NCBI GenBank assembly: GCA_000002445.1
Contig: CM000207.1
Coordinates: forward strand, 928,001-992,000
Length of the DNA: 64,000 bases
From: Trypanosoma brucei
Taxonomy: Eukaryota
Direction: 5' to 3'
Shown here piece by piece: positions 1 through 64,000 of the stretch. The notes beneath the pieces were generated by a model. It had not been told where the DNA came from. It ran no database searches and saw only the letters and a program-made list of their open reading frames with translations. The position numbers were made by a program, and so were the translations under genes. How positions within the stretch are numbered: the first letter of the stretch is position 1; each line of letters begins with the position of its first letter.

Positions 1-3000
1 TTGTTGGTTTTACAGGAGCTAGATTGGATCAATTCCCCTCAGAACACCAGGCTCCACATCCTGGTGTTAAGTATTCTTGAGGCTGTGTATGCAGAACCGC
101 AGTTACCACCGTCGTCGAGGTGTTTTGAGGAGGCAACTAATGGGGGCGGGAAGACACAGATGCTGCTCGTCGGGGTGAATGAACAGCGCACCGTGCGATT
201 GCTGCTTCAGGGAAGCGGTATGTGGCGACGGGTTGCACCTATGCTGTTCGCTTGGGCGAACTACCGCTTTTACGGTAACGGGTGTGAAAATGAACTGGAA
301 GAAGATAGTGACTCCCTATTTGAAGATACTCTACGTCCGTTTATTGAAGGCTGGGAGAAACAAGAGAATATGGCGGGATTTGACTCACATGCTTGCACTG
401 CTTCCTGCAATAACGATAGCGAAAGCGGCGAAAGTTGCCTTATTCTGAAACGGTGCGATGTGATACTGCGGCACCTACAACACTCTCAAGATTGTGACAA
501 ATACAGAAGTGCTGTGGCTGCCCTCTTCCGAGGCGGCGTGAGCTTGAATCGAGTCACTGCACTTGCCTCATGGGCGGGCGATGTGCAAGCCGTCGACCCG
601 GCCGTCCTTTTGTTTCAGCTGCTACTGGAAGTATGCACACAGTGCGAGGAGCATGTGCAGTTGGCTGCCGCGGTTGACCGGGAGACGATATGCCAATTGA
701 CTGCCTTAGTGATGCAGTCACGCTTACCGCCTGTAGATACGGTTAAAAATGATGAGAATTCCCTACCCGCGGCGCCAGATGTCCTTCACTCAATGTCAGA
801 GGTGCTCAGTTCGTGGAATTTTGAACTTCTTCGTGATTGGCCTCTGGGGGGCACATGCGGAGCCCTTCCCGTGGTGTATCTCTTCTATCACATGGTGGGT
901 GCGCTTATGGCCTCTCCATGTGACAATATGGAAGATAGAAGGGAGAGATGTAACATTATTACCCATTCTGTGATGTTGCTGCAATGGCTCTGTGGGGACG
1001 ACGCGAGACAATCCACCGAAGTCTTCGGGGCACTGATTTCAGGTAAGGTTCCTCTTGTAGCACTTTGCACTGTGGGTGGATTCGCTGTACAAGCTGGTTG
1101 TGCACCGTCCTCTGGGGTGCCCCCATGCGACGCCGTCGCGCGCCGCAGTTTTAACAGAGTACTTTACCATCTTTTTGTGTCTCCCACGACATCTGTTTTG
1201 CCGCAGTTACTGCTTGCTGAATTCGGTATATCTTACGATTATGTCTCTCACGAAAAGATTGGATTCAGCGTATGGAAACGTGTGCTGGAGGGCGATGTCG
1301 CGGCAGCGTTCAGCTCACGTCTCCTTAACCAACTGCACAAATCCCTTGGTTCCTTCAGTAACAAGAAGCATCCAACTCGTGCGGTTCAGGTATCGTTGCT
1401 ACTTGAGTATCTTCGATCCGTTTTTATGGTAAGTTTGCCTCGGCTGGTGATGGCGCTCGGCGAATCGGAGGAAATCGTGGAAATTGCACTGGGCTCAACC
1501 ATACCATCCTTCATCATGTCAGAATTATCCGTAGACCCCGTTCCGCCAGTGGAGGGATGTGACAATGTTACGTGCGTTTTTTTCAATGTTACTCGTGAAG
1601 TGAAGAAGTTACTGCATTTGTACATGGAAGGAAGCGGTGAAGTGCGCTGTCTGGCGATGCTTTTCGGCGTTTTCTGTGACTCCTGCAAGTCATTGCTCGG
1701 ACACGTTGACGACACAGAAAATGTGCGGGACAGCGCTCAGCCTGGCGGCGTAGAGAGGGAACAGAGTATGTTCACTTTCACTTTACAGGAGATGTACTTC
1801 ATATCTCTTCAGGTGCTCTCAAGTGATATGGGTAGGTTTGTGGTTGTTGCAGAGCTTATCCGTCGGAGTGTTCGGCGCCAGGCAGTGCGTGACCTGGAGA
1901 AATCGCTCCACCGGTTCGATGCCTCTTGGTTGAACAATAGTTCGCGTCTCCAGGAATTCATAAGTAGTGCAGTCGCCAACCTAGATGGAGTTGTATCTTC
2001 TTTAGAAAGCGTGGCACCTCTTTATGCACACACACTGGTGATGATATTCCTTGATGAACTTGTGTTGCTTGCTGGAGAGACGACTGAAGCAGTTGGGAGA
2101 GTTGTCGCTTCTCCATCGATTCCACATGAGCAAGGAGAAGGGTATTATAAGGGTGAGGTTATTGTGGACTTGAACGATAAGTTGACCAAGTGCGTCAAAC
2201 AGATGGCGGCTGAGAAATGGAAAGGCCTGAGGAAAGAAGACAGGCGTCTCATTGCACGTGTGCTCTCCAGTTGCCTTGTTCCTTCTTCTGATGAAGCCTT
2301 TGGGGACGGAGGCTACGAGGAGAGTGATGTGCATTTGCAGATGCGCGACGTGAAAGTTCGTATGTCGAAGTCCCTGCAACGTCGTACCATTGACCCCACT
2401 GTGATGGGCATCGTTGTTGGCGAGGCGTCCGCCAATGAAAGCGATAAGTTTCCTGTGGAACTGAGGCGCAATAACGACTCAGATGGTGTTTTGAAGGTGG
2501 GGGGTGATGCAGAAAGAGCCGAATTCGCCCTACTGGTAAAGGAGGAGGCGTATGTGAGGCGGAAACTGAAGGGTCAGCTTCTTGATAGCTACGCGGAACT
2601 AATCAATGGCAATGGGGTTCATGATTCACTGGCGATTTTGTATTTGGCACTACGTGAGGAGCAGCGACGCCGCCGCTTCGTTGAGTATGTGACTGAATGC
2701 AAGGATTTCGTTCTCGATTTCGCTATTTCCCTTCACATGCTCATGCGTGAGTACTACAATGAGGGTGTTTACCACCTCCAGGAGAAGGCCTTAAGGGAAA
2801 TGGAGAGGCGCGTAGGACTTCTTCTCCTTCAAGAGCGTGAGGCGCGGACGGCTATTGAGGCGGTGCATTCTGTAGGTCGGGATATTTACTTCTGTTGGGA
2901 AAAAGAGCAAAGATCCCTATTTGAGGGTGAAAGTCGGTGCCGTTTGGCTATGTTAGAAGATGAGGAGAATACTCGCGACGCCATTTACGAGCACTTTGCA

Positions 3001-4305
3001 AAGGAGGAGGTAGCGGTCGTGCGGCGGTGCGAAGAGCGACTCGAGGAAGAAGCTTGGCGCCAGGAGGAAGAGCAGTGGGCCCTTGAGATGAAGCAGCGGG
3101 AAGATGAAGAGGTGAGTGCAGCACGCACGCAGAATAAGAAACCATCGGAGGGTAAGCGAACAGGTACAAGTGCGTTTACGCGGTGGCAAGAGCGCCGACT
3201 CCAAATGGTGATGGTGCATGAGGAGGTTTCCGAACCCATGGAACAGGAACGGTGTCCCACATCGTCGATTACTGAGGCGGAAGCGCTACCGACAACGAAA
3301 CCGGAAATTTTACCGAGAGAGAGAACAACAGCCTTTGTGCAAGATCCTGTGGAGGCCCTCACGTCGCTCGTGAGGACCGAACCAACTGAGGAGTCCGTGG
3401 ACGGTAGAGGTTACAGTGCGCTGTTTGACTCATCAGAGTCCCTGTTTGGTGCCATTTCGCGGTTTCAGCAGCAGATAATATCCACAGTGGCACCTCCTCC
3501 ATTGTCAGTGGCGAAACAGAAGGAGCAGGAGCAGGGAGGGGAGATGCCGCACCAAAGCCCCACCGAACTGACTGCAAATCCCCATTCTTCAACACAAACA
3601 CAGCAACCGGTGGGGTCGGAGTGGGAGTGGGGATGGGATGAGGTGCCTGACGATGCGGGTGGCTCATGGAAGGTGAGTCGAAATGACTGTAAGACTGGTG
3701 TTGCCACTGAAAATTATTTGACCACGAGGATACCAGATGAGAAGAAAGAAGAGTTCTCAGAGAAAATTATCAAGTTAGAGGCATTGTCCAAAGCAGTTAA
3801 ACCTCGACCACAGCGGCGGCGCCCATTTGGTGGCGTAGTCAACCTCCATGCAAAGCCGACAGAAGGTAAAGTGAGCCCAATAAACGACAGTATTCCCGAA
3901 ACTGGACAGGAAGAACAGCAAATTGGTGAAATATCTCTAAGGAGCGCCGATGAGGGTCATGCAAAGGAAGTGAGCACGCTGCTCACATCGACTGAAATGT
4001 GGAACGCCAAAGGAGAGGAGCTACACCCCTTTTCGGCAACCGTAGGTGAACCACTGGATGTGGCGACTTCGTCTTTATGGGTCGGAGAGCATCAAATGAA
4101 TTTAGCCGTTAGCGATGTGTGTGAGGAGGTGGTGTGTCACACGGAGTATCTTCCCAAGGATAGCTTGGAAATGAGTAGTGTGATTCTCTCGCTTAGCAGC
4201 TTCCACGTAATGCAAGAAGAGGAAGGAGGTGCCCGCCTTGCGCTTCTCAACGAAGAGCGGATCGGACGTGTTTTTCTCAACCGTCGACTAGTTATGGGAT
4301 TGTGA
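1..4305 (+). CDS. Large hypothetical protein, 5'-truncated by the window edge (at least 1434 aa). It has a Glu/Arg-rich predicted coiled-coil segment (~aa 900-1010) and acidic, low-complexity C-terminal regions.
   Basis: Uninterrupted ORF from base 1. Coding-like composition. Same strand as all neighbours. No recognisable catalytic motif. Confidence 0.55.
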   Translation: MLVLQELDWINSPQNTRLHILVLSILEAVYAEPQLPPSSRCFEEATNGGGKTQMLLVGVNEQRTVRLLLQGSGMWRRVAPMLFAWANYRFYGNGCENELEEDSDSLFEDTLRPFIEGWEKQENMAGFDSHACTASCNNDSESGESCLILKRCDVILRHLQHSQDCDKYRSAVAALFRGGVSLNRVTALASWAGDVQAVDPAVLLFQLLLEVCTQCEEHVQLAAAVDRETICQLTALVMQSRLPPVDTVKNDENSLPAAPDVLHSMSEVLSSWNFELLRDWPLGGTCGALPVVYLFYHMVGALMASPCDNMEDRRERCNIITHSVMLLQWLCGDDARQSTEVFGALISGKVPLVALCTVGGFAVQAGCAPSSGVPPCDAVARRSFNRVLYHLFVSPTTSVLPQLLLAEFGISYDYVSHEKIGFSVWKRVLEGDVAAAFSSRLLNQLHKSLGSFSNKKHPTRAVQVSLLLEYLRSVFMVSLPRLVMALGESEEIVEIALGSTIPSFIMSELSVDPVPPVEGCDNVTCVFFNVTREVKKLLHLYMEGSGEVRCLAMLFGVFCDSCKSLLGHVDDTENVRDSAQPGGVEREQSMFTFTLQEMYFISLQVLSSDMGRFVVVAELIRRSVRRQAVRDLEKSLHRFDASWLNNSSRLQEFISSAVANLDGVVSSLESVAPLYAHTLVMIFLDELVLLAGETTEAVGRVVASPSIPHEQGEGYYKGEVIVDLNDKLTKCVKQMAAEKWKGLRKEDRRLIARVLSSCLVPSSDEAFGDGGYEESDVHLQMRDVKVRMSKSLQRRTIDPTVMGIVVGEASANESDKFPVELRRNNDSDGVLKVGGDAERAEFALLVKEEAYVRRKLKGQLLDSYAELINGNGVHDSLAILYLALREEQRRRRFVEYVTECKDFVLDFAISLHMLMREYYNEGVYHLQEKALREMERRVGLLLLQEREARTAIEAVHSVGRDIYFCWEKEQRSLFEGESRCRLAMLEDEENTRDAIYEHFAKEEVAVVRRCEERLEEEAWRQEEEQWALEMKQREDEEVSAARTQNKKPSEGKRTGTSAFTRWQERRLQMVMVHEEVSEPMEQERCPTSSITEAEALPTTKPEILPRERTTAFVQDPVEALTSLVRTEPTEESVDGRGYSALFDSSESLFGAISRFQQQIISTVAPPPLSVAKQKEQEQGGEMPHQSPTELTANPHSSTQTQQPVGSEWEWGWDEVPDDAGGSWKVSRNDCKTGVATENYLTTRIPDEKKEEFSEKIIKLEALSKAVKPRPQRRRPFGGVVNLHAKPTEGKVSPINDSIPETGQEEQQIGEISLRSADEGHAKEVSTLLTSTEMWNAKGEELHPFSATVGEPLDVATSSLWVGEHQMNLAVSDVCEEVVCHTEYLPKDSLEMSSVILSLSSFHVMQEEEGGARLALLNEERIGRVFLNRRLVMGL

Positions 4306-4707
4306 GATAACCTCAGCCTGGTGTCCTTCCCTCCTGATGGGGAAGTGGCAATCCACCTTCTTTGCTATGATTCGTCGTGTCTCTCGAAAGGAAAGTTAAC
4401 TTCTTAATAGCCACAGTAACGCATGGATGCAATCCTGCTGTGCGCTCTGTGTAAAATCAGGGCTACTTGACTCTCGTCATTGTCGTGTATTCGGATCGTG
4501 TAGTTCTTCACTTCGGGTGGTTGTCTGTGATCGAACGTGGTTTCGGTAAATTATTATTGGATCGGAGGCGTTATTGGCCGTATTTCCAATGCCTGAGCAG
4601 GGGTTTCAAAGCAACATTTGTGTTTGGACCTCTTCCATATTTTTTTTTACCAATTAGGGGATGTCGTGCCTAACTTCGTGCATCCATTGTTGATCATTTG
4701 TACCATT

Positions 4708-4742
4708 GTTATTTTTTTTTTTAATTTTGGTTTTGTATCAAG
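4708..4742 (+). promoter_or_regulatory. Polypyrimidine tract plus AG dinucleotide, the likely trans-splice acceptor region for the downstream TFIIB-like gene.
   Basis: Run of T/C (attttttttttttaattttggttttgt) followed by AG about 115 nt upstream of the ATG at 4857. Standard kinetoplastid mRNA-processing signal. Confidence 0.4.
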
Positions 4743-4856
4743 GAATTAGTCGATATATACCTCTTCTTGTAATACGTTGCTGCTCAGAGGCACGCGCGCA
4801 CGACGCTGACCGCACCGCACCGCACCGCACAGGCGGTGAAGGAAGCTGGTTAAGTC

Positions 4857-5894
4857 ATGTCGACTACCACAGATTTTGTTGGGCGGAACTGTCCTCATTG
4901 CAGTGCAGTGGATAGTTTGCAGACAGATGATGTCATGGGCGAAGTAGCTTGCACGGCGTGTGCACTAGTTGTGGCAATGGGACTCGAAGAGAACGTTTTT
5001 ACACGGTACAATGAGAATGCCACGTATGAGGACGTTGATCACCATCGTGAGCGAAATGCAAATCCCACAGCCGCTACTTCCGCTGCGGGTTCTCTTTCAG
5101 CAGCGGACCCTCACATGTCGTCGACCTCTTCGAAGGTTGTGTTACATCCAACCATGCTGAATTGTATGCGAGGCCTTCACAAAAAGGCAGTATTACCAGA
5201 GCCAGTACTCGATCGCGGTATTGAGCTCGCGCGAGCCTTTGTTGGTGGGCGGCGGGCACGTGGGCAGCGGGTGGAACGACAACCGGATGTTGCTGCCGCT
5301 TGTCTTATGATCGCTGCTGAAGAGGCTCAGCAGCCGCTACCGTTGGCCGAAGTGCGGTGTCTTGATTCATCACTTGGCGATGTGGAACTGCGTCGCGCGG
5401 ATATTGTGCGCGAGTTACACCTAGAAGATAGCGAGCGGCGGTTACGCGACACCTTTGCTGATAACCTTCTTGTGAAGTACATTCTGAAACTTGGTCTGCA
5501 AGTCTCATTATACCTACCGCATTGCAAGCGGCTGTTGACGGCACTTGGTCGCGTAGAGGCGTTGGCAGGTTTAACAGTTGCAGATCGAGTAACGACAGCG
5601 CTTCTGTTGGCAAGAACTGCGCAAACACTTTCCTGGGAACAGGGAACGCACATTAGTAAAGGCAAAGAGTGTGACCTTGGTATGGAGGCTATCTACGCTA
5701 ATTTTTCATCCAAAGCTCATTTGGAAGTGACCAAAGTCAACAAAATCATGCACCTGGCCGTAGATGTATTGCCTCTTATCCAGGCAGCGTTTCAAGACTG
5801 TGGAGAGCCCACGGCTGGTAAGAGAAAGGTAGACAAGAACAGTGAGCCAGAAGCGAGTGGTAGCACTAAACGCGTGAAGAGGGAGGAAACATGA
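4857..5894 (+). CDS. TFIIB: Divergent TFIIB-like general transcription factor (345 aa)
   Basis: N-terminal zinc ribbon C-P-H-C...x15...C-T-A-C with the context DDVMGEVACTACALVV. This resembles the TFIIB ribbon (..DMICxxCGLVV). Length 345 aa. The rest is poorly conserved, as expected for trypanosomatid TFIIB. Confidence 0.55.
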   Translation: MSTTTDFVGRNCPHCSAVDSLQTDDVMGEVACTACALVVAMGLEENVFTRYNENATYEDVDHHRERNANPTAATSAAGSLSAADPHMSSTSSKVVLHPTMLNCMRGLHKKAVLPEPVLDRGIELARAFVGGRRARGQRVERQPDVAAACLMIAAEEAQQPLPLAEVRCLDSSLGDVELRRADIVRELHLEDSERRLRDTFADNLLVKYILKLGLQVSLYLPHCKRLLTALGRVEALAGLTVADRVTTALLLARTAQTLSWEQGTHISKGKECDLGMEAIYANFSSKAHLEVTKVNKIMHLAVDVLPLIQAAFQDCGEPTAGKRKVDKNSEPEASGSTKRVKREET

Positions 5895-6439
5895 AGGTGT
5901 GGAGAGAAAGGAGGGAGATGACAATGGAGAAGAGACTGTTTTGTGGAAGGCGTGCTTTTTAAAAAACCTTCGATTTATGACGTGGAGTATTTTTTTTACT
6001 CTTTTTTTTTGTTATCTTTGCTTATCCATTAGCGTTTCTTAGGTGCTTCTCGTCATCGGCACTGCTCTCCTACGCGAGTCAACCTACGGTGGCTAACCGT
6101 TTGTCCTTGGTGGCCGTGAAACCGCGACGCTTTTCTTTGTTTTTTTTTCTCGTTACACGTTTTTGTGGTTATCCGGTGGTTGCGGCGTTAATATGAAACT
6201 ATATAATTTTTCCCGATGTTTTTTTTACCGCGTTAATAATTTTTCAACAATGTTAGAGAGGTGGAGGCGCCCCTTCATTATCTTCTCCATATACTCCATT
6301 TTGTTGTGTCATTTTTTATTTTTATTTTTTACCAAGCTAGTTGTGATACGCCGCGTATCGTTAAGTGGCGAAGGAGGAAGAAGGAACGAAAGCGAAAAAT
6401 AAAGTTTGAATCCGTTTGAGATACAGACACAACAAAACT

Positions 6440-7708
6440 ATGCCCCGTGAGAACTTCTCACCGAAGCACGTTGATCCTGTGAACTTCCACAACGACGATG
6501 ACGAAGACGAAGAAGAATTCGATCTCTTAAAAGTGATGAATGATATGAAGGTGCACGAACGCCGTAATGTGTATGCTCTGAAAGGTTTACTTAATGAATA
6601 CAAAAGTGTACGGGCGAAGTTCCGTGAAGAGCTCAGCCGGCTTGAGGTGGAGCATCTGCGTGACGCCCAGCATTTCCACGATATTCGCGCTGCCATCGTG
6701 TGTGGAACGCGCGACATCACTGATGAGGAAATAGCTGCTGCCCAGGCATCGTTGGCGGCTGAGACGACGTCTTCTGGTGTTCGTGCAATTTCCTCCAGCG
6801 ATGAAGAACCCGACGCGGGTGATGCAAAGCGGGATGAAAATAAAGCCGGAAAGAAGTCCGTTCGTGTGGTGTCTCCTCAGGAAGATCCCGGCCGCCTCGA
6901 GAAGGCTGCTGCCGCACCTGATGGCGGCATTCCTGACTTTTGGCTCACAGCCATGTGCAACGCCGAGGTGTTGGACTCAACCATTACGGAGCGAGATCGC
7001 CCAGCGCTAAGTCACCTGCAAGACATTCAGTTAGAGCACATTGATGGGGATCCACATAAAGGAGTTCGTATTAACTTCCACTTCTCACCGAATGAGTACT
7101 TTACCAACGAGGTCCTTAGCAAAACATACCGGATGGCCTTTGATGAAGACAGTGGTGAAGTAGAGATTGATTCCATGAGCGCCACTCCCGTTGACTGGAA
7201 GTCGCGTGAGAAGAACCTTACCGTTATCCTTAAGAAAAAGAAACAACGACACAAGACCAAGAGGGAGATTCGTGTGGTGACGCGCGAGGAGAAATGCCCG
7301 TCGTTTTTCAATTTTTTCACCAACCCTCTGGGCGGCGAGGACGAGGACGAGGACGAGGACGGGGACGGAAAAGAGGATGAAAAAAGGGATGAAAAGGAAA
7401 AGGGAAAGAAAACTGACGACGATGACGATGACGATGATGATGATGAAGAAGAGACGGCAGAGTTGCACATTGAATTGGGGCAGGTGTTGATGGAGGAACT
7501 CGTGCCAAAGGCCGCCTTCTACTATACAGGTAAGTCCGTTGAGGAAACGGCACTGGCACTCATAAAGAAATTTAGCGTTGAATCAGATGACGAAGACGGG
7601 GACGAAGATGATGACAGTGATGACGGAAGCGACATCGGTGGTAAATCATCTAAGAAACCCGCACCCAGTGGTGGTAAAACTAATCAGCCGGAGTGCCAGC
7701 AGCAGTAA
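6440..7708 (+). CDS. Nucleosome assembly protein (NAP1-like histone chaperone) with poly-acidic tracts
   Basis: NAP-family core (GIPDFWLTAMCNAEVL...RINFHFSPNEYFTNEVLSKTY...FFNFFTNP). Long Asp/Glu runs. The track ORF starts at TTG 6416. The first in-frame ATG is 6440. Confidence 0.7.
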   Translation: MPRENFSPKHVDPVNFHNDDDEDEEEFDLLKVMNDMKVHERRNVYALKGLLNEYKSVRAKFREELSRLEVEHLRDAQHFHDIRAAIVCGTRDITDEEIAAAQASLAAETTSSGVRAISSSDEEPDAGDAKRDENKAGKKSVRVVSPQEDPGRLEKAAAAPDGGIPDFWLTAMCNAEVLDSTITERDRPALSHLQDIQLEHIDGDPHKGVRINFHFSPNEYFTNEVLSKTYRMAFDEDSGEVEIDSMSATPVDWKSREKNLTVILKKKKQRHKTKREIRVVTREEKCPSFFNFFTNPLGGEDEDEDEDGDGKEDEKRDEKEKGKKTDDDDDDDDDDEEETAELHIELGQVLMEELVPKAAFYYTGKSVEETALALIKKFSVESDDEDGDEDDDSDDGSDIGGKSSKKPAPSGGKTNQPECQQQ

Positions 7709-8574
7709 AAAAGGAAAATAAAAAACAAACTAACAGACAAAGAGGTATTTCCCCCTCGCAATCCCTCAAAGCGGGTGGTAAAGCAGGGAAAATAAGCAAG
7801 GCGTCTTTGTTCCGAATAAAAGGTTGGTACCCAAATAAGCAATTAACAGTCGCCATATAGTTCCTGTCTGTTTTTAATTCACTTTACGTCTCTTAGTTTT
7901 TGAGCTGAATGTTCTCACCGCCCCTTCTCCTTCCCTTGGACTTTCGCGTCTGCCATTCCCCCACAGGGCGTAACGTTGGAACCTCCTACAATCAGATACA
8001 ACCACAATGGAAGTGTTTTGAATGCGTTGGTCGGACCGAGTTATCGTAAATCCCATCTAAAAAGGAGTAAAAGAGGAGGAAGATAGCAAAAGAAAAGCCA
8101 TGGAAAAGACAGGAAAAAAAGGAATGAAGTGAGGAAACGGAAGGGGAAGTGCGTATTTGGGTTAAATACTATAATTATATTGTGTGACATTCTTTTTTTT
8201 TTTTTTAGTGCGTGTGTGGTTGTTTGTCGGGGGTTCAAGGGAGGGGGGAAGGGGGGAAAGAGAAAACACAAAGAAAAAACAAATAAACATTAAAGGAAGA
8301 TGCAAAGAAGTGCAGGAGATGGTAGTGGCGTGGATGTTCGGAAGCGAAAATGATAATAACAATGATAATGATAATGGTAATGCGCAAACGAAGTAAACGA
8401 GAAGGGATGGCTTCCGCATATCTCTTTTCGGTCTCATCTTCCCTGAAAACAAAGTTTCCTTGTTATTACTCGTCTGGTTCCATATTTCATCCTTTTCATT
8501 ACACTACCTGTATGTGGCCAAGTATCCGCTGTTAAATTTTGTTAGCGCCATGTCCACAGTTACATTCTGTGTCC

Positions 8575-8626
8575 CGTATTTCTCCTTGAACTTCTGCTAC
8601 TTTCCTCCTCTTGTGTTTTGGTACAG
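8575..8626 (+). promoter_or_regulatory. Polypyrimidine tract/AG splice-acceptor region upstream of TXNPx copy 1. An identical element lies at about 10822-10873 for copy 2.
   Basis: cttctgctactttcctcctcttgtgttttggtacAG, conserved in both repeat units. Confidence 0.4.
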
Positions 8627-8745
8627 AAAAAGCAACTCATAGCTAGCAAGTCAGTTTTTCACCAGCTAACTTCAAGTATTCGGCATATACCCATATCAAG
8701 GTAAAAAGGGAGAAAAAGAAAAAAGAAATAAAGATACAATTAAAC

Positions 8746-9345
8746 ATGTCCTGCGGTGATGCGAAACTCAACCACCCTGCGCCTCACTTCAATGAGGTGG
8801 CGCTGATGCCTAATGGCACTTTCAAGAAAGTTGATCTCGCCTCTTACAGGGGAAAGTGGGTGGTACTATTCTTTTATCCTCTCGACTTCACGTTTGTGTG
8901 CCCTACTGAAATCTGCCAATTCTCTGACCGCGTGAAGGAGTTCAACGACGTCGATTGTGAGGTTATTGCATGCTCAATGGACAGCGAATTCTCACATCTT
9001 GCATGGACAAATGTTGAACGCAAGAAGGGTGGATTGGGGACGATGAACATTCCCATCCTCGCTGATAAAACGAAATCAATCATGAAGGCTTATGGTGTAC
9101 TTAAGGAGGAAGACGGTGTTGCATACCGCGGTCTTTTCATCATTGACCCCCAACAGAACCTTCGTCAAATTACCATCAACGATCTTCCAGTTGGTCGTAA
9201 TGTTGACGAAACACTTCGACTTGTGAAGGCCTTCCAGTTTGTGGAAAAACACGGTGAGGTGTGCCCCGCTAACTGGAAACCTGGAAGCAAGACAATGAAG
9301 GCTGATCCCAACGGATCCCAAGATTACTTCAGCAGCATGAACTAA
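8746..9345 (+). CDS. TXNPx: Cytosolic tryparedoxin peroxidase (typical 2-Cys peroxiredoxin), copy 1
   Basis: 199 aa. Peroxidatic Cys motif FTFVCPTEI and resolving Cys VCPANW. Strong peroxiredoxin similarity throughout. Confidence 0.9.
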
Positions 9346-10992
9346 AATGGACTTGTTTCTAAGTTTGCAGTGTATTTCGTTCCTTTCACGAAGCGAGTCA
9401 CGCTGTTTTGGGAGTTCCTGTAGGAGCAATTACGGAAGCACATAAAATTTTCTATAGCCATGAAGAGGAGGATTACCTCCTGTAACGATGGGGTGATGCT
9501 TTCCCTTTTCGTGGTTTAATGCAAGACAGGGAGAGAATTACTATATATATATATATTTTCGTATTGAATATTAAGGTTACGATTTTTGTCACTATCTTTT
9601 TTTTTTATGGCACTGCAGTGTCTTATTGTTTGACTTCGTTCGAGTGCCGCAGCGTGGGAAAGGCAATGTGAAACACGAAAGGAAGGATAAACTTATAGGG
9701 TATTAGGAGTGAAAAATAGGGAAAAAGAGAATAGGCGGGGAGCCTGCTCAGTTTTAGCGAGAAGGCGTTGATATATGTCCGTCGGCAACTCTCATTTTCT
9801 TTCTTCTTTTTTTTTCCTTCTTTGCGTGTTTGCCAGTAGCTAACTCAACAAGATGCTTGTGCTTGTGATTTCGCACTTCACTATGAAGTCTGAGAAGGGG
9901 TTTAGCGATGGGTTCCTCCCAATACTGGGTCATCTCATTTTACACCATGCCTTGCCGATTTTTTTTTGTTCCTTTCCTCTCCACCCACCATTTACCCCTG
10001 GATCCTTACTTTTACCTTCCCCTTCCCTACATGCAAAAGCACAAACCTGTAATTGGTGCAGCTGAAGTAACGGAATAGGGTTTAAATACCCCCAATAGAT
10101 AAGTGCAAAACATACTTGTTACTCACCTATGTTAGTCCACTTGGATAAATGGTGGAAAAGCAAGGCCCATCGTCGCATAAAAGGTGCTCGCGGGGCCCGT
10201 TTTGCGAGTCTTAAGTTTCATGTTCTATTCCTTGGCAGTGTTATTTGTTTTGTTGAGTGGGTGATGCGATCGACTGACTGCTACGAGGATCCCTCTTACC
10301 ATATTGCTCCACCACCAGTCGCGCCTCCTCCACCGTTGGCTGCGTCGATTGGATATGCACTGAGTCGGGAAATGCCACATCTGCGTGTCATGGAACTAGA
10401 GAAAGGGATACCGTCACATTTACCGAAGACGCGGGGTGTTGACTACGTGTTGCTGCGAAGCGAAGGGAGGTTTGTTTAACACCTCAGGTGCACAACATAT
10501 ATATATATATATATGTTTGTGCTAGTGTTACCGTGTTCATCAAGTTTATGTGCATGCAATTTGGTTAGTGGTTTACTTAGGAAGGGGACAACATTTTGTA
10601 CGCAACGTAAGTCGCTTCACTCCTTTGTGAGGGCCAAACCCCCACTCAGGATCTCGCAATGGCGTAAGTGAATAAAAACTGGCAATAACCGCTCTTGTTT
10701 AATTTTACTCTGATTCGCATCTGGACTTCCTCCCCTCTGCACCGTTTCTCTTATGACCGAGAGGTATGTGGTCAAGCACACAATTTTGTTAGCGCCATGT
10801 CCACAGTTACATTCTGTGTCCCGTATTTCTCCTTGAACTTCTGCTACTTTCCTCCTCTTGTGTTTTGGTACAGAAAAAGCAACTCATAGCTAGCAAGTCA
10901 GTTTTTCACCAGCTAACTTCAAGTATTCGGCATATACCCATATCAAGGTAAAAAGGGAGAAAAAGAAAAAAGAAATAAAGATACAATTAAAC

Positions 10993-11592
10993 ATGTCCTG
11001 CGGTGATGCGAAACTCAACCACCCTGCGCCTCACTTCAATGAGGTGGCGCTGATGCCTAATGGCACTTTCAAGAAAGTTGATCTCGCCTCTTACAGGGGA
11101 AAGTGGGTGGTACTATTCTTTTATCCTCTCGACTTCACGTTTGTGTGCCCTACTGAAATCTGCCAATTCTCTGACCGCGTGAAGGAGTTCAACGACGTCG
11201 ATTGTGAGGTTATTGCATGCTCAATGGACAGCGAATTCTCACATCTTGCATGGACAAATGTTGAACGCAAGAAGGGTGGATTGGGGACGATGAACATTCC
11301 CATCCTCGCTGATAAAACGAAATCAATCATGAAGGCTTATGGTGTACTTAAGGAGGAAGACGGTGTTGCATACCGCGGTCTTTTCATCATTGACCCCCAA
11401 CAGAACCTTCGTCAAATTACCATCAACGATCTTCCAGTTGGTCGTAATGTTGACGAAACACTTCGACTTGTGAAGGCCTTCCAGTTTGTGGAAAAACACG
11501 GTGAGGTGTGCCCCGCTAACTGGAAACCTGGAAGCAAGACAATGAAGGCTGATCCCAACGGATCCCAAGATTACTTCAGCAGCATGAACTAA
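10993..11592 (+). CDS. TXNPx: Cytosolic tryparedoxin peroxidase, copy 2 (protein identical to copy 1)
   Basis: Identical 199-aa translation. Same 5' flank. Confidence 0.9.
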
Positions 11593-12659
11593 AATGTGTC
11601 TCGTTTTAATTTTTGTTTTGACTTCTACCTGTGATTTATTATTAATTGTTTTGTTGGGTCGTTCTTCTGGTGTATACAAGGTTTTGTCGTCTCTCCTGTG
11701 TGCCTTACCGGCTTTACTGTTCGTGACGCGTTAAAGCAGCCGCGGAGTGAACAAGTAGCGGTGTTTGGGAAATGGGTTTGGCGGCACTGGATTTACTTTT
11801 CCCTTCCCCCTCTGAGTTTTTTAGCGATCTTTACTTGTTTCCTTTTTGATTGCCCATCACTGCCACTGATATGATACTCACGTTATTCTATTGTGAGATG
11901 TATCAGGTGTGCTGGAAACGCTTTCAGTGGTTCTGATGTTGTAGGGTAAACGATTTCGGCGGCTTTATATCTAAGTTCCACTATGTATGAGGATACTTTG
12001 CATTACTTATATATACATATCTATACTTTTCGTTTTATCTCTTTTTTTTTCTAATTTACCACAATATGTTCGATTTCCCACATGTGTAGACACGCCATTA
12101 GGGAGGCGGAAAGCGAAAGCGTGCGTAATATTTATGTGGGGAAGCGTGGTAAGTTTGATTTGGATAGCCAGTCGGGAACAAATGACGAGGTCTCGGGAAG
12201 GGAAAGGGGAAACGGATGGAGAAGTACAAACTTTTAACGTGTGGTGACTGCATTTTTTTTTCCTTTGAGGGAAGACAGGGAGTTAACTGACACACCGAGA
12301 ATGGTGACGGAAACTATTCCAGTCACACGAACACCAGGGAGGGTATATGCTCGTCGCACTTTTCTTGTGCCCCCGCTGCATATATGCGTGTGTGCATGTA
12401 TAGTAGGTAATCTCTTTCTACTTCATCGCTTCTTGCATTTACATTGTCGTTTTTGTATTATTATTATTATTTTTTTTTTTTTTTGGTATACGTGATTGTA
12501 TACATTTGTACGCACGCGCCGGATGGTGATAATTTTTGTAGAAGTAAGGAGATAACTGGAGTAGGAAGCCCAGACGTGAAGTGTTGCGCCCGATCAGGCC
12601 TTCACGCACTGGATTTATTTTTCTTTTGGCGTTTACTTCTCGACGGTGCCTCTGGGTGG

Positions 12660-14036
12660 ATGTATGGCATTAGTGAAGATGGTGGGGCTTTTGCTGAGTG
12701 TTATTTTGCACAGTACCCACTAGGAATGGGCAAAACGCCACCACCGCCATTTGTTCGCGAAGCGGTTCTTGCCCTACGGAAACATACAGACCGCTCTCCA
12801 CCTTCTTCTACAGATAAATCGCTAGCACTTGTACCGGCGACGGCAGCACTTTCGAGTCACGAAGCCACAGAGGGTAATGTTTCGGGTAATTCGGACAAGC
12901 TTGCGCAAACAACGGAGAGGACACGTGAGGCGTTAGAACTGGTGTTGCAGGAGCGCCGGAAAGAAGAGGAAGAAAGGGACTTCAGTGGCCGAAACCTAAA
13001 GCGTGGCCAGCGAAAAAAGCCAGCACTTGAGTTGACCCTCTCCGCTGACGTTGCAGCCGTTGGGATGCACGACCCGGCACCCATTGTGCGATCTCCTACC
13101 AAAGTCCCAAAAGAGCCAGCAGATTTCTCCGGCGATCGTAATGGAAATACATCTTCTGCCAGTACCACCGTCGTGCCGTTCAGCATTAGCAACTGGAAGA
13201 ATAAACGCAAGTTGATCATATCCCTGGAGCAGCGCATTGCTCAGCACGCCGAGGCTCGACCGGTGGGTGGTGAGAGTATTAGCGATAATGTGATGCAGCT
13301 GGCCGTTGCGATGCAGCAGGCAAGAAAAGAGGTGGAAGCCGAACAACTTGCCCGTGAGAAGGCGCGAATGGAAGAAGAGGAACGACGGCAGGCGGAGCGG
13401 GAGGCCGAAGCTACCCAGCGGGCGAAAGAAATACTGGAGAAAACGGCATCAGATGCATTGCATTCATCAGGTGACAGAAAGAAAGAAACTCGAGAAGAAC
13501 GGCTTGAGCGTATTCGGCTGGAGAGGGAGCTGCGGGAGCGAGAGAAGCAGCAAGAATTGCGGCAACGTCGTTTGGCCAAGGCTGCCACGCGCTTAGGCAT
13601 GTCAGTGGAGGCGCTTGAAGCCGATGAGGAACTGTTGAAGAATATTGATAACCCAACAACTACCCGTATTGGCGCTGGTTCCGACTATATTTGCCCTCCT
13701 AGTGGTGGCGGCGTATCGACAGGGAACAAAGCCGCTGGAGCAGGCCAAAGTGAATATGGTGAGCGCCCGCCAACGCTACACGCTGACGAATTGGAGGAGG
13801 ACACTCGCCCCCCTGGAACCTGCGGCATCCGTAAAGGTGTTTTTGGCTCAGCGGTCATAAGTAACGAGGGTATCCGTCGCGAGATGGAAGCACTGGCTAA
13901 GTTGGAAGAGGGAGGGAGTGAGCCAAAGGATGGGCTGCGGCTTGTCGGTGACGATGACCTGTCAAGCGGCGATGATGAAGATGATGGGTTAGGAATGGAC
14001 AAACTCATGAAGAAGAAAAAGAAGCGCCGTCTGTAG
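12660..14036 (+). CDS. SNW/SKIP-domain protein (Prp45/SNW1-like splicing factor homologue) with a charged coiled-coil and an acidic, Lys-rich C-terminus
   Basis: Contains the diagnostic SNWKN motif (PFSISNWKNKRKLIISLEQRIA), followed by a long KE/R-rich helix-like region. The track ORF begins at 12444, but its first 70 codons translate a polypyrimidine tract (YYYYYFFFF). I moved the start to the first ATG after that tract (12660). The true start could be the later MGKTPPPP. Confidence 0.5.
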   Translation: MYGISEDGGAFAECYFAQYPLGMGKTPPPPFVREAVLALRKHTDRSPPSSTDKSLALVPATAALSSHEATEGNVSGNSDKLAQTTERTREALELVLQERRKEEEERDFSGRNLKRGQRKKPALELTLSADVAAVGMHDPAPIVRSPTKVPKEPADFSGDRNGNTSSASTTVVPFSISNWKNKRKLIISLEQRIAQHAEARPVGGESISDNVMQLAVAMQQARKEVEAEQLAREKARMEEEERRQAEREAEATQRAKEILEKTASDALHSSGDRKKETREERLERIRLERELREREKQQELRQRRLAKAATRLGMSVEALEADEELLKNIDNPTTTRIGAGSDYICPPSGGGVSTGNKAAGAGQSEYGERPPTLHADELEEDTRPPGTCGIRKGVFGSAVISNEGIRREMEALAKLEEGGSEPKDGLRLVGDDDLSSGDDEDDGLGMDKLMKKKKKRRL

Positions 14037-14612
14037 CGGCACAATTGTTTCTTCTTCCAGTGTGTATACTTGTGTGGTCGTTCCTTATTTGTTACTTCCC
14101 TTTGGCAGTGTTGGAGTTCTTTATGAGGGTACAGACATCTGGCTCTGCTTTAGGTTGTGTTTGGTTGAGCGTTTTTTTTTTTTTAGAATTCCTTTTCCGT
14201 TGGGTATTCCCATTTCCTCTTTCTGTTGAACTGTTTTTTTTTCTCCATCATAAGAAAAGGGAGAAGAGTTGTAGGGCTAGTGTGTGAAGAGTTTGTTTAC
14301 CAATAGGAGACACACACTTGAGGAAATAAAAGACGCGTATCGTACGGCAGGTAATTAAAGGCTAAAGTGTAATAGACGGATACAAGAAAGTGTGTGGACT
14401 CAGATCACTCTCACGGGCTCGCACACTCTCTGCATTACAATATTTTTCTTTTTATCACTGTCCTCCATTGGATTTTGGTATTGTCACTACTCTTGACATC
14501 ACGGGCCACCAGACATATTTAACCGGACCTAGCCTCGGCTAACTGTTTAATACACCGAAGACGACGACGGAGGACGCTTAAATCTTCGTGTTGTTTCTTT
14601 CGGCGTGTTGTA

Positions 14613-15692
14613 ATGCACCGTGCTAATATTATATTACGCACTGCGGTCACGGCCGCCAATGCCAATGCCGTATTGACAGGGGAAGGTCGGCCCTTCTCTA
14701 TGGTGACACGGGAGGTTAAGGCCATGCAGAATCACATTTCCAGCCTTGTCGCTAACAAGGAAAATGAAGTGCTGGATTACGCCGGTAAGTACGTGCTGTC
14801 GTCTGGGGGAAAGCTGCTGCGGCCCACATTAGTAGCAATGATGGCCCATGCACTCGTGCCGCCGCACATGAGTCAGCAGTTTCAGGCCAGTGATATTGGA
14901 TCACTAGACGATATTCCTTCCGGCACGATCCGCCCCTTTTTGCGGCTTGGGGAGGTTACAGAACTTATACACACCGCTGCGTTGGTACACGATGATGTGA
15001 TTGACGATAGTGAGATGCGCCGCGGGAAGCCTGCACTGCATTGCGTGCACGATGTCAAGCGTGCCGTGCTCGCGGGTGACTTCCTGCTAGCGCGGGCCTC
15101 ACTGTGGATTGCTTCCCTATGTGTCCCTCGCATAGTGGTGTTGATGACCACAGCTTTAGAGGACTTAACGCGTGGGGAGATGATGCAAATGGAGGGCTGC
15201 TTTGATCTTGAAAGGTACGAAGAGAAGACGTACTGTAAGACGGGTTCGCTTATTGCTAATTCCCTAGCAGCCACGGCGGTGCTTGCGGATCCCTCGAACT
15301 CTGCCCATGAAGTCGCTGCTGGGGAGTATGGCAGGCGGTTAGGCATTGCATTTCAAATCGTGGACGACTGCCTCGACATCACAGGAGATGAAAAAAACCT
15401 TGGAAAACGGACAATGGTGGATATGAAGGCAGGAATCGCCACCTTACCCACTCTTCTCGCCGCGAGGCAGGACAGTAAAGTGGATGCCGCAGTGCGCCGC
15501 CGCTTTAAGGAGCCCGGCGACGCGGAGATTTGTGTGGAGGCTATCGAGCGTCACGGTTGTGTTATGGAGGCGTTACAGCACGCAGATCAGCACTGCCGAC
15601 GTGGCATTGCGGCGCTACGCACTCTGCATGAGTCGCCTGCTCGTGAGCGGCTAGAAGCGGCGATGAATCTCCTCCTGACACGGGAATTGTGA
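14613..15692 (+). CDS. SPPS: Trans-polyprenyl diphosphate synthase, probably solanesyl-diphosphate synthase for the ubiquinone side chain
   Basis: First aspartate-rich motif LVHDDVIDDSEMRRGKP and second motif FQIVDDCLD. Chain-length-determining region. GDFLLARA. Confidence 0.8.
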   Translation: MHRANIILRTAVTAANANAVLTGEGRPFSMVTREVKAMQNHISSLVANKENEVLDYAGKYVLSSGGKLLRPTLVAMMAHALVPPHMSQQFQASDIGSLDDIPSGTIRPFLRLGEVTELIHTAALVHDDVIDDSEMRRGKPALHCVHDVKRAVLAGDFLLARASLWIASLCVPRIVVLMTTALEDLTRGEMMQMEGCFDLERYEEKTYCKTGSLIANSLAATAVLADPSNSAHEVAAGEYGRRLGIAFQIVDDCLDITGDEKNLGKRTMVDMKAGIATLPTLLAARQDSKVDAAVRRRFKEPGDAEICVEAIERHGCVMEALQHADQHCRRGIAALRTLHESPARERLEAAMNLLLTREL

Positions 15693-16347
15693 GCGCATCA
15701 TTTTTACTCTTTCTTCCCTCCCCCCCCCACACACTCGGCAACAGTTCCCCCTCTCTGTTAAGATCTGCTGCGATTTGGTTCAGCGACATTTTATTTGTAG
15801 GCCCGTGCCACCTTTTCCTTCCAAGTTTTGGTTCTATGGATAACATGAATACGTGTAATTCGTCCACACTTGTCCTACATTTTTGTTCCTTTTCAATTTT
15901 GTTTACCCTGTACTGTTAATCCGCATTGGCGCGCTTTGGAGAGTTACATGAGGGAAGAGAGGCGCTTGTGTCTTATTTCTTATTCCAATCTGTTGCAGGA
16001 TTGTGCGTGGATTTAGGCCTCCCCGTATCGTCCGTCGTTGGATCCTGGTTTAGTATCTGCTGTCACTATTTTGCACCCTTTTACCTTTTTTCTGGTGTCC
16101 CATTTGTTAAGTTGGCTGTAATCGGCTTTTAAACCTCAAGGCGCTTTGAAAGAATAGTTTACAACTTTGTTTCCTATTGAACCATTCGTTTAGTACTGTC
16201 AAAGGAAGCAAAGGTGTGAAGAAGAAGAAAGGACAAAAAACCGAAGAAGCGTATTATTTATTCATCTATTTATTTATTAGTTAGTGATACCACGCAGATT
16301 CAATATCGAAGCATTGATCAACCGTGATTGAACATTTAAAAAAATCA

Positions 16348-19326
16348 ATGATGCGCCGTGCTTCTTACTGCGCGGGCCATGCCTTCACTTCGCTCACCGT
16401 CGTTGGGTCCCGTCGATTCTTTCAGGGTGAAAGATGTGAAGCGGAAATTGTAAAACTGACAAAGGAGCGCGGCATCTTCAGTGATGCCTCAGTCGAAGCT
16501 TCTGTGCACCAGTTGATGTCTCGACTCTCCGACAGCCCATATGTTCGTCATTACACGGATGCAGAAGTATCGGCGCATGCTCACGGGTTTCTTTGTGCAA
16601 AGGCAAGGAGTGCACTGGGTGAGCCGTTTGAGCATTTTCACGAAAGTGACGATTCGGCCTTCTACATTTGCCGAAAGGACCAGGCAAGTCAGCTGCGAGC
16701 CGTGCGGCAGTTGACCAAGTTTGTCAGCCGCGAAAGGGAAACCAAACAATCTGTCTCTGTGCGTTGTTACACTGCCGGTGACAGTGACATTGCCGTCTTC
16801 ACCGCCAAAATACGTCCTTTTGTGAACCCCAATCCGGAAAAGGGTGAAACGGACATCGGACAACTTGCGAGTTCCGCTTTTTTGGAGGAGCGTTCACCAG
16901 AGATGCAGGAGCGATATCAGGACCTCATCAACCGCTTCCACGAATCAGTTGTTCCAGTTCACACTGTGCGCGAAGTGGATGGTGAAGTTTGTTTTTCCAT
17001 GATCATGGCCGCAGACCGCTCCTACTACATCGCGACGTTGCAGACAGTCATACAGGAGATCCCCGGCGCTGTCGTCACACGCTGTTTCTCGGAGACTTTT
17101 TCCAATGACACTCATGTTTACACGTATTTTGTTCGAGGTGCTACAAGTCAGCAGCTTAGCGATCGCGCCTCTCTAGTGCCCTTCCTTCCCACCCGCCCCC
17201 GCAGTTTGATTACGCGCCTTCACGAGGATATGGTGTTCAACACGGAACAAACAGTGTACACGGATGCTGCAGTCATTTTCGCCTTCTACTTTACCCCACA
17301 GCCGACATCCGAAGATTATCGTCATCTACGCAGTTTGGTGTCGAAGGAACCCAACGGATTGAGTCGTCTCAACAATCTTCGCACAACACTCAGTCTCGAG
17401 ATGATGTCGGAGCGGTATATCCTCACACTCATCTCCACTTACCCCGAGTTCATGAAGGAGATATATGAGGATTTCCAAGTTGGCACCACACACGAGCGAC
17501 GCTGTGCAATCCGGGAAAAAATCACCACCCGCTTCAGGGAGGATCAGCGCTCCGAGCACGACTTGGGCATCTTCAATGCATTTCTGCAGTTCAACGAGGT
17601 GGTTTTAAAGCACAATTTCTTTAAACAGCATAAGGTGGCGCTCTGTTTCCGCCTCGACCCTTCTTTTCTTCGTTCATTGGGGTACCCACGAGTACCACAT
17701 GGTGTTTTTCTTCTCGCTGGCGCGCAGTGGCGTGGATTCCATGTGCGCTTTACCGACATCGCCCGCGGCGGTGTGCGCATGATTATTTCGAAGGACACCA
17801 TGTACCGCCGAAACAAGCGCTCTGTTTTCCAGGAAAACTACAACCTTGCCCTCACCCAGTTGCTGAAGAATAAGGACATACCGGAGGGTGGCAGCAAGGG
17901 AACCATTCTTGTCTCATCTCGCTACCTGAATACATTCAACCAGCCTCTTTGTGAGAGGATTTTCTTGCAGTATGCTGATGCACTATTGGATGTTGTCATT
18001 CCAGGAGAGGAAGGTATCGTCGATCGACTGAAGACACCAGAGATCATTTTCCTTGGGCCTGATGAACACACGGCAGGCACTTTCCCGTCCGTTGGCTCTC
18101 TGTTCAGCAAGAAGCGCGGGTACAGTGCGTGGAAATCCTTTACAACTGGTAAGGATGCTTCACTGGGAGGTATTCCTCACGATACTTATGCCATGACAAC
18201 TCGTTCAGTCCGTACGATGGTTCGTGGGGTGTATGAGAAACTTGGACTCGATGAAGCAAGTCAGACAAAGTTTCAGACAGGTGGCCCGGACGGTGATCTT
18301 GGCTCCAATGAGATTCTGCTGAGCAAGGAAAAGACACTGGCGGTATTGGATATTTCAGCCTCACTTTTTGATCCCGAGGGACTCAACAAGGAGGAGCTGA
18401 AGCGCCTCGCAACTGCGCGAAAACAACTGCGGGACTTTGATAAGTCCAAATTGTCATCGAAAGGTTTCCTTGTACTGACAGGGGATAAGAACGTGACGCT
18501 CCCAGATGGTACACACGTCAGCGATGGCGTCTCATTCCGTGATGAGTTCCATCTTACGAAGTACAGTGCCGCCGATGTGTTTGTGCCATGCGGTGGGCGT
18601 CCCCGCAGCGTTACGCTTGCAAATGTTGGTCGATTCCTCAACTTAAGCGCCGCTGACAACGACTCTCTACTTGCTGGGGGCAGCATTCAGCTAAAAACCC
18701 CGAAATACAAGATAATTGTGGAGGGTGCCAACCTTTTTATATCGCAGGATGCGCGTCTTGCTATCGAGCGCTGCGGTATTGTTTTGATTAAGGATGCATC
18801 TGCAAATAAGGGTGGTGTCACTTCCTCATCACTTGAGGTGTATGCGGGGCTGGCGCTTTCCGACGAGGAGCACGCGCAGCACATGTGCGTCAAGGATCCT
18901 AACAATGTGCCGGAGTTCTACAAGAAGTATGTGCTAGACATTATTGAGCGCATTGAAAGTAACGCCCGCCGTGAGTTTGAGGCCATCTGGCGTGAACAAC
19001 AGGTACAAGAAGGGATGCCCAAGACTCTCATTGCCGACTCACTAAGCGAGAAAAATGTAAGAGTGCGTGCCAGTATTCTTTCGAGTGACATGTGTGAGAA
19101 CAAAGAACTCGTTCGCTACGTTCTCAGCAAGTACACCCCCAAAACTCTACTTGAAGTGGTCCCACTCGAAACACTAATGGAGCGCGTGCCCCTCGAGTAC
19201 CAAAAGGCCATTTGTGCAATGTGGCTTGCATCGGAGTATGTGTATACCACCGGCATCAGCGGTAATGAATTTGACTTCTTTACTTTCATGACAAAACACA
19301 TGGAGCAGGCCAAGCACATCTCTTAA
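16348..19326 (+). CDS. GDH: Large NAD-specific glutamate dehydrogenase (GDH2-type, ~990 aa)
   Basis: ELFV-dehydrogenase catalytic core (HVRFTDIARGGVRM, GGSKGTI, GPDGDLGSNE, EGANLFISQDARL) embedded in a ~1000-aa protein. This size is typical of the large NAD-GDH family. The track ORF starts at GTG 16324. The first ATG is 16348. Confidence 0.8.
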   Translation: MMRRASYCAGHAFTSLTVVGSRRFFQGERCEAEIVKLTKERGIFSDASVEASVHQLMSRLSDSPYVRHYTDAEVSAHAHGFLCAKARSALGEPFEHFHESDDSAFYICRKDQASQLRAVRQLTKFVSRERETKQSVSVRCYTAGDSDIAVFTAKIRPFVNPNPEKGETDIGQLASSAFLEERSPEMQERYQDLINRFHESVVPVHTVREVDGEVCFSMIMAADRSYYIATLQTVIQEIPGAVVTRCFSETFSNDTHVYTYFVRGATSQQLSDRASLVPFLPTRPRSLITRLHEDMVFNTEQTVYTDAAVIFAFYFTPQPTSEDYRHLRSLVSKEPNGLSRLNNLRTTLSLEMMSERYILTLISTYPEFMKEIYEDFQVGTTHERRCAIREKITTRFREDQRSEHDLGIFNAFLQFNEVVLKHNFFKQHKVALCFRLDPSFLRSLGYPRVPHGVFLLAGAQWRGFHVRFTDIARGGVRMIISKDTMYRRNKRSVFQENYNLALTQLLKNKDIPEGGSKGTILVSSRYLNTFNQPLCERIFLQYADALLDVVIPGEEGIVDRLKTPEIIFLGPDEHTAGTFPSVGSLFSKKRGYSAWKSFTTGKDASLGGIPHDTYAMTTRSVRTMVRGVYEKLGLDEASQTKFQTGGPDGDLGSNEILLSKEKTLAVLDISASLFDPEGLNKEELKRLATARKQLRDFDKSKLSSKGFLVLTGDKNVTLPDGTHVSDGVSFRDEFHLTKYSAADVFVPCGGRPRSVTLANVGRFLNLSAADNDSLLAGGSIQLKTPKYKIIVEGANLFISQDARLAIERCGIVLIKDASANKGGVTSSSLEVYAGLALSDEEHAQHMCVKDPNNVPEFYKKYVLDIIERIESNARREFEAIWREQQVQEGMPKTLIADSLSEKNVRVRASILSSDMCENKELVRYVLSKYTPKTLLEVVPLETLMERVPLEYQKAICAMWLASEYVYTTGISGNEFDFFTFMTKHMEQAKHIS

Positions 19327-21689
19327 ATGTTTCACCAATTCGATGAAATTAGTGAGTTAACAAACCAATCATACGGGAGGAAACTGCAGCAGTATCTTTA
19401 TACACGCACATAGTTATGTGCATGTATATTTGTATATGCGTGTGTGTGGGAGACATTTGAGGGAAGAAGATACAAATTTGAAGATGGGAAGGAAACAAAA
19501 TTCAAGAAGAAAAACGAGTGAAAGGGCATTAGCTAAAGAAAAAGACGATAAACGCACACAAAAAAAAATACACCAGTAGATGGAGAAAACGTTTATTTAT
19601 TTTTTTTTACTTTTTTTTACTTGTTTGAAGTGTGAACGGGTGGCACGTAACCAGTGGGGCAGGGGGGGGGAAACAAATGGAAATGTTTAAAATTTAAAAA
19701 AAAACTGAAACCCGCTAAAGTTTAGGTGGTGAATTTGTGCTTGCGTTTGTAACCAACTGTAAATATGTATAGAAAATATCCATGCATATTTATTTTTTTA
19801 ATTAAATTATGGTTTATGCATGTAATAATGCAGTGAAACATGAAGAGATGAAATTGTATTGGTATATGGGCCCTGGTTTTCAGGTAACAGAATCTGTACG
19901 CGTGTTTAGTGGGTTACTTTTTCTTCTTTTCTCCCGTTTCCCTTTCTCTTTTAGTGATGGTGCTAACAATAATTATAAATATATTTATATTTCTTTACTT
20001 TATTCCGTCTTCCACCTGATCATTATGTTCAGGTGTAGGCATTAGGGAGGGGCGGGTGATGTGATGTGTGTGGTGTGTATGTGGGGAAGACAACACATAA
20101 ATTTCATTTGTGCATTTCCCCCTCCCCCCCCTCTCCTTCTTCCTCCTTTCTTTCCTTCGAAATCTGCAGAAACAAAAAATAATGGTTATGATGACGATAC
20201 GGAAGAAGACGGAAGGGTGGATGCACTGGTAGAAGTAAAAGTAGTGGGAAAGGGGGAGAACGTTAAGTTAAGGTAACGTGAGACAGGGTAAAGAAGAATA
20301 TATATATATATATAATTTGATAAACAAATGTTGAAAAAAAAACGCAACGACGCCATGCAATTTGAGCGTGTACCAGTTCTCCATTGGAGTGATAAACGGC
20401 ATCAGGTCTAGTTTACAGCTTTAACTTTTTTTTACTTTTTGTGTGCTATTTTCTTTCTCTTTTTCGTTCTCTTTTTACTATTATTATTATTTTGTTTTGA
20501 GGGTAGAACTTCTCCGACTTTATCGTTTCTTCCTTTGGTAGAAGGTTATCCACCATTTATTATTATTTTTTTGTTTTCCCTCTTTTTTCTTTATTTTCTC
20601 CTTATTTTTCATGTGGAGTACCGTTTCATTGAGTTTTTATGCAAAGAAAATGAAACTGGCTAAAGGGAAGAGAGAAAGCAACAAACAGTGAAGGAAAAGA
20701 AGAGGAGGGAATCGAATGAATGAATGAATGAATAAACAGGCATTGGCATATAACTTATAACCGCAATAGAAGTATTCCCAATTTTTATGCCACTTGCCTT
20801 CTGTTTTGACTATTAAAGTAATTTTGTTTTTATTTTACTCTTTTTATTTTGTTTTAATTCTTCATTCATTCTTATTCTGACTTTCCATCCCCTCTCCTGC
20901 TTTCGTTTTCATTTTATATCAGCTTTACACACTCAGCAGCCACTCAATAAAATTAGCGAAAAAATGTCGATTACTGTGATGACACCGAAAGAGTTGTAAT
21001 GATCATTTGTCTATGAAATATATATTTGGGGCCGCGCGTGTTTATGTATGCTGAGTGTGTGGATATTTTTTTCTTTTCCTCCCCCATCTAAAGCGTTGTG
21101 GGGGATAAATAATTAGTTTCAGGGATTGAAGGAACGGTGATTGTGTGTGAGAGGAATTGTTTTGGTGTTGTGACAAATTCCGCTGCTATTCAAATTCATT
21201 TATTGCGTTTCGGAGATTGACAGTTGAATCGGCGTTTTGGTGCCGGTGAAACTGCATGCGCAAATAGGAGGACTGTTCTTTTATACCTTTTGGTTTTATT
21301 ATTTTATTTTCCTCACCCATACCCTACGCTTCTTGTTATCGTTTCCCAATTCACTGCGATTGTTAAAGATTAATAAATTCTGCGCGCGGTTGAGTGGTTC
21401 TAGGCAACCTTCTTTTTTTTTTTCTTGTAGTCTCACGCATATAAACTGAACATCGTTTTTTTTTTTGCTCCCTCTTTTTTTTTTGAAAAAAAAAAAGAAG
21501 TTTCATCGGTAAAAGGTCAGAAAAGTGTCATCTTAGCTTGAGAAGTAGGAAAGCAAATAGTAAGGAAGATAAAAATATCAAACAAACAGTCGTAAGCATT
21601 GGTGTAGACAAATATATATACCATCAGAGGTTGTAGTAGAACCTTCTTTTTCATTAAAAACAAAAATCCAAAAAAAAAAGACAAAAATA

Positions 21690-22256
21690 ATGCCTGCTGC
21701 ACCGCTTCCCGGCGAGGTTGCGAAGTTCTGCAGCCCCCTTTACATGCACAAGAGAATACTTAGAGCCGCCGCTCCTAAACCGCCGACAGTTTTCACCGCG
21801 AAAGACAACTCAAAAACGGCTTTTCATGTGGTAACGCAACGACCAGGATTTGCAACCACTCCTTACACTGTCAGTCGTTGGTATCTTAAAGAAAAGGTTC
21901 ACAGCAGCAATAGGAACCGTTTGGAAGGATTGTACGAATGTGTACTTTGCGCCTCATGCACGGGAAGTTGCCCTCAGTATTGGTGGAATCGCGAACTTTT
22001 CCTCGGCCCTGCGGTGCTTCTTCAATCGTACCGGTGGCTGATTGAACCCCTCGACCGTGATTTTGACAGTCGGGTAAAGATGTTTGAACATGGCCCGCTT
22101 GTGAACTTTTGTCATAATATCTTCAACTGCAGCATCACATGCCCAAAGTTTCTCAACCCGGGAATGGCTTCGAAGGAAATTAAGCGCCTTTCATCACCAG
22201 CAACGCTGCGTGTGGGGCCACCGCTGGAGGATGCAAAAGTCGCCTCCAAGTATTAA
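21690..22256 (+). CDS. SDH2C: Succinate dehydrogenase iron-sulfur subunit, C-terminal half (SDH2C). It carries the [4Fe-4S] and [3Fe-4S] cluster cysteine motifs only.
   Basis: CVLCASCTGSCP and CHNIFNCSITCP ferredoxin-type motifs. There is no [2Fe-2S] N-terminal domain. This matches the split SDH2 known in trypanosomatids. Confidence 0.7.
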   Translation: MPAAPLPGEVAKFCSPLYMHKRILRAAAPKPPTVFTAKDNSKTAFHVVTQRPGFATTPYTVSRWYLKEKVHSSNRNRLEGLYECVLCASCTGSCPQYWWNRELFLGPAVLLQSYRWLIEPLDRDFDSRVKMFEHGPLVNFCHNIFNCSITCPKFLNPGMASKEIKRLSSPATLRVGPPLEDAKVASKY

Positions 22257-23419
22257 AAGCTGTTTGGTATAGTCAAGTAGCTTATTTGTGCCGTCTATAC
22301 TGTGATATGACCGCTCATAGGAATGTTAGTGAAGTGAAGGTTGCCCTTTTTTTCTTTTTCTTTCTTTTTTTTTTTGATTCATTATGAGTGTACGCGATTT
22401 CCGGTGACCATGTCGGCTTATGCCCTATGTGTGTGAGTGTGTGGGTTTCTTCTTCGTTGTTTTTTTTTTCGACCCAACCTCCTGATGTAAGTGGGTCAAG
22501 GGTGTTTATATGTTGGTGTGTAGGAAGGTGTTTATGTTGAACTGAACGTTTATTTGGTTTGGTTCACATTTGATGATCGTGTAGTGTGTTCCTCTTTCTT
22601 CATTTTGTTTGGTTTACCTTTTCTTCTGCCTTAGCGCAACCACCGTCCTTAACTACATTGGTGCATTCATATGTTCGTATATATTTTTATATGTATGAAA
22701 AAGTGTGTTTGCACATACGCGTGTGTGCATTTTTCTTTTGGCATGTCATGTGTTGCTGTTGCTCTATTTTTTGCAAGTGTTGCCACTACTATTACTTTGT
22801 ACGCAATGCATCTGCCTCAACTTTTAGCAGTAGTTGATCCGCGCGTTTTAGTGGGTGATTTGTTGCATTAGCTTTTTGGGGAAAGGAGAGGGAAAGGTTT
22901 TACCATTATTATCAGCATAATTATACGTTCTCACTTACTTACTATCATCATTATTAGTCATTATTTATTAATGAATTTAGTGTTAGTATTATTACCGTCC
23001 ATCTCTCGCTTTCACTTTATCTTCCTTGTGATTTATCTTACCCCTAGTGTTTTGGCGCTGTGTTGAAGGGAGGGGGAGTGCGGCATCTCAGATCTTTGTC
23101 CTTTCATGCCCTTCAACGCACTGCATTGTGTTATTTCATTTTCTACGTTTCTGACTGTCACCTTTCTGTGCCTTCTTTTTGTCCTGTCTTATTTTACTAA
23201 TTGCCGGGGACGTATATATATGTATGTATATATAATCATTCATTTATTCATTTGACATTACATGTTTGCTTCTCCGGACTTGTGCTTCTTCTGTTTTTAT
23301 TCTTGGTTATCATCTCTGAGGCGGCTGTAACTTAGGTTGCTGCGAGTCCGCCGACCTTGTAATTAAAGGGAATAGTATCGAACGCTAAAGGCGTGCTCGC
23401 ATACAGGAAGGAGGGGGAA

Positions 23420-25288
23420 ATGCTTCTAAAGTTCACGGCAACTGGAGATTTTCTCCGTCCTTTCATTAATCTACTTCAAGCCACGACAAAACAAGGGGTG
23501 GTGCTGTTTTTCCAACCACTTGATAATGTGTTGGTTCTTCGCACGGTGGGGCCAAACAGTACCTTGTATTTAGTTGCTAGTGTTGGCACGGAACATTTCC
23601 ATGAGTATCGTTATGACAAAGGGGATGCTACTGCGGACTCATTTGCGGTCGATGGTATTTTAGAGGCGGGGAAGGACTCTTCAGCAGAAGTTAACAACAT
23701 GGAACATCATGTTCCTGTTTTGAGTAGAGCGTTACTTGCCACAGTGTTGCGGCAACCGCAGGGCCTTCACTTGATTAGTGTTCAGTATAGCTCTAGAGAC
23801 GGTGATGGTATTTCTAAGGATGTGATGCAGTGGGAATGCGTTTGTGGGGATGGAATTGTAAAGGTGTTTATGTTGCCGCTAGTGCGAGAGAAACTGGAGC
23901 GGGCGTATGTTAACCCTGAAAGGTATGTTTTTGACGCGTGTGCGTCTGCGAAAACGTGGGGTCACTTCTTGCGGCACCTACCAGGATCGCAATTCATTGT
24001 TGTTCAACCACATGATACACATCTTGAGCTTCTGGTGATGAATTGTTCGGAGGCCGCCGGACACGAAGTTGACTCGAAGGTGCTAGTTCGACAGGGGGAT
24101 TTACTTTTTATGCGCCGGATACACCGAGCAACAGAAGGTAATGATGATGGATATTCGTTATTACCCGGCAAATACGCAGAACTTAAACCCCTCAAGCATA
24201 TTTGTCTCTTGGCCGATCAACTTGGTATGATGATCCGCCTGCGCTCTGCCATGGGGGGCGTTCCCCTCTTCGTGGAAACACTTACAATGCAAGAAGCTCA
24301 GTCCCTGAAGGCTGGAGGTGCTCCAACGGTCTCAATGGATACCGTGATAGATACTACGGCACCCGATTTGTATAATCGAGGCATGGCACCCATAAGCAGT
24401 TCTCTCCGAATAAGATACGCGGTGTACATTCCCGCAATCGACATTTGGCCATCATCCGCGGATAGTTTCGACGCGCCGACAGATGGTGGTCGCCGCTCGG
24501 TTGCCTCCACAGCAACAAGTCACAGAGATAGTCGCGATTTGACTAACATAGCGTCGCCGCGTGGATCTGTTGGGCTTCCTCAAGCAGATCCATGTCTCGG
24601 CTGTGCTGAAACCCCGGTAGCAAGTGCAACAACCGCAGTCAATGGGGTAACATCTGCCCCATTGCCGACGGGTTTGCATTTTGGTACAAACCAAGTGGGT
24701 ACAGGCGGTGGACTCAACCCGCAGACATTGGCTAGCCCAACACCTGCTCCACTTACTTCAGGTTATTCTGTGGGGTCCCCTGTGATTTCAGCGCAGTCAG
24801 CTCCATCGTATGACCCTCCCCCCTCGGGAGTTGTGATCGACGGTAACATGATGATGGTGAGGTCAACATTTCAGGTAGGCAACTCCGTTGGTTCGGAACA
24901 TACTAACTATAAGCGCTCTCGTGACAACGTGACGTCTGAAAGGTCTTCTGCGTTGCCCTTTTCACTCAGTGAGAGGGTACCGTGTACCGATAATTTTGGT
25001 CCCCAACCCATCGAACAGCGCGGGCACGAATCGACAACTTGGAGCACACTGACGCCGGAAAGACGCAGCTCCTTTCAACTCAATCACGATGAACAGTCGA
25101 AATTGCCTCCCATGGGAAGCAGGCAGCTTCCACTCGACGCACGGTACCCTTTGGATTTTAACGCTTATGTGCTGGAGTTGGACGAGGGCCGGTGTGAAGA
25201 TGACTTGGATGAAGATGATGAGGATCTGCAGCGCTTCCTTGATAGTTGCGCCTCAGTGCTTGTTGTCCCCCAAACACAGAGTTACTAA
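23420..25288 (+). CDS. Rad9-like checkpoint clamp (9-1-1) subunit candidate with a long Ser/Pro-rich disordered C-terminal tail
   Basis: The N-terminus (LLKFTATGDFLRPFINLLQATTKQGVVLFFQPLDNVLVLRTVGPNSTLYLVASV) follows the Rad9 N-terminal PCNA-like pattern (KCLVTG.NVKVL..A...L..IG.EL.LEP...L.LRTVN.S.SAY). The C-terminal ~330 aa are low complexity and S/T/P rich, like the Rad9 phospho-tail. The track ORF starts at GTG 23393. The first ATG is 23420. Confidence 0.4.
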   Translation: MLLKFTATGDFLRPFINLLQATTKQGVVLFFQPLDNVLVLRTVGPNSTLYLVASVGTEHFHEYRYDKGDATADSFAVDGILEAGKDSSAEVNNMEHHVPVLSRALLATVLRQPQGLHLISVQYSSRDGDGISKDVMQWECVCGDGIVKVFMLPLVREKLERAYVNPERYVFDACASAKTWGHFLRHLPGSQFIVVQPHDTHLELLVMNCSEAAGHEVDSKVLVRQGDLLFMRRIHRATEGNDDGYSLLPGKYAELKPLKHICLLADQLGMMIRLRSAMGGVPLFVETLTMQEAQSLKAGGAPTVSMDTVIDTTAPDLYNRGMAPISSSLRIRYAVYIPAIDIWPSSADSFDAPTDGGRRSVASTATSHRDSRDLTNIASPRGSVGLPQADPCLGCAETPVASATTAVNGVTSAPLPTGLHFGTNQVGTGGGLNPQTLASPTPAPLTSGYSVGSPVISAQSAPSYDPPPSGVVIDGNMMMVRSTFQVGNSVGSEHTNYKRSRDNVTSERSSALPFSLSERVPCTDNFGPQPIEQRGHESTTWSTLTPERRSSFQLNHDEQSKLPPMGSRQLPLDARYPLDFNAYVLELDEGRCEDDLDEDDEDLQRFLDSCASVLVVPQTQSY

Positions 25289-25814
25289 GATTGATAGCCT
25301 TCTCTTTATATATCTTCCCTCGAAGCGCAGTGACGAGCGACTCAATGAGAGGCGAAGGCGGTGATATTGACAGTGGTGAGAAATGTGGGAGACACGTAAA
25401 TTATGGGAGTCCCCTTGCCTCCTTTGTTGTTGCGCAGCGAATGGTATTAGTGCCCACATGCCCGTTCTAGTGGGTTGAATGCATTTAAAAATAACATTCA
25501 CTTCGTGTCACAAGCGCATAAATGTGCGAGCAGATAGAGGTATATGCACACGTGTTCACTTATGTTTGTATTGTACTCCTATGCCGTTTCAGCAGTGTCA
25601 CTGATCTGTCTTTTACACTATTCGCGTGACCGGCCCTTCACCTTCCTCCCAGCCTTTTCCTGATTGTCTAATGAACGAAAGGGAAGAGAAAAAATAAAGG
25701 GAATTAATACACTCATACATATATACATAAATATTAATACATATCATATATACGTGTCAGTAACCTCAGCGTAAAGGCAAAAAAAAAGTGAAGCAAGAAG
25801 AGGGGAGTGTCATT

Positions 25815-26978
25815 ATGAGTCAGGATAGGGGCAAGCGGCAGGTTTTGGATGCTACAGTGCGTGATGACAACCCGTATAGCCGGCTCATGGCACTTCAGCG
25901 GATGGGTGTTGTGGAGAATTACGAGGCCATCCGCCAAAAATCCGTTGCAATAATCGGCGCTGGGGGTGTTGGCAGTGTCGTAGCAGAGATGCTCACGCGT
26001 TGTGGTATTGCGAAAATCCTTTTGTTTGACTACGATAAAGTGGAGCTCGCCAATATGAACCGGCTCTTTTACAGGCCCGAGCAGCAGGGGATGTCAAAGG
26101 TGGCGGCGGCAAAACAAACACTGGAAGGAATCAACCCAGACACCGAAATTGTGCCTTTCGACTTCAGTATTACAGCAGCGGAACACTGGCAGGACTTCGC
26201 TGATGCGTTAACAAAGAACGGTGGTGTAAAGCCCAGCACTCCGGTAGATTTACTGCTGTGTTGTGTTGATAACTTCCAAGCCCGCCTAACGGTCAATTAC
26301 GCTTGTTTACTGTTCAACATTCCGTGGATGGAAAGCGGTGTTGCAGAAAATGCGGTGAGTGGTCACATCCAGCTACTCCTTCCCGGTGTGACACCCTGCT
26401 ACGAGTGCTGTCCACCCCTTGTCGTGGCGACAGGAATGCCAGAGGCCAAGCGTGAGGGCGTTTGCGCTGCGTCTCTTCCAACCACGATGGGCATCGTAGC
26501 GGGGTTTCTCGCACAGAACGCCCTAAAGTACCTGCTGAATTTTGGAACTGTTAGTGAATACATTGGATATGACGCAGTGAGAGATTATTTCCCCTCTGTT
26601 ACAATTAAAGCGAATCCCGACTGCCGCAACGCCACCTGCGTTGAGAAGCAGCGGGAGTACGCGGAACGGAAGGCGAGGTTGGGTGACGCAGCCCATCCCC
26701 TACACAACGCTGCCAAACATCGCACCGAGCGGGAGGCGAAGGAACGCGAGGCGGCAAAAGCAAGGGCAGCAGCATCAGCGAAAGAGTGGGGAATAGTAGT
26801 TGAAGAACACGGGAAAGATGATCTTTCCGTAAACACAAAGGGAGACACAGGTGGTGTGGAATACGCGTATGGCGCCGGCGGTAAAGCGGAGGGGAATGCC
26901 CCAAGGGAAGACGAGTTTGTTGCCGCGGATAGCGGGGAGTCGCTGGAGGCACTTATGGCCAAAATGAGAGCCATGTAG
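25815..26978 (+). CDS. UBA5: UBA5-like E1 activating enzyme for UFM1 (ThiF/MoeB fold)
   Basis: Near-colinear similarity to UBA5: [15 protein letters not shown], nucleotide-binding [34 protein letters not shown], catalytic region [28 protein letters not shown] and [32 protein letters not shown]. The track ORF starts at GTG 25788. The first ATG is 25815. Confidence 0.8.
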
Positions 26979-27623
26979 TAGTGATAATCTCTTGACGTGA
27001 GCAAGCGCTACGTCAGGTCACATATTTTATTCGTTTTACTCTTTCGCTGTTTTGCTCTCCTCTTGGACGTCGGTGTGGGCGTGTGTGTGTGGCGAGGGGT
27101 GGCAAGGGAAGTGGAGGAGGGAGGAAAATGGGGTCGGATTCAAGCTGTTTCGGTGGAGTTGGCAAGTGTGAACTTTTGTTGCGTTGAAATTTGTGAGTGT
27201 GTACCGACATCTTCCACCAAAGAAGATTGGCGGAACAGCTGCGGCTTCTCCTCTCCTTTTTGTGTCGTCAGAGTAAAGAAGTATCCCATTGCAAATCGGA
27301 AGAAAGGGAAGTTGGGATCAGTGTTTTTCTGCCTGCCGCCACAGTGTCTAACGGCCACCGGTAACCCTTCCACCTGTGCTTTTCTGGAACTTTCCATCTC
27401 TTCCTTAATCGATTCTATCAACCGCACGGTATTTGTCCGTGACCCGCAAATACCTGTTGTTCCTGTTGCAATAGATACTTTCCCCCCCCCCCCCCATAAA
27501 TAAAAAAATATATATATCTTTGAATTTAGTTTACTGAAATCTGCTGAAACGAAAAAGGACAAGAGGGAGGGAAAACAAACAACGAGAAAAGATACTTTAT
27601 CGTAGGAACTTTCCTGACTCAAC

Positions 27624-28445
27624 ATGTCGAAACAGGAGCCGTTGCAGAAGATTCCCGGTGAGTGTCCGACGCCCCGAGAACTGGGTAAGGCAGGCTGGAT
27701 TATACTCCACAGTGCTGCCGCTGTGTTTCCGTACAACCCTACACCCACACAACAGGAGGCATTCCGCAACTTTTTACACGGCTGGTCCCACGCGTATGCT
27801 TGCAGCCATTGTGCATACCACATGCGACGTTACTTTCACCAGAATCCACCCGTCGTCACGGATAAGTTGGCACTCAACCGATATCTCTGTGAATTTCACA
27901 ACGCTGTAAATGAGAGAGTTGGAAACAAGATATATGATTGTGACCCCATGAATGTTCTCCGCCGGTGGCACCCAACGTTTCCAGATATGGAGGATCAACC
28001 TACAATCGAGGAACAGGTGAAGTCACTCGAATTAAAGGAAAAGAATGAGACACCGCAAGGCGTTAGTGATCGATGGCGACAGCAGAACTCTTCCGCGTCA
28101 CCAGATGGTAACGTTGGTCGATGGTCAGTGGGGGACGCGCGGTGGACCGATACAACTAGCGAGTCGCGTAGGACTAATGTCGGTGAGATCTCAGCGGGAT
28201 GGGGAACCGCTGGTGAGAAGATGAAACAAAGAAATAGTGCGGGGGACGGAGTCAGTGATGCGGGTGCGAGCGAAAAGAAGTGGTGGCGATGGGGAAACTC
28301 CACTTCGAGTTCCACTACCGCAACCATCGCAACACCTTCTGCAGCTGAACCTGCCGAGGATGTTGAGGCTAGCGTTACCTCTATATTGAGTAAACTAAGG
28401 GCTTGCATGGTTTACTGCCCTGATGATAAGAAATCATCAGCGTGA
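27624..28445 (+). CDS. ERV1: Erv1/ALR-family FAD-linked sulfhydryl oxidase (mitochondrial IMS) with a long C-terminal extension
   Basis: Erv/ALR core (GWIILHSAAAVFPYNPT...W.HAYACSHCAYH...FHNAVNERVGNK). The active-site CxxC is C-S-H-C. The ~150-aa low-complexity C-terminal extension ends in a C-M-V-Y-C cysteine pair. Confidence 0.75.
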   Translation: MSKQEPLQKIPGECPTPRELGKAGWIILHSAAAVFPYNPTPTQQEAFRNFLHGWSHAYACSHCAYHMRRYFHQNPPVVTDKLALNRYLCEFHNAVNERVGNKIYDCDPMNVLRRWHPTFPDMEDQPTIEEQVKSLELKEKNETPQGVSDRWRQQNSSASPDGNVGRWSVGDARWTDTTSESRRTNVGEISAGWGTAGEKMKQRNSAGDGVSDAGASEKKWWRWGNSTSSSTTATIATPSAAEPAEDVEASVTSILSKLRACMVYCPDDKKSSA

Positions 28446-29412
28446 TGTCGAATTGATGATGCCCTTCACTATTTAATATTGGTGCGCATTCGTTGTTTGG
28501 GGTTCGGACTAGGTCGGCGCAGTGCAGTGCACTGTGAGTAACTGTGCGGTTATTGGGAAAACTGTGGTTGACATATTTGTTTTGCGGCGGCGAGGTAAGT
28601 GGATGTAACCGCATCCACCAATGGTGGTACGTGATGGAAGTGCTGAATGCCCGAGGTTGGGTTCAGATGTGCCAAACCATTAATGACACATCGATGCCTG
28701 TTAACAGGGGGAAATTAGCGCACTGGACGCCAATTTTATTTTTATTTTTGAGGGGGATGAATTCAGCATGACGTTTCTTTAAAAGAAAAATAAGGTGGAA
28801 GGGAGAGGGTGAAATGCCAATAACTCACTCTCCTAATTACAGGTATTATTCATTTTTACCTTCAGTTTTCGCATATCAGGCGGCGACGTCACAGAAGACG
28901 GGCCGCATACCACGATCGGCATTTTTTTTTTTTTGCGAACGGCTGCATTTATGTATATGCATGTTTTTTAGATTCAATTAAACGTTCATATGAGAAGAGC
29001 AAAGTATGCCCTATGGAGGTTCCTTAACAAGTCATCTCTTACTACCGCATTCACGTGCCGAATTAGGAGCAGTAAACACTGGGCCCCTTCGTTTTATCTT
29101 TAACTTTTACTGTACGTGTTTTAGAACACGAACTGGAACTCAAAAAGGTACAGACGCAAGGTGCATGGGTGGCATAAATATTTGCGAGTTGGGAGGTAAG
29201 GAGAGGGGAAGGAGCCTTCAAAAAGTCGGCGTGTACCAGAGACGGTGTGGCCTCGTATGTTTTTATTTTCGTACACCACTTCTGTACTCACACTCTTTTA
29301 CTTCCCAATTGCGCGTGTGTGCGAATACCCCTACAACTACTCATTGCACCCTCCTATTTGTTTACGCTCATACACCCAATGCGAAGAAACAGGTAGGCAT
29401 ACTACAATAAAA

Positions 29413-30057
29413 ATGGGTCCGCTCTCTAAGAAGCGCATGATGGTGCGCGATGGTGTCTTCTACGCCGAGCTCTTCGAGTTCTTAAAGCGCGAGTTGGCTG
29501 ACGACGGTTTCGCTGGCGTTGAACATCGTGTTACTCCCACTCGCACGGAGATTGTCATCCGCTCCACAAAGACCCGCGAAGTCCTCGGTGAGAAGGGCCG
29601 CCGCATCCGTGAGCTAACGGCTTGCCTTCAGCAGCGGTTTAACTACAAGGAAGGCAAACTGCAGCTGTTCGCCGAGCGCGTGGAGGTGCGTGGACTGTCC
29701 GCAATGGCGCAGGCCGAATCCCTGCGTTTCAAGCTTCTCAGCAACCTTCAAGTGCGCCGTGCGGCCATGGGCATCATCCGTTACGTGATGGAATCCGGCG
29801 CAAAGGGCTGTGAGGTGACAATTGGCGGAAAGATCAAGGGCCAGCGCGCGAAGAGTATGACATTCCGTGACGGCTACATGATTAAGTCGGGTACTGCTCA
29901 CAAACACTTCGTTGACACGGCCACCCGTCATTGCCACTTGCGTGCAGGCACCATTGGCGTAAATGTTAAAATCATGCGCCCACAGAGTATGATAGAGGAA
30001 GATGAGGTGCTACCCGACGTCATTACAGTGATTGAGCCGAAGACAATCGAGGCTTGA
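29413..30057 (+). CDS. RPS3: 40S ribosomal protein S3
   Basis: KH-domain S3 signature across the whole length ([19 protein letters not shown]...[23 protein letters not shown]...[29 protein letters not shown]). The track ORF begins 56 codons upstream in UTR-like sequence. I used the first conserved Met, at 29413. Confidence 0.85.
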
Positions 30058-30794
30058 TTAAGTAACACCGAACACACAGCACAACGATACATTAACTCTA
30101 CCTCCAAGCAAAGAAAAAGTAATGCTCTTGTTGTTTTTTTTGTGTGTGTGAACTAGCGGGTAGTTTGCCTTTATTTTGCCTATTGTTGTTTCCCATTACA
30201 CTCTTGTTTCGAATAGTTTACTTTTCTTTTTCTTTTTAATAATTTTCTTTTATATTTTTCCCTTTCTGCCTGAAGAAGGTAGAGGAGGATGGAGCACGTT
30301 ACACAATAACAAACAGAGAAGCACATATATTTGTATGTGCTTTTCATTAATCCCTTTGTCAATGTTACCTCCACTTTAACCGGAGTGAAGATTTAACATG
30401 ATGCATATAAATGTTTATCAATACATGTGCTTCTCTCCTTGTTTTCTTTTTTTCATAGTTTCGCTACTAGCATTTGATATCATAGCATGTTATTACACTC
30501 CGTTATGTCTTTCTAACAACAGGAGTACAGCGACGGTTTAGTGCTTCGTTTATCTCCATCCTGTTCTCAGCAACATTTCAATGTGATATGTATCGTTATT
30601 CAACAGGTGGCTGATGTAAGTGCTTATATATATACATATATATGTGTATGTATATTTGTACATATATATTCTCCGTAACCTGTCCCCTAGTTTTTCTATC
30701 GCTAATGCCATTAACCTCTCGCATGAGTGGTGGTGCTGATATTGATGATGACAAGGGAATGTCAGGAAAGAGAAAAGGAGGAAGTGGAGGAGGG

Positions 30795-30798
<4 letters not shown>

Positions 30799-30825
<27 letters not shown>

Positions 30826-30827
30826 TG
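30799..30827. repeat. (AAT)n trinucleotide microsatellite (about 9 units). The paralogous copy in repeat unit 2 (about 33537-33572) has about 11 units.
   Basis: Direct reading. Length polymorphism between the two tandem units. Confidence 0.85.
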
Positions 30828-31373
30828 GATGATGCGACTCTTGGTCTCACCACTTTATGTTGAGTCCTAGGAACTGCTGTTGGTTTGTCACTATAATGGG
30901 AAGGTGTGTCTAGTGTGTGAGGATATGCTTGACTGTTTAATTATGCAACAACGCTTAAATTCATTCAAGTCGCATCGTTTCTTTACCACATCTAACAATT
31001 ATGAGTGTTTTTACTCTCTGTATGTTTGTTGCGTGATATGTGTGTGCTCATTATAGAAAGTGCTGCACTTGCGCTCCCATTTCAATCGTAATCCATTTCA
31101 CTCTTTTTCTTTTAATTCTTTCTTACCATTTCTCATTTTGAAACAAACAAAAGGAAGGAAAGCTTTTGTGTTTGACGAGTAATTCCCAACAGTAACAAGA
31201 CAAAATTTGGTTGATTAGGTTTCCAACGTCATAATATACGGCTGAACTTGTCGAAGGTTATATTCCTCAGGAAAAAATTATTGAAAGGATCCCAAACAAT
31301 TTAATAAAAGGATAAACCCACAGAGAAGTTGTTATTACTTTTACACGTATACCCAACTGGAACTCATTGAAAT

Positions 31374-32405
31374 ATGGTGAGGACGACACGCTTTTCACGC
31401 AACAGTTCCAAACCACTGTTTCAGCAATTACAGCTTATTACATCGTATGGACTCTTTCAGGAGTATCCACCCATTTGGTCACTTCCCCTTCCACCTCAAC
31501 AACCTCGTGATACGGGAAAACCCACACTGGTGCTTGATATTGATGAAACACTGATTCATACTGTGGGGATGCGGAATGAGGGGTCGGATTCTGTCTCCTT
31601 CAGTTTCTTCCTGCGTCCACATGCGAAGGAATTTCTCGCGGAGGTACGTGAACTGTACGAAGTTGTGTTCTGGACGGCTGGTACCGCATCCTACTGCTCA
31701 GCTGTTATGGATGCACTGGAGGTGCAGGTGTTACAACTCCCACGATCATTTTACAATATTGATGAACTCCGCGTAGAGGCACGTGGTGGAATCTCCACCA
31801 AGAATGTTAACTTCTATGCCCTTTCCCGAACTCAAACGTTACAAGGGCATAATTACATGAAATACCTTCCAATGCTTGGCAGACCATTGAATCGTGTCAT
31901 AGTGATCGACAGTGATGTACGCAGCTTTCCTCTTCATCCACGTAACGGTGTTAAGATCGAACCCTTCCTACCGAATGAACGTGTTTTATCCGAATATGCC
32001 CGCGTAGTAACCGATGAGGTGAAATATGGTCAAGTTGGTCAGCGGCAGTATGAAGGCGAAATGGCAAAAGTCATTGAGCGTGGTGAGGAGGAGGTAGCGC
32101 GATTGCAAGCGGATCATGCCCTTATGGATCTGATTCCAATGCTACGCTCTGCGGCTTCTTCAACTGATTTGACTCACGAATTAGACCATTGGCGTACGGA
32201 TGAGTACACAAAGTGTGACGACTTTCGTGAAACGATGAACTCTCTCTCAGTGACAAGGCAGAAGATTCTTGGTAATGTTCTTAAGGAGCGACGCAACGTA
32301 CCGATTCCGCCTCTCAAGCAGCACGTGATGAATCATGGATTTATGGAGGAGGCAAATGCCGCTATGAAGTTGGAGCAGATGCGACACACTCCTTCAAGAC
32401 TTTAG
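31374..32405 (+). CDS. NIF/FCP1-like (CTD small phosphatase-like, HAD family) protein phosphatase, copy 1
   Basis: DxDxT catalytic motif LVLDIDETLIHT. FCP/SCP-type core (FFLRPHAKEFLAEVRELYEVVFWTAG). 343 aa. Confidence 0.75.
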   Translation: MVRTTRFSRNSSKPLFQQLQLITSYGLFQEYPPIWSLPLPPQQPRDTGKPTLVLDIDETLIHTVGMRNEGSDSVSFSFFLRPHAKEFLAEVRELYEVVFWTAGTASYCSAVMDALEVQVLQLPRSFYNIDELRVEARGGISTKNVNFYALSRTQTLQGHNYMKYLPMLGRPLNRVIVIDSDVRSFPLHPRNGVKIEPFLPNERVLSEYARVVTDEVKYGQVGQRQYEGEMAKVIERGEEEVARLQADHALMDLIPMLRSAASSTDLTHELDHWRTDEYTKCDDFRETMNSLSVTRQKILGNVLKERRNVPIPPLKQHVMNHGFMEEANAAMKLEQMRHTPSRL

Positions 32406-34114
32406 GAGTATACATCTTAACGGTTAATATACATCTACCGTTGAACTGATGACGGAGCGTATTCGTTTATTAATTAATTAATTTATGAGTCACATATTTG
32501 AGCGATGGCTATTGATCGTGTACGTTACGATACTCTTTCTCCTTTTATTGTTAAAAGTTGTGTGTTTAATACCAATTTTGAGGAGCATCACATGTTATTG
32601 TTTTTTTTTATTTCATTATTTAGTACATTATTTATTATTGTTTTCTCTTCGTATCGTTTTGAGGTCTCTTCCTTTTTTTTTCTTATACTGAATGAAACCG
32701 CTTGTTTCAAAAAAATATTTGTTATACCCTTCTTCTACCTTCATTATCCATACACTCATATATATATATATATACATGCATACATATTTTAATAAGTGTT
32801 GATTTCTGTACGCACTGGGTGAAGCAAGTACAGTGCGTGAAGGCAAAGCAAAGGAAAGGTAATGCTCTTGTTGTTTTTTTTGTGTGTGTGAACTAGCGGG
32901 TAGTTTGCCTTTATTTTGCCTATTGTTGTTTCCCATTACACTCTTGTTTCGAATAGTTTACTTTTCTTTTTCTTTTTAATAATTTTCTTTTATATTTTTC
33001 CCTTTCTGCCTGAAGAAGGTAGAGGAGGATGGAGCACGTTACACAATAACAAACAGAGAAGCACATATATTTGTATGTGCTTTTCATTAATCCCTTTGTC
33101 AATGTTACCTCCACTTTAACCGGAGTGAAGATTTAACATGATGCATATAAATGTTTATCAATACATGTGCTTCTCTCCTTGTTTTCTTTTTTTCATAGTT
33201 TCGCTACTAGCATTTGATATCATAGCATGTTATTACACTCCGTTATGTCTTTCTAACAACAGGAGTACAGCGACGGTTTAGTGCTTCGTTTATCTCCATC
33301 CTGTTCTCAGCAACATTTCAATGTGATATGTATCGTTATTCAACAGGTGGCTGATGTAAGTGCTTATATATATACATATATATGTGTATGTATATTTGCT
33401 GTGTGCAATATACTCCGTAACCTGTCCCCTAGTTTTTCTATCGCTAATGCCATTAACCTCTCGCATGAGTGGTGGTGCTGATATTGATGATGACAAGGGA
33501 ATGTCAGGAAAGAGAAAAGGAGGAAGTGGAGGAGGGATAATAATAATAATAATAATAATAATAATATGGATGATGCGACTCTTGGTCTCACCACTTTATG
33601 TTGAGTCCTAGGAACTGCTGTTGGTTTGTCACTATAATGGGAAGGTGTGTCTAGTGTGTGAGGATATGCTTGACTGTTTAATTATGCAACAACGCTTAAA
33701 TTCATTCAAGTCGCATCGTTTCTTTACCACATCTAACAATTATGAGTGTTTTTACTCTCTGTATGTTTGTTGCGTGATATGTGTGTGCTCATTATAGAAA
33801 GTGCTGCACTTGCGCTCCCATTTCAATCGTAATCCATTTCACTCTTTTTCTTTTAATTCTTTCTTACCATTTCTCATTTTGAAACAAACAAAAGGAAGGA
33901 AAGCTTTTGTGTTTGACGAGTAATTCCCAACAGTAACAAGACAAAATTTGGTTGATTAGGTTTCCAACGTCATAATATACGGCTGAACTTGTCGAAGGTT
34001 ATATTCCTCAGGAAAAAATTATTGAAAGGATCCCAAACAATTTAATAAAAGGATAAACCCACAGAGAAGTTGTTATTACTTTTACACGTATACCCAACTG
34101 GAACTCATTGAAAT

Positions 34115-35146
34115 ATGGTGAGGACGACACGCTTTTCACGCAACAGTTCCAAACCACTGTTTCAGCAATTACAGCTTATTACATCGTATGGACTCTTTCA
34201 GGAGTATCCACCCATTTGGTCACTTCCCCTTCCACCTCAACAACCTCGTGATACGGGAAAACCCACACTGGTGCTTGATATTGATGAAACACTGATTCAT
34301 ACTGTGGGGATGCGGAATGAGGGGTCGGATTCTGTCTCCTTCAGTTTCTTCCTGCGTCCACATGCGAAGGAATTTCTCGCGGAGGTACGTGAACTGTACG
34401 AAGTTGTGTTCTGGACGGCTGGTACCGCATCCTACTGCTCAGCTGTTATGGATGCACTGGAGGTGCAGGTGTTACAACTCCCACGATCATTTTACAATAT
34501 TGATGAACTCCGCGTAGAGGCACGTGGTGGAATCTCCACCAAGAATGTTAACTTCTATGCCCTTTCCCGAACTCAAACGTTACAAGGGCATAATTACATG
34601 AAATACCTTCCAATGCTTGGCAGACCATTGAATCGTGTCATAATGGTAGATGACAATGTGCGCAGCTTTCCTCTTCATCCACGTAACGGTGTTAAGATCG
34701 AACCCTTCCTACCGAATGAACGTGTTTTATCCGAATATGCCCGCATAGTAACCGATGAGGTGAAATATGGTCAAGTTGGTCAGCGGCAGTATGAAGGCGA
34801 AATGGCAAAAGTCATTGAGTGTGGTGAGGAGGAGGTAGCGCGATTGCAAGCGGATCATGCCCTTATGGATCTGATTCCAATGCTACGCTCTGCGGCTTCT
34901 TCAACTGATTTGACTCACGAATTAGACCATTGGCGTACGGATGAGTACACAAAGTGTGACGACTTTCGTGAAACGATGAACTCTCTCTCAGTGACAAGGC
35001 AGAAGATTCTTGGTAATGTTCTTAAGGAGCGACGCAACGTACCGATTCCGCCTCTCAAGCAGCACGTGATGAATCATGGATTTATGGAGGAGGCAAATGC
35101 CGCTATGAAGTTGGAGCAGATGCGACACACTCCTTCAAGACTTTAG
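34115..35146 (+). CDS. NIF/FCP1-like phosphatase, copy 2. It differs from copy 1 at 7 residues, 5 of them clustered in RVIVIDSDV to RVIMVDDNV.
   Basis: Same motifs as copy 1. Tandem unit 2. Confidence 0.75.
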   Translation: MVRTTRFSRNSSKPLFQQLQLITSYGLFQEYPPIWSLPLPPQQPRDTGKPTLVLDIDETLIHTVGMRNEGSDSVSFSFFLRPHAKEFLAEVRELYEVVFWTAGTASYCSAVMDALEVQVLQLPRSFYNIDELRVEARGGISTKNVNFYALSRTQTLQGHNYMKYLPMLGRPLNRVIMVDDNVRSFPLHPRNGVKIEPFLPNERVLSEYARIVTDEVKYGQVGQRQYEGEMAKVIECGEEEVARLQADHALMDLIPMLRSAASSTDLTHELDHWRTDEYTKCDDFRETMNSLSVTRQKILGNVLKERRNVPIPPLKQHVMNHGFMEEANAAMKLEQMRHTPSRL

Positions 35147-35590
35147 GAGTATACATCTTAACGGTTAATATACATCTACCGTTGAACTGATGACGGAGCG
35201 TATTCGTTTATTAATTAATTAATTTATGAGTCACATATTTGAGCGATGGCTATTGATCGTGTACGTTACGATACTCTTTCTCCTTTTATTGTTAAAAGTT
35301 GTGTGTTTAATACCAATTTTGAGGAGCATCACATGTTATTGTTTTTTTTTTGTTTCATTATTTAGTACATTATTTATTATTGTTTTCTCTTAGTATCGTT
35401 TTGAGGTCTCTTCCTTTTTTTTTCTTATACTGAATGAAACCGCTTGTTTCAAAAAAATATTTGTTATACCCTTCTTCTACCTTCATTATCCATACACTCA
35501 TATATATATATACATGCATACATATTTTAATAAGTGTTGATTTCTGTACGCACTGGGTGAAGCAAGTACAGTGACTGTAGTGCTCTGGAG

Positions 35591-38545
35591 ATGATGCAAC
35601 GTGATACTGAGGGGTCTAGTACCTCTTTTGGTTCTTGCCGAACTGCATCTGATGTTTCCTCGCAGGTTTTAGAGGCTTTTAATCAGGCGGAGGAACGTAC
35701 ATCTGCTGTGTGGAGCCGTATTGGGGTTGCTGAAGTGGACAGACGAAATAAGTGGAACAGTTTTGTGGAAAGTCGCTTACTTGTGTATGTGAATGACTTT
35801 GTTCGACTGCAGGAGGCGGAGGAGATGTCCCTCGCAGCGGAGAACGACCGACTCTTTCGGGAAATGTTTTTCGCCTCTGTACGGTTGAAGGAACCTCCTC
35901 AATGCAAAATGTTGTCTCAACTTGTTGAGTCTATCTTGGAACAATCTGCATCTTTGTCGGCGGAAAAGTCTGAGGATGACCAACCCCCACTGCGTAAGAG
36001 AGCTATCACACCAGATATGTCTAACAATGGGGAACTGTGTTACAATGTTAGCTCGCGGAGTGGCTCTCCTCTCCGTAATAAAATGTACGCGGATGCTACC
36101 ATAGATGAGATGAGTGAATCTGTCACTCTACCATCTTTTGTCACCGCGACAACGATGCTGGCCGCAAAGTGGGGAGACACACCAGATGATCGTAACACAT
36201 CGCGTTTACCCTCTTTTCACAATGAATTTCAGCGGCAGAAGCGGGAGCGTAGTAGTCCGAACCCGTCGGCGCTCCCTCAAGAGGGAATACATCAACGAGA
36301 CTCAGCCTGGACGGCACTGTGGCATCTGGCTCAGAACATGACCCACCAGGAGCTTAACCGTACTCTTGAAAGCGAGGTAGAGCGCATGAACTTCCTTGCT
36401 GACGTTAGACTGGGACAGTTATGCTTTTTGTACAAGCAACACGCTTTGTTACAGTTGCCACCACAAGAACAAATAGAGCTGCGAAGACAGTATGCCGAAA
36501 AGTTTCTTTCGACTGACGTTCACGGAAAAGTGTTGCACCAATCCCGCCACGCATCGCTGGTTCCGGGGCTTGGTAACCAAAACCTAATGAACGCAGTGCG
36601 ACCCACCTCTTCTGACGCGAAAACCCCGGGTATCTCCTCATCACAATGCACAATCGGCACGTCCGACTGCAGAAGCTCTGTCGTGAGGGATGAGTTTGAC
36701 CTTCTTTCAGATTCTATACCTGACCAACTACGTACGTCACAGGGATTTCCACCACTGAACTACGTTGGTGGCAAAGGTAGTGGTAACGACACAGAGGAGA
36801 GCTGCCGCAGTGGAGGCTCCTCTGCTGGAGCCCAACGAGGCGAAGCCTCAGCGCGTGGAACCATCTTCGCGGTTGATGTGGATGATGTTTTGCGCTTTGG
36901 GCGGCGACAGGACTTGTCGTTAGAACGCATAAATACTGAAGCACACGTAATTCATGGAAAGATCATTGCGCAGAATACCCGTATGGCTGATGAGTGCGAA
37001 GGGGAGGTGAAGTGCATCGACGAGCTCTGGGCCATGCTAGAGGACACTAAGTCCACTGAGAAGGGCGAGAGGCGCAGCGGAAGAGGACAAGAAGAGGGTG
37101 GTGAAGGGATATCCCAATTTGCGAAGGATAACGAAAGTGCAGTTCCATCACAACAAGAGTTTATGTCCCGTTTAAATCAGTTGCTATATGATTACGAGCA
37201 TCCAGAGGAATGTGTGTCTCCGGCCGTGCTGCTTCCAGTGGAGGGGGGAAAACACTTCGATTTCTCGGAGGGGACTCCAGGTCAAAGGACTGTTTCGCCC
37301 GTTCTAAGTTGTGGCTACAACGCTGGCGCTTCCAATAGCATCACTGGTGCCGGTGGGCCTGTCAACCATTTGCCTGCACCGCTTCTTAAACTCTTTACTG
37401 TGCCCTCTTATGCGCCTATCCTTGCATATGCTGTCAATATGCGAGAGCGGCTGCAACGCTTTGTGCTTCAGAAAAGGATGTGCCTGGTGCGCAGAGTCAC
37501 AGATCAATTGACTGATGCGTACCAGCACTATTACAATCGGACCCATGATCCTGCATACCGTGTGACACCAGATTACTCGCAGTGGATGAAGGGGATCAGT
37601 GGCACTGCGTTGGCTGGTGGACTCAACCTTAGCACTAGCATCAGCATCAACAATAGTGACAGCGGTTCTGTCTGGCAGCAACTACTGTACAAATTCAAAC
37701 CCCGTGTGAATAATGAGGACTTGAAAGAGCTTCTTAAAGAGGTTCAGCACGTTGAGCGTCGTGCAGGGGCTGAATTGGACTCTCTTAATGCACGTCTGAG
37801 GATACTAGACGAGCTTGGTCCGTTGCTGCAACGGCGGGATGAAATTCTCCAGCAACAACGGGCAATTCAAGAAGGCAGCCGCGAACGCCTTCTCAGCAGA
37901 AAGGTGAACATGGCCAAGCAGTTGCTGTATGAAGAAAACGTACGTCGCCAGTGTGTGCACGAGCTGCCAAAGATTTACGGACAGATAGCGGAGTCGTTGC
38001 GACGTTGGAATGAGGAGGTCACCGACAAGAGTAGTAAAGGAGAAACAAACAGCGCTAGACGTCTTCTTATCAACGGCGTGGATGTTGCCGAGCTTATCAA
38101 CGAATATTACGCCTCGGTAGCGAGCACAACAAATACCCGCCGCCCCGTGCGTTCAAGGTCAGCGACAGCAAGTGCCACCACGAGTAGAAACAACTCGCCA
38201 TCCCCTTTGCCCTCTCGAGGCGATGCCCACGCCCTGACGCCACCACGTCACCCGATGCGTAAAATGTCTCCTGCACCACGCACTCCAATGGCTCTTCGTG
38301 AAGAGTACATTCCCTCAGGGAAGCCATCCATAGTGAATCTTGGGGCATCACCGAGTTTGCGTGTACGGTCTCAACCTAATATTAGTCAACGTCCTGCCAT
38401 GAAATCTGGCGAACCGTCACCAGTGAAGACTATGACTCCGTTGACGAGGAAGCTTCACCCTCATAACCCCCACCTCCGTAGTGAATCACCCGTGGCGGCA
38501 ACGCGAGAAACGCTTTTCAAAGATTCACGAAAAGCAAACAGGTAA
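35591..38545 (+). CDS. Hypothetical protein (984 aa), Ser/Thr/Pro-rich with a basic S/P-rich C-terminal tail. No recognisable domain.
   Basis: Long ATG-initiated ORF in the polycistron. A polypyrimidine tract lies upstream. Composition is coding-like. Confidence 0.5.
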   Translation: MMQRDTEGSSTSFGSCRTASDVSSQVLEAFNQAEERTSAVWSRIGVAEVDRRNKWNSFVESRLLVYVNDFVRLQEAEEMSLAAENDRLFREMFFASVRLKEPPQCKMLSQLVESILEQSASLSAEKSEDDQPPLRKRAITPDMSNNGELCYNVSSRSGSPLRNKMYADATIDEMSESVTLPSFVTATTMLAAKWGDTPDDRNTSRLPSFHNEFQRQKRERSSPNPSALPQEGIHQRDSAWTALWHLAQNMTHQELNRTLESEVERMNFLADVRLGQLCFLYKQHALLQLPPQEQIELRRQYAEKFLSTDVHGKVLHQSRHASLVPGLGNQNLMNAVRPTSSDAKTPGISSSQCTIGTSDCRSSVVRDEFDLLSDSIPDQLRTSQGFPPLNYVGGKGSGNDTEESCRSGGSSAGAQRGEASARGTIFAVDVDDVLRFGRRQDLSLERINTEAHVIHGKIIAQNTRMADECEGEVKCIDELWAMLEDTKSTEKGERRSGRGQEEGGEGISQFAKDNESAVPSQQEFMSRLNQLLYDYEHPEECVSPAVLLPVEGGKHFDFSEGTPGQRTVSPVLSCGYNAGASNSITGAGGPVNHLPAPLLKLFTVPSYAPILAYAVNMRERLQRFVLQKRMCLVRRVTDQLTDAYQHYYNRTHDPAYRVTPDYSQWMKGISGTALAGGLNLSTSISINNSDSGSVWQQLLYKFKPRVNNEDLKELLKEVQHVERRAGAELDSLNARLRILDELGPLLQRRDEILQQQRAIQEGSRERLLSRKVNMAKQLLYEENVRRQCVHELPKIYGQIAESLRRWNEEVTDKSSKGETNSARRLLINGVDVAELINEYYASVASTTNTRRPVRSRSATASATTSRNNSPSPLPSRGDAHALTPPRHPMRKMSPAPRTPMALREEYIPSGKPSIVNLGASPSLRVRSQPNISQRPAMKSGEPSPVKTMTPLTRKLHPHNPHLRSESPVAATRETLFKDSRKANR

Positions 38546-39125
38546 TGATACTACAGCCGGGCGGCTGACTGCTGCTTGTTGTACCTGTTATTCAACCGTC
38601 TTTTTTTTTTTTTGAAAAAATTGTTATTGTCACTTTCAAGGATTGAAAGGGGCTTTCACATTAGAGTGGAAAGTGAATATAAGGGAAAGAAAACACGACC
38701 AACAATAGTAGAAAGTTGTCTACATATACATCTCTCCCCTCTCTCTCTACCTTCACACCGTAGACCTCGCTCGTTACCGAAGCGTACTGTACTAATGACT
38801 TCAGTAGCTTCTCCGTTCTGTTGTTTTCTTTTCTGTTACGGTCCGCACACGCGGTTGCATTTGTATGCGCACTCTGCATTATTATTATTATTATTTTGTC
38901 TTCCTCCTTCCCTATACTCCAATGACGTTAGAACGGTAGGAGTCAGCTCAGCGTCCACACGGTGGCTTCTTCTCGGCTTAGAGTTGAAGAAAGGTGAAAA
39001 GTAGAAAATTGAAGGTTTATTTATCTATTTAATTTTTTAAAAAAATCAAATTTCAAACCCCAAGTAGGGAACAATTAGGAAGAAACCAGATAGTAGTACG
39101 AGCATTGCAATCGCCTCTAACGGTC

Positions 39126-39599
39126 ATGTCATTTCCAAAGGAATGGACCGACACGTGGAATCTCTTTGACGATCGCCGCTCTGGCAGCGTAACACACTCC
39201 GATGTGAAACACATCATTCGCAGCTTGGGTCGCCGTTACACTGAAGCGGAGTTCAATGAGTTGCTGCACGACATCCCCGATCCGATCCCATACCAATCTT
39301 TTGTGGAAATCATGCAGAAACCATATAATGGTCCAACCGAAGACGACCTGCGCACAGCGTTGCGTGCATTTGACGGTAACGACTCGGGCCAATTAAAACT
39401 TTCAGAGCTCATTACGCTACTCACGTCCCTCGGAGAGAAGATGCCGGAGGCGGAGGTGAAACAATTACTCTCAGAGGTTCACACCAATGAAGATGGCCGA
39501 GTAAATATTGATGATCTCGCGCGGTTCCTTTGCACTCCGTTACCCACAACACAACCGGATATTGCTGAGCTGCAGAAGCAACTGGCGGGCATCTCTTAA
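39126..39599 (+). CDS. Small EF-hand protein (calmodulin/myosin-light-chain-like, ~157 aa)
   Basis: Two recognisable EF-hand loop regions (FDDRRSGSVTHSDV and FDGNDSGQLKLSEL) plus a C-terminal lobe (EVHTNEDGRVNIDDL). The track ORF starts at TTG 39105. The first ATG is 39126. Confidence 0.55.
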   Translation: MSFPKEWTDTWNLFDDRRSGSVTHSDVKHIIRSLGRRYTEAEFNELLHDIPDPIPYQSFVEIMQKPYNGPTEDDLRTALRAFDGNDSGQLKLSELITLLTSLGEKMPEAEVKQLLSEVHTNEDGRVNIDDLARFLCTPLPTTQPDIAELQKQLAGIS

Positions 39600-41248
39600 G
39601 AATAAAGTTTGGGGTTAGGGTTAATGGGGAGAGAGAGAAGCTACAAAAGATTATGAGTGACGGATGGAAAGTGTTAACCAAGTAAATAAAATTTAGAGTT
39701 AGAACTAGACGTGCAGACGGCACTTGAGGGGAAAGTAGAAGCAATGTTTGCATGTTTGTTTGTTGTTGTTGTTGTTGTTTTGCGCATATCTGCTCGCCTG
39801 TTGTAAAAGGGAGAAAACTTTGTTCTGCTCTTCGTTTCTTTCGCACCAGCGGGAACACTAAAAGGAAGAAGCTCAGAGGGTTAACGAAAAGGAGGTCGAG
39901 AGGAAAAGGGGTACTGAAAGAAGAGGTTTGTTGTGTGCTACTTCAGTGCATTCAAGTGTGTATGTATGTGTGTGTGTGTGGGAAAAAGTTAGTGAGAGTT
40001 GAAAAGTGGTACCAATGGGGTGCGAAAGAAAATCACTCAGTTGCAGTTACTTTAAGTGTGTTATGTCTCGCTTGTGTGCAAAGTTCACTTCCTCCACACT
40101 ACGAAGGGGTGTGACGACCACAATACAACACGCACCCACTGGCTTGGTGGCACATATTAAATTCACTCAGATGTGTGTAACCACACTTTCTGCTCTTTGT
40201 TCTCTCTCTCTCTTTTTTTTCCTTTCGTTGAACCACTTTTTGCTCGGTTTTTTTTTGTATTTCCCTGCGTTTGCTCTTTCCTTTGCCCCTCCCTCCCTCC
40301 CTCTGCTTCCCCTCTTATTGTTCTGCCTCATATCAAATCCGCGACACCTCCGTTACGTGCGTGAGGGGTTGTTTTTGTTTTCTGTTTTGCTCTTTTGTTT
40401 CTTTTTCTCTCTTCCCGCTTTCTTTTTTTTTTTGTGTATTCACACGGGTGCGCCCTCTTGTACCGCAGCCAAACTCAGTTGTTTATAGCAGTTGGTGTTT
40501 ATTTCTTTTCGTGTTTTTTAAGTTCACCTTTTTTTTTGTAAATACCTGGGTACTTGGTTGCATGCACCCTTTCTCTTTCGTTTCGTGGCCGTCGTTTACT
40601 TCCAATGGAGTTGGGGCAACTTGAACTTTTATGGCCGACAGGAAAACAACAACATCAAAAGGAACAATAAACAAATAAGAAACGATGAGAAAAGAGAAAC
40701 TGAAAGGAAAAAAAAGGAGGGAGTGCTACCCGGGGTGTCCAAACGGCTAAACGATTGGACGTGATGTATATGTTGATGCCGGCTGCTCCGTGTGTAAAAT
40801 AAAGTTGTATGTATGTGTGTCCTTTATCCCCCCCCTCCCGCACACACACACACACCCTTTTGTCCCTCTTCCTTAATCCTGCTTGCAGGGAAGCAGTACC
40901 AAAAAACCAATAGTGGACAGATGAAGGGAAATATGACCAGACCGCCGTTTTGTTGCTGTTCGTCGAAATAATTTCTTCGGGAATAATATCCGTTGGCGCT
41001 TACTTTTTTTTTTTTCTTTTTGTTTATATTGCAGACCGGCAGGGAGACCCCACCCCCCTCCCGCTAGCACCCCCTACGTGGCTATTTCAAGGAAAGAAGG
41101 AGGGACACTATTTTAAACAGGTGTGCAAATATTCGGCCACTGCAGTATATTTGAGCACCTTAAGGAGGTGTGACCAATAACGTCAAGCACACACAACGAC
41201 GTTCAAGAGGAAATACAAGATAAAGAAAACATAAAATAAAACACTCCC

Positions 41249-43624
41249 ATGAACTCCGGTAGCCCAAGTCCTGTCCGTAGTGCAGAGATAAACGAAGCGG
41301 AAGAGGTGGAGCGCGGCGGGTTGCTACCGCCTCTACATTCGGATTCAAGCACCTCGTCGCGCTCCAGGGAACTTTCATCACCCAACCCTGCTTTTGGTGT
41401 TGTTCCAACCGTGTCCAGTTGGACAGGTGGCTCGCCTTCCTCAGATTCATGGAATGATATGAGCCGCTGTTCATCCGGCCACAGCGGTCAATCACAAACT
41501 GTGGAGAACCGACATCGGTCAGCAAATCCTGTGTTTTCGTTTGGCCCACGAACAACGAGCGGCGGGAGCCTGCGGAGCGGTACATTACCGAACTTACCAA
41601 AAGTGGTCCTGCACACAAGGAAAGACAATGTAATGAGGGAACACATTTACTGCGTCGGAACACCGGACGGTAGGCGTGGGTTCTTAGCGAATTGCTTGAT
41701 ACACGCAGAGGACATGGACACAAAAGCGATCGTGGAAGAAATGATTCCCGGAATGTTACTGGTCTCGACCTTCAGCGATTCCTGCTGCACAACAGCCAGT
41801 GTGCTCTCAGGTTTAGTAAAGCATTTGCGTGTTGTTAAGAAGGATGTGTTTGTGTACTTTATTGGTCTCATTGTGAGCCTTTGTTGCTCTCCCGATCTCA
41901 TGGTCGTGCGCCAGATCTCATCCTCTCTTCGGGACATCGTTCAGTTTGTGGAGGATGAAGTTGTTGAGGAGATCCTTGCACCGCTTGTCATGTCGATGAA
42001 CATGTCGGAGTGGAGCTCGCCGAAGGCGGTTGCAGCTTCTTTGCTTGGGGCACTGGCAACTCGCAAAAACGTCATCCGTGCAAGTGAACAAAGTGTCAAA
42101 CAGTATTTTAATCAGTTCGTCAATCTTGCTGGAGATGGGAGCACATTTGTGAGGCAGGTTTGCGCTGAGTCGATGCATTTTTGGATTTCAGTGGCTGGAG
42201 CGCACCAAGTAAGCCTCAAGGAGATGACACTGTCACTCGTGCGCAAGCGCATGTCCAGGGATGGTAGCGACGCTGTTCGCTACAGCTATGTTGCTCAGCT
42301 GCTCCCACTAGCTGAAAAAATTGGAAGGTCAGAAACAACAAAACATCTGCAGAGTTTGCTTATCAGTGCAAGCAGTGACAGTAGTTGGCGTGTCAGATAT
42401 TACACTGCGAACTGTCTTTCCGCCTTTTCTCGTCTGTGTATGAGACCATCGGATCTCGTTGGAGTGTTTATGAGCCTCAGTAGGGATGAAATGAAGGAGG
42501 TGCGTGCCGCTGTTGTTGAACAACTCGGTGCGTTTACTCCAGACATTGTACCTATGCAAGTGGCTGTCAGGGCTTGTATTAGCGTTTCCCTTCTTGCCAA
42601 GGATGAAGAACCTCTAGTTAGAGAGGCAGTTGCAAAACAACTACATTTACTACTATCGCCCTTGATTGTGCAAATGTACTCGTCGGACCAGCGGCAGCAG
42701 TTGCTGATGTTGCTCACCGACACAAATTTCACTGTAGCCGAAACTGCCACACGGAACTCGGCTCGAGTAGTTGAGACCCTGCTCAAATATATGCAGGCTG
42801 ACGCTCCGATAAACTTATCTGGTTCTTCTCCCTCTATTCCCATTGAGCATACGAACAGCGCTGCTGCGGCACGAAGCAGTGGTCCAAAGAAAACTACGAA
42901 GGGTTCGGCAGCAGAGGAAGCGGCAGTAGTGGGTGCAGATAAAAAGGGGATGGAGGACCACGCAACGGAAGAGTTTATAGACCGTACAGCAGAGGAGTTA
43001 AGGGCGCACGCTACAAGTGTTGTGGTGGGCCTTGCAGAAAAGCTGCGCTGCGTGAGTGAGTCATCCATTTGGCGTATGCGTGAAGCTGCTGTGGATGCTC
43101 TCCGTCACTTCTGCGCTGCAATGCCATGGGAGGAATTTACGCCACTCTTGAATACCATACGTGCCCTATTGAGGGATCCGGTCAATGTTGTTCGTACACG
43201 CTCCGCAGACACACTTGCAGTGGTTGCCGGGGCGTATGGGCCAGAGATGGCGGCTTTCATGATGTCTGAACTTCTCGACAACGAGTTTGATTTAGCAAAC
43301 AACCTGCCGTTTACCTCGAGGATAGTGGCTATTCGCTGCTTGTCCTCCCTTGTTCCATTAGTTGACAGTTTTCGTTCGGGCGACAACCGGCACCACGAGT
43401 TGCGTGAGCGCTGGGTATCAACAATTTCATTACTCGCGGAGGATGATGTACCTAACGTACGCTTGATGCTCGCGAGAACTATAGCAGAGCACTGGAATTG
43501 GTATAAGTCGTGCGCTGCGAAGAGTGAAGTTATATGTAACTGCGTGGAGCGGCTAAAGCGTGATGTAGATGTAGATGTAGTAAACGCTGTAAGGGATCTC
43601 CACTTAAATTTCCGTAAGGCATGA
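41249..43624 (+). CDS. HEAT-repeat protein. The C-terminal repeats resemble the PP2A scaffold A subunit (PR65). Possibly a divergent PP2A A-subunit.
   Basis: The C-terminal segment DDVPNVRLMLARTIAEHW...RDVDVDVVNAVRDL resembles PR65 (DPVANVRFNVAKSLQKI...DQDVDVKYFAQEAL). Upstream are repeated ~39-aa helical units with VR..A...L. The N-terminal ~150 aa are Ser-rich and low complexity. Confidence 0.4.
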   Translation: MNSGSPSPVRSAEINEAEEVERGGLLPPLHSDSSTSSRSRELSSPNPAFGVVPTVSSWTGGSPSSDSWNDMSRCSSGHSGQSQTVENRHRSANPVFSFGPRTTSGGSLRSGTLPNLPKVVLHTRKDNVMREHIYCVGTPDGRRGFLANCLIHAEDMDTKAIVEEMIPGMLLVSTFSDSCCTTASVLSGLVKHLRVVKKDVFVYFIGLIVSLCCSPDLMVVRQISSSLRDIVQFVEDEVVEEILAPLVMSMNMSEWSSPKAVAASLLGALATRKNVIRASEQSVKQYFNQFVNLAGDGSTFVRQVCAESMHFWISVAGAHQVSLKEMTLSLVRKRMSRDGSDAVRYSYVAQLLPLAEKIGRSETTKHLQSLLISASSDSSWRVRYYTANCLSAFSRLCMRPSDLVGVFMSLSRDEMKEVRAAVVEQLGAFTPDIVPMQVAVRACISVSLLAKDEEPLVREAVAKQLHLLLSPLIVQMYSSDQRQQLLMLLTDTNFTVAETATRNSARVVETLLKYMQADAPINLSGSSPSIPIEHTNSAAAARSSGPKKTTKGSAAEEAAVVGADKKGMEDHATEEFIDRTAEELRAHATSVVVGLAEKLRCVSESSIWRMREAAVDALRHFCAAMPWEEFTPLLNTIRALLRDPVNVVRTRSADTLAVVAGAYGPEMAAFMMSELLDNEFDLANNLPFTSRIVAIRCLSSLVPLVDSFRSGDNRHHELRERWVSTISLLAEDDVPNVRLMLARTIAEHWNWYKSCAAKSEVICNCVERLKRDVDVDVVNAVRDLHLNFRKA

Positions 43625-44224
43625 TGGGCGTTCTTTCGTGAGATACAACGCGGAAGAATCAGCGAACCGTGTGTTGTATTATTCTTTTTTTTTTTTACCA
43701 TCCGCCATGCACACGCGCAGTTGGGCGTGCGCATTCGGGGGGTTTCATGGCTTGTAGTTGCAGATATTGAATGTGTGTTGTTTACTTGGTTATATTTGTT
43801 GGTGGGAACGGCCTTTCTCTCCGACTTTTTTTTTGTGTTGCCGCACCGACAATTTGGAGGTGTCGCCACTGCTGGTGTTCTCGCCCTCTTCTTTTCCCCT
43901 TTTTGAGAAAATAAGGAGATGAAAGGGAGGATTAGCCTCCAAGGTGGTGTGTTCCCACTCATATATATGGAGGCAACTGGATTTCTTCATTTGGTCTCCT
44001 GCTACTGTGGGAGTGTTGATATATGATACACTAAACAATGTGAGTGCAACTGTTGATTGTAACGTTTAACTGGACGCGTTTCTTATCACTGAGCATTTAA
44101 CACTAGTTTTGATCGTTAACTTCTTTTCCGTTCTCCCCTATTTGTATTTACGGTTTGCAATGTAGGCGCCTGTACGGGAGCGGGGAAGGGGGTTTAGGAA
44201 AGCGCACACAATCCGGTGTTGTGC

Positions 44225-47200
44225 ATGACCTCCCTTTTACCAGCGGCGGAGTCGCATGATGTGAGGAGCGTAGAAACTACTGATGTATCTTCCTCCTACA
44301 CAAACCCTGCAGGGGCACCACATGTATCTCCGTCCTCCTCCTCAACGGCGGAGAAGAAGAGCGTAGGAACCATGCTTTTTAGCAAGACACTCTTCAGTTT
44401 ACCCCCAGTCAGTTCAGTTCATCGTTGTCAGGAGGACGGATCCAACCGTACTCTTATGGCATTTCCAGTTGATGATAAACACCTACTCGTGGTTGTTGGT
44501 CCCAGTTCGGCTGCCAGTGACACCACCACGTCGCTGTACGTTGTGCGGCAGACTGTAGGAGGCTCCCAAACGTGTGGTCGAGTTTGCTTGCCCATTGCTA
44601 CCGTTTCGGGATGTGTACGGGACGAAAGCGGGCACAGCATTTCGCAACACGAGAAGAGGGGAAGTTTTTTGATGTCCGAACAATCTACCGATAACGTGGA
44701 CGGGGGTCGGTCACCTGACCGTTCCTCCCGGCTCATATCGCCCCTGGATGAGTCTGTTGATACCGGTTCAGTTGACAATGATAACAGCACCCCCCAAAAT
44801 AGGGTAGTTGGAGGAACGAATGCTTCTGATCAGGAGTTCACCAACAGACATAACCCGTCTCATGTATATTTAGTTGCCGATGCCGCGGGCCATGCCATTT
44901 GGGCGGTTGAAGTTAATACGGAGTCATTAGGGGCTCGTATTGTACCGGCTTGTTGCTACTGGGGGCAGTGTATGCATGACGGCAAAGTGGACGGTGTGAA
45001 AGCGTCGACACGAGGCCAGCACCAAAAAGGTTGTGTGGCGAGTGCGGTGCCACTTCTTGGGGGTTCTAAGGGGTTTGCTGATGGGCCGTTCCAGGTAGCG
45101 CGCTTCAACTCCCCTTCTTCACTCTGTTGGGGCGCCGATATGGAAGGTGGAAAAGGAAGAAAACCCCGAGAATGTGCCGTGCTGTTTGTGAGTGACGAGG
45201 GGAACCATGCCATAAGGCAAGTGGATCTTGAGAAGGCGCTGGTCCGCACCATTGCTGGTATTGGTGGTGTGTCTGGTTACCGTGACGGCGGGTACACTGC
45301 GTCGCAACTGCAACGTGCAGCAGTATTACTTTGGAGTTCTGCCGGGCTGCTGTTTGTTGACAAGCCAAACCGTGCTGTTCGACTGATCGCACAAACTGCT
45401 AGGGCGGAAGATGGTGACAGCGGGAACATCATGAAAAAGCCTCCACCACTCACCAGTGTCACAGCACCTGCTCATCCACATGTAGAGACTGAAGGAGACA
45501 AGAAGGAGAGGAGTAAGCAAGGGGAAGAAGTCTGCGAAGATGAAGTGCAAGTTTCTACAGTTGCTGGTGGGATTTCAAGTGGTGTGGCGACTCCGTTTGA
45601 TGACGATGACATCCGCTGCTCGTCCCTGGGAACTTCAACAGCTGCAGCAGTCATGCCAGACGGCAGTGGAATACTCTTCGCCGATGGAGGCAGTGGTGCA
45701 CTTCAGCTGCTCTCTTCACAGGGTATAAAAATGATAGTTTCTCCGCATGGGCACGGAAACTCCAGTGGCATTCCTCCTGGCTTGGTTGGTTGCACGCATC
45801 TTGTGGCTTGCAAATTAATTTTGCATTCGAGCGCCTCACCACACATTGCATTTCTCGCTAGCAGTGGGTCCAATCAAACAGTCTCAATGCTCGTCTTGCG
45901 TGGCGGAGCAGATGACGGTGGGATGACGAGTTTTAATTATGACGGCCACACTAATATGCTGCTGCAGTTCGCAGCAACCTCCGAGTTGCAAAGGGGTGTT
46001 CTGCGCAGATACAAGAAAGTTGAAAATAGGGCAGGCAGTGATTACCAGAGCACAAAAGTTTCCGCAACTGGGACGACGACTGCTAGTAATGATTGCCATG
46101 TCAAAAGGCTATTCGACGAAGCACTTGGTGATCTGGATGGAAATGTGACCCCGGCCACACAAACGGTACGAACATCACGCACTTCATGCGCTAAAGCGTT
46201 ACCTTGGAAAACTTCTTCGGGCGATCAGCAGTTGACCGACCGTACAGGAAGGGCTGCTGGACGAGTTCTAGATATTTATATGCGTTATGCTCGGCGCCTC
46301 ACACGACAACACATGGGGTTTGTAACATGCTCACCCAGATGCAAACACTACCTCCGTAATCTGTGGGGAGCCCGTTCACTTTCCTTGATTGGTTTTTGGC
46401 GGATGGTTACGCATGCTGGCTATTTTGCCACGTGTTCTGCACCCACAGCTCCCTTAATGTTTCCGTCGTGGGATGGGAGGTCACCAACAAGAGATGCGAG
46501 AAGACAAAAGGGCAACAGTGTTCTTCACTTGAATCTATGTGACTGGCGCATTGCCCTCGAGCTTTTGTATGAGTGGAGTATCCGCAGACATGGACATCAC
46601 GTCGTCTCCCTAATGGAACCAGCCTATTTTTCTCGAGTGCTTGTACTGCTATATCGATGGAGGGGAAGCATGCAGCAGCAGCCGACAACGCAACAAGGTG
46701 AAGAGGGTGTGTTGTTAAGCCCCGAGTGGTTCGCCGATGGTTTATTTGATGAAAATGATAGCGAGGTGGTGGTCGCTGCGCACGAAGATTTCCTCAGTCG
46801 CATAAAGAATGCGAAGGAGTTGCTGCGCGGGGCAGCGAAGGCTCGTGGGGGCGATGGGAGGCAACAGGAGGGTGATGAAGTGAAGATTCTAGGGGATGAG
46901 ACGCTGCAACTCCTCCTGCTCAATGAAGGTCCACTAAGACAACTGTTTAATGCCTACGGTAAAACGACATTCATCACCACGAGGTCAACGGTATCGCATG
47001 ACTCGACGAAGAAACCGATTCTTGCGATGCTCCGGCTAAGACAGTCATTGAATATTGGTCAAGAATATGACAAAGTTCCGTTGGACCATGTGGTTGGGAT
47101 GCCTTACAAAGAATTCAGGAGGCTTTTCTTTACAATGGGTGTTTTCCCCACCCTTATTACAGAGTCATTACTTCGGCGCGCTTTTGTAGACTCCCTAATG

Positions 47201-47662
47201 ACACCTTTGTTCCGTAGCATCCAGATGGAGATCCCGTCAGAAACAACGAGTAACAAGTGTAAAAAGACCAAAGGAGGTTCAGGGTCAAACGAAATTAAAC
47301 CGAAGGGAGGAATACATCAGTACGTCGATCGGTCACCTTGTAATGTGCAACGATACGTCTCCGACAACGTCGAGCTTTCTTTTCTTATTTTTGTTGAGGC
47401 ATTCACTCGAGTCGCTCTAACGATATTTTCACTCTGTCCCGAACACGACAGGAGGGCATACCCAACCGCTGCTGCGAAGGTGGAGGCTCTCATGCGCTGG
47501 ATCAACCGCTCTGTTGAACTTCACCACACGCGGGAGTGCGATACGTTATTCCATATCGGTTCTCAAAAGGGTGTGGCGCCGCCGGTATCGTATACGTTGC
47601 GGCAACTCAATCGGCCGTTTCCTGCTTTTATATTGAACGGTATAACCTCTACAACCAAATGA
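44225..47662 (+). CDS. Large hypothetical protein (~1145 aa) with probable NHL-type beta-propeller repeats in the N-terminal third
   Basis: Repeated motifs of the NHL kind (GFADGPFQVARFNSPSSLCW..., LFVSDEGNHAIRQVDL, ADAAGHAIWAVEV, LLFVDKPNRAVRLIA). The rest is unassigned. The track ORF starts at GTG 44216. The first ATG is 44225. Confidence 0.4.
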   Translation: MTSLLPAAESHDVRSVETTDVSSSYTNPAGAPHVSPSSSSTAEKKSVGTMLFSKTLFSLPPVSSVHRCQEDGSNRTLMAFPVDDKHLLVVVGPSSAASDTTTSLYVVRQTVGGSQTCGRVCLPIATVSGCVRDESGHSISQHEKRGSFLMSEQSTDNVDGGRSPDRSSRLISPLDESVDTGSVDNDNSTPQNRVVGGTNASDQEFTNRHNPSHVYLVADAAGHAIWAVEVNTESLGARIVPACCYWGQCMHDGKVDGVKASTRGQHQKGCVASAVPLLGGSKGFADGPFQVARFNSPSSLCWGADMEGGKGRKPRECAVLFVSDEGNHAIRQVDLEKALVRTIAGIGGVSGYRDGGYTASQLQRAAVLLWSSAGLLFVDKPNRAVRLIAQTARAEDGDSGNIMKKPPPLTSVTAPAHPHVETEGDKKERSKQGEEVCEDEVQVSTVAGGISSGVATPFDDDDIRCSSLGTSTAAAVMPDGSGILFADGGSGALQLLSSQGIKMIVSPHGHGNSSGIPPGLVGCTHLVACKLILHSSASPHIAFLASSGSNQTVSMLVLRGGADDGGMTSFNYDGHTNMLLQFAATSELQRGVLRRYKKVENRAGSDYQSTKVSATGTTTASNDCHVKRLFDEALGDLDGNVTPATQTVRTSRTSCAKALPWKTSSGDQQLTDRTGRAAGRVLDIYMRYARRLTRQHMGFVTCSPRCKHYLRNLWGARSLSLIGFWRMVTHAGYFATCSAPTAPLMFPSWDGRSPTRDARRQKGNSVLHLNLCDWRIALELLYEWSIRRHGHHVVSLMEPAYFSRVLVLLYRWRGSMQQQPTTQQGEEGVLLSPEWFADGLFDENDSEVVVAAHEDFLSRIKNAKELLRGAAKARGGDGRQQEGDEVKILGDETLQLLLLNEGPLRQLFNAYGKTTFITTRSTVSHDSTKKPILAMLRLRQSLNIGQEYDKVPLDHVVGMPYKEFRRLFFTMGVFPTLITESLLRRAFVDSLMTPLFRSIQMEIPSETTSNKCKKTKGGSGSNEIKPKGGIHQYVDRSPCNVQRYVSDNVELSFLIFVEAFTRVALTIFSLCPEHDRRAYPTAAAKVEALMRWINRSVELHHTRECDTLFHIGSQKGVAPPVSYTLRQLNRPFPAFILNGITSTTK

Positions 47663-48115
47663 AGCCCTACCATCAAGTACGAGTTTGCGGTACACAAATA
47701 TGAGGCCGTGTTGCTACACTTTTTGGCAAATGCTCACAAGAAAACATAAGTAAAATGTGTCTTTCTGTAAGCGTTGTTGGCTGCAGCACCCACTACATGG
47801 TATCCTCGGCATCCGGGAGAGTGGAGCAGGTTACGGGCACGGCTAATCCTGTTTCTACCAAACTATGACACTCCCCTTCACTCTTTGTTTCTTGTATTAA
47901 TTTTCCCGTGAGTGCACGTATATTTATATCCACTCGTCTTAATTATCGGCAAATTGGTATTCCTCCCATTTCTACAGACGAATAGCAACCACCACTAGCG
48001 AACAAAAAAAAAAGGCAACAGTTTTACAACCAGAAAAAAACCATACTACCGACAGCAATTTTTGTGTTGAGTAAGCACTCACAACATCTACCAGAGCACA
48101 CGAAACAAAAAAGAT

Positions 48116-49330
48116 ATGGGCTTCGGATCATCAAAACCCAAGAACAAGCCGTCCAAAGCTGATTCAAAGAATTCTCCATCAGATCCAACGGGGGCAGGAA
48201 ATAATGATTTGGAAAAGGCCTTTGCGAAACTGCAGGCTGCAAAGGACTGCCACTCGCTGTTGAAGAAACATCTGACAAGTGATGTCTTCAAGAAGCTAAA
48301 GGACAAGAAGACGAAGTTGGGTGCTACCTTACTTGATGTCATTCAATCTGGTGTACAGAACCTCGATTCCGGTGTTGGTTTATATGCACCAGACGCAGAA
48401 GCCTACACTGTGTTTGCCGACCTCTTCGATCCCGTCATTGAGGATTACCACAACGGCTTTAAGGTAACGGACAAACAACCACCAAAGGACTTCGGTGACT
48501 TAAATACGCTGGTTGACGTTGATCCGGAAGGTAAATATGTTATTTCCACCCGTGTGCGCTGTGGCCGCAGTCTCGCCGGTTACCCATTCAACCCATGCCT
48601 AACGAAGGAGCAGTACGAGGAAATGGAGTCACGTGTGCGGGAACAACTGAGCACAATGACAGATGATCTGCAAGGTACTTATTATCCGCTTTCTGGCATG
48701 ACGAAAGAAACACAACAGCAGCTAATTGATGACCACTTCCTCTTCAAGGAGGGCGATCGTTTCCTGCAAGCTGCCCGCGCATGCGAGTATTGGCCAACTG
48801 GTCGTGGTATCTACCATAACAATGACAAGACATTCCTCGTGTGGGTGAATGAAGAGGACCACCTGCGCATCATTTCCATGCAGAAGGGCGGGAACTTGAA
48901 GGAGGTCTTCGGCCGTCTTGTGAAGGCAGTGAACACCATTGAAGAGAAGGTGGAGTTTTCTCGTGATGACCGACTTGGTTTCCTGACGTTCTGCCCCTCG
49001 AACCTCGGCACGACGATCCGCGCAAGTGTGCACATCAAATTACCGAAACTTGGTGCTGATCGCGCTAAACTTGAGGAGGTTGCTGCAAAATATAACCTGC
49101 AGGTACGTGGAACAGCTGGTGAGCACTCTGACAGCCCTGACGGAATTTATGATATCAGCAACAAGCGCCGCCTCGGCCTATCGGAGTATGAAGCCGTAAA
49201 GGAAATGCAAGACGGTATCCTTGAGCTCATCAAACTGGAGCAATCCGATGATGCAGAGGGGAACGGAGGTGCTGACGCTGCTGGGCCAGATGATGGCGTA
49301 GACGGTGTAGCCACGAATGAAAATGAATAA
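48116..49330 (+). CDS. AK1: Arginine kinase, paralogue with N- and C-terminal extensions (404 aa). The N-terminus MGFGSSK fits an N-myristoylation-type start. This is the flagellar isoform in T. brucei.
   Basis: Phosphagen (ATP:guanidino) kinase signature CPSNLGT. Nucleotide-binding arginines. Differs from AK2 and AK3 by about 30 extra N-terminal and about 22 extra C-terminal residues. Confidence 0.9.
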
Positions 49331-50505
49331 TCTGGTGAGGGTGATGCATTGTTCTATTCAGGCAAGTAGGACATTACTTTTACTTCGGTATTGATTTTCC
49401 TTCTTTTGTTTTTTCGGTGTTTTTGATTGGACAAGGTAAATTATTAGATAGGGTAGCATGTGATGATTCCTACTCCTTATATTTTCTAAAAAAGAAAGAA
49501 GTTTCTTTCCCCTTTGATTTTTATTTTTGCCCTCCCCTTTCTTTTTCCCATTTTTTTCTTATGTTTATATTTAATATAAAAACTGCATCAATGTATTATG
49601 TATATACCTTTATATCAATGTATTTATTAACTTTTTAATGATGCAAGAGATCATGACATAATGGGAAAATGGTGTGGGGGAGAACGGGTCGGGATGGAAG
49701 GGGGAGGTACTTGTGTATAGAGAGAGATTTTGTAGGGTTGTTCACTGATAAAGCAACGTTTTCAGACGAGCGCCATCCCAATAGTACTCTTTTTTGGATA
49801 TTCTCCTTACTCTTTCCTTTTAATCTTTTTTTATTTTTATTTTTTTCCTCTGGCCTGTTATTGTAGCTGGTGCTCCGTCCTTCTGTCGTCTACCATCCTT
49901 ATTTTTTGTCCCCTAATTCTTCCTTGGTCCTGCAAATTTAACGGATTTCCCCACCACCTAGTTGAAGAGTACCCAAAGCACGTCTCGCAATGATCCAGGG
50001 AATAAAAGATGACAGGTGAAAGAGAAGCCGTGAGAATCTCTATCTGAAGTCCAGAGGGATAAACATGTGTGCAGATGCGCGTTATTCTCAAGAGAGTATG
50101 GAACTACTCATCCACTCGTCATACATTCTTGTGCTCCGGCGCAAACCAAAAAAAAAAATTATTGCTGCCACTCTTTGATTTGTGGCGTGGGCAAAGTCAT
50201 TGAAGCCACACAAACCGCTGGATGTTAAAACAGTATTGACATTGGAAACAGAAACGCATAACTACAGGACGGACAACAAAGAAGTTAAAAAAATGAAAAA
50301 GTAAAGAAAGGACCGGTTCCCGCTTTTGATTATTCCTAACGCTGAGGATCACAACGCACCATCTTTAACAGCACGTCCCCTAACTTTAACTTCATTTTCT
50401 TCTTTTCTCTTTTATGTGCGTCCCTTTAATCAAAGCTGAACAGCTGTTCTTGTTGCACTATCACAAAAACAGCGAGTATCTACCAAACAAGAAAAAAAAT
50501 TAAAG

Positions 50506-51618
50506 ATGGCTACCCGCGACGTTGCTGCCGAGTTGGAAAAGGCCTTTGCGAAACTGCAGGCTGCAAAGGACTGCCACTCGCTGTTGAAGAAACATCTGAC
50601 AAGTGATGTCTTCAAGAAGCTAAAGGACAAGAAGACGAAGTTGGGTGCTACCTTACTTGATGTCATTCAATCTGGTGTACAGAACCTCGATTCCGGTGTT
50701 GGTTTATATGCACCAGACGCAGAAGCCTACACTGTGTTTGCCGACCTCTTCGATCCCGTCATTGAGGATTACCACAACGGCTTTAAGGTAACGGACAAAC
50801 AACCACCAAAGGACTTCGGTGACTTAAATACGCTGGTTGACGTTGATCCGGAAGGTAAATATGTTATTTCCACCCGTGTGCGCTGTGGCCGCAGTCTCGC
50901 CGGTTACCCATTCAACCCATGCCTAACGAAGGAGCAGTACGAGGAAATGGAGTCACGTGTGCGGGAACAACTGAGCACAATGACAGATGATCTGCAAGGT
51001 ACTTATTATCCGCTTTCTGGCATGACGAAAGAAACACAACAGCAGCTAATTGATGACCACTTCCTCTTCAAGGAGGGCGATCGTTTCCTGCAAGCTGCCC
51101 GCGCATGCGAGTATTGGCCAACTGGTCGTGGTATCTACCATAACAATGACAAGACATTCCTCGTGTGGGTGAATGAAGAGGACCACCTGCGCATCATTTC
51201 CATGCAGAAGGGCGGGAACTTGAAGGAGGTCTTCAGCCGTCTTGTGAAGGCAGTGAACATCATTGAAGAGAAGGTGGAGTTTTCTCGTGATGATCGACTT
51301 GGTTTCCTGACGTTCTGCCCCTCGAACCTCGGCACGACGATCCGCGCAAGTGTGCACATCAAATTACCGAAACTTGGTGCTGATCGCGCTAAACTTGAGG
51401 AGGTTGCTGCAAAATATAACCTGCAGGTACGTGGAACAGCTGGTGAGCACTCTGACAGCCCTGACGGAATTTATGATATCAGCAACAAGCGCCGCCTCGG
51501 CCTATCGGAGTATGAAGCCGTAAAGGAAATGCAAGACGGTATCCTTGAGCTCATCAAACTGGAGAATCGGGCTGTCGTAACCGATGGCGCCAAACCATTT
51601 GTTGGTTCGAACTTGTAG
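50506..51618 (+). CDS. AK2: Arginine kinase paralogue (370 aa) with a C-terminal extension ending -SNL. This is a PTS1-like tripeptide and marks the glycosomal isoform.
   Basis: Core identical or near-identical to AK1 and AK3. The unique C-terminus is ...[17 protein letters not shown]. Confidence 0.9.
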
Positions 51619-52314
51619 GGTTCTTTCCTTTCTTTCATACATTTCCCCTCTTAATTTTCTTCTTTGTTGACCTTTTTGCTTTATTTGCTGCTGATATCAT
51701 TGTTATGGTCTTTTTTAAAATTTTGGAAACGTAATTAGGTGATGATTGCCTTTGCTTCCGGTGGCTCCACTACTTGCTGAGTGACTTGATTGTTGTTACT
51801 TGTATTTTTTAAAAAAATGTGTTGGAAGATGCGTATGCGTGTATGTGCATGTGTTCTTCACTGTAGCACCATGCTGGTCTACTCCGCATAATTCTACGTT
51901 GGGGGAAGAAGTTGAGGCACGTGAAAGAATTTGTGAAGTTATTGGTGTGTACAAGTAAAAGGATTCAGAACAGGGGCCTGTATGGGGGGGGGGGGGTGAA
52001 CGCGTGTCCACGCCACTGTTGCCGAAGTGTCTGCCCTGCTCTTCTACCAAATTTCCTGAATCGTATTTGTGTCGAACTGCTGTACGCAACTGTTCCGATT
52101 ACGCTTTTCGAATCCTCTCTTGTTAGTGTGTCTGATGTAGAACTATTCCATTGTTTTGTTGCTAACATATTATTATTATTATTATTATTTTTGCGATTTG
52201 TCATATATACGAAATTTTTTTCTTTTCATGCTTCTCCTCTGGTACGGGTAAGGGCACTAGGCAAGTGCAAGACCATTGCAAGTGGCATTTCAGGTTTGCG
52301 ACTCGCAGTGGGCT

Positions 52315-53841
52315 ATGTTTTGTTGCACCTTCACTCAAGCCTGCCGTGCCCAACCTGGTGGCGTACCCCGACTAGATGTGAGTACTGTCAAAAGAATGTT
52401 CCCTCCAGCGCAGGTAGCGCAATGGCCGCCGGGATATCTTCCGGCGTGTGGCGTCGCACACTTCCTGAGCCCCGATGGCGTCCCACTTGCTGATGTGATT
52501 GATTGCCACCGCGACATGAGGGCAGACCGCCGTTGCCAGCTTCAGCGGGATTTTGCTGCAGATTATACGATGTGGTGCCGGGCAACATTAATGGACTTTG
52601 TACGTCGCCTTAACGAGAGGGACCGACGTCGCATGAAGCGTTTTTGTATGCGCGACCGAACGATGCATGATGCTGAAGTCCGCGAGTTGCTCGGTCTTGC
52701 CCCATACGTAGCCCCACGAGCACAACCGTCGCAGGAAACTGTCGGTACTAGCGCGGCACCCAAATGGGGGAGTTGTTACGAATTCACCCCTTTTGCTGTG
52801 ACACAAGGTCACGCCATGCTTCCCGTGTCGCAGTGCAACGGGTCGGACGCACGTATGTACTTATCAACATTCCCACAGATAAGAAACATCATGCATACAG
52901 AGTTCGACAGCATGGGGCCCGCACGTGCCATAGCACTTCTCTCCGGTGATGATTTCTTTCCGACAGCTGAGTGTCTTCAGGAACTGGTGTTGTACCTCCG
53001 GAGCCGGGTGGGCGAAATTATCGCTGCGGAAAAGGCATTTCGCGGTTCCTCTCTGTTCACTGAGCGCGGTAGGGATGCCAATGACGGAGACCAGCATGAG
53101 GCCGATGCCGGTCAACCGTTCTCTCTTGATACACCTGTTGTTTCTTTTTTTGGTAACGGGCGTCTGGCGTGGTTATTAAACAACAGCGGCCTCCTCCCTT
53201 TCCCTGTGGTGCCTGTGCAACCGCCCGAGTACGCCGCGAGAAGACAGCGCCGCAACAAACATTTGCTCTCCCGTGATGGGTTTGTTTCAGAATTATTTGG
53301 GCATGGAGTACTTCCTGAAAGCTTCACTACCGTGTTTCCTTGCGAGACAATCACCGTCCCTGATGCCCTTCGCAAGTACCGCCCGTGTGTTGTGCTTGTG
53401 GAGCCGCATGTCGATAGGGACTGGTTGTGCGATCTCCGCGGGTTTTATACAACGAGGGAGGTGGTGTTGCTCGGGTCCGTAGACTCGCCAGCGATGTGCT
53501 CGTTTGGTTTTCCTTTTTTGTCTTTCGGCGTTATGGCCGGGCCCACTACCTATTGGGCATACAATGAGGCATTACAACGAGTGTCAGCAGCCGAGAGAAT
53601 TCAAATGCCTGTGGATCCACCACACGTGTCACAGGGCTATGCACGCCGTCCAATCGACAATATATCGTCCTACCTGATTTCTCCAAACGACTGCTATGCG
53701 TTTAGCTACCAGCATCGATGTCTTTCCTTCATTCGCAAGGAATACCCTATTTCCAGAGGGCGGTGCACAGAAGCAATATGCAACACGTCACCAGAGCTTT
53801 GTCCCTCGAATATGGTTGCCGGTGAGAAGCACCAAATATGA
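52315..53841 (+). CDS. Hypothetical protein (~508 aa from the first ATG; the track ORF is 521 aa from a non-ATG codon) embedded between AK2 and AK3. No recognisable domain.
   Basis: Long ORF on the coding strand, flanked by polypyrimidine tracts. Cys- and Arg-rich. The start codon is uncertain. Confidence 0.4.
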   Translation: MFCCTFTQACRAQPGGVPRLDVSTVKRMFPPAQVAQWPPGYLPACGVAHFLSPDGVPLADVIDCHRDMRADRRCQLQRDFAADYTMWCRATLMDFVRRLNERDRRRMKRFCMRDRTMHDAEVRELLGLAPYVAPRAQPSQETVGTSAAPKWGSCYEFTPFAVTQGHAMLPVSQCNGSDARMYLSTFPQIRNIMHTEFDSMGPARAIALLSGDDFFPTAECLQELVLYLRSRVGEIIAAEKAFRGSSLFTERGRDANDGDQHEADAGQPFSLDTPVVSFFGNGRLAWLLNNSGLLPFPVVPVQPPEYAARRQRRNKHLLSRDGFVSELFGHGVLPESFTTVFPCETITVPDALRKYRPCVVLVEPHVDRDWLCDLRGFYTTREVVLLGSVDSPAMCSFGFPFLSFGVMAGPTTYWAYNEALQRVSAAERIQMPVDPPHVSQGYARRPIDNISSYLISPNDCYAFSYQHRCLSFIRKEYPISRGRCTEAICNTSPELCPSNMVAGEKHQI

Positions 53842-54260
53842 GTTTCACGGGGCATCAAAACTATAAAACACCAAAAAGTATCGACTTTTCATTAGCCCCT
53901 CTCCCAGTAATCCGTGCATTTTTTTTTTTGATACACCTGTCAATTAATGCGTGTTTCCGGTACCACATCGGGTGACAGTCATCGAATAAAACTGGCGATG
54001 CAAGTGACGGGATATTCTTCATTCACCGGCCGTACCCAAAGCGACTAAAGAAAAGAAGTTATAGCGGCAATGTGGCAAAAAAAAACAACTAAAGTCTAGA
54101 AAGCACAAAAAAATTTAACCACTGCATGTTGAAAAGTGTGGATTAACTTAACGTTTGTTCAGCGCGTATGTTCCCTCCTTTTCCTACTGCAACGCCACCG
54201 TTTTTATTAGTTTCTACGAAAAGCTAACAAATATCTACCAAACAAGAAAAAAAATTAAAG

Positions 54261-55331
54261 ATGGCTACCCGCGACGTTGCTGCCGAGTTGGAAAAGGCCT
54301 TTGCGAAACTGCAGGCTGCAAAGGACTGCCACTCGCTGTTGAAGAAATATCTGACAAGTGATGTCTTCAAGAAGCTAAAGGACAAGAAGACGAAGTTGGG
54401 TGCTACCTTACTTGATGTCATTCAATCTGGTGTACAGAACCTCGATTCCGGTGTTGGTTTATATGCACCAGACGCAGAAGCCTACACTGTGTTTGCCGAC
54501 CTCTTCGATCCCGTCATTGAGGATTACCACAACGGCTTTAAGGTAACGGACAAACAACCACCAAAGGACTTCGGTGACTTAAATACGCTGGTTGACGTTG
54601 ATCCGGAAGGTAAATATGTTATTTCCACCCGTGTGCGCTGTGGCCGCAGTCTCGCCGGTTACCCATTCAACCCATGCCTAACGAAGGAGCAGTACGAGGA
54701 AATGGAGTCACGTGTGCGGGAACAACTGAGCACAATGACAGATGATCTGCAAGGTACTTATTATCCGCTTTCTGGCATGACGAAAGAAACACAACAGCAG
54801 CTAATTGATGACCACTTCCTCTTCAAGGAGGGCGATCGTTTCCTGCAAGCTGCCCGCGCATGCGAGTATTGGCCAACTGGTCGTGGTATCTACCATAACA
54901 ATGACAAGACATTCCTCGTGTGGGTGAATGAAGAGGACCACCTGCGTATCATTTCCATGCAGAAGGGCGGGAACTTGAAGGAGGTCTTCGGCCGTCTTGT
55001 GAAGGCAGTGAACACCATTGAAAAAAAGGTGGAGTTCTCTCGTGATGATCGACTTGGTTTCCTGACGTTCTGCCCCTCGAACCTCGGCACGACGATCCGC
55101 GCAAGTGTGCACATCAAATTACCGAAACTTGGTGCTGATCGCGCTAAACTTGAGGAGGTTGCTGCAAAATATAACCTGCAGGTACGTGGAACAGCTGGTG
55201 AGCACTCTGACAGCCCTGACGGAATTTATGATATCAGCAACAAGCGCCGCCTCGGCCTATCGGAGTATGAAGCCGTAAAGGAAATGCAAGACGGTATCCT
55301 TGAGCTCATCAAACTGGAGAAGTCGAAGTAG
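54261..55331 (+). CDS. AK3: Arginine kinase paralogue without extensions (356 aa), the cytosolic-type isoform
   Basis: Same core as AK1 and AK2. Ends ...IKLEKSK directly after the conserved domain. Shares a 5' flank with AK2 (atctaccaaacaagaaaaaaaattaaag ATG). Confidence 0.9.
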
Positions 55332-56636
55332 TGCGTTTTCTTTTTCCTGATGGAACTGAAATGTACAGTTGGTTGAAAGGGAGACTCATGTTAGGAACAT
55401 TCTTATGTATCTATGTATCCATAACAGGTGGGAAAGGAAGAAACAAATGGGTGAAAATGTCCGTTGTCCCTCTGCTTCGTCAGCCTGTATTAATTGATAC
55501 GTGCTGATATCTCTTCTTTCTAAATCGTACTTTTTTGGAAGTGTCGGAAGTGTGAGAAGTTATTGGTGCTTTCAGGTACACCCACGCAACTGTAAGTGCT
55601 GGTGAGTAGATGCAAAGAAATATATGATTGGTTTTTGTATATGTGTGAAAATAAGGAGACTAGGGAAGTTGAAAGAGAGGGAAGATGCTCTGCTGCTGTC
55701 TGTTACTCGCGTTTTTTTTGCTAATACTTTTTTCACTGAAAGTGGCTTTGAAGGCTGCTTCGTTGTTCACGCTTATGCGTTAACGCAAGCACGCGCGCTC
55801 ATATCATATTAAGCAATATAATATATATGTATGTGAGTGTGTGTTTGTGTGTGTAAGCGACAAAAAGCGACTTTCTGGTATCCTTCGTTTTTGACTCGTT
55901 ACTGTTAGGAACCGAGAGCCTTTTCTTCATTTTCTGTTGATGGCTTTTTTTTTCTCCCCTTTTTTCCTTGTTTGTATGCACCTCTGCGATCCCAACATGT
56001 ATTCAATCCCTCCGTGTGTGTTTGTGTGTTCCCACCCATTTGATATGTATTTCGTCTTCTGCTGGTTTTATTTATTTATGTGCTTATTTTTTTTTGTTCG
56101 ATGGGAAATAACTGGGTGATGGAGAGAGTGAAAAAGAGGTGATGAATGGTTTGTTTGTTTGTCTTTCTTTTTTTTTTTTGTGAGGGAAGGGAAAGGGAAG
56201 CAATTTTTTCTCCTGCTTCCTATTTTGTTTATTTTGATAAAACGCCTTTTTTTTATTCCAGTGTCTGCTTCGTTCTTTGATTCATCAAATTAATCGGTGG
56301 TTGCGAGCATGTAGGCCTTTGGGCACTGCTCCCTCTGCCACCTGTTCTTTCATTTCACCCTGTTGCGTATTTTCTTCTTTACATCCTTTCGCTTTTCTTT
56401 TTTTTTCCCCCTCTTTATTATTTTTATGGTTTCGTTGTATGCTGCTTCGCCGTCACAATTGCTTAATTGATTGTTTCTGTGTAGAAAACAGTACCTAAGT
56501 TCGAAAGCTATCATCCCTTCTAAACCACAATCGCGTCCACACGATCTGCACTGTAAAGCAGCAGGCCGACGGAGAATAAGAAACGAAAAAGCAAAAAAAA
56601 AATAAAAGAGTATTCAGTGAGTGATACAAATAAGAA

Positions 56637-58577
56637 ATGCCGGATTCACCTGAAACTGGAAGAGCACCAATAAACCTCGAGGGTGAACTCTGCATGGAGA
56701 GGGTAGTGAACTACACTTGGGAGAACTTGGCCTTTCAGGTGCCCGCGAAGGACAGTGATGGGCGTAAGATAAAAAAAACGCTGATCCACAAGATGAGTGG
56801 GACGGCTTTGGGAGGGCGGGTCCTCGCAATCATGGGGCCATCCGGTGCCGGAAAAACTACATTGATGAGCGCCATCACGGGAAAACTGCACGGCACAGAA
56901 AAGAACCTTGAAGGATGTTGCTTCCTTAACAATGCGATATTCACAGATCGGTACAGGGCGGTCGTGTCTTTTGTGGCGCAGGATGATATTGTCATGGCCA
57001 TGGACACACCGTATGAAGCCACTTACTTTGCATGCCGCGTACGTCTCGGGTTGGGGCCTCGCGAATCAGAAGTCCTTGTGAATGAAGTCATTAACCGTCT
57101 GCACCTTGTAGAGTGCCAGGACACCGTGTTGGGTATTCCAGGACTTGTAAAGGGTGTGTCGGGTGGTGAACGGAAACGAGCTAATGTGGCCACGGCTCTC
57201 GTGGCAAACCCCTGTGTTATTGTGTTGGATGAACCAACCACTGGCCTCGACTCCGTCAACGCCCTTCGCGTGGGTCAGATGCTTCAAGACCTCGCAAAGA
57301 AGGAGAAGCGAACTGTTATCGCAACCGTTCACTCACCATCTTCTGAGCTCGTAGAGACATTCGATGACCTATTATTACTCTCTGAGGGTCATGTGGTATA
57401 TCATGGACCGAGGGAGGAGGCCACAGCATACTTCGCATCTATCGGTCATCAGGTGCCCCCGCGGACAAATCCCTGTGAGTACTTCATGGAACTCCTTCAG
57501 CTTCCGAAGGAGGAGTTAGAGGTGTTGTGGCGGGCCTGGGAACTTTATCTGACGACGCCAGCCGCGAGCACGAATCCCTGCCTGTTAAAGGTGTCGGGCC
57601 CCATTACGGAGAGAGACCCCTACCTGGAAGACCATCTAAAGAAAAAAGGATCCAGCTGGATTGTCCAACTGGTTGAACTTACGAAACGCTCCTATCGAAT
57701 GTATCCCCGCCACCCAAGCGCTGTCTTTGTTCGACTCGTGCAGACACTCTTCGTTGGTATTCTGATGGCCCTTTTCTATTTTCGGATTACTTTGGATCAA
57801 AATGGCGTGAAGGATCGTCTCGGTGTTCTACATATGGTGTTAATTAATGGCATGTTTTCGTCCGCAATGTACGGCGCCGCCGCTTACCCACCGGAACGTG
57901 CTGTGTATCTTCAGGAGCAATCCACCGACTCGTACAATGCGCTGACTTACGTGCTCGCAAAGTTTATCGCTGAGACGGCGTTTCAGGTTGCGTTCCCCAC
58001 GGCGTTCGCTCTAATCACCTACTTTACGATCGGGTTTTACGCTTCATTTTCCGCCTTTATGGTGCACTGGTTTCTGTTGGTGCAGTTAGCCCTCACAGCG
58101 TATGCCTTTGGTCTCGCCTTCGCAACGTTCTTCAAGTCCATCAACACAACCTACGCGCTGCTTCCTGTTGTGTTTCTCCCGCTCATTATAGTAACCGGGT
58201 TGTACGCCAACACAGAACGGTTGCACCCCTATTGGTCGTGGTTGATCGTCATTTCTTTCCCTCGTCACGCCTACCTTGGTGTCGTTATCAATGAGTTCAG
58301 CAGACTTGAAAAGATTTGTGACCCACCTGACCTTCACTGCCGCTATCCCGATGGTCAATCTGTCATTGAGTTCTTTAATTTTGACAGTTGGAGTTGGTGG
58401 AAGTCCATTGTCGTGCTCCTGGCGTATCAAGCTGTGCTTATCATCATCACATTTGTGTCCCTGCTCATTCAGGGGAAGCGAAGCAGAGGACGTTTAGTAT
58501 TCAGGAAGAATCTTGACTCCCGTAGCGACCCTGCTCAGACCGCTGCTTGCGCTGGTGAAACGGAAGAGGGGAAGTGA
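56637..58577 (+). CDS. ABCG: ABC transporter, ABCG-type half transporter (NBD followed by 6-TM domain)
   Basis: Walker A GPSGAGKTTLMSAITGK. ABC signature VSGGERKRANVA. Walker B VIVLDEPTTGLD. NBD-then-TMD order and a C-terminal hydrophobic domain typical of ABCG/White-type proteins. Confidence 0.8.
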   Translation: MPDSPETGRAPINLEGELCMERVVNYTWENLAFQVPAKDSDGRKIKKTLIHKMSGTALGGRVLAIMGPSGAGKTTLMSAITGKLHGTEKNLEGCCFLNNAIFTDRYRAVVSFVAQDDIVMAMDTPYEATYFACRVRLGLGPRESEVLVNEVINRLHLVECQDTVLGIPGLVKGVSGGERKRANVATALVANPCVIVLDEPTTGLDSVNALRVGQMLQDLAKKEKRTVIATVHSPSSELVETFDDLLLLSEGHVVYHGPREEATAYFASIGHQVPPRTNPCEYFMELLQLPKEELEVLWRAWELYLTTPAASTNPCLLKVSGPITERDPYLEDHLKKKGSSWIVQLVELTKRSYRMYPRHPSAVFVRLVQTLFVGILMALFYFRITLDQNGVKDRLGVLHMVLINGMFSSAMYGAAAYPPERAVYLQEQSTDSYNALTYVLAKFIAETAFQVAFPTAFALITYFTIGFYASFSAFMVHWFLLVQLALTAYAFGLAFATFFKSINTTYALLPVVFLPLIIVTGLYANTERLHPYWSWLIVISFPRHAYLGVVINEFSRLEKICDPPDLHCRYPDGQSVIEFFNFDSWSWWKSIVVLLAYQAVLIIITFVSLLIQGKRSRGRLVFRKNLDSRSDPAQTAACAGETEEGK

Positions 58578-58912
58578 GAAACCGATTAACTTACTGGCTA
58601 GGAACTTTTTCGTTTGTGTGGAGGTGGCTCGGGGTGTTGATGTGGAAAGAGAGAGGGAAAGACAGTTCGGGAAAAGCTCAAACCCTCGTCCCCCAGTCTT
58701 ACCATTTTAATTTGTGTGATGCCCATTTCCGTCAGTTGCCCGTGTGATGGAGCGCTGGAAGCTCTCTCGCATGCGGGAGCAAGCAGTTATATATCTCTAT
58801 ATATGTCCATCTACTTGATAAAACGGCCAGGGACTACTGCAGTTCTGCAGTGTGTGGTGTCGGGCACAGCGTGGGGTCTTTGGGCTAAGCTTTAAGTTTC
58901 TATTATGGCACA

Positions 58913-58930
58913 GACAACTGGTAAAACGTG

Positions 58931-58960
<30 letters not shown>
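58913..58960. repeat. (TA)n dinucleotide microsatellite (~19 units). Similar (TA)n runs at about 9543-9558, 10497-10514, 20298-20315 and 63968-63990.
   Basis: Direct reading: atatatatatatatatatatatatatatatatatat. Confidence 0.9.
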
Positions 58961-58968
<8 letters not shown>

Positions 58969-60385
58969 AATATATATTAATGTACATAGAAAATACTTCA
59001 GGTTGGCTATGGTTGCTGTATTGTTTTATCGTTTCGCTCCGTTTTCGTAATCTTCATTATTACTCTTTGGACAGGGGCTGTGCACCCCGTGAATGAGGAA
59101 AGTGCAGTTATACATCCCCACCCCCCTCACACCAAGCAAGATACCGAAAGAACAAATAATTTTTACACGATGACGGAGGTTTGAATGCTGACACTGTTAC
59201 ACCACTTCTTCAGTACCTTTACCACAGTGGTTCCTTTTGGTATGTCTGTTTTCTGCTGTTCATATATTTGTTTCGTTTATGTCTCGCGGAGGTGTATTTA
59301 GCGTGCATCTGTTTGACTCATGCGCGTTTCATAGCCTATTTCTTCCTCCAATATTCATCCGCGGCTCACCTGAAGTTTCACCTCATTTTATTCATTTATT
59401 TTTTTTCACTTCAATATCATAACATGTAACATTTTACATTACGTTCTGTATTGTTATTATTAGGACGCTAGTGAAGAGGAGGAGATGGGAAAGAAGTTGT
59501 GTGCGTACGGTAATGCATAAAAGAGAGGGGGGAAGGAACGGTTCTTTAAATTTCCCCCCTTTCTTCTTTACTCTGTTCCTATGTGTCAGGCCCCCCTTTT
59601 TTTACGTCGTTTACCTACTTGTTTATCTTTATTATCATGTTTCCTTTTCTCAAGGCAGAAAGTTGTAGGAAGAGGGAAGCAAAGGGGGAGGAAAATGGGT
59701 GAGGCGCATTTATTAGAAATATGCTTAAAAACTTCACCCATTTAGTATGATTGTTTATTAGTAAACGTTTGTTTCTGAGGTTTGTTGAGTACTAATCATT
59801 TATACATCCATCTATTTGATTACTTATTTATTTTGTTTTTCCCCCTTCTCTTCCAAAGTTTGTGCTTGTGAGGAAGCAAAGAAATAAATAGAATTGAGGT
59901 TACGGCAACGTGTGTATTTGTCTATGTTTTTACATTTGTTCCCAAAATTTATCACCTCTTTCCCCCATATCATCAGCAGCGCGCTGGTGTTGTGAATTGG
60001 TGTGGTGTCACCAAGTAATATAAACTGGTTTGCGTTGCTTCTCCTTCCGGTCGGTCTTCTGTTGTTCGCAAAAAATTAAATAAATAAATGGGGGAATATG
60101 TGAGGACACGAGGAGAACGGCACGCAATGCCGTTACGGACGAGATATGCCCCCTGTTTCGTTTTTTTTTATTTTTCGTTCACTTCACTTTTGTGCTTCCA
60201 GCATCTTTCCATGCATTACATCTTGATACATGTGCCGACGTAGATACATATGTGCATTCACCAGTGCGTTTGTGTTCCGTCGTTGTTATTCACATTCTGT
60301 TTTCATCTGAACTTTTAAAGGGGTGAGAGTGACACTTCTGAAAGTAATAAGTGGTTGTTGTTTTTTTTTTTTGTGGGGGGAGGGC

Positions 60386-61261
60386 ATGAGGTCGACATTA
60401 CCCTCTGCTCGTAGCGAAATTGCTCAGGCGCGCAAGGAGTTTTGGATAGCCCCCAGAGGGCACCTTGCCATCAATCGTCTCAAACCCACGGAGGTTCCGC
60501 AGAGTTTGTCCGTAATTGTGGCGACGAGTGTAGATGAGGTTCAACCTGTTGCATTCACTCGGCCTGTTGCATCCTTAGTTCCCAATGATACGAAAAGCAC
60601 CAGGATACACGGAATTGGGGCAAGAGGGGGCTCGGGGAGGCATGGAGCCATCCCTCCTCTTTTCAAGGCTCAAATATACGTTTGGAAAGACACCACAATC
60701 CGGGAAATATTCGAAGAGGTTCTACGGTCGACTCCAGCTGCAGCACTAGTTTTGTTGCCGCCGTCTTCTAGGAAGTCAGGGGAGATTACATCCCATACTA
60801 ATGATGATGTGAGCCCTGATGTCTCCGCGGAGGACCGGACTCACAAATGCGATAGTTATAAGCTGAATGGTCGCGATGGTACTGAGGACAGGAGGTACGG
60901 CGATGAGGCAAATGGCGAACATCCGGCTAAACGCGTGTGCACGGAAGCGCAAAGAGGTAATATGGAAATGGGAACACATAAGGGAGGCACTGCATCATTT
61001 TCTGCCGGTCAACATAGTGAAAGCGGCCGTCGGCCTGCCGCACCCGCTGCAAAAGTGTGTGTTTTTCATGTCTACGCAAACGTTGACAGAAGGGTGCAGG
61101 TGCAGAGCATGACGGTTCTGCGCACAGATAAGCCCTCCTTTCACACGGGAGATTTCTTAACAATGAAGGAACTCCGTACAACTCGTGGCGCTGAGAGGGG
61201 TTGGAGATCAGGTGATTTGCTAGTATTTGCGCCTTCCGTACAGCATTACTGCCCGCCGTAA
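60386..61261 (+). CDS. SAP18-like (Sin3-associated polypeptide p18 family) protein candidate with an acidic, low-complexity insert
   Basis: The segment AIPPLFKAQIYVWKDTTIREIFEEVLRSTPAA parallels the SAP18 core (..ELQIYTWMDATLKELTSLVKEVYPEA). The C-terminal FHTGDFLTMKEL matches FQIGDYLDIAI. The track ORF starts at GTG 60323 and runs through a poly-T tract. I used ATG 60386. Confidence 0.4.
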   Translation: MRSTLPSARSEIAQARKEFWIAPRGHLAINRLKPTEVPQSLSVIVATSVDEVQPVAFTRPVASLVPNDTKSTRIHGIGARGGSGRHGAIPPLFKAQIYVWKDTTIREIFEEVLRSTPAAALVLLPPSSRKSGEITSHTNDDVSPDVSAEDRTHKCDSYKLNGRDGTEDRRYGDEANGEHPAKRVCTEAQRGNMEMGTHKGGTASFSAGQHSESGRRPAAPAAKVCVFHVYANVDRRVQVQSMTVLRTDKPSFHTGDFLTMKELRTTRGAERGWRSGDLLVFAPSVQHYCPP

Positions 61262-61867
61262 TCTCTATCTAGCAGTTGTGGGGGGAAATTGCTTACAGTT
61301 TCACTGATTGAAAGATTGCGACCGAATGGATAAAAACAGTTAATGTGGAATCATTTTTTTAGTGCCACTAAACGGTTGGAAGGTGATCTGAAGAGAGCCT
61401 AGGCTGTTTCGGGAGTGCGCACTTGCTTGTTCCTTTGGTAATAGGGAACATTAATGCTTTTCTAAGAAGAATATTGTAATTGTCGTGGACACGTGGCCCT
61501 TGGCACCTGCATATACTCTTCCCGACAATGCTCTACGGGGATCGCGTGGTTATTGTTTGATACGACGTAGCCCCTGCTCTACTCGACTTTAAAATGTCTT
61601 TCTGCGGAAACGCAGTTGCGTGCACACAGTGTCGTCTCTTCCTTCGTGATGTGCCCTTTTGTTGTCATGGATGTTGTTGATTTCATACCTCTATCACCAC
61701 TCCCGCTCTTCTACGTTTGAAAGGTAATAGCTACATACATTCTCGTTAGGCGTCTTAACTGTATTAACCAATACTATATACGAGTGTATATATCCTTATA
61801 TTATATTGCACAATATCCTATATACATATATTGGATTGACGTGCGATTGTCCCAACGCTCCATACCA

Positions 61868-62962
61868 ATGGCTGAGTATGACATTAATTTGGAGGAAGCG
61901 CTTGGTGCGGCAATAGAGGCAGCTCGTAAAGCAGGTGGTATCATGTGGGACTTCTACCAGTACCGCCGGGAAACCATTGCAACCATAGCTTCAAAAATGC
62001 AAAAAGATGCCTCTGACAGTGTTGATGTGTCGTCAGGCACCGAAGCGGTGAATCCCAGCGTCTCTCAGCTCCTTGACATAAAGGCCAAAACTTCAACCAC
62101 AGATCTTGTCACATATTACGACAAACTTTGCGATGAAGCGATAATGAATGTTCTTCAGCAATACTCGTCAACGGTTGAAAACCAGAAGCGCGGAGCAGGT
62201 TACACTTCGTTTCGCTTCGGTTTTATTACGGAAGAAATATGCCCTGATAAGCAACTGGAAGACGTACCGACTTGGATTGTTGATCCCATTGATGGCACTA
62301 TGTCGTTTGTGCATGGGTCGTGCGACTGCTGCGTGAGTATTGGACTCACCATAAAGAAGGAAACGGTCCTTGCGGTGATTTATTGCCCGTTCCTCCCCTC
62401 TATAAACAAAAACCCCCCAGGACCGACCTCCTCTGGCGTCTACGCTGGTGAGATGTACACTGCCATTCGAGGCCAAGGGGCCTTTCTCAATGGCAGACGC
62501 ATAGTCGTGCAGACGGACACTACTCAAGATGCGGCTATGGTGGTCTTTGGCTACCCAATGCGTCCCGTGCTATCGGCAGAGGAACGGGAGAAAAATAGCA
62601 ACGACCTGGAGAAAGCCAGAAAGGAAAAGCACTGCGAAATGTTAGATGCTGCAGCACATATTCGAAAGAAGCTTGCCATGTGTCCAGTCCAGGGACTGCG
62701 CAGTTACGGCGCCTGTGCACTCATTTTAGCTTTTGTTGCTTCGGGTCGGATTGACCTCTACATGGAGCCCTCCGGCAAGATATGGGACGTCTGTGCAGGG
62801 AACCTTCTGGTCACTGAGGCGGGGGGTGTCGTGAAAAATATATGGGGGGATGAGTTCGAAATGGAGCGGACAACAACAATCATCGCAGGTGCAAACGAGA
62901 AGCTCGTGTCTTTTGCCGCAGAAATCTGCAATGAGGTGAGCTATGGAAGATTTTGGCTGTAG
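61868..62962 (+). CDS. Inositol monophosphatase-family (IMPase/FIG superfamily) phosphatase
   Basis: Metal-binding motifs WIVDPIDGT and the downstream WDVCAG (WD-x-AG) motif, in correct order and spacing. The track ORF begins 28 codons upstream in an AT-rich UTR-like sequence. Confidence 0.7.
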   Translation: MAEYDINLEEALGAAIEAARKAGGIMWDFYQYRRETIATIASKMQKDASDSVDVSSGTEAVNPSVSQLLDIKAKTSTTDLVTYYDKLCDEAIMNVLQQYSSTVENQKRGAGYTSFRFGFITEEICPDKQLEDVPTWIVDPIDGTMSFVHGSCDCCVSIGLTIKKETVLAVIYCPFLPSINKNPPGPTSSGVYAGEMYTAIRGQGAFLNGRRIVVQTDTTQDAAMVVFGYPMRPVLSAEEREKNSNDLEKARKEKHCEMLDAAAHIRKKLAMCPVQGLRSYGACALILAFVASGRIDLYMEPSGKIWDVCAGNLLVTEAGGVVKNIWGDEFEMERTTTIIAGANEKLVSFAAEICNEVSYGRFWL

Positions 62963-63510
62963 ATTGGAGCCGGCCCCATAAAGGTTCTTTTGTCATGTAT
63001 CATCCTCCGTACGAAATCACACCAGCATTAACGAAAGCAAAACGGTTAGATCGTTTGCCGCCATTTCCATTTCTCATATATGTTGCTCTCAATAAACGCT
63101 TGCACTCCCATGCTAGGAGGAGAGTGAATACGGTACTAGAAAGACACACCTTCACGAACATCAAGATGACGAACTAGGGAAATCATCAGAAACTACTCGA
63201 CGATTGAGCAACAAGACAACGAGAAAGATGTCTGCCACCTTAAGTATAGCTTGTCTTTGTCCACAATGAATACAAAGAACAGACTAGACAACATAAGTAG
63301 AACACTCAAAACGACAATAATGCTGAGCGTGGCATCTCCATTACTTTTTCGAATCGATTATACCCACAATGTTATAATTCACCGCAAAATGCTCGAGCCA
63401 ATAGCATTACATTAACAAACGACAAAAATCCTCAAAATGAAGAAAAATGAGGTATTAACGAGTTTCCTCTTGTTGCGCTTCTACCGATATATGTTTGCCG
63501 TAATGCTTTA

Positions 63511-63774
63511 ATGAATTCCACCGCGGGAGTTACACGCAGTATCATTATGGACTGCGCTCGCAGGGAGAACCGTGCGATGTGGGCTGCATTCGAGTGTTTT
63601 GTTTCTTTCATGTGGTCGGCAAGTTCTGTAATGGGCGGATACATTGCTAGTGCGAAGGGATATAAGTATACATTTGTCATCACTGCCCTAATTCACTTTA
63701 TTGCTATGTTTGTATTGGTGCCGGCCATATCTGGTGTGCGGCAGTTGGATAGGCGCGGCAAGGTTTTGCGGTAA
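63511..63774 (+). CDS. Short ORF (87 aa) with two predicted transmembrane helices. Either a small membrane protein or the C-terminal remnant of a transporter. Weak call.
   Basis: ATG-initiated, hydrophobic helices (FECFVSFMWSASSVMGGYIA; FVITALIHFIAMFVLVPAI). No upstream polypyrimidine tract is evident. Lies near the window end. Confidence 0.2.
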   Translation: MNSTAGVTRSIIMDCARRENRAMWAAFECFVSFMWSASSVMGGYIASAKGYKYTFVITALIHFIAMFVLVPAISGVRQLDRRGKVLR

Positions 63775-64000
63775 TTGAGTTTGTGTTGTTGGGATGGTTC
63801 AGTATTCTGCTGACCATTTGCTGTACGTTTGTGTTTTTGTCGACATAGTTTTTCGTTATGTGTAGTTTGCTGCAGGTTAGGAAGTTGAGTCATCTAGGAG
63901 AGCACGCATTTTGCCCGTATGTGGAATTGGTATCTTAATTGAGAATATAACGTCTCCAGTTGTGGGATATATATATATATGTATATATATTCTACATGCA

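What the first reader, a model, noticed from the sequence alone, without database searches (positions are those of the whole stretch)
31374..35146. Catalytic-motif region singled out for divergence in an otherwise near-identical NIF/FCP phosphatase tandem pair
The two 2.74-kb repeat units are almost base-for-base identical, including intergenic DNA. That implies recent duplication or ongoing gene conversion. Yet 8 substitutions are packed into about 24 bp (31896-31920 vs 34637-34661). They change RVIVIDSDVRSF to RVIMVDDNVRSF. By alignment to SCP1/FCP1 (..KVVILDNSPASY..), this is the position of the HAD motif IV DNSP/DD element that co-ordinates Mg2+. Neither copy has the canonical DNSP. The two differ in which acidic residues are present (IDSD vs VDDN). 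Clustered nonsynonymous change inside a homogenised repeat looks like patchy conversion from a third paralogue, or diversifying selection on substrate or metal handling.
Basis: partly seen in the sequence, partly recalled or inferred. Interest (0 to 1): 0.6.

Follow-up and report, generated by a model that had tools for sequence, protein, structure and literature searches.

The report
PIP39 phosphatase twins, one rewired metal site
The two tandem copies of the Trypanosoma brucei differentiation phosphatase PIP39 are kept almost identical by ongoing homogenisation, except for a 13-base island that replaces a universally conserved magnesium-binding aspartate with serine in one copy; this island is preserved across subspecies, which suggests the parasite keeps two functionally different versions of the enzyme.

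Summary
The window is T. brucei TREU927 chromosome 9. The two ORFs are the known PIP39 pair, XP_826990.1 and XP_826991.1. The repeat units (30106-32835 and 32846-35573) are about 99% identical. Nine of the 11 CDS substitutions fall within 18 bp (P about 4e-12), and they change VIDSD to MVDDN at HAD motif IV.

- Copy 2 (DDN) is canonical. It is FCP1-like and matches 52 kinetoplastid orthologue clusters.
- Only copy 1 (DSD) is derived. It has Ser at the position that ligates Mg2+ directly in Fcp1.
- Synonymous sites in the patch are saturated, so this is not a dN/dS-type diversifying signal. No donor was found.

New result: comparison with T. b. gambiense and a third assembly shows textbook concerted evolution. 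About 50 lineage-specific sites are shared by both copy types across the unit. The only type-specific sites are 8 nt at 31902-31914, and homogenised sites lie 37 bp upstream and 70 bp downstream. PIP39 is single-copy in T. vivax, T. cruzi and T. theileri.

Best reading: selection keeps two isoforms that differ in metal-site geometry. The functional difference is inferred, not shown. This is a new variant of a known kind, of moderate interest.

The parts
30106..32835 (+). Repeat unit 1 (5' intergenic region, PIP39 A-type CDS and about 430 bp of 3' flank)
   Evidence: BLAST self-alignment, 98.9% to unit 2; boundaries read directly
32836..32845 (+). 10-bp junction between the two units
32846..35573 (+). 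Repeat unit 2 (PIP39 B-type), ending 18 bp before the ATG of the MAP65-like gene
31374..32405 (+). PIP39 copy 1, here called 'A-type' (343 aa, identical to XP_826990.1); motif IV is D179-S180-D181, the derived form
34115..35146 (+). PIP39 copy 2, here called 'B-type' (343 aa, identical to XP_826991.1); motif IV is D179-D180-N181, the ancestral form
31902..31914 (+). A-type island: the 8 nucleotide positions (31902, 31905, 31907, 31910-31914) that are the only type-fixed differences in the whole unit across genomes; they fall in codons 177-181, VIDSD
34643..34655 (+). B-type island, codons 177-181, MVDDN
31919..31919 (+). Ninth patch substitution (V182, GTA versus GTG); synonymous and absent from all DAL972 copies and GCA_003543875.1, so not part of the type-fixed island (the T. 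equiperdum OVI unit also has GTA)
31536..31550 (+). Motif I, DxDxT (D55-I-D57-E-T59), intact in copy 1; the same motif lies at 34277-34291 in copy 2
34277..34291 (+). Motif I, DxDxT, in copy 2
32205..32207 (+). Tyr278 codon, the regulatory PTP1-target phosphotyrosine described in the literature; present in both copies (34946-34948 in copy 2)
   Evidence: PMC3827541
32394..32402 (+). C-terminal -SRL, a PTS1-type glycosomal targeting signal; identical in copy 2 (35135-35143)
   Evidence: PMC2994645
32004..32004 (+). V211 (copy 1) versus I211 (copy 2); private to TREU927 copy 1
32079..32079 (+). R236 (copy 1) versus C236 (copy 2); private to TREU927 copy 2
30657..30670 (+). Second clustered difference (versus 33397-33413) in TG/TA-rich intergenic DNA; private to TREU927 unit 1 and not type-fixed

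Best explanation
The locus is the tandem PIP39 array of T. brucei. PIP39 is a glycosomal DxDxT (FCP/SCP-type HAD) phosphatase that promotes differentiation from stumpy to procyclic forms. Unequal crossing-over and gene conversion continually homogenise the 2.74-kb units, both coding and non-coding. A 13-bp island at HAD motif IV escapes, probably because selection removes arrays that lose either version.

The B version (D179-D180-N181) is the ancestral enzyme. The A version (D179-S180-D181) is specific to T. brucei. It replaces the carboxylate that ligates the catalytic Mg2+ directly in Fcp1 (Asp298; Asn207 in Scp1) with a hydroxyl, and places an Asp one residue further along the loop. The number of acidic residues therefore stays the same while the metal-site geometry changes.

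Predicted consequence (inferred, not shown): the A isoform has altered Mg2+ affinity, metal preference or turnover. Citrate responsiveness of the PTP1/PIP39 pair depends on an intact PIP39 active site, so the A isoform should also respond differently to the citrate/cis-aconitate differentiation signal. It should keep its PTP1 interaction (Y278), its DxDxT nucleophile and its glycosomal targeting.

Shown here: identity of the gene, the motif IV assignment, the polarity of the change (A is derived), concerted evolution of the flanks, and persistence of the island across lineages. Inferred: selection as the cause of that persistence, and a biochemical difference between the isoforms.
For: Identity: both ORFs match T. 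brucei TREU927 XP_826990.1 and XP_826991.1 exactly. Orthologues are annotated as PTP1-interacting protein 39 kDa, and the pair is cited as TbPIP39A&B, Tb09.160.4460/4480 (PMC2994645).

Family and fold: NIF domain, E 5e-31 and 2e-32. The AlphaFold model (pTM 0.83) matches Scp1 with a TM-score of about 0.76. Strand 175-179 ends in D179, with residues 180-181 in the following loop.

Motif IV register: D179 aligns to Scp1 D206 and residue 180 to N207. In Fcp1, Asp298 Od1 is a direct Mg2+ ligand and Asp297 acts through a water (PMC4436666). Scp1 Asp206 contributes to Mg2+ coordination through a water, and D206A traps the phospho-aspartyl intermediate (PMC3215212).

Polarity: 52 orthologue clusters are DDN (45), DDH (6) or DDS (1). 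DSD occurs only in the three T. brucei-group A sequences. The B patch is identical in protein sequence to T. cruzi. Against a profile of the orthologues, A scores 9.3 bits below B, and D180S alone costs 4.6 bits. PIP39 is single-copy in the same gene neighbourhood in T. vivax, T. cruzi and T. theileri.

Concerted evolution: outside the patch, A and B within a genome differ by 0.0007-0.0048. Copies from different genomes differ by 0.018-0.019 whatever their type. About 50 lineage-specific sites are shared by both types. The only type-fixed sites are the 8 at 31902-31914, with homogenised sites at 31865 and 31984.

Both types are present although array structure varies: A-B in TREU927, A-B-A-B in DAL972, and A-A-B-B-B-B in GCA_003543875.1. 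PIP39 copy number changes during culture (bioRxiv 10.1101/2021.06.10.446608).

Rough estimate (inference): if a typical site was last homogenised about 0.04-0.27 of the TREU927-gambiense divergence time ago, neutral survival of the island on both lineages has a probability of about 1e-3 or less.

Active-site mutants of TbPIP39 still stimulate PTP1 but lose citrate sensitivity (PMC3798605), so an altered active site plausibly changes signal response.
Against: No biochemical data separate the two isoforms, and I could not find out which copy was used in the published enzymology (the Genes Dev 2010 paper is not held).

The D180S and N181D pair conserves net charge, so it may be a functionally neutral compensated swap.

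A cluster of 8 mismatches in 13 bp could itself hinder heteroduplex formation or repair across the patch. That would lower the local conversion rate without any selection.

Only three T. brucei-group genomes with resolved arrays were available. One has a 100-N gap (DAL972) and one has indel errors (GCA_003543875.1). The T. equiperdum OVI assembly has a gap inside the array, so its content is unresolved.

The survival-probability estimate rests on a crude Poisson model.
Confidence: 0.5

Rival explanations
1. Neutral persistence. The A patch is a functionally equivalent, charge-compensated variant. It survives only because its high mismatch density (8 in 13 bp) blocks or reverses conversion across it (heteroduplex rejection or restoration repair), while the perfectly matching flanks are freely homogenised. 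No selection for two isoforms is needed.
For: Homogenised sites resume within 37 bp upstream and 70 bp downstream of the patch, as expected if tracts stop at the mismatch cluster. The D180S and N181D pair keeps the number of acidic residues. Jackson 2007 notes that divergence lowers the probability of conversion and that regions can 'escape conversion' (PMC1855330).
Against: Homogenisation by unequal crossover, or by gap repair that copies through the patch, does not depend on mismatches. Over the time in which about 50 substitutions were spread to both types in each lineage, such events should have removed one version. The change hits the one position that is invariant in 52 orthologue clusters, which is an unlikely place for a neutral variant. 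Array size and order have changed (2, 4 and 6 units), yet both types remain.
Confidence: 0.25
2. Origin by a single multi-nucleotide event. Either a micro-conversion from a diverged third NIF-family paralogue or a templated or error-prone repair event wrote all 8 changes at once. This concerns how the patch arose and is compatible with either account of its maintenance.
For: All synonymous positions in the 5 codons differ as well (3 differences over about 2.3 synonymous sites). Synonymous divergence elsewhere in the CDS is 1 in 234, and TREU927 versus gambiense dS is 0.03. Stepwise selected point mutations on a young duplicate would not produce this.
Against: There is no donor within the 64-kb window at up to 3 mismatches. 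No other protein with the A-type words was recovered from 5.8 billion clusters. Relative to the congolense/theileri state MIDDN, changes lie on both branches (I178V on B; M177V, D180S and N181D on A). That fits an old island of divergence at least as well.
Confidence: 0.2
3. The A copy is a decaying enzyme or pseudo-phosphatase. Loss of the direct Mg2+ ligand marks relaxed constraint on a redundant duplicate.
For: S180 replaces a residue that is invariant in all other orthologues and is a direct metal ligand in Fcp1. A scores 9.3 bits lower than B against the orthologue profile.
Against: The A-type ORF is intact and complete in TREU927, DAL972, T. equiperdum OVI and the first unit of GCA_003543875.1. 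The DxDxT nucleophile, T101, K163, D179, Y278 and -SRL are all retained. There are no further degenerative changes. A neutral or deleterious patch would be overwritten by the frequent homogenisation seen everywhere else. The patch sequence itself is invariant across subspecies.
Confidence: 0.08
4. Assembly or collapse artefact: the patch is allelic or strain polymorphism wrongly placed into two tandem copies.
For: Tandem repeats are often mis-assembled. The DAL972 and OVI arrays contain gaps.
Against: The same two versions occur within single contigs of three independent assemblies made with different technologies. The A version is recovered at 100% identity from eight separate read-set assemblies. 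Both exact proteins are deposited for TREU927 and DAL972.
Confidence: 0.01

Closest known systems
TbPIP39 (PTP1-interacting protein, 39 kDa; Tb927.9.6090/6100, formerly Tb09.160.4460/4480, 'TbPIP39A&B'), Szoor et al. 2010 as cited in PMC2994645, PMC3798605 and PMC3827541
   Same: It is this gene pair. The protein sequences match the TREU927 entries exactly. It has the DxDxT motif, Y278 and the C-terminal -SRL glycosomal signal.
   Different: The accessible literature treats PIP39 as one protein. No paper I could search or read mentions the motif IV difference, its polarity or its conservation between subspecies. My 'A-type' and 'B-type' labels follow gene order and were not checked against the published A/B names.
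Human Scp1/CTDSP1 and S. pombe Fcp1 (FCP/SCP subfamily of HAD phosphatases, Pfam NIF PF03031)
   Same: The catalytic core fold is the same (TM-score about 0.76 to Scp1). So are motif I DxDxT, motif II Thr, motif III Lys, and motif IV at the end of a beta-strand. The B copy has the Fcp1-type DD.
   Different: The A copy has Ser where Fcp1 has Asp298 and Scp1 has Asn207, the direct Mg2+ ligand. PIP39 also has a helical C-terminal extension of about 140 residues with no PDB match, it is glycosomal, and it is not known to act on the RNA polymerase II CTD (PMC2994645).
Concerted evolution with sequence mosaics in T. brucei tandem gene arrays (Jackson 2007, PMC1855330; Jackson et al. 2010, PMC2854126)
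   Same: Units are more alike within a genome than between genomes, in non-coding DNA as well. Copy number varies between subspecies.
   Different: Those surveys took arrays of more than 3 copies and do not list PIP39. Here the unhomogenised remnant is a single island of 118 bp or less, centred on catalytic residues and conserved across subspecies.
Arginine kinase triplet in the same window (48116-49330, 50506-51618, 54261-55331)
   Same: A tandem array with cores about 99% identical and isoform-specific segments retained.
   Different: The isoform-specific parts there are N- and C-terminal extensions at the unit edges, not an internal active-site patch.
Gene-conversion-homogenised paralogues with islands maintained by selection, such as primate red/green opsin spectral-tuning sites (my own knowledge, not checked here)
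   Same: Conversion erases divergence except at a few functionally decisive codons.
   Different: Different organisms and genes. For PIP39 the functional difference has not been demonstrated.

Membership tests
FCP/SCP (NIF, PF03031) DxDxT phosphatases of the HAD superfamily | Significant match to the NIF domain model | tested here: met
   108 bits (copy 1) and 112.4 bits (copy 2) against a cutoff of 21.8
FCP/SCP (NIF, PF03031) DxDxT phosphatases of the HAD superfamily | Motif I DxDx(T/V), with the Asp nucleophile and the general acid/base Asp | tested here: met
   D55-I-D57-E-T59 in both copies; invariant across orthologues
FCP/SCP (NIF, PF03031) DxDxT phosphatases of the HAD superfamily | Motif II Thr/Ser and motif III Lys | tested here: met
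   T101 (fwTAGt against Scp1 lfTASl) and K163 (nymKyl against nyvKdl) align; both copies are identical at these positions
FCP/SCP (NIF, PF03031) DxDxT phosphatases of the HAD superfamily | Motif IV: hydrophobic strand followed by D-(D/N), the second residue ligating Mg2+ directly | tested here: inconclusive
   Copy 2 meets it (VIMV-D179-D180). Copy 1 does not at the second position (VIVI-D179-S180, then D181). Whether D181 or S180 can take over metal binding cannot be decided from sequence.
FCP/SCP (NIF, PF03031) DxDxT phosphatases of the HAD superfamily | Scp1-like Rossmannoid core fold | tested here: met
   AlphaFold model with pTM 0.83; Foldseek against Scp1 gives E 5e-11 and target TM-score 0.76
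FCP/SCP (NIF, PF03031) DxDxT phosphatases of the HAD superfamily | Divalent-cation-dependent phosphatase activity | not testable with these tools
   Reported for 'TbPIP39' (PMC2994645), but which copy was assayed is unknown
PIP39 orthologue group of kinetoplastids | Conserved gene neighbourhood (Erv1, RPS3, PIP39, MAP65-like, EF-hand) and full-length similarity | tested here: met
   The same gene order occurs in T. vivax and T. cruzi, and the downstream part in T. theileri. Identity is 56-74% over 100% of the length to other Trypanosoma species.
PIP39 orthologue group of kinetoplastids | Regulatory Tyr278 and a C-terminal PTS1-type tripeptide | tested here: met
   Y278 is invariant in the alignment. 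Both copies end in -SRL. Most orthologues end in S/A-R/K-L.
Concertedly evolving tandem array with a selectively maintained island | Paralogues within a genome are more alike than copies at the same array position in different genomes, in non-coding DNA as well | tested here: met
   0.0007-0.0048 within genomes against 0.018-0.019 between genomes, independent of type
Concertedly evolving tandem array with a selectively maintained island | Type-specific sites shared across lineages and confined to the island | tested here: met
   The 8 sites at 31902-31914 are the only type-fixed sites among TREU927, DAL972 and GCA_003543875.1
Concertedly evolving tandem array with a selectively maintained island | Demonstrated functional difference between the isoforms, or a fitness cost of losing one | not testable with these tools
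   Needs enzymology, genetics and population genomics
Catalytically dead HAD pseudo-phosphatase (such as fungal Tim50, which PMC6686227 describes as lacking a perfect DxDxT motif) | Loss of the DxDxT nucleophile or general acid | tested here: not met
   D55 and D57 are intact in both copies

The most novel reading that the evidence does not exclude
The A-type PIP39 is a T. brucei-specific, neofunctionalised isoform. Its rewired Mg2+ site (Asp180 to Ser, Asn181 to Asp) would change how the PTP1/PIP39 switch reads citrate/cis-aconitate. For example, it could be a low-turnover or differently metal- and citrate-gated partner that sets the threshold or bistability of the stumpy-to-procyclic decision. 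The two isoforms together, rather than 'PIP39' as a single species, would then be the signalling module. That would tie a lineage-specific active-site innovation to the lineage-specific stumpy/CCA transmission biology of T. brucei.
Probability: 0.12. Interest if true: 0.75.

Novelty: new variant of a known kind. Interest (0 to 1): 0.45.

Why it matters
PIP39 is a central node of the only well-defined signalling pathway that triggers T. brucei transmission-stage differentiation (PAD, then PTP1, then PIP39, then the glycosome). RNAi, antibodies and most proteomics treat the two genes as one protein.

If the two isoforms differ at the catalytic metal site, published enzymology and citrate-response data may describe only one of them. 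Models of the PTP1/PIP39 bistable switch may then lack a component.

The locus is also an unusually clean natural experiment. A single island of 118 bp or less, centred on a metal-ligand residue, has resisted homogenisation that erased every other difference over 2.7 kb. This points directly to which residues to mutate, and it gives a simple population-genomic test by k-mer counts in tsetse-transmitted versus non-transmitted lineages.

If the isoforms turn out to be equivalent, the locus is still a useful example of mismatch-limited conversion in trypanosome tandem arrays.

Tried and rejected
1. Donor search. The 24-mers of both patch versions and the 16-mer A core were searched in the window at up to 3 mismatches. 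Only the patches themselves matched, apart from one chance-level 3-mismatch hit at 56745.

2. Second large protein search, with the A-type protein at E up to 1e-3. It returned the same PIP39 orthologues plus three weak environmental NIF fragments. There was no T. brucei paralogue and nothing carrying the DSD patch words. This is a weak negative, because sensitivity is limited by the word index and the database-size E-values.

3. T. congolense DNA, the key outgroup. No contig is on record for P0002, so codon-level polarisation relied on T. vivax, T. cruzi and T. theileri, whose synonymous sites are saturated (pS 0.79-0.88).

4. The exact TREU927 proteins P0053 and P0054 are not on record in the contig index.

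5. The original PIP39 paper (Genes Dev 2010, PMC2885665) and the Scp1 kinetics paper (PMC2868240) are not held. Supplements of PMC3798605 contain no sequence strings for either patch.

6. Windowed dN/dS as a test for positive selection was rejected as uninformative. The patch has only 5 informative codons and its synonymous sites are saturated.

7. I looked by eye for a small inversion or a local quasi-palindromic template that could convert the B patch into the A patch and found none. The A patch does contain an imperfect 10-bp tandem (AGTGATCGAC / AGTGATGTAC), to which I attach no weight.

8. The pseudogene/pseudo-phosphatase reading and the assembly-artefact reading were considered and rated low (see rivals).

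Full report
WHAT IS THERE. The window is Trypanosoma brucei brucei TREU927 chromosome 9. The two 343-aa ORFs at 31374-32405 and 34115-35146 match XP_826990.1 and XP_826991.1 exactly. Their orthologues are annotated as 'PTP1-interacting protein, 39 kDa'. The pair is cited in the literature as TbPIP39A&B, Tb09.160.4460/4480 (PMC2994645). PIP39 is the DxDxT phosphatase that promotes stumpy-to-procyclic differentiation. TbPTP1 holds it in check by dephosphorylating Tyr278, the pathway responds to citrate/cis-aconitate, and the enzyme acts in the glycosome (PMC3827541; PMC3798605). Both copies carry the NIF domain (PF03031, E 5e-31 and 2e-32), D55-x-D57-x-T59, Y278 and a C-terminal -SRL. Upstream lie Erv1 and ribosomal protein S3, and downstream a MAP65-like gene.

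CHECK OF THE OBSERVATION. The repeat units are 30106-32835 and 32846-35573, joined by 10 bp, and they are 98.9% identical. The CDSs differ by 11 substitutions. Nine lie at 31902-31919 and the other two at 32004 (V211I) and 32079 (R236C). So it is 9 substitutions in 18 bp, not 8 in 24. They produce four amino-acid changes: V177M, I178V, S180D and D181N. The clustering cannot be chance: 0 of 300,000 random placements gave more than 5 of the 11 within 18 nt, and the analytic estimate is about 4e-12.

IS IT MOTIF IV? Yes. HMMER aligns copy 2 'rvimvDDnvrsf' to CTDSPL 'kviivDNspasy' and to Scp1 'rvlilDNspasy'. By chain numbering this puts PIP39 D179 on Scp1 D206 and residue 180 on N207. An AlphaFold model of copy 1 (pTM 0.83; pLDDT about 92 over residues 171-180) places V175-D179 in a beta-strand with residues 180-181 in the following loop. 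This mirrors strand 51-55, which ends in D55 of DxDxT. The model matches Scp1 structures (E 5e-11, target TM-score about 0.76) and, more distantly, CTDNEP1, Tim50 and Fcp1. In the S. pombe Fcp1-BeF3 structure the six Mg2+ ligands include Asp298 Od1 directly and a water held by Asp297 (PMC4436666). For Scp1, Asp206 contributes to Mg2+ coordination through a water, and D206A traps the phospho-aspartyl intermediate (PMC3215212). PIP39 position 180 is therefore the direct metal-ligand position. It is Asp in copy 2 and Ser in copy 1.

WHICH COPY IS UNUSUAL? In 52 orthologue clusters from Trypanosoma, Leishmania and other trypanosomatids, Bodo and environmental kinetoplastids, the motif is DDN (45), DDH (6) or DDS (1). 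DSD occurs only in the three T. brucei-group sequences of copy-1 type. The copy-2 patch MVDDN is identical in protein sequence to T. cruzi and one conservative step from T. congolense and T. theileri MIDDN. Against a profile of the 50 non-brucei orthologues, the B-type protein scores 485.1 bits and the A-type 475.8. D180S alone costs 4.6 bits. Copy 2, which I call B-type, is the ancestral, FCP1-like DD form. Copy 1, the A-type, is a derived state specific to T. brucei. PIP39 is single-copy in the same gene neighbourhood in T. vivax, T. cruzi and T. theileri, so the duplication is younger than the split from T. vivax. T. congolense DNA could not be obtained.

THE KEY NEW RESULT: CONCERTED EVOLUTION AROUND A PERSISTENT ISLAND. 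T. b. gambiense DAL972 has four units in the order A-B-A-B, with a 100-N gap between the first two. A third T. brucei-group assembly, GCA_003543875.1, has six units that read A, A, B, B, B, B; three of these carry 1-2 bp deletions that look like long-read errors. I aligned whole units from TREU927, DAL972 and GCA_003543875.1.
- About 50 substitutions and indels distinguish TREU927 from gambiense. They are spread over the intergenic DNA, CDS and 3' flank, and every one is shared by both copy types within a genome.
- The only sites fixed between A and B in all genomes are the 8 positions 31902, 31905, 31907 and 31910-31914.
- All other TREU927 A/B differences are absent from the gambiense copies and are not type-fixed. 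This includes the ninth patch site (31919), V211I, R236C and the intergenic cluster.
- With the patch excluded, A and B within a genome differ by 0.0007-0.0048. Copies from different genomes differ by 0.018-0.019 whether they are of the same type or not.
- Homogenised lineage-specific sites lie 37 bp upstream (31865) and 70 bp downstream (31984), so the unhomogenised island is at most 118 bp.
- Eight independent read-set assemblies give contigs 100% identical to the gambiense A unit.

WHAT KIND OF SELECTION, AND HOW DID THE PATCH ARISE? In the five codons there are 5 non-synonymous and 3 synonymous differences, over about 12.7 and 2.3 sites. Synonymous sites are saturated, and dN/dS is not above 1. 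The rest of the CDS has 1 synonymous and 2 non-synonymous differences. TREU927-gambiense dS is 0.03 and brucei-vivax pS is 0.88. Each patch version is invariant across subspecies. This is not ongoing diversification. It fits one of two origins:
- an old island of divergence left after everything else was homogenised; or
- a one-step multi-nucleotide replacement.

Relative to MIDDN, the changes lie on both branches (I178V on B; M177V, D180S and N181D on A), which mildly favours the first origin. No donor exists in the window, and no other protein sharing the A-type words was found. The rest of the genome could not be searched at the DNA level.

MOST LIKELY MECHANISM. The array is continually homogenised by unequal crossover and gene conversion. 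This is well documented for T. brucei tandem arrays (PMC1855330 and PMC2854126), and PIP39 copy number is seen to change during culture. Events that overwrite the patch would be eliminated because both isoforms are useful. A crude estimate (inference): a typical site was last homogenised about 0.04-0.27 of the TREU927-gambiense divergence time ago, so neutral survival of the island on both lineages has a probability of roughly 1e-3 or less.

Biochemically, S180 removes the direct Mg2+-ligating carboxylate and D181 restores an acidic group one residue along the loop. I predict altered metal affinity, metal preference or turnover. Active-site mutants of TbPIP39 still stimulate TbPTP1 but lose citrate sensitivity (PMC3798605), so I also predict an altered response to citrate/cis-aconitate. 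These functional steps are inferred and none was tested here. I give this explanation 0.5.

The main rival (0.25) is neutral persistence: the swap is charge-compensated and functionally equivalent, and 8 mismatches in 13 bp impede conversion across the patch. Readings as a decaying copy (0.08) or an artefact (0.01) are poorly supported, because the A-type ORF is intact in every assembly, all other catalytic residues are retained, and the patch is conserved.

COMPARISON WITH WHAT IS KNOWN. The genes, their family and concerted evolution in trypanosome arrays are all known. I found no paper that mentions the motif IV difference between the two PIP39 genes, its polarity or its conservation. The case resembles other homogenised paralogue pairs that keep a few functionally decisive codons. 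The arginine kinase triplet in this same window is a local analogue: its cores are about 99% identical and its termini are isoform-specific.

VERDICT. I classify it as a new variant of a known kind, with interest 0.45. It is a sharp and cheaply testable lead on a well-studied signalling enzyme, but the functional difference remains hypothetical.

Noticed in passing
window 48116-49330, 50506-51618, 54261-55331: Three tandem arginine kinase genes (PF00217 and PF02807). Their cores are about 99% identical over about 1.04 kb, but their N- and C-termini differ (404, 370 and 356 aa). This is another homogenised array that keeps isoform-specific ends.
   Followed up: partly
window 8746-9345 and 10993-11592 (repeat 8535-9366 / 10782-11613): Two tandem 2-Cys peroxiredoxin (AhpC-TSA) genes encoding 100% identical 199-aa proteins, within an 833-bp repeat of 99.4% identity.
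   Followed up: partly
window 30657-30670 versus 33397-33413: A second cluster of differences between the PIP39 units, in TG/TA-rich intergenic DNA (TTGTACATATATATTCTCC versus TTGCTGTGTGCAATATACTCC). It is private to the first TREU927 unit; all gambiense units share the other form. It probably reflects microsatellite-type slippage or a small local event.
   Followed up: partly
L014 10001-11035 (T. vivax PIP39) versus window 31908-31916: T. vivax motif IV codons are GAC GAT AGT (D-D-S). The T. brucei A-type has GAC AGT GAT (D-S-D): the same three codons with the last two swapped. I could not tell whether this is coincidence or a clue to how the A state arose.
   Followed up: no
L018 1-3000 (T. 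equiperdum OVI, GCA_001457755.2): This assembly has a 10-N gap inside the PIP39 array. The unit next to the MAP65-like gene carries the A patch, including the GTA codon 182 otherwise seen only in TREU927 copy 1. In TREU927 and DAL972 the last unit is B-type. Either the unit order differs or the repeat was collapsed. T. equiperdum is not tsetse-transmitted (my own knowledge), so relaxed selection on PIP39 is conceivable.
   Followed up: partly
L003+L013 (GCA_003543875.1), units starting at merged positions 10001, 12761, 15495, 18233, 20974, 23711: A six-unit PIP39 array with patches reading A, A, B, B, B, B. Three units have 1-2 bp deletions in the patch that break the frame; these are probably long-read errors and not pseudogenes.
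   Followed up: partly
window 31374-32405, protein residues about 200-340: The C-terminal half of PIP39 is predicted to be a helical extension, mostly at high confidence. It has no structural match in the PDB beyond the Scp1-like core, and it contains the regulatory Y278.
   Followed up: no

Follow-up and report, generated by a model that had tools for sequence, protein, structure and literature searches.

The arginine kinase array of Trypanosoma brucei chromosome 9: three addressed ends on a catalytic core very probably homogenized by recombination

Organization and Identity of the Arginine Kinase Array

The interval 48116-55331 of the analyzed window, a continuous stretch of 64,000 nucleotides, was identified as the chromosome 9 arginine kinase (AK) array of Trypanosoma brucei brucei TREU927 with three plus strand ORFs. 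The locus as a whole is very probably the product of an old duplication in which the copies carry three addressed ends and the core is homogenized by recombination. The arrangement and targeting are already known (Voncken 2013, PMC3679164; Ooi 2015, PMC4517888; 2020 preprint, 10.1101/2020.05.07.083568): one enzyme is given three addresses via the changed ends of tandem copies. The new point supported here is that ongoing recombination maintains the near-identity of the cores; gene conversion at the AK locus was not found stated in the searchable literature and is not discussed in Voncken 2013 (PMC3679164) or Ooi 2015 (PMC4517888).

The interval bounds are exact, extending from the ATG of copy 1 (48116) to the final stop codon base of copy 3 (55331), and all features described below lie on the plus strand. 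Protein comparison showed that the ORF products exactly match three TREU927 proteins, namely the long isoform AK1 of 404 aa (48116..49330; XP_826998.1), AK2 of 370 aa with an -SNL end (50506..51618; XP_826999.1; TbAK2), and AK3 of 356 aa without terminal signals (54261..55331; XP_827001.1). The three isoforms were located in the flagellum, glycosome, and cytosol, respectively (Voncken 2013, PMC3679164), so that the locus is the known T. brucei arrangement, as had been proposed from the sequence. The numbering is reversed between publications, with the gene at 48116 termed TbAK1 (Voncken 2013, PMC3679164) or AK3 (Ooi 2015, PMC4517888) and the gene at 54261 termed TbAK3 or AK1, respectively. As TbAK1-3, the published genes are the identical locus, with the same proteins, ends, and locations. 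The gene identifiers also differ between papers (Tb927.9.6170/6230/6290 versus 6210/6250/6290), which hints that the current reference may have more than three AK copies, i.e., more than the window.

The spacer between AK1 and AK2 (49331..50505) is unique sequence comprising the AK1 3' UTR, intergenic DNA, and the AK2 5' UTR. Gene X lies between AK2 and AK3 (52315..53841) and codes for a conserved hypothetical protein of 508 aa from the first ATG of a 521-aa ORF. It is not an arginine kinase, gave no Pfam domain match, and has orthologues in a range of kinetoplastids, Leishmania among them. A repeating unit [X + AK] includes it in T. vivax, T. b. gambiense, and T. cruzi. The original prediction of three paralogues in the interval holds and gene X must be added to it.

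All three ORFs matched PF00217 (E ~1e-81) and PF02807 (E ~1e-34) over their full length, far beyond chance. The T. cruzi arginine kinase structure 2J1Q matched with E=1.7e-203, and 22 of the 23 solved chains at E<=1e-100 are named arginine kinase, the other being a taurocyamine kinase. The T. cruzi enzyme (TcCLB.507241.30) has the same family and fold and is ~84% identical to the core (tblastn). The FCPSNLGTT motif fits the active-site signature C-P-x-[ST]-N-[ILV]-G-T including the reactive cysteine, and the arginine-type specificity loop (D62-S63-G64-V65, Y68) is present as LDSGVGLY. Residues D62, S63, G64, Y68, R126, E225, R229, C271, R280, R309, and E314 (Limulus numbering) are conserved compared to Limulus and T. 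cruzi AK. As judged from these motifs, the three genes are predicted to encode the same catalytically complete arginine kinase (ATP + arginine <-> ADP + phosphoarginine), and Voncken 2013 (PMC3679164) devotes part of its results to recombinant TbAK1 activity. The nearest relatives outside trypanosomes were arthropod arginine kinases (about 71-79% identical, single-domain proteins), in agreement with the predicted arthropod-type enzyme acquired by horizontal transfer, for which Ooi 2015 (PMC4517888) argues.

Terminal Sequences and Targeting of the Three Isoforms

AK1 begins with a unique extension of 31 codons (48116..48208) that acts as a flagellar targeting signal (PMC3679164; 10.1101/2020.05.07.083568). 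These 31 aa stand in place of 9, giving a net gain of 22, such that the predicted length of 30 aa was about right for the unique stretch and only its exact value was off. In the start MGFGSSK, Gly2 and Ser6 fit the N-myristoylation consensus, and the extension contains five lysines. Fused to GFP, the N-terminal 22 aa of this isoform suffice to direct it to the flagellum (Voncken 2013, PMC3679164). The suggestion of a myristoylation-type start was correct because a G2A mutation abolishes both flagellar targeting and Unc119 binding (10.1101/2020.05.07.083568), and the long isoform is cited in the same preprint as a high-confidence hit of a myristoylation proteomics study. The extension is kept in the gambiense and equiperdum assemblies with only 1-2 substitutions. 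At the other end, AK1 carries a unique acidic tail of 29 codons plus stop (49241..49330) compared to KSK in AK3. The net gain of 26 aa equals the net extension in Voncken 2013 (PMC3679164), where no function was assigned to it, and the 22 aa first proposed for this tail were too few.

Upstream of AK1, a pyrimidine-rich tract followed by AG (47870..47977) is the likely trans-splice acceptor region, its C/T-rich run ending in ...tttctacag. No ATG was present between this putative acceptor and 48116, and the extension-coding stretch is purine-rich with no polypyrimidine tract. From sequence only, the AK1 splice acceptor is thus likely to lie upstream of 48116, and use of the upstream ATG is compatible with this.

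AK2 has a unique C-terminal tail of 17 aa plus stop (51565..51618) that ends in ...GSNL with the stop codon directly after, i.e., an SKL-type PTS1 tripeptide at the extreme C-terminus. SNL works as a PTS1, and a C-terminal tag abolishes glycosomal import (Voncken 2013, PMC3679164), validating the PTS1-like reading of this end. AK3 ends in KSK and carries neither targeting signal, and its cytosolic location (PMC3679164) matches its description as bare. According to these published experiments, copy 1 would receive a myristoyl group on Gly2, bind Unc119, and so reach the flagellum, the lysine-rich stretch assisting; copy 2 is imported into the glycosome via the type 1 peroxisomal signal -SNL; and copy 3 remains in the cytosol for lack of either signal. 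The outcome would be three separate phosphoarginine buffers.

The AK1 route resembles that of Unc119/Arl3/Arl13b (LIFT) cargoes such as NPHP3 in its myristoyl-dependent Unc119 binding and Unc119-dependent flagellar entry, although the trypanosome LIFT pathway differs in using TbArl3A and in having no PDE6-delta carrier (10.1101/2020.05.07.083568). Other acylated flagellar membrane proteins are the T. brucei calflagins and T. cruzi FCaBP, but these are EF-hand proteins whereas AK is an enzyme of metabolism. In calflagins a nearby cysteine is palmitoylated as well, while the AK extension has no cysteine.

Boundaries and Concerted Evolution of the Catalytic Core

The three copies were aligned gap-free in the register 48206/50530/54285, and this pairwise DNA alignment confirmed that the paralogues differ at their ends only and mapped abrupt core boundaries. 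The homogenized core of 1032 nt spans 48209..49240 in copy 1, 50533..51564 in copy 2, and 54288..55319 in copy 3 and contains only eight variable columns, with three differences between copies 1 and 2 and six between copies 1 and 3. Beyond these bounds, identity drops at once to about 45% (roughly 40-55%), as low as between unrelated sequences. A further 56 nt is common to AK2 and AK3 only (50477..50532 and 54232..54287), consisting of 29 nt of 5' UTR and the nine codons MATRDVAAE with zero mismatches; from 50477/54232 on, the two copies have no mismatch over register offsets -53 to +62. The tract boundaries are sharp and the flanks unalignable, as expected of a tandem array under concerted evolution. 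The NIF phosphatase pair elsewhere in the window (30106-35573) is instead a tandem duplication of the whole unit and includes intergenic DNA at 98.9% identity, whereas the AK copies have only the coding core in common.

Paralogues were closer to each other within a genome than to their positional counterparts in other genomes, at synonymous sites too. Paralogue dS was 0.004-0.018 within T. brucei and 0-0.004 within T. vivax compared to 0.37 to saturated between species. The core proteins of copies with and without the MG start are identical at 342/344 positions in T. brucei, 344/344 in T. congolense, and 343/344 in T. rangeli, compared to ~85% between species. Among three T. brucei-complex assemblies (TREU927, gambiense DAL972, and equiperdum), core copies differed on average at 5.3 sites between paralogues within a strain and at 9.6 sites between same-type copies of different strains, with five strain-fixed and zero isoform-fixed sites. 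The equiperdum assembly contains an additional copy in which the AK2 5' end and the core are followed by the AK1 3' tail, with the AK1-AK2 spacer duplicated along with it; an unequal crossover inside the core would be expected to yield such a chimera as its reciprocal product. The near-zero paralogue dS, the strain-fixed substitutions in all paralogues, and the recombinant chimera uphold the claim of the original prediction that conversion keeps the core constant. Near-identical repeats are liable to assembly collapse or consensus polishing and the similarity within an assembly could be exaggerated.

The duplication appears old because UTRs and terminal codons are unalignable between the copies, and the core would have been kept near-identical by repeated gene conversion and unequal crossover. 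The homogenized tract would stop where homology stops, and events overwriting a targeting end are presumably purged by selection. The same process seems active in other trypanosomes.

Three explanations that dispense with recombination or with distinct ends were considered. Collapse or cross-polishing of repeats during assembly might produce both the core near-identity and the strain-specific bases, and the long-read assemblies do contain obvious indel errors and frameshifts within AK copies, while the T. vivax [X + AK] units are 100% identical over a suspicious 3462 nt. This is improbable since the pattern recurs across independent assemblies of different technologies (TREU927, DAL972, equiperdum, and T. 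congolense) and in cDNA-type GenBank entries of T. rangeli, copies of one assembly retain site-specific differences that form mosaics, and the three genes were separately cloned and expressed and found virtually identical but for their ends (Voncken 2013, PMC3679164). A recombination-free model in which only purifying selection on the protein operates would fit the high conservation of the enzyme (dN ~0.09 between species saturated at synonymous sites). The dS values contradict it because selection on protein cannot hold synonymous sites near-identical between paralogues while they are saturated between species, and the equiperdum chimera is a direct sign of recombination; this explanation is thus very improbable. 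That the terminal extensions are annotation artefacts, with UTR called as coding and all three genes encoding one protein, is scarcely conceivable. It was the refutation scenario of the original prediction itself, and nothing from the sequence favors it, even if one equiperdum annotation (P0007) wrongly runs an AK ORF into the 5' UTR. The next in-frame Met after 48116 is deep within the enzyme such that skipping the first ATG would remove the N-terminal domain. Gambiense and equiperdum retain the extension, flagellar location is found only for the isoform that has it and it targets GFP by itself (PMC3679164), and masking -SNL with a tag costs AK2 its glycosomal import (PMC3679164). Together with the G2A and proteomics data for AK1 (10.1101/2020.05.07.083568), the published tagging and mutagenesis had already refuted a UTR mis-call.

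Origin of the Flagellar Isoform

The named species with MG-type copies number at least five (T. brucei, T. congolense, T. vivax, T. rangeli, and T. conorhini). Their position was compared in the four species with locus DNA, and the order HEAT gene, ~1100-aa gene, then the MG-type AK as first array member was common to T. brucei, T. vivax, T. rangeli, and T. conorhini. The ABC transporter is also in syntenic order in T. brucei, T. vivax, and T. rangeli, while the T. conorhini contig ends after AK. The T. cruzi locus occupies the same chromosomal place, between the ~1100-aa gene and the ABC transporter, with a bare copy at the MG-copy position; the T. cruzi copies examined are all bare, lacking the MG extension and PTS1, and are duplicated as a whole unit of ~8 kb. 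In T. theileri, the first AK copy falls in an assembly gap.

The first place of the MG copy after the same upstream gene in four species speaks for a single old origin that concerted evolution has obscured. It is fairly probable that the MG isoform is an old, positionally conserved first array member rather than a tsetse-linked invention arising twice, that it predates the split between the salivarian trypanosomes and T. rangeli/T. conorhini, that T. cruzi has lost it or had it overwritten, and that core conversion fakes species-specific duplications in gene trees. Homogenization within species would make the copies cluster by species despite the same chromosomal position of the MG-start copy in distant species, and ongoing recombination has probably misled the earlier claim of a flagellar form arising twice. 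The motif MGFG[SA]S[KR]PK is common to T. brucei and T. congolense and contains residues beyond those demanded by the myristoylation consensus, although the similarity of the extension across distant species is short and low-complexity and could partly be convergence on a myristoylation-plus-polybasic requirement.

Clustering by species was read by Ooi 2015 (PMC4517888) as independent duplication in T. brucei and T. congolense. Each species would then have recently duplicated a single AK, with young cores, and invented its N-terminal flagellar signal separately. The clustering is also seen in the distances computed here, and T. cruzi has only bare copies. Independent duplication is nevertheless unlikely, as the T. 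brucei flanks and terminal codons are unalignable although core dS is ~0.01, and copies of recent origin would be expected to match in their flanks too, like the NIF phosphatase pair. The recurrence of MG copies across these species, their shared first position, and the common T. brucei/T. congolense motif also speak against it, and the strain-fixed substitutions in all paralogues indicate that homogenization is still under way. Finally, the single AK counted in T. vivax (Ooi 2015, PMC4517888) compares to three in a newer assembly.

If the MG copy is indeed old, conversion has been confined to the catalytic core over the very long term while short targeting ends persisted. AK-core trees are unable to date isoform origin because the cores are homogenized, which leaves the published tie of the flagellar isoform to tsetse midgut development on weak ground.

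Array Variation and Related Tandem Arrays

T. brucei strains differ in the number of AK copies and in chimeric copies, with three copies in the TREU927 window and four or more in the gambiense and equiperdum assemblies, the former including an additional [AK2 + X] unit. A knock-out, RNAi, or expression study designed around a fixed set of three genes may consequently face a different array.

A similar system is that of the tandem T. brucei phosphoglycerate kinase genes coding for cytosolic PGK-B and glycosomal PGK-C, the latter with a C-terminal extension. As in the AK array, their cores are kept alike by gene conversion and a terminal extension leads to the glycosome, but the enzyme is another one and there is no flagellar isoform. 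Trypanosomatid amino-acid transporters, a different gene family, also form tandem arrays, and Jackson 2007 (PMC1810246) discusses gene conversion and concerted evolution for them; each of the two terms occurs more than 20 times in that paper, and its arginine kinase passages concern metabolism.

Arginine Kinase Genes and Isoform Targeting

Three arginine kinase genes were identified on the forward strand, AK1 (48116-49330, 404 aa), AK2 (50506-51618, 370 aa), and AK3 (54261-55331, 356 aa), and both the ORF map and the alignment of the copies confirmed the three paralogues of the original prediction between 48116 and 55331, including their description. The encoded proteins were exact matches to T. 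brucei brucei TREU927 XP_826998.1, XP_826999.1, and XP_827001.1, so that the window covers the arginine kinase array on chromosome 9 of this reference strain. Both phosphagen kinase Pfam domains were present in each ORF (E ~1e-81 and ~1e-34), the residues that serve catalysis and substrate binding in the Limulus enzyme were all conserved, and among solved structures of similar length the arginine kinase of T. cruzi was the closest (2J1Q, E=1.7e-203), such that the match to solved arginine kinases was unambiguous at the level of sequence comparison. Among single-domain proteins, the nearest relatives outside trypanosomes were arthropod enzymes (~71-79% identity). This agreed with the predicted arthropod-type enzyme and with a study that knocked out the gene and argued that it had been acquired horizontally from early panarthropods (Ooi 2015; PMC4517888).

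The three copies aligned without gaps (register 48206/50530/54285) and shared a core at 48209-49240, 50533-51564, and 54288-55319 in which 8 of 1032 columns varied. Outside these bounds identity fell abruptly to 40-55%, the level for unrelated sequences, and the pairwise alignment proposed for mapping tract boundaries thus gave sharp edges. AK2 and AK3 had a further 56 nt upstream in common, comprising 29 nt of 5' UTR and the nine codons MATRDVAAE, while 31 unique residues replaced these nine in AK1 (net gain of 22). The AK1 C-terminus carried an acidic tail of 29 residues in place of KSK (net gain of 26), longer than the 22 aa first estimated, and AK2 ended in 17 unique residues of which the last three were SNL. 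A 103-aa antisense ORF in each core (reverse strand, 48722-49033, 51046-51357, and 54801-55112) was rejected as a mechanical result of the repeated core, with nothing to suggest a gene.

The locus and the targeting of its products were already known, as the original prediction had indicated. Voncken 2013 (PMC3679164) describes the same three genes (Tb927.9.6170, 6230, and 6290), with myc-tagged proteins placing the long isoform in the flagellum, the SNL isoform in glycosomes, and the short isoform in the cytosol; the study also reports that residues 1-22 of the long isoform sent GFP to the flagellum and that tagging the respective end destroyed each signal. The long isoform extension has been likened to calflagins and FCaBP, with which it has in common Gly2, small residues at positions 4-6, and five lysines (Ooi 2015; PMC4517888), and with a G2A substitution the protein neither reached the flagellum nor bound Unc119, a lipid-binding carrier (preprint 10.1101/2020.05.07.083568). 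Previous work has shown that three genes give one enzyme three addresses: the flagellum via Gly2 myristoylation and Unc119, the glycosome via C-terminal SNL, and the cytosol for the isoform lacking a signal. The terminal signals predicted from the window coincided with this experimental literature (PMC3679164; 10.1101/2020.05.07.083568). Identifiers for the same isoforms vary among papers (Tb927.9.6170/6230/6290 vs. 6210/6250/6290) and the isoform numbering of Ooi 2015 (PMC4517888) is the reverse of that in Voncken 2013; the current reference annotation may hold more arginine kinase entries than the three copies of the window.

The AK1 extension could have been a UTR mis-called as coding. A pyrimidine-rich tract ending in AG was present at ~47870-47977 with no ATG from there to 48116, as judged from sequence features, and the extension-coding stretch was itself purine-rich. 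The next in-frame methionine lay deep within the enzyme, and an enzyme started there instead of at 48116 would therefore lack its N-terminal domain. In combination with the G2A result and the detection of the flagellar isoform by myristoylation proteomics, as cited in the preprint (10.1101/2020.05.07.083568), this context effectively excluded a mis-call.

Evidence for Homogenization of the Core

Conversion of the arginine kinase core was not stated in the literature searched and was hence tested here; the searches returned nothing relevant on whether arginine kinases of trypanosomes undergo gene conversion or evolve in concert, although an earlier publication may exist. Synonymous divergence (dS) was 0.004-0.018 among the three T. 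brucei cores and 0-0.004 among three T. vivax cores, compared to between-species values from 0.37 (T. rangeli vs. T. conorhini) up to saturation. Recent duplication would also give near-identical copies, as in the tandem duplication at 30106-35573, whose 2.74-kb units each encode a 343-aa NIF/CTD-like phosphatase (31374-32405 and 34115-35146). In that case the whole unit was duplicated with 98.9% identity including intergenic DNA, whereas identity of the arginine kinase copies was limited to the core. The copies are accordingly not young, because purifying selection on the protein does not explain near-zero dS and the T. brucei flanks could not be aligned.

When the TREU927 array was compared with its counterparts in T. 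b. gambiense DAL972 and T. b. equiperdum, 25 core sites varied among 11 copies, of which five were fixed by strain across all paralogues and none by isoform. At core positions 335, 356, 590, and 905, for example, each of the three TREU927 copies had T, T, A, and A, and each of the other eight copies had C, C, G, and G. Paralogues within a strain differed at a mean of 5.3 sites vs. 9.6 for copies of the same type across strains. T. b. equiperdum also carried an additional copy, located between AK1 and AK2 (L006 10001-11239, the locus segment from GCA_003543875.1), in which the common core was preceded by a start and 5' UTR of AK2 type and followed by an acidic tail of AK1 type. This copy was bordered on both sides by a copy of the AK1-AK2 spacer, and its 412-aa annotation wrongly sets the start in the 5' UTR. 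Unequal crossover in the core would be expected to give a duplication of this kind, and the chimera bears its signature. The T. b. gambiense array (L005 6365-15506) had four arginine kinase copies (two SNL-type) and two copies of the intervening gene X, reflecting one additional [AK2 + X] unit; an internal deletion left one X with 434 aa, and the last kinase copy had an AK2-like 5' flank. Array structure therefore differs between subspecies, and the strain-fixed sites and recombinant copies indicate that the core recombines frequently over the time that separates T. brucei subspecies.

The near-zero dS, the strain-fixed sites in the absence of isoform-fixed ones, and the chimera bore out the earlier proposal that conversion keeps the core constant; the three-gene observation was confirmed and its interpretation supported. 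We suggest that an old duplication would have been followed by homogenization of the core through conversion and unequal crossover, with the homogenized tract probably ending at the limit of homology. Events erasing a targeting end would presumably be selected against, and copy number and chimeras vary from strain to strain.

Origin of the Flagellar Isoform

Beyond the evidence for concerted evolution, the added value of the analysis is limited to a likely correction of the claim that the flagellar isoform had two independent origins, which rested on species-wise clustering and on a single gene in T. vivax and T. cruzi (Ooi 2015; PMC4517888). A MG[FS][GA]xS start followed by a lysine-rich stretch was also found in T. 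congolense, T. vivax, T. rangeli, T. conorhini, and one further sequencing-run assembly. The T. congolense start MGFGASRPKKDVKKEKK (protein P0132) had 7 of its first 10 residues as in T. brucei, including ones that the myristoylation consensus does not require, in a comparison of extensions that are short and of low complexity. Cores of copies with this Met-Gly start (MG copies) and plain copies were near-identical in every species with both kinds known (344/344 in T. congolense, 343/344 in T. rangeli, and 342/344 residues in T. brucei), while copies of the same kind had only ~85% identity between species. The same gene order was present in T. brucei, T. vivax, T. rangeli, and T. conorhini, with a HEAT-repeat gene followed by a ~1100-aa gene and then by the MG copy as the first arginine kinase, and the array ended at the same ABC transporter wherever the contig continued. 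For T. congolense, the locus DNA compared was a short contig with X and a copy without terminal signals, the MG copy being available as protein, and the 5' half of the first T. theileri copy was a run of N in the assembly.

T. vivax, reported to have only one arginine kinase (Ooi 2015; PMC4517888), had three, the MG copy coming first and each of the other two being preceded by an X gene. Its MG copy (L001 10001-11271, GCA_021307395.1) was split by a frameshift into 252 and 160 aa, either an assembly error or a pseudogene. The T. vivax Y486 protein P0135 (375 aa) ends in NFFRSLSKI and the newer assembly has -HALL; the PTS1-like -SKI, if correct, would mean a T. vivax glycosomal isoform as well. 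All T. cruzi copies examined were bare with a common 5' UTR, and in-frame translation upstream of the first copy gave stops and no MG motif, almost the same as for the second copy. The T. cruzi assembly GCA_015033625.1 contained a repeating unit of ~8.1 kb (arginine kinase, ABC transporter, further genes, and X; 98.4% identity), in which one ABC transporter copy in four ORFs and one frameshifted kinase copy were probably due to long-read indel errors. More generally, the long-read assemblies used had frameshifts and, in T. vivax, a suspicious 3462-nt perfect repeat. The simplest reading, which we hold to be reasonably probable, is that the flagellar isoform arose only once, long ago, and has kept its place in the array, while the cores evolved in concert within each lineage and T. 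cruzi lost the isoform or had it overwritten. Newer data thus likely correct the claim of two origins.

Gene X and a Further Repeat

Gene X (52315-53841, forward strand) encodes a 508-aa conserved hypothetical, non-kinase protein between AK2 and AK3. A Pfam search found no domain in it or in the upstream 1148-aa gene. Orthologues occurred throughout kinetoplastids including Leptomonas and Leishmania, the latter reported to lack arginine kinase genes (Ooi 2015; PMC4517888), and X was duplicated along with a kinase copy in T. vivax, T. b. gambiense, and T. cruzi. Gene X looks as if it had been at the locus from the start, with the kinase copies spreading around it. An ORF at 51912-52493 (193 aa, TTG start) was unsupported and overlapped the start of X out of frame.

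Elsewhere in the window, an 833-nt repeat (8535-9366 and 10782-11613, 99.4% identity) extended little past its coding region, which comprised two identical 199-aa ORFs (8746-9345 and 10993-11592) that we take to be 2-Cys peroxiredoxin/tryparedoxin peroxidase genes from their FTFVCPTE motif.

What the first reader, a model, noticed from the sequence alone, without database searches (positions are those of the whole stretch)
52276..53841. Unique ~510-aa ORF interrupting the arginine kinase tandem array
A long, Cys/Arg-rich ORF with no recognisable domain sits between AK2 and AK3. The repeat array has therefore been split by, or has grown around, an unrelated gene. The track ORF begins at a non-ATG codon. 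The first ATG is about 13 codons in. It has no hydrophobic signal or transmembrane region and no paralogue in the window. A gene kept inside a homogenising tandem array is a natural candidate for co-regulation with energy metabolism. It is one of the least-characterised pieces of the window.
Basis: seen in the sequence. Interest (0 to 1): 0.5.

Follow-up and report, generated by a model that had tools for sequence, protein, structure and literature searches.

The report
Conserved dead-methyltransferase-like gene between arginine kinases
The ORF is a real, single-copy trypanosome gene (Tb927.9.6270) that was at this spot before the arginine kinase copies spread around it, and it encodes a probably mitochondrial protein with a methyltransferase fold whose cofactor-binding residues are gone; this is of moderate interest.

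Summary
The ORF at 52276-53841 is real. Its coding sequence most likely starts at the first ATG (52315), giving 508 aa, where orthologue N-termini align. It is Tb927.9.6270, a "conserved hypothetical" gene of Trypanosoma brucei, with orthologues across kinetoplastids.

It is not an intruder. Leishmania donovani and Leptomonas pyrrhocoris have the same upstream gene, this gene and the ABC transporter, with no arginine kinase (AK) between them. Trypanosoma species have amplified AK around it in different ways. In T. vivax a 3.7-kb [ORF-AK] unit is repeated three times.

Profile searches link it (HHalign 99.8%) to an uncurated protist and bacterial family with canonical SAM motifs. All 41 kinetoplastid-type sequences lack the motif I acid, two of its three glycines and the β2 acid. 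They carry EPH in place of SWMP. It is therefore probably a pseudo-methyltransferase.

Published proteomics lists it in procyclic mitochondrial proteomes and in no bloodstream-form proteome. Deleting it together with the AKs is harmless in bloodstream forms.

A functional link to AK is not supported. The biochemical role remains inferred.

The parts
52315..53841 (+). Coding sequence of Tb927.9.6270 (508 aa plus stop), single copy
   Evidence: ORF list. The gene ID comes from PMC6522824. There are 35 kinetoplastid homologues. Orthologue N-termini align at this ATG.
52276..52314 (+). In-frame non-ATG extension of the listed ORF; most likely 5' UTR, not coding
   Evidence: It starts at a TTG after an in-frame TAG at 52258. 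Orthologues in other Trypanosoma species show no conserved sequence N-terminal of the aligned Met.
52215..52252 (+). Polypyrimidine tract (52215-52241) and first downstream AG (52251-52252): putative spliced-leader acceptor (inferred)
   Evidence: No ATG lies between this AG and 52315.
52315..52371 (+). Residues 1-19: short basic N-terminus that resembles a mitochondrial presequence (2 Arg, no acidic residue before D21; pLDDT below 50 for residues 1-14)
   Evidence: Deeper-branching relatives have longer Arg-rich N-termini (MRRSLWALSARSK..., MYRAQCLRRMVSK..., MKNISRRWFSRTAVRG...).
52372..53064 (+). Residues 20-250: all-helical N-terminal domain containing the invariant RDFAADYxxW motif; no structural relative found
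53122..53754 (+). Residues 270-480: seven-beta-strand (class I) methyltransferase-like Rossmann domain
53146..53181 (+). Residues 278-289, FFGNGRLAWLLN: degenerate motif I (canonical relatives have LEVGAGxGRLSxFL)
   Evidence: Alignments. In 41 kinetoplastid-type sequences the acid is retained in 0/41, the first Gly is Phe in 40/41, the second Gly is deleted in 40/41, and the third Gly is kept in 41/41.
53206..53223 (+). Residues 298-303, VVPVQP: end of beta-2, where canonical relatives have (A/V)(T/S)D. The ribose-binding acid is absent and the position varies (Q/R/A/C)
53398..53424 (+). Residues 362-370, VEPHVDRDW: a nearly invariant EPH replaces the family's SWMP at the end of beta-4 (motif IV position)
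   Evidence: E-P-H in 40/41 kinetoplastid-type sequences, against S-W-M-P in 40-50 of 57 other members, depending on the position. P364, H365 and D369 are invariant.
48116..49330 (+). Context: AK copy 1 (404 aa, MGFGSSK N-terminal extension; flagellar isoform, Tb927.9.6210). Repeated core is 48206-49245
   Evidence: PMC3679164 and the bioRxiv preprint 10.1101/2020.05.07.083568.
50506..51618 (+). Context: AK copy 2 (370 aa, C-terminal SNL; glycosomal isoform, Tb927.9.6250). Repeated core is 50477-51568
54261..55331 (+). Context: AK copy 3 (356 aa; cytosolic isoform, Tb927.9.6290). Repeated core is 54232-55321, 99.36% identical to copy 2 across the intervening gene

Best explanation
The ORF is Tb927.9.6270, a nuclear gene conserved across Kinetoplastida, transcribed within the + strand polycistron and translated from the ATG at 52315. 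It was at this locus before the AK copies. AK lies beside it only in Trypanosoma, where AK has been amplified around it, or together with it, in different ways in different species. The protein has three parts: a short basic N-terminus that resembles a mitochondrial presequence, a lineage-specific helical domain, and a C-terminal class I methyltransferase fold. It descends from an uncurated family of protist proteins, usually with presequence-like N-termini, and some bacterial proteins that keep canonical SAM-binding motifs (LEVGAGxGRL, a beta-2 Asp, SWMP). The kinetoplastid-type clade lost the cofactor-binding residues. It then fixed a new EPH motif while keeping the C-terminal surface invariant (DxxxxxRG, PPHxxQGY, SFxR). 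I infer that it no longer methylates anything. It more likely works as a non-catalytic binding or assembly module (a pseudo-methyltransferase) in the procyclic-stage mitochondrion and is dispensable in cultured bloodstream forms. Shown here: gene reality, start codon, synteny history, fold, family link and motif loss. Taken from the literature: detection in mitochondrial proteomes and dispensability in bloodstream forms. Inferred: loss of catalysis, and a scaffolding or binding role.
Against: No experiment addresses SAM binding. Two glycines and the conserved GRL of motif I remain, and some active methyltransferases have atypical pockets. The model coordinates could not be inspected for a residual cavity. 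The protein was not counted in the ATOM40-dependent importome. In the same study it fell most on PEX14 (glycosome import) RNAi: ratio 0.31, log2 -1.69, p 0.074, seen in only 2 of 3 replicates. I cannot explain that result. It leaves glycosomal or dual localisation open, even though no orthologue has a PTS2, and PTS1 is absent apart from one loose-pattern match in a single unnamed orthologue (P0009). I found no entry in the held supplements of TrypTag or the hyperLOPIT map, so no imaging evidence was seen. It is absent from every solved structure, including kinetoplastid mitochondrial complexes, so no partner is known. The T. brucei presequence is short and weak (2 Arg).
Confidence: 0.5

Rival explanations
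1. It is still an active SAM-dependent methyltransferase with a remodelled cofactor pocket. The invariant EPH, GNGRL and Asp/Arg residues would form a non-canonical active site that methylates a mitochondrial protein or RNA in procyclic cells.
For: The fold is intact and confidently modelled. G280, G282, R283 and L284 of motif I are invariant. E363 is nearly invariant, and P364, H365, D369 and R375 are invariant, which suggests a constrained site rather than decay. Close relatives in diplonemids keep a canonical site.
Against: The motif I acid and the beta-2 acid are retained in 0 of 41 sequences. The beta-2 position is not even conserved (Q/R/A/C). The glycine loop is one residue shorter. These are the residues that define SAM binding in class I enzymes (general knowledge). 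No Pfam methyltransferase model reports a hit even at E up to 10.
Confidence: 0.2
2. One reading: the gene is kept next to the AKs because it works with the phosphoarginine system. For example, it could be a glycosomal or dual-localised partner or regulator that is co-amplified and co-regulated with AK.
For: Adjacency to AK holds in all five Trypanosoma species examined. The gene is co-amplified with AK in T. vivax ([ORF-AK] three times) and T. cruzi. It dropped strongly on PEX14 RNAi in glycosome-containing fractions (ratio 0.31, 2 replicates, p 0.074). Its upstream neighbour is the glycosomal AK isoform.
Against: The gene sits at the same locus in Leishmania and Leptomonas, where no AK is present. 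It is conserved in deep-branching kinetoplastid-type sequences. Tandem duplication captures neighbours regardless of function. Polycistronic transcription makes adjacency uninformative (plus general knowledge). No orthologue has a PTS2, and only one unnamed orthologue (P0009) matches a loose PTS1 pattern. The PEX14 result did not meet the authors' criteria. Mitochondrial proteome lists include the protein.
Confidence: 0.08
3. It is a chance or decaying ORF: not a functional gene, or a pseudogene in T. brucei.
For: It has no annotated function. The T. b. gambiense DAL972 protein model lacks residues of about 203-281. The T. brucei sequence has acquired many non-conserved cysteines.
Against: It is a 508-codon intact frame with orthologues throughout Kinetoplastida and 44 invariant columns. 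A 99%-identical full-length copy exists in another T. brucei-group assembly (P0001). Peptides were detected by MS in several data sets, 3-4 peptides each.
Confidence: 0.01

Closest known systems
[not shown]
   Same: The C-terminal half has the same alpha/beta fold and strand order. Canonical relatives of the family carry a typical motif I and beta-2 Asp that match solved methyltransferases at sequence level.
Uncurated 'LEVGAGxGRL ... SWMPxGxDWT ... WxTWG ... PPYxxDGF' methyltransferase-like family. Examples: Hondaea fermentalgiana FCC1311_096712, Diplonema ambulator EP01059_P005122, Euglena gracilis EG_transcript_17813, Durusdinium trenchii SCF082_LOCUS19803, and metagenomic bacterial members
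   Same: Homologous over about 208 aligned columns covering the helix before beta-1 and the whole Rossmann domain (HHalign 99.8%). Shared residues are GRL, KYxP, D(W/Y), R, G, PPxxxxG(F/Y) and SFxR. Most eukaryotic members have basic N-termini.
   Different: Those members keep the canonical SAM motifs and lack the kinetoplastid N-terminal domain (residues 20-160). None has been characterised or named, and none has a Pfam or NCBIfam family. The link therefore says nothing about substrate.
Catalytically inactive methyltransferase-fold proteins used as structural or assembly factors in kinetoplastid mitochondria, such as methyltransferase-like mitoribosome assembly factors seen in T. brucei assembly-intermediate structures (recalled from my own knowledge, not tested here)
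   Same: The proposed mode of action matches: a conserved methyltransferase fold with a degenerate cofactor site acting as a binding module in the mitochondrion.
   Different: Tb927.9.6270 matches no chain of any solved structure, either as a single sequence or as a profile. It is therefore not one of those factors, and no complex is known for it.
NDUFAF7/MidA family (Pfam Methyltransf_28), mitochondrial complex I assembly methyltransferase
   Same: It is a mitochondrial class I methyltransferase-fold protein. Two bacterial relatives give sub-threshold hits to the first 46 positions of this model (P0070 E 0.0011; P0094 E 0.018).
   Different: The hits cover only the motif I region and fall below the gathering score. 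The window protein itself does not hit the model. I do not consider it a member.

Membership tests
Class I SAM-dependent methyltransferase superfamily | Seven-stranded alpha/beta Rossmann-like fold | tested here: met
   [not shown]
Class I SAM-dependent methyltransferase superfamily | Motif I: acidic residue followed by GxGxG after beta-1 | tested here: not met
   The sequence is VVSFFGNGRL. Across 41 kinetoplastid-type sequences the acid is kept in 0/41, Gly1 is Phe in 40/41 and Gly2 is deleted in 40/41. Only Gly3 and one extra Gly remain.
Class I SAM-dependent methyltransferase superfamily | Acidic residue at the end of beta-2 that binds the SAM ribose | tested here: not met
   The T. brucei sequence is VVPVQP. 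The position is Q/R/A/C among orthologues, and Asp is kept in 0/41, against 47/57 in the rest of the family.
Class I SAM-dependent methyltransferase superfamily | SAM binding and methyl transfer | not testable with these tools
   This needs recombinant protein (ITC or DSF with SAM/SAH, plus activity assays), or at least ligand co-folding.
KsgA/Dim1/Erm rRNA adenine dimethyltransferases | Match to the RrnaAD family model, the (N/D)(L/I)P(Y/F) motif IV, and the C-terminal helical RNA-binding domain | tested here: not met
   No Pfam hit even at E up to 10. NCBIfam Erm models hit only a distant relative, at E 0.0017 and 17.8 bits against a 212-bit cut-off. Motif IV is EPH. The extra domain is N-terminal and unrelated.
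Uncurated SWMP/TWG methyltransferase-like family (protists and some bacteria) | Profile-level homology across the Rossmann domain | tested here: met
   HHalign 99.8%, E 1.4e-27, 208 columns. The HMM profile search recovers these proteins at E 1e-13 to 1e-3.
Uncurated SWMP/TWG methyltransferase-like family (protists and some bacteria) | Family signature motifs LEVGAGxGRL, (A/V)(T/S)D, SWMP and WxTWG | tested here: not met
   In the window protein they are replaced by FFGNGRL, VQP, EPH and FPFLSFG. It is a divergent, separately constrained subclade.
Mitochondrial matrix-targeted proteins | N-terminal basic, acid-poor presequence | tested here: inconclusive
   Only a simple charge count was made. 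T. brucei residues 1-19 have 2 Arg and no acidic residue. Relatives have much clearer presequence-like N-termini. No dedicated predictor was available.
Mitochondrial matrix-targeted proteins | Experimental detection in purified mitochondria and dependence on the import pore | tested here: inconclusive
   From the literature. It is in the PCF mitoproteome compilation. It falls mildly on ATOM40 RNAi but is not in the defined importome, and it falls more strongly on PEX14 RNAi.
Glycosomal matrix proteins | PTS1 tripeptide at the C-terminus or PTS2 nonapeptide near the N-terminus | tested here: not met
   Regex scan of the window protein and its relatives. No sequence has a PTS2. The T. brucei C-terminus is ...GEKHQI. 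Among kinetoplastid-type orthologues only P0009 (C-terminus GATAHV) matches the loose PTS1 pattern, and C-termini are not conserved.
Phosphagen (arginine) kinases | ATP-gua_PtransN and ATP-gua_Ptrans domains | tested here: not met
   No Pfam hit. There is no similarity to the flanking AK copies.

The most novel reading that the evidence does not exclude
Tb927.9.6270 and its kinetoplastid orthologues are the catalytically dead descendants of a so far undescribed, mostly mitochondrial methyltransferase family of protists, which also occurs in some bacteria. After losing SAM binding in the kinetoplastid ancestor, they gained a lineage-specific helical domain and a new invariant EPH site. They now serve as a stage-regulated, non-enzymatic factor in procyclic mitochondrial biogenesis.
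Probability: 0.35. Interest if true: 0.45.

Novelty: new variant of a known kind. Interest (0 to 1): 0.3.

Why it matters
It turns a "conserved hypothetical" gene in a well-studied T. brucei locus into something testable. The candidate is a procyclic-stage, probably mitochondrial pseudo-methyltransferase, with clear positive controls in the canonical homologues from diplonemids and stramenopiles.

It also changes how the AK cluster should be read. The AKs spread around, and in T. vivax and T. cruzi together with, an older resident gene. Adjacency is therefore not evidence of shared function.

There is a practical consequence too. The published bloodstream-form "delta-AK" line also lacks this gene (PMC6522824). 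Any phenotype of that line in differentiation or in the insect stage could be due to Tb927.9.6270 rather than to the AKs.

The wider family has canonical SAM motifs, no Pfam or NCBIfam model, and members in several protist supergroups and in bacteria. It is a small gap in current family databases.

Tried and rejected
Sequence-level annotation gave nothing.
- Pfam: only UPF0300 at E 0.097.
- NCBIfam: no hit.
- PDB by phmmer and by profile: no meaningful hit.

Other computational attempts:
- Foldseek against AFDB50 could not be run because the library was not installed.
- Pfam scans of 26 distant relatives gave only sub-threshold generic methyltransferase hits.
- Cluster look-ups gave almost no names.
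- Gene neighbourhoods were uninformative, both for a bacterial member (next to Fic, HU and SpoU) and for a protist-like contig.

Literature:
- The gene ID appears in the main text of only one held paper.
- There was no entry in the held supplements of TrypTag, the hyperLOPIT map, the diplonemid mitoproteome, the kDNA screen or the kDNA-loss proteomes. Some of those files were truncated when stored.
- Pyrih 2023 and Niemann 2013 are not held, and the id I tried for the Alsford 2011 RIT-seq paper returned nothing.

Ideas considered and rejected:
- A relic second copy of the ORF between AK1 and AK2 (none found).
- Shared intergenic repeats that would define a classical tandem unit (only 29 nt upstream of AK2 and AK3 are shared).
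- A PTS1 or PTS2 signal: no PTS2 anywhere, and only a loose PTS1-pattern match in one unnamed orthologue, P0009.
- The overlapping 193-aa TTG ORF at 51912-52493 as a gene. It lies in the AK2 3' region, spans the polypyrimidine tract, and nothing supports it.
- dN/dS was not attempted, because the available DNA orthologues are too divergent (no more than 65% protein identity).
Full report
**1. Observation**

The window is the Trypanosoma brucei chromosome 9 arginine kinase (AK) locus. Three AK genes lie at 48116-49330, 50506-51618 and 54261-55331.
- The first (404 aa) has an MGFGSSK N-terminal extension.
- The second (370 aa) ends in SNL.
- The third is 356 aa.

These match the flagellar, glycosomal and cytosolic isoforms described in PMC3679164 and in the bioRxiv preprint 10.1101/2020.05.07.083568.

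Between copies 2 and 3 there is an uninterrupted + strand ORF, 52276-53841. The listed TTG start only reflects the ORF-listing rule.
- An in-frame TAG lies at 52258.
- The first ATG is at 52315, codon 14 of the listed ORF.
- A polypyrimidine tract (52215-52241) is followed by its first AG at 52251.
- No ATG lies between that AG and 52315.
- Orthologue N-termini align at this Met.

The coding sequence is therefore most likely 52315-53841, giving 508 aa.

- No TM segment: the maximum 19-residue hydropathy is 1.31.
- Composition: Arg 9.3%, Lys 1.6%, Cys 3.9%.
- No second copy or relic in the window.
- No Pfam family.

The Cys excess is specific to T. brucei. Only C64, C343 and C460 are widely conserved.

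**2. Identity**

Johnston et al. [quoted passage not shown] That is this ORF.

A search of 5.8 billion proteins found 35 homologues (E 0 to 1e-65). Every one that a source names is from a kinetoplastid: Trypanosoma, Leishmania, Leptomonas, Porcisia, Novymonas, Strigomonas and Angomonas. The unnamed, more distant sequences come from sequencing-run assemblies and EukProt.

An alignment of 26 orthologues, 36-64% identical to the window protein, has 44 invariant columns. Peptides from the protein were quantified in several procyclic proteomic data sets. It is a real, expressed and selectively maintained gene.

**3. History of the locus**

I fetched orthologous loci and confirmed the flanking genes by tblastn.
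- L. donovani and Leptomonas pyrrhocoris: [large upstream gene, orthologue of window 44216-47662] - [this gene] - [ABC transporter] - ... - [inositol phosphatase-like]. There is no AK.
- T. cruzi: [316 aa] - [this gene] - [AK] - [ABC], and the four-gene block is duplicated.
- T. theileri: at least one AK upstream (interrupted by runs of N), then this gene, AK, ABC.
- T. vivax: a 3.7-kb [this gene - AK] unit is present three times at 95-98% identity. Copies 2 and 3 of the gene are identical.
- T. brucei: AK-AK-[this gene]-AK-ABC.

So the gene is the older resident and the AKs have spread around it.

Whether AK was inserted in the Trypanosoma lineage or lost in Leishmaniinae is not settled by my data.

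In T. brucei the repeats are confined to the AK coding cores (99.3-99.5% identity). UTRs and intergenic DNA are unique, apart from 29 nt upstream of copies 2 and 3. Sequence homogenisation therefore acts on the AK coding sequences across the intervening gene, not on a classical repeat unit.

**4. What the protein is**

AlphaFold2 with the orthologue alignment gave a confident model: mean pLDDT 79.4, pTM 0.80.
- Residues 1-14 are disordered.
- Residues about 20-250 are helical.
- Residues about 270-480 form an alpha/beta domain with seven strands.

An exhaustive HMM search of 1.84 billion representative proteins found 71 proteins. Beyond the kinetoplastid clade these include:
- Diplonema ambulator;
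- a Euglena gracilis transcript, Hondaea fermentalgiana and Durusdinium trenchii;
- MMETSP transcripts;
- members on bacterial contigs.

These proteins have a textbook motif I (LEVGAGxGRL), an Asp at the end of beta-2 and a family signature: SWMPxGxDWT...EYxLIGExDxGxCGxxWxTWG...PPYxxDGF...SFRR.

None belongs to a Pfam or NCBIfam family. They give only sub-threshold hits to generic methyltransferase models.

The kinetoplastid and canonical profiles are homologous: HHalign 99.8%, E 1.4e-27. The canonical profile hits motif I and beta-2 of a solved SAM methyltransferase.

**5. Loss of the cofactor site**

I aligned 98 family members and compared 41 kinetoplastid-type sequences with 57 others.

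| Position | Kinetoplastid-type (41) | Others (57) |
|---|---|---|
| Motif I acid | never Asp or Glu | 44 Glu, 4 Asp |
| First Gly | Phe in 40 | Gly in 50 |
| Second Gly | deleted in 40 | Gly in 45 |
| Third Gly | kept in 41 | Gly in 55 |
| Beta-2 Asp | absent in all 41 | Asp in 47 |
| SWMP at end of beta-4 | E-P-H in 40 | canonical in 40-50 |

The beta-2 position is itself variable among kinetoplastid orthologues (Q/R/A/C).

The residues that define SAM binding in class I enzymes (established knowledge) are therefore gone throughout the clade. Meanwhile new residues (EPH, D369, R375-G376) and the C-terminal surface (PxDxPxxxQGY, SFxR) are invariant. This is the pattern of a pseudoenzyme under purifying selection. 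It is not the pattern of decay.

Loss of catalysis is an inference. Nothing here measures binding.

**6. Where and when it acts**

The evidence in this section comes from the literature.

In the mitoproteome compilation of Zikova et al. (PMC5739487, Table S1) Tb927.9.6270 is listed in the category "unknown".
- Detected in the compiled procyclic mitochondrial MS data.
- Detected in Niemann 2013.
- Not in the Peikert importome.
- Not found in any of six bloodstream-form proteomes ("Present in BF: no").

In Peikert et al. (PMC5436138) it was quantified with 3-4 peptides.

| Experiment | Ratio | log2 | p |
|---|---|---|---|
| ATOM40 RNAi, whole cells | 0.76 | -0.39 | 0.028 |
| ATOM40 RNAi, organelle-enriched fraction | 0.65 | -0.62 | 0.078 |
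| ERV1 RNAi | 0.89 | -0.16 | 0.58 (not significant) |
| PEX14 RNAi, glycosome-containing pellet (2 of 3 replicates) | 0.31 | -1.69 | 0.074 |

The PEX14 value is unexplained and keeps a glycosomal or dual location open. However, no orthologue has a PTS2. The only PTS1-type match is a loose-pattern hit in one unnamed orthologue (P0009). N-termini across the family are basic and acid-poor, and often look like classical presequences, for example MRRSLWALSARSK and MKNISRRWFSRTAVRG.

Johnston et al. replaced the whole four-gene region in bloodstream forms. The line was viable, its growth rate was similar to wild type, and there was no significant global metabolic change. The gene is therefore dispensable in cultured bloodstream forms, which fits procyclic-biased expression.

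**7. Best explanation and rivals**

Best explanation (confidence about 0.5): a conserved, probably mitochondrial, procyclic-stage pseudo-methyltransferase that acts as a non-catalytic binding or assembly module. It is unrelated in function to the AKs that surround it.

Rivals:
- Still an active methyltransferase with a remodelled pocket (0.2).
- A functional partner of AK or of the glycosome (0.08). Co-amplification in T. vivax and T. cruzi and the PEX14 result speak for it. Its presence without AK in Leishmaniinae, the near-absence of PTS signals and polycistronic transcription speak against it.
- Not a functional gene (0.01).

**8. Comparison with the known, and novelty**

The protein works like other methyltransferase-fold proteins that have lost catalysis. 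It is not a member of any curated methyltransferase family. Within the uncurated SWMP/TWG family it forms a divergent subclade that fails the family's own signature motifs.

It is absent from all solved structures, including kinetoplastid mitochondrial complexes.

The gene itself is already annotated, and the literature calls it of unknown function. What is new here is the fold and family assignment, the clade-wide loss of the cofactor site, and the synteny history.

I rate it as a new variant of a known kind, with interest 0.3. It is useful and testable, but a specialist would not find it very surprising.

Noticed in passing
window 48206-49245, 50477-51568, 54232-55321: The three AK copies are 99.3-99.5% identical over the coding core only. 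The N- and C-terminal extensions, UTRs and intergenic DNA are unique, apart from 29 nt upstream of copies 2 and 3. Homogenisation between copies 2 and 3 therefore operates across the 2.6 kb that holds the unrelated gene.
   Followed up: partly
L008 (T. vivax SOPI01000018.1) 9343-19867: A 3.7-kb [Tb927.9.6270 orthologue - AK] unit is repeated three times at 95-98% identity. ORF copies 2 and 3 are identical (488 aa). The first ORF and the first AK appear frameshifted or split in this assembly.
   Followed up: partly
L001 (T. cruzi MBSY01000090.1) 1-16000: The four-gene block [316-aa gene - orthologue - AK - ABC transporter] is tandemly duplicated. The second ABC copy gives two overlapping tblastn pieces, which suggests a frameshift.
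   Followed up: no
P0002 (T. b. gambiense DAL972 protein) versus window 52921-53157: The annotated T. b. gambiense protein (434 aa) lacks residues of about 203-281, replaced by 'HSIWY'. The missing stretch includes the long helix before beta-1 and beta-1 itself. It could be an assembly or annotation artefact or a real deletion. Another T. brucei-group assembly has the full 508 aa.
   Followed up: partly
PMC5436138 Supplementary Data 10 (external data on this gene): The protein dropped to 0.31 of control on PEX14 (glycosome import) RNAi in 2 of 3 replicates. That is a stronger fall than on ATOM40 RNAi, although it has no PTS1 or PTS2. Unexplained.
   Followed up: partly
window 31374-32405 and 34115-35146: This is a second tandem gene pair in the window. 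Two 343-aa ORFs are 98% identical and carry a DIDETL (DxDxT phosphatase-like) motif. Their differences cluster at residues 176-182 (VIVIDSD versus VIMVDDN).
   Followed up: partly
window 48722-49033, 51046-51357, 54801-55112 (- strand): A 103-aa GTG-start antisense ORF recurs inside each AK copy. It is most likely a by-product of the repeated AK coding sequence rather than a gene.
   Followed up: no
window 51912-52493 (+): A 193-aa TTG-start ORF in another frame overlaps the AK2 3' region, the polypyrimidine tract and the first 60 codons of Tb927.9.6270. Nothing supports it as coding. A run of 13 G sits at about 51985-51997 within it.
   Followed up: no
P0091, P0094 (L006 6394-8148), P0117: Some likely bacterial or metagenomic members of the canonical family are fused to extra regions. 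P0094 has an N-terminal region and P0091 a C-terminal region, each with an HExxH motif. P0117 has TPR repeats. In L006 the gene sits next to a Fic-domain gene.
   Followed up: no
P0053-P0063; L005: A third clade of 410-470-aa relatives also has a degenerate motif I (e.g. VNAMNGRLA) and His-Glu at the end of beta-2. One member lies on a 100-kb metagenomic contig where its neighbours are tightly spaced and all those of about 150 aa or more are on one strand, an arrangement that resembles a euglenozoan polycistron. The organism is unknown.
   Followed up: no
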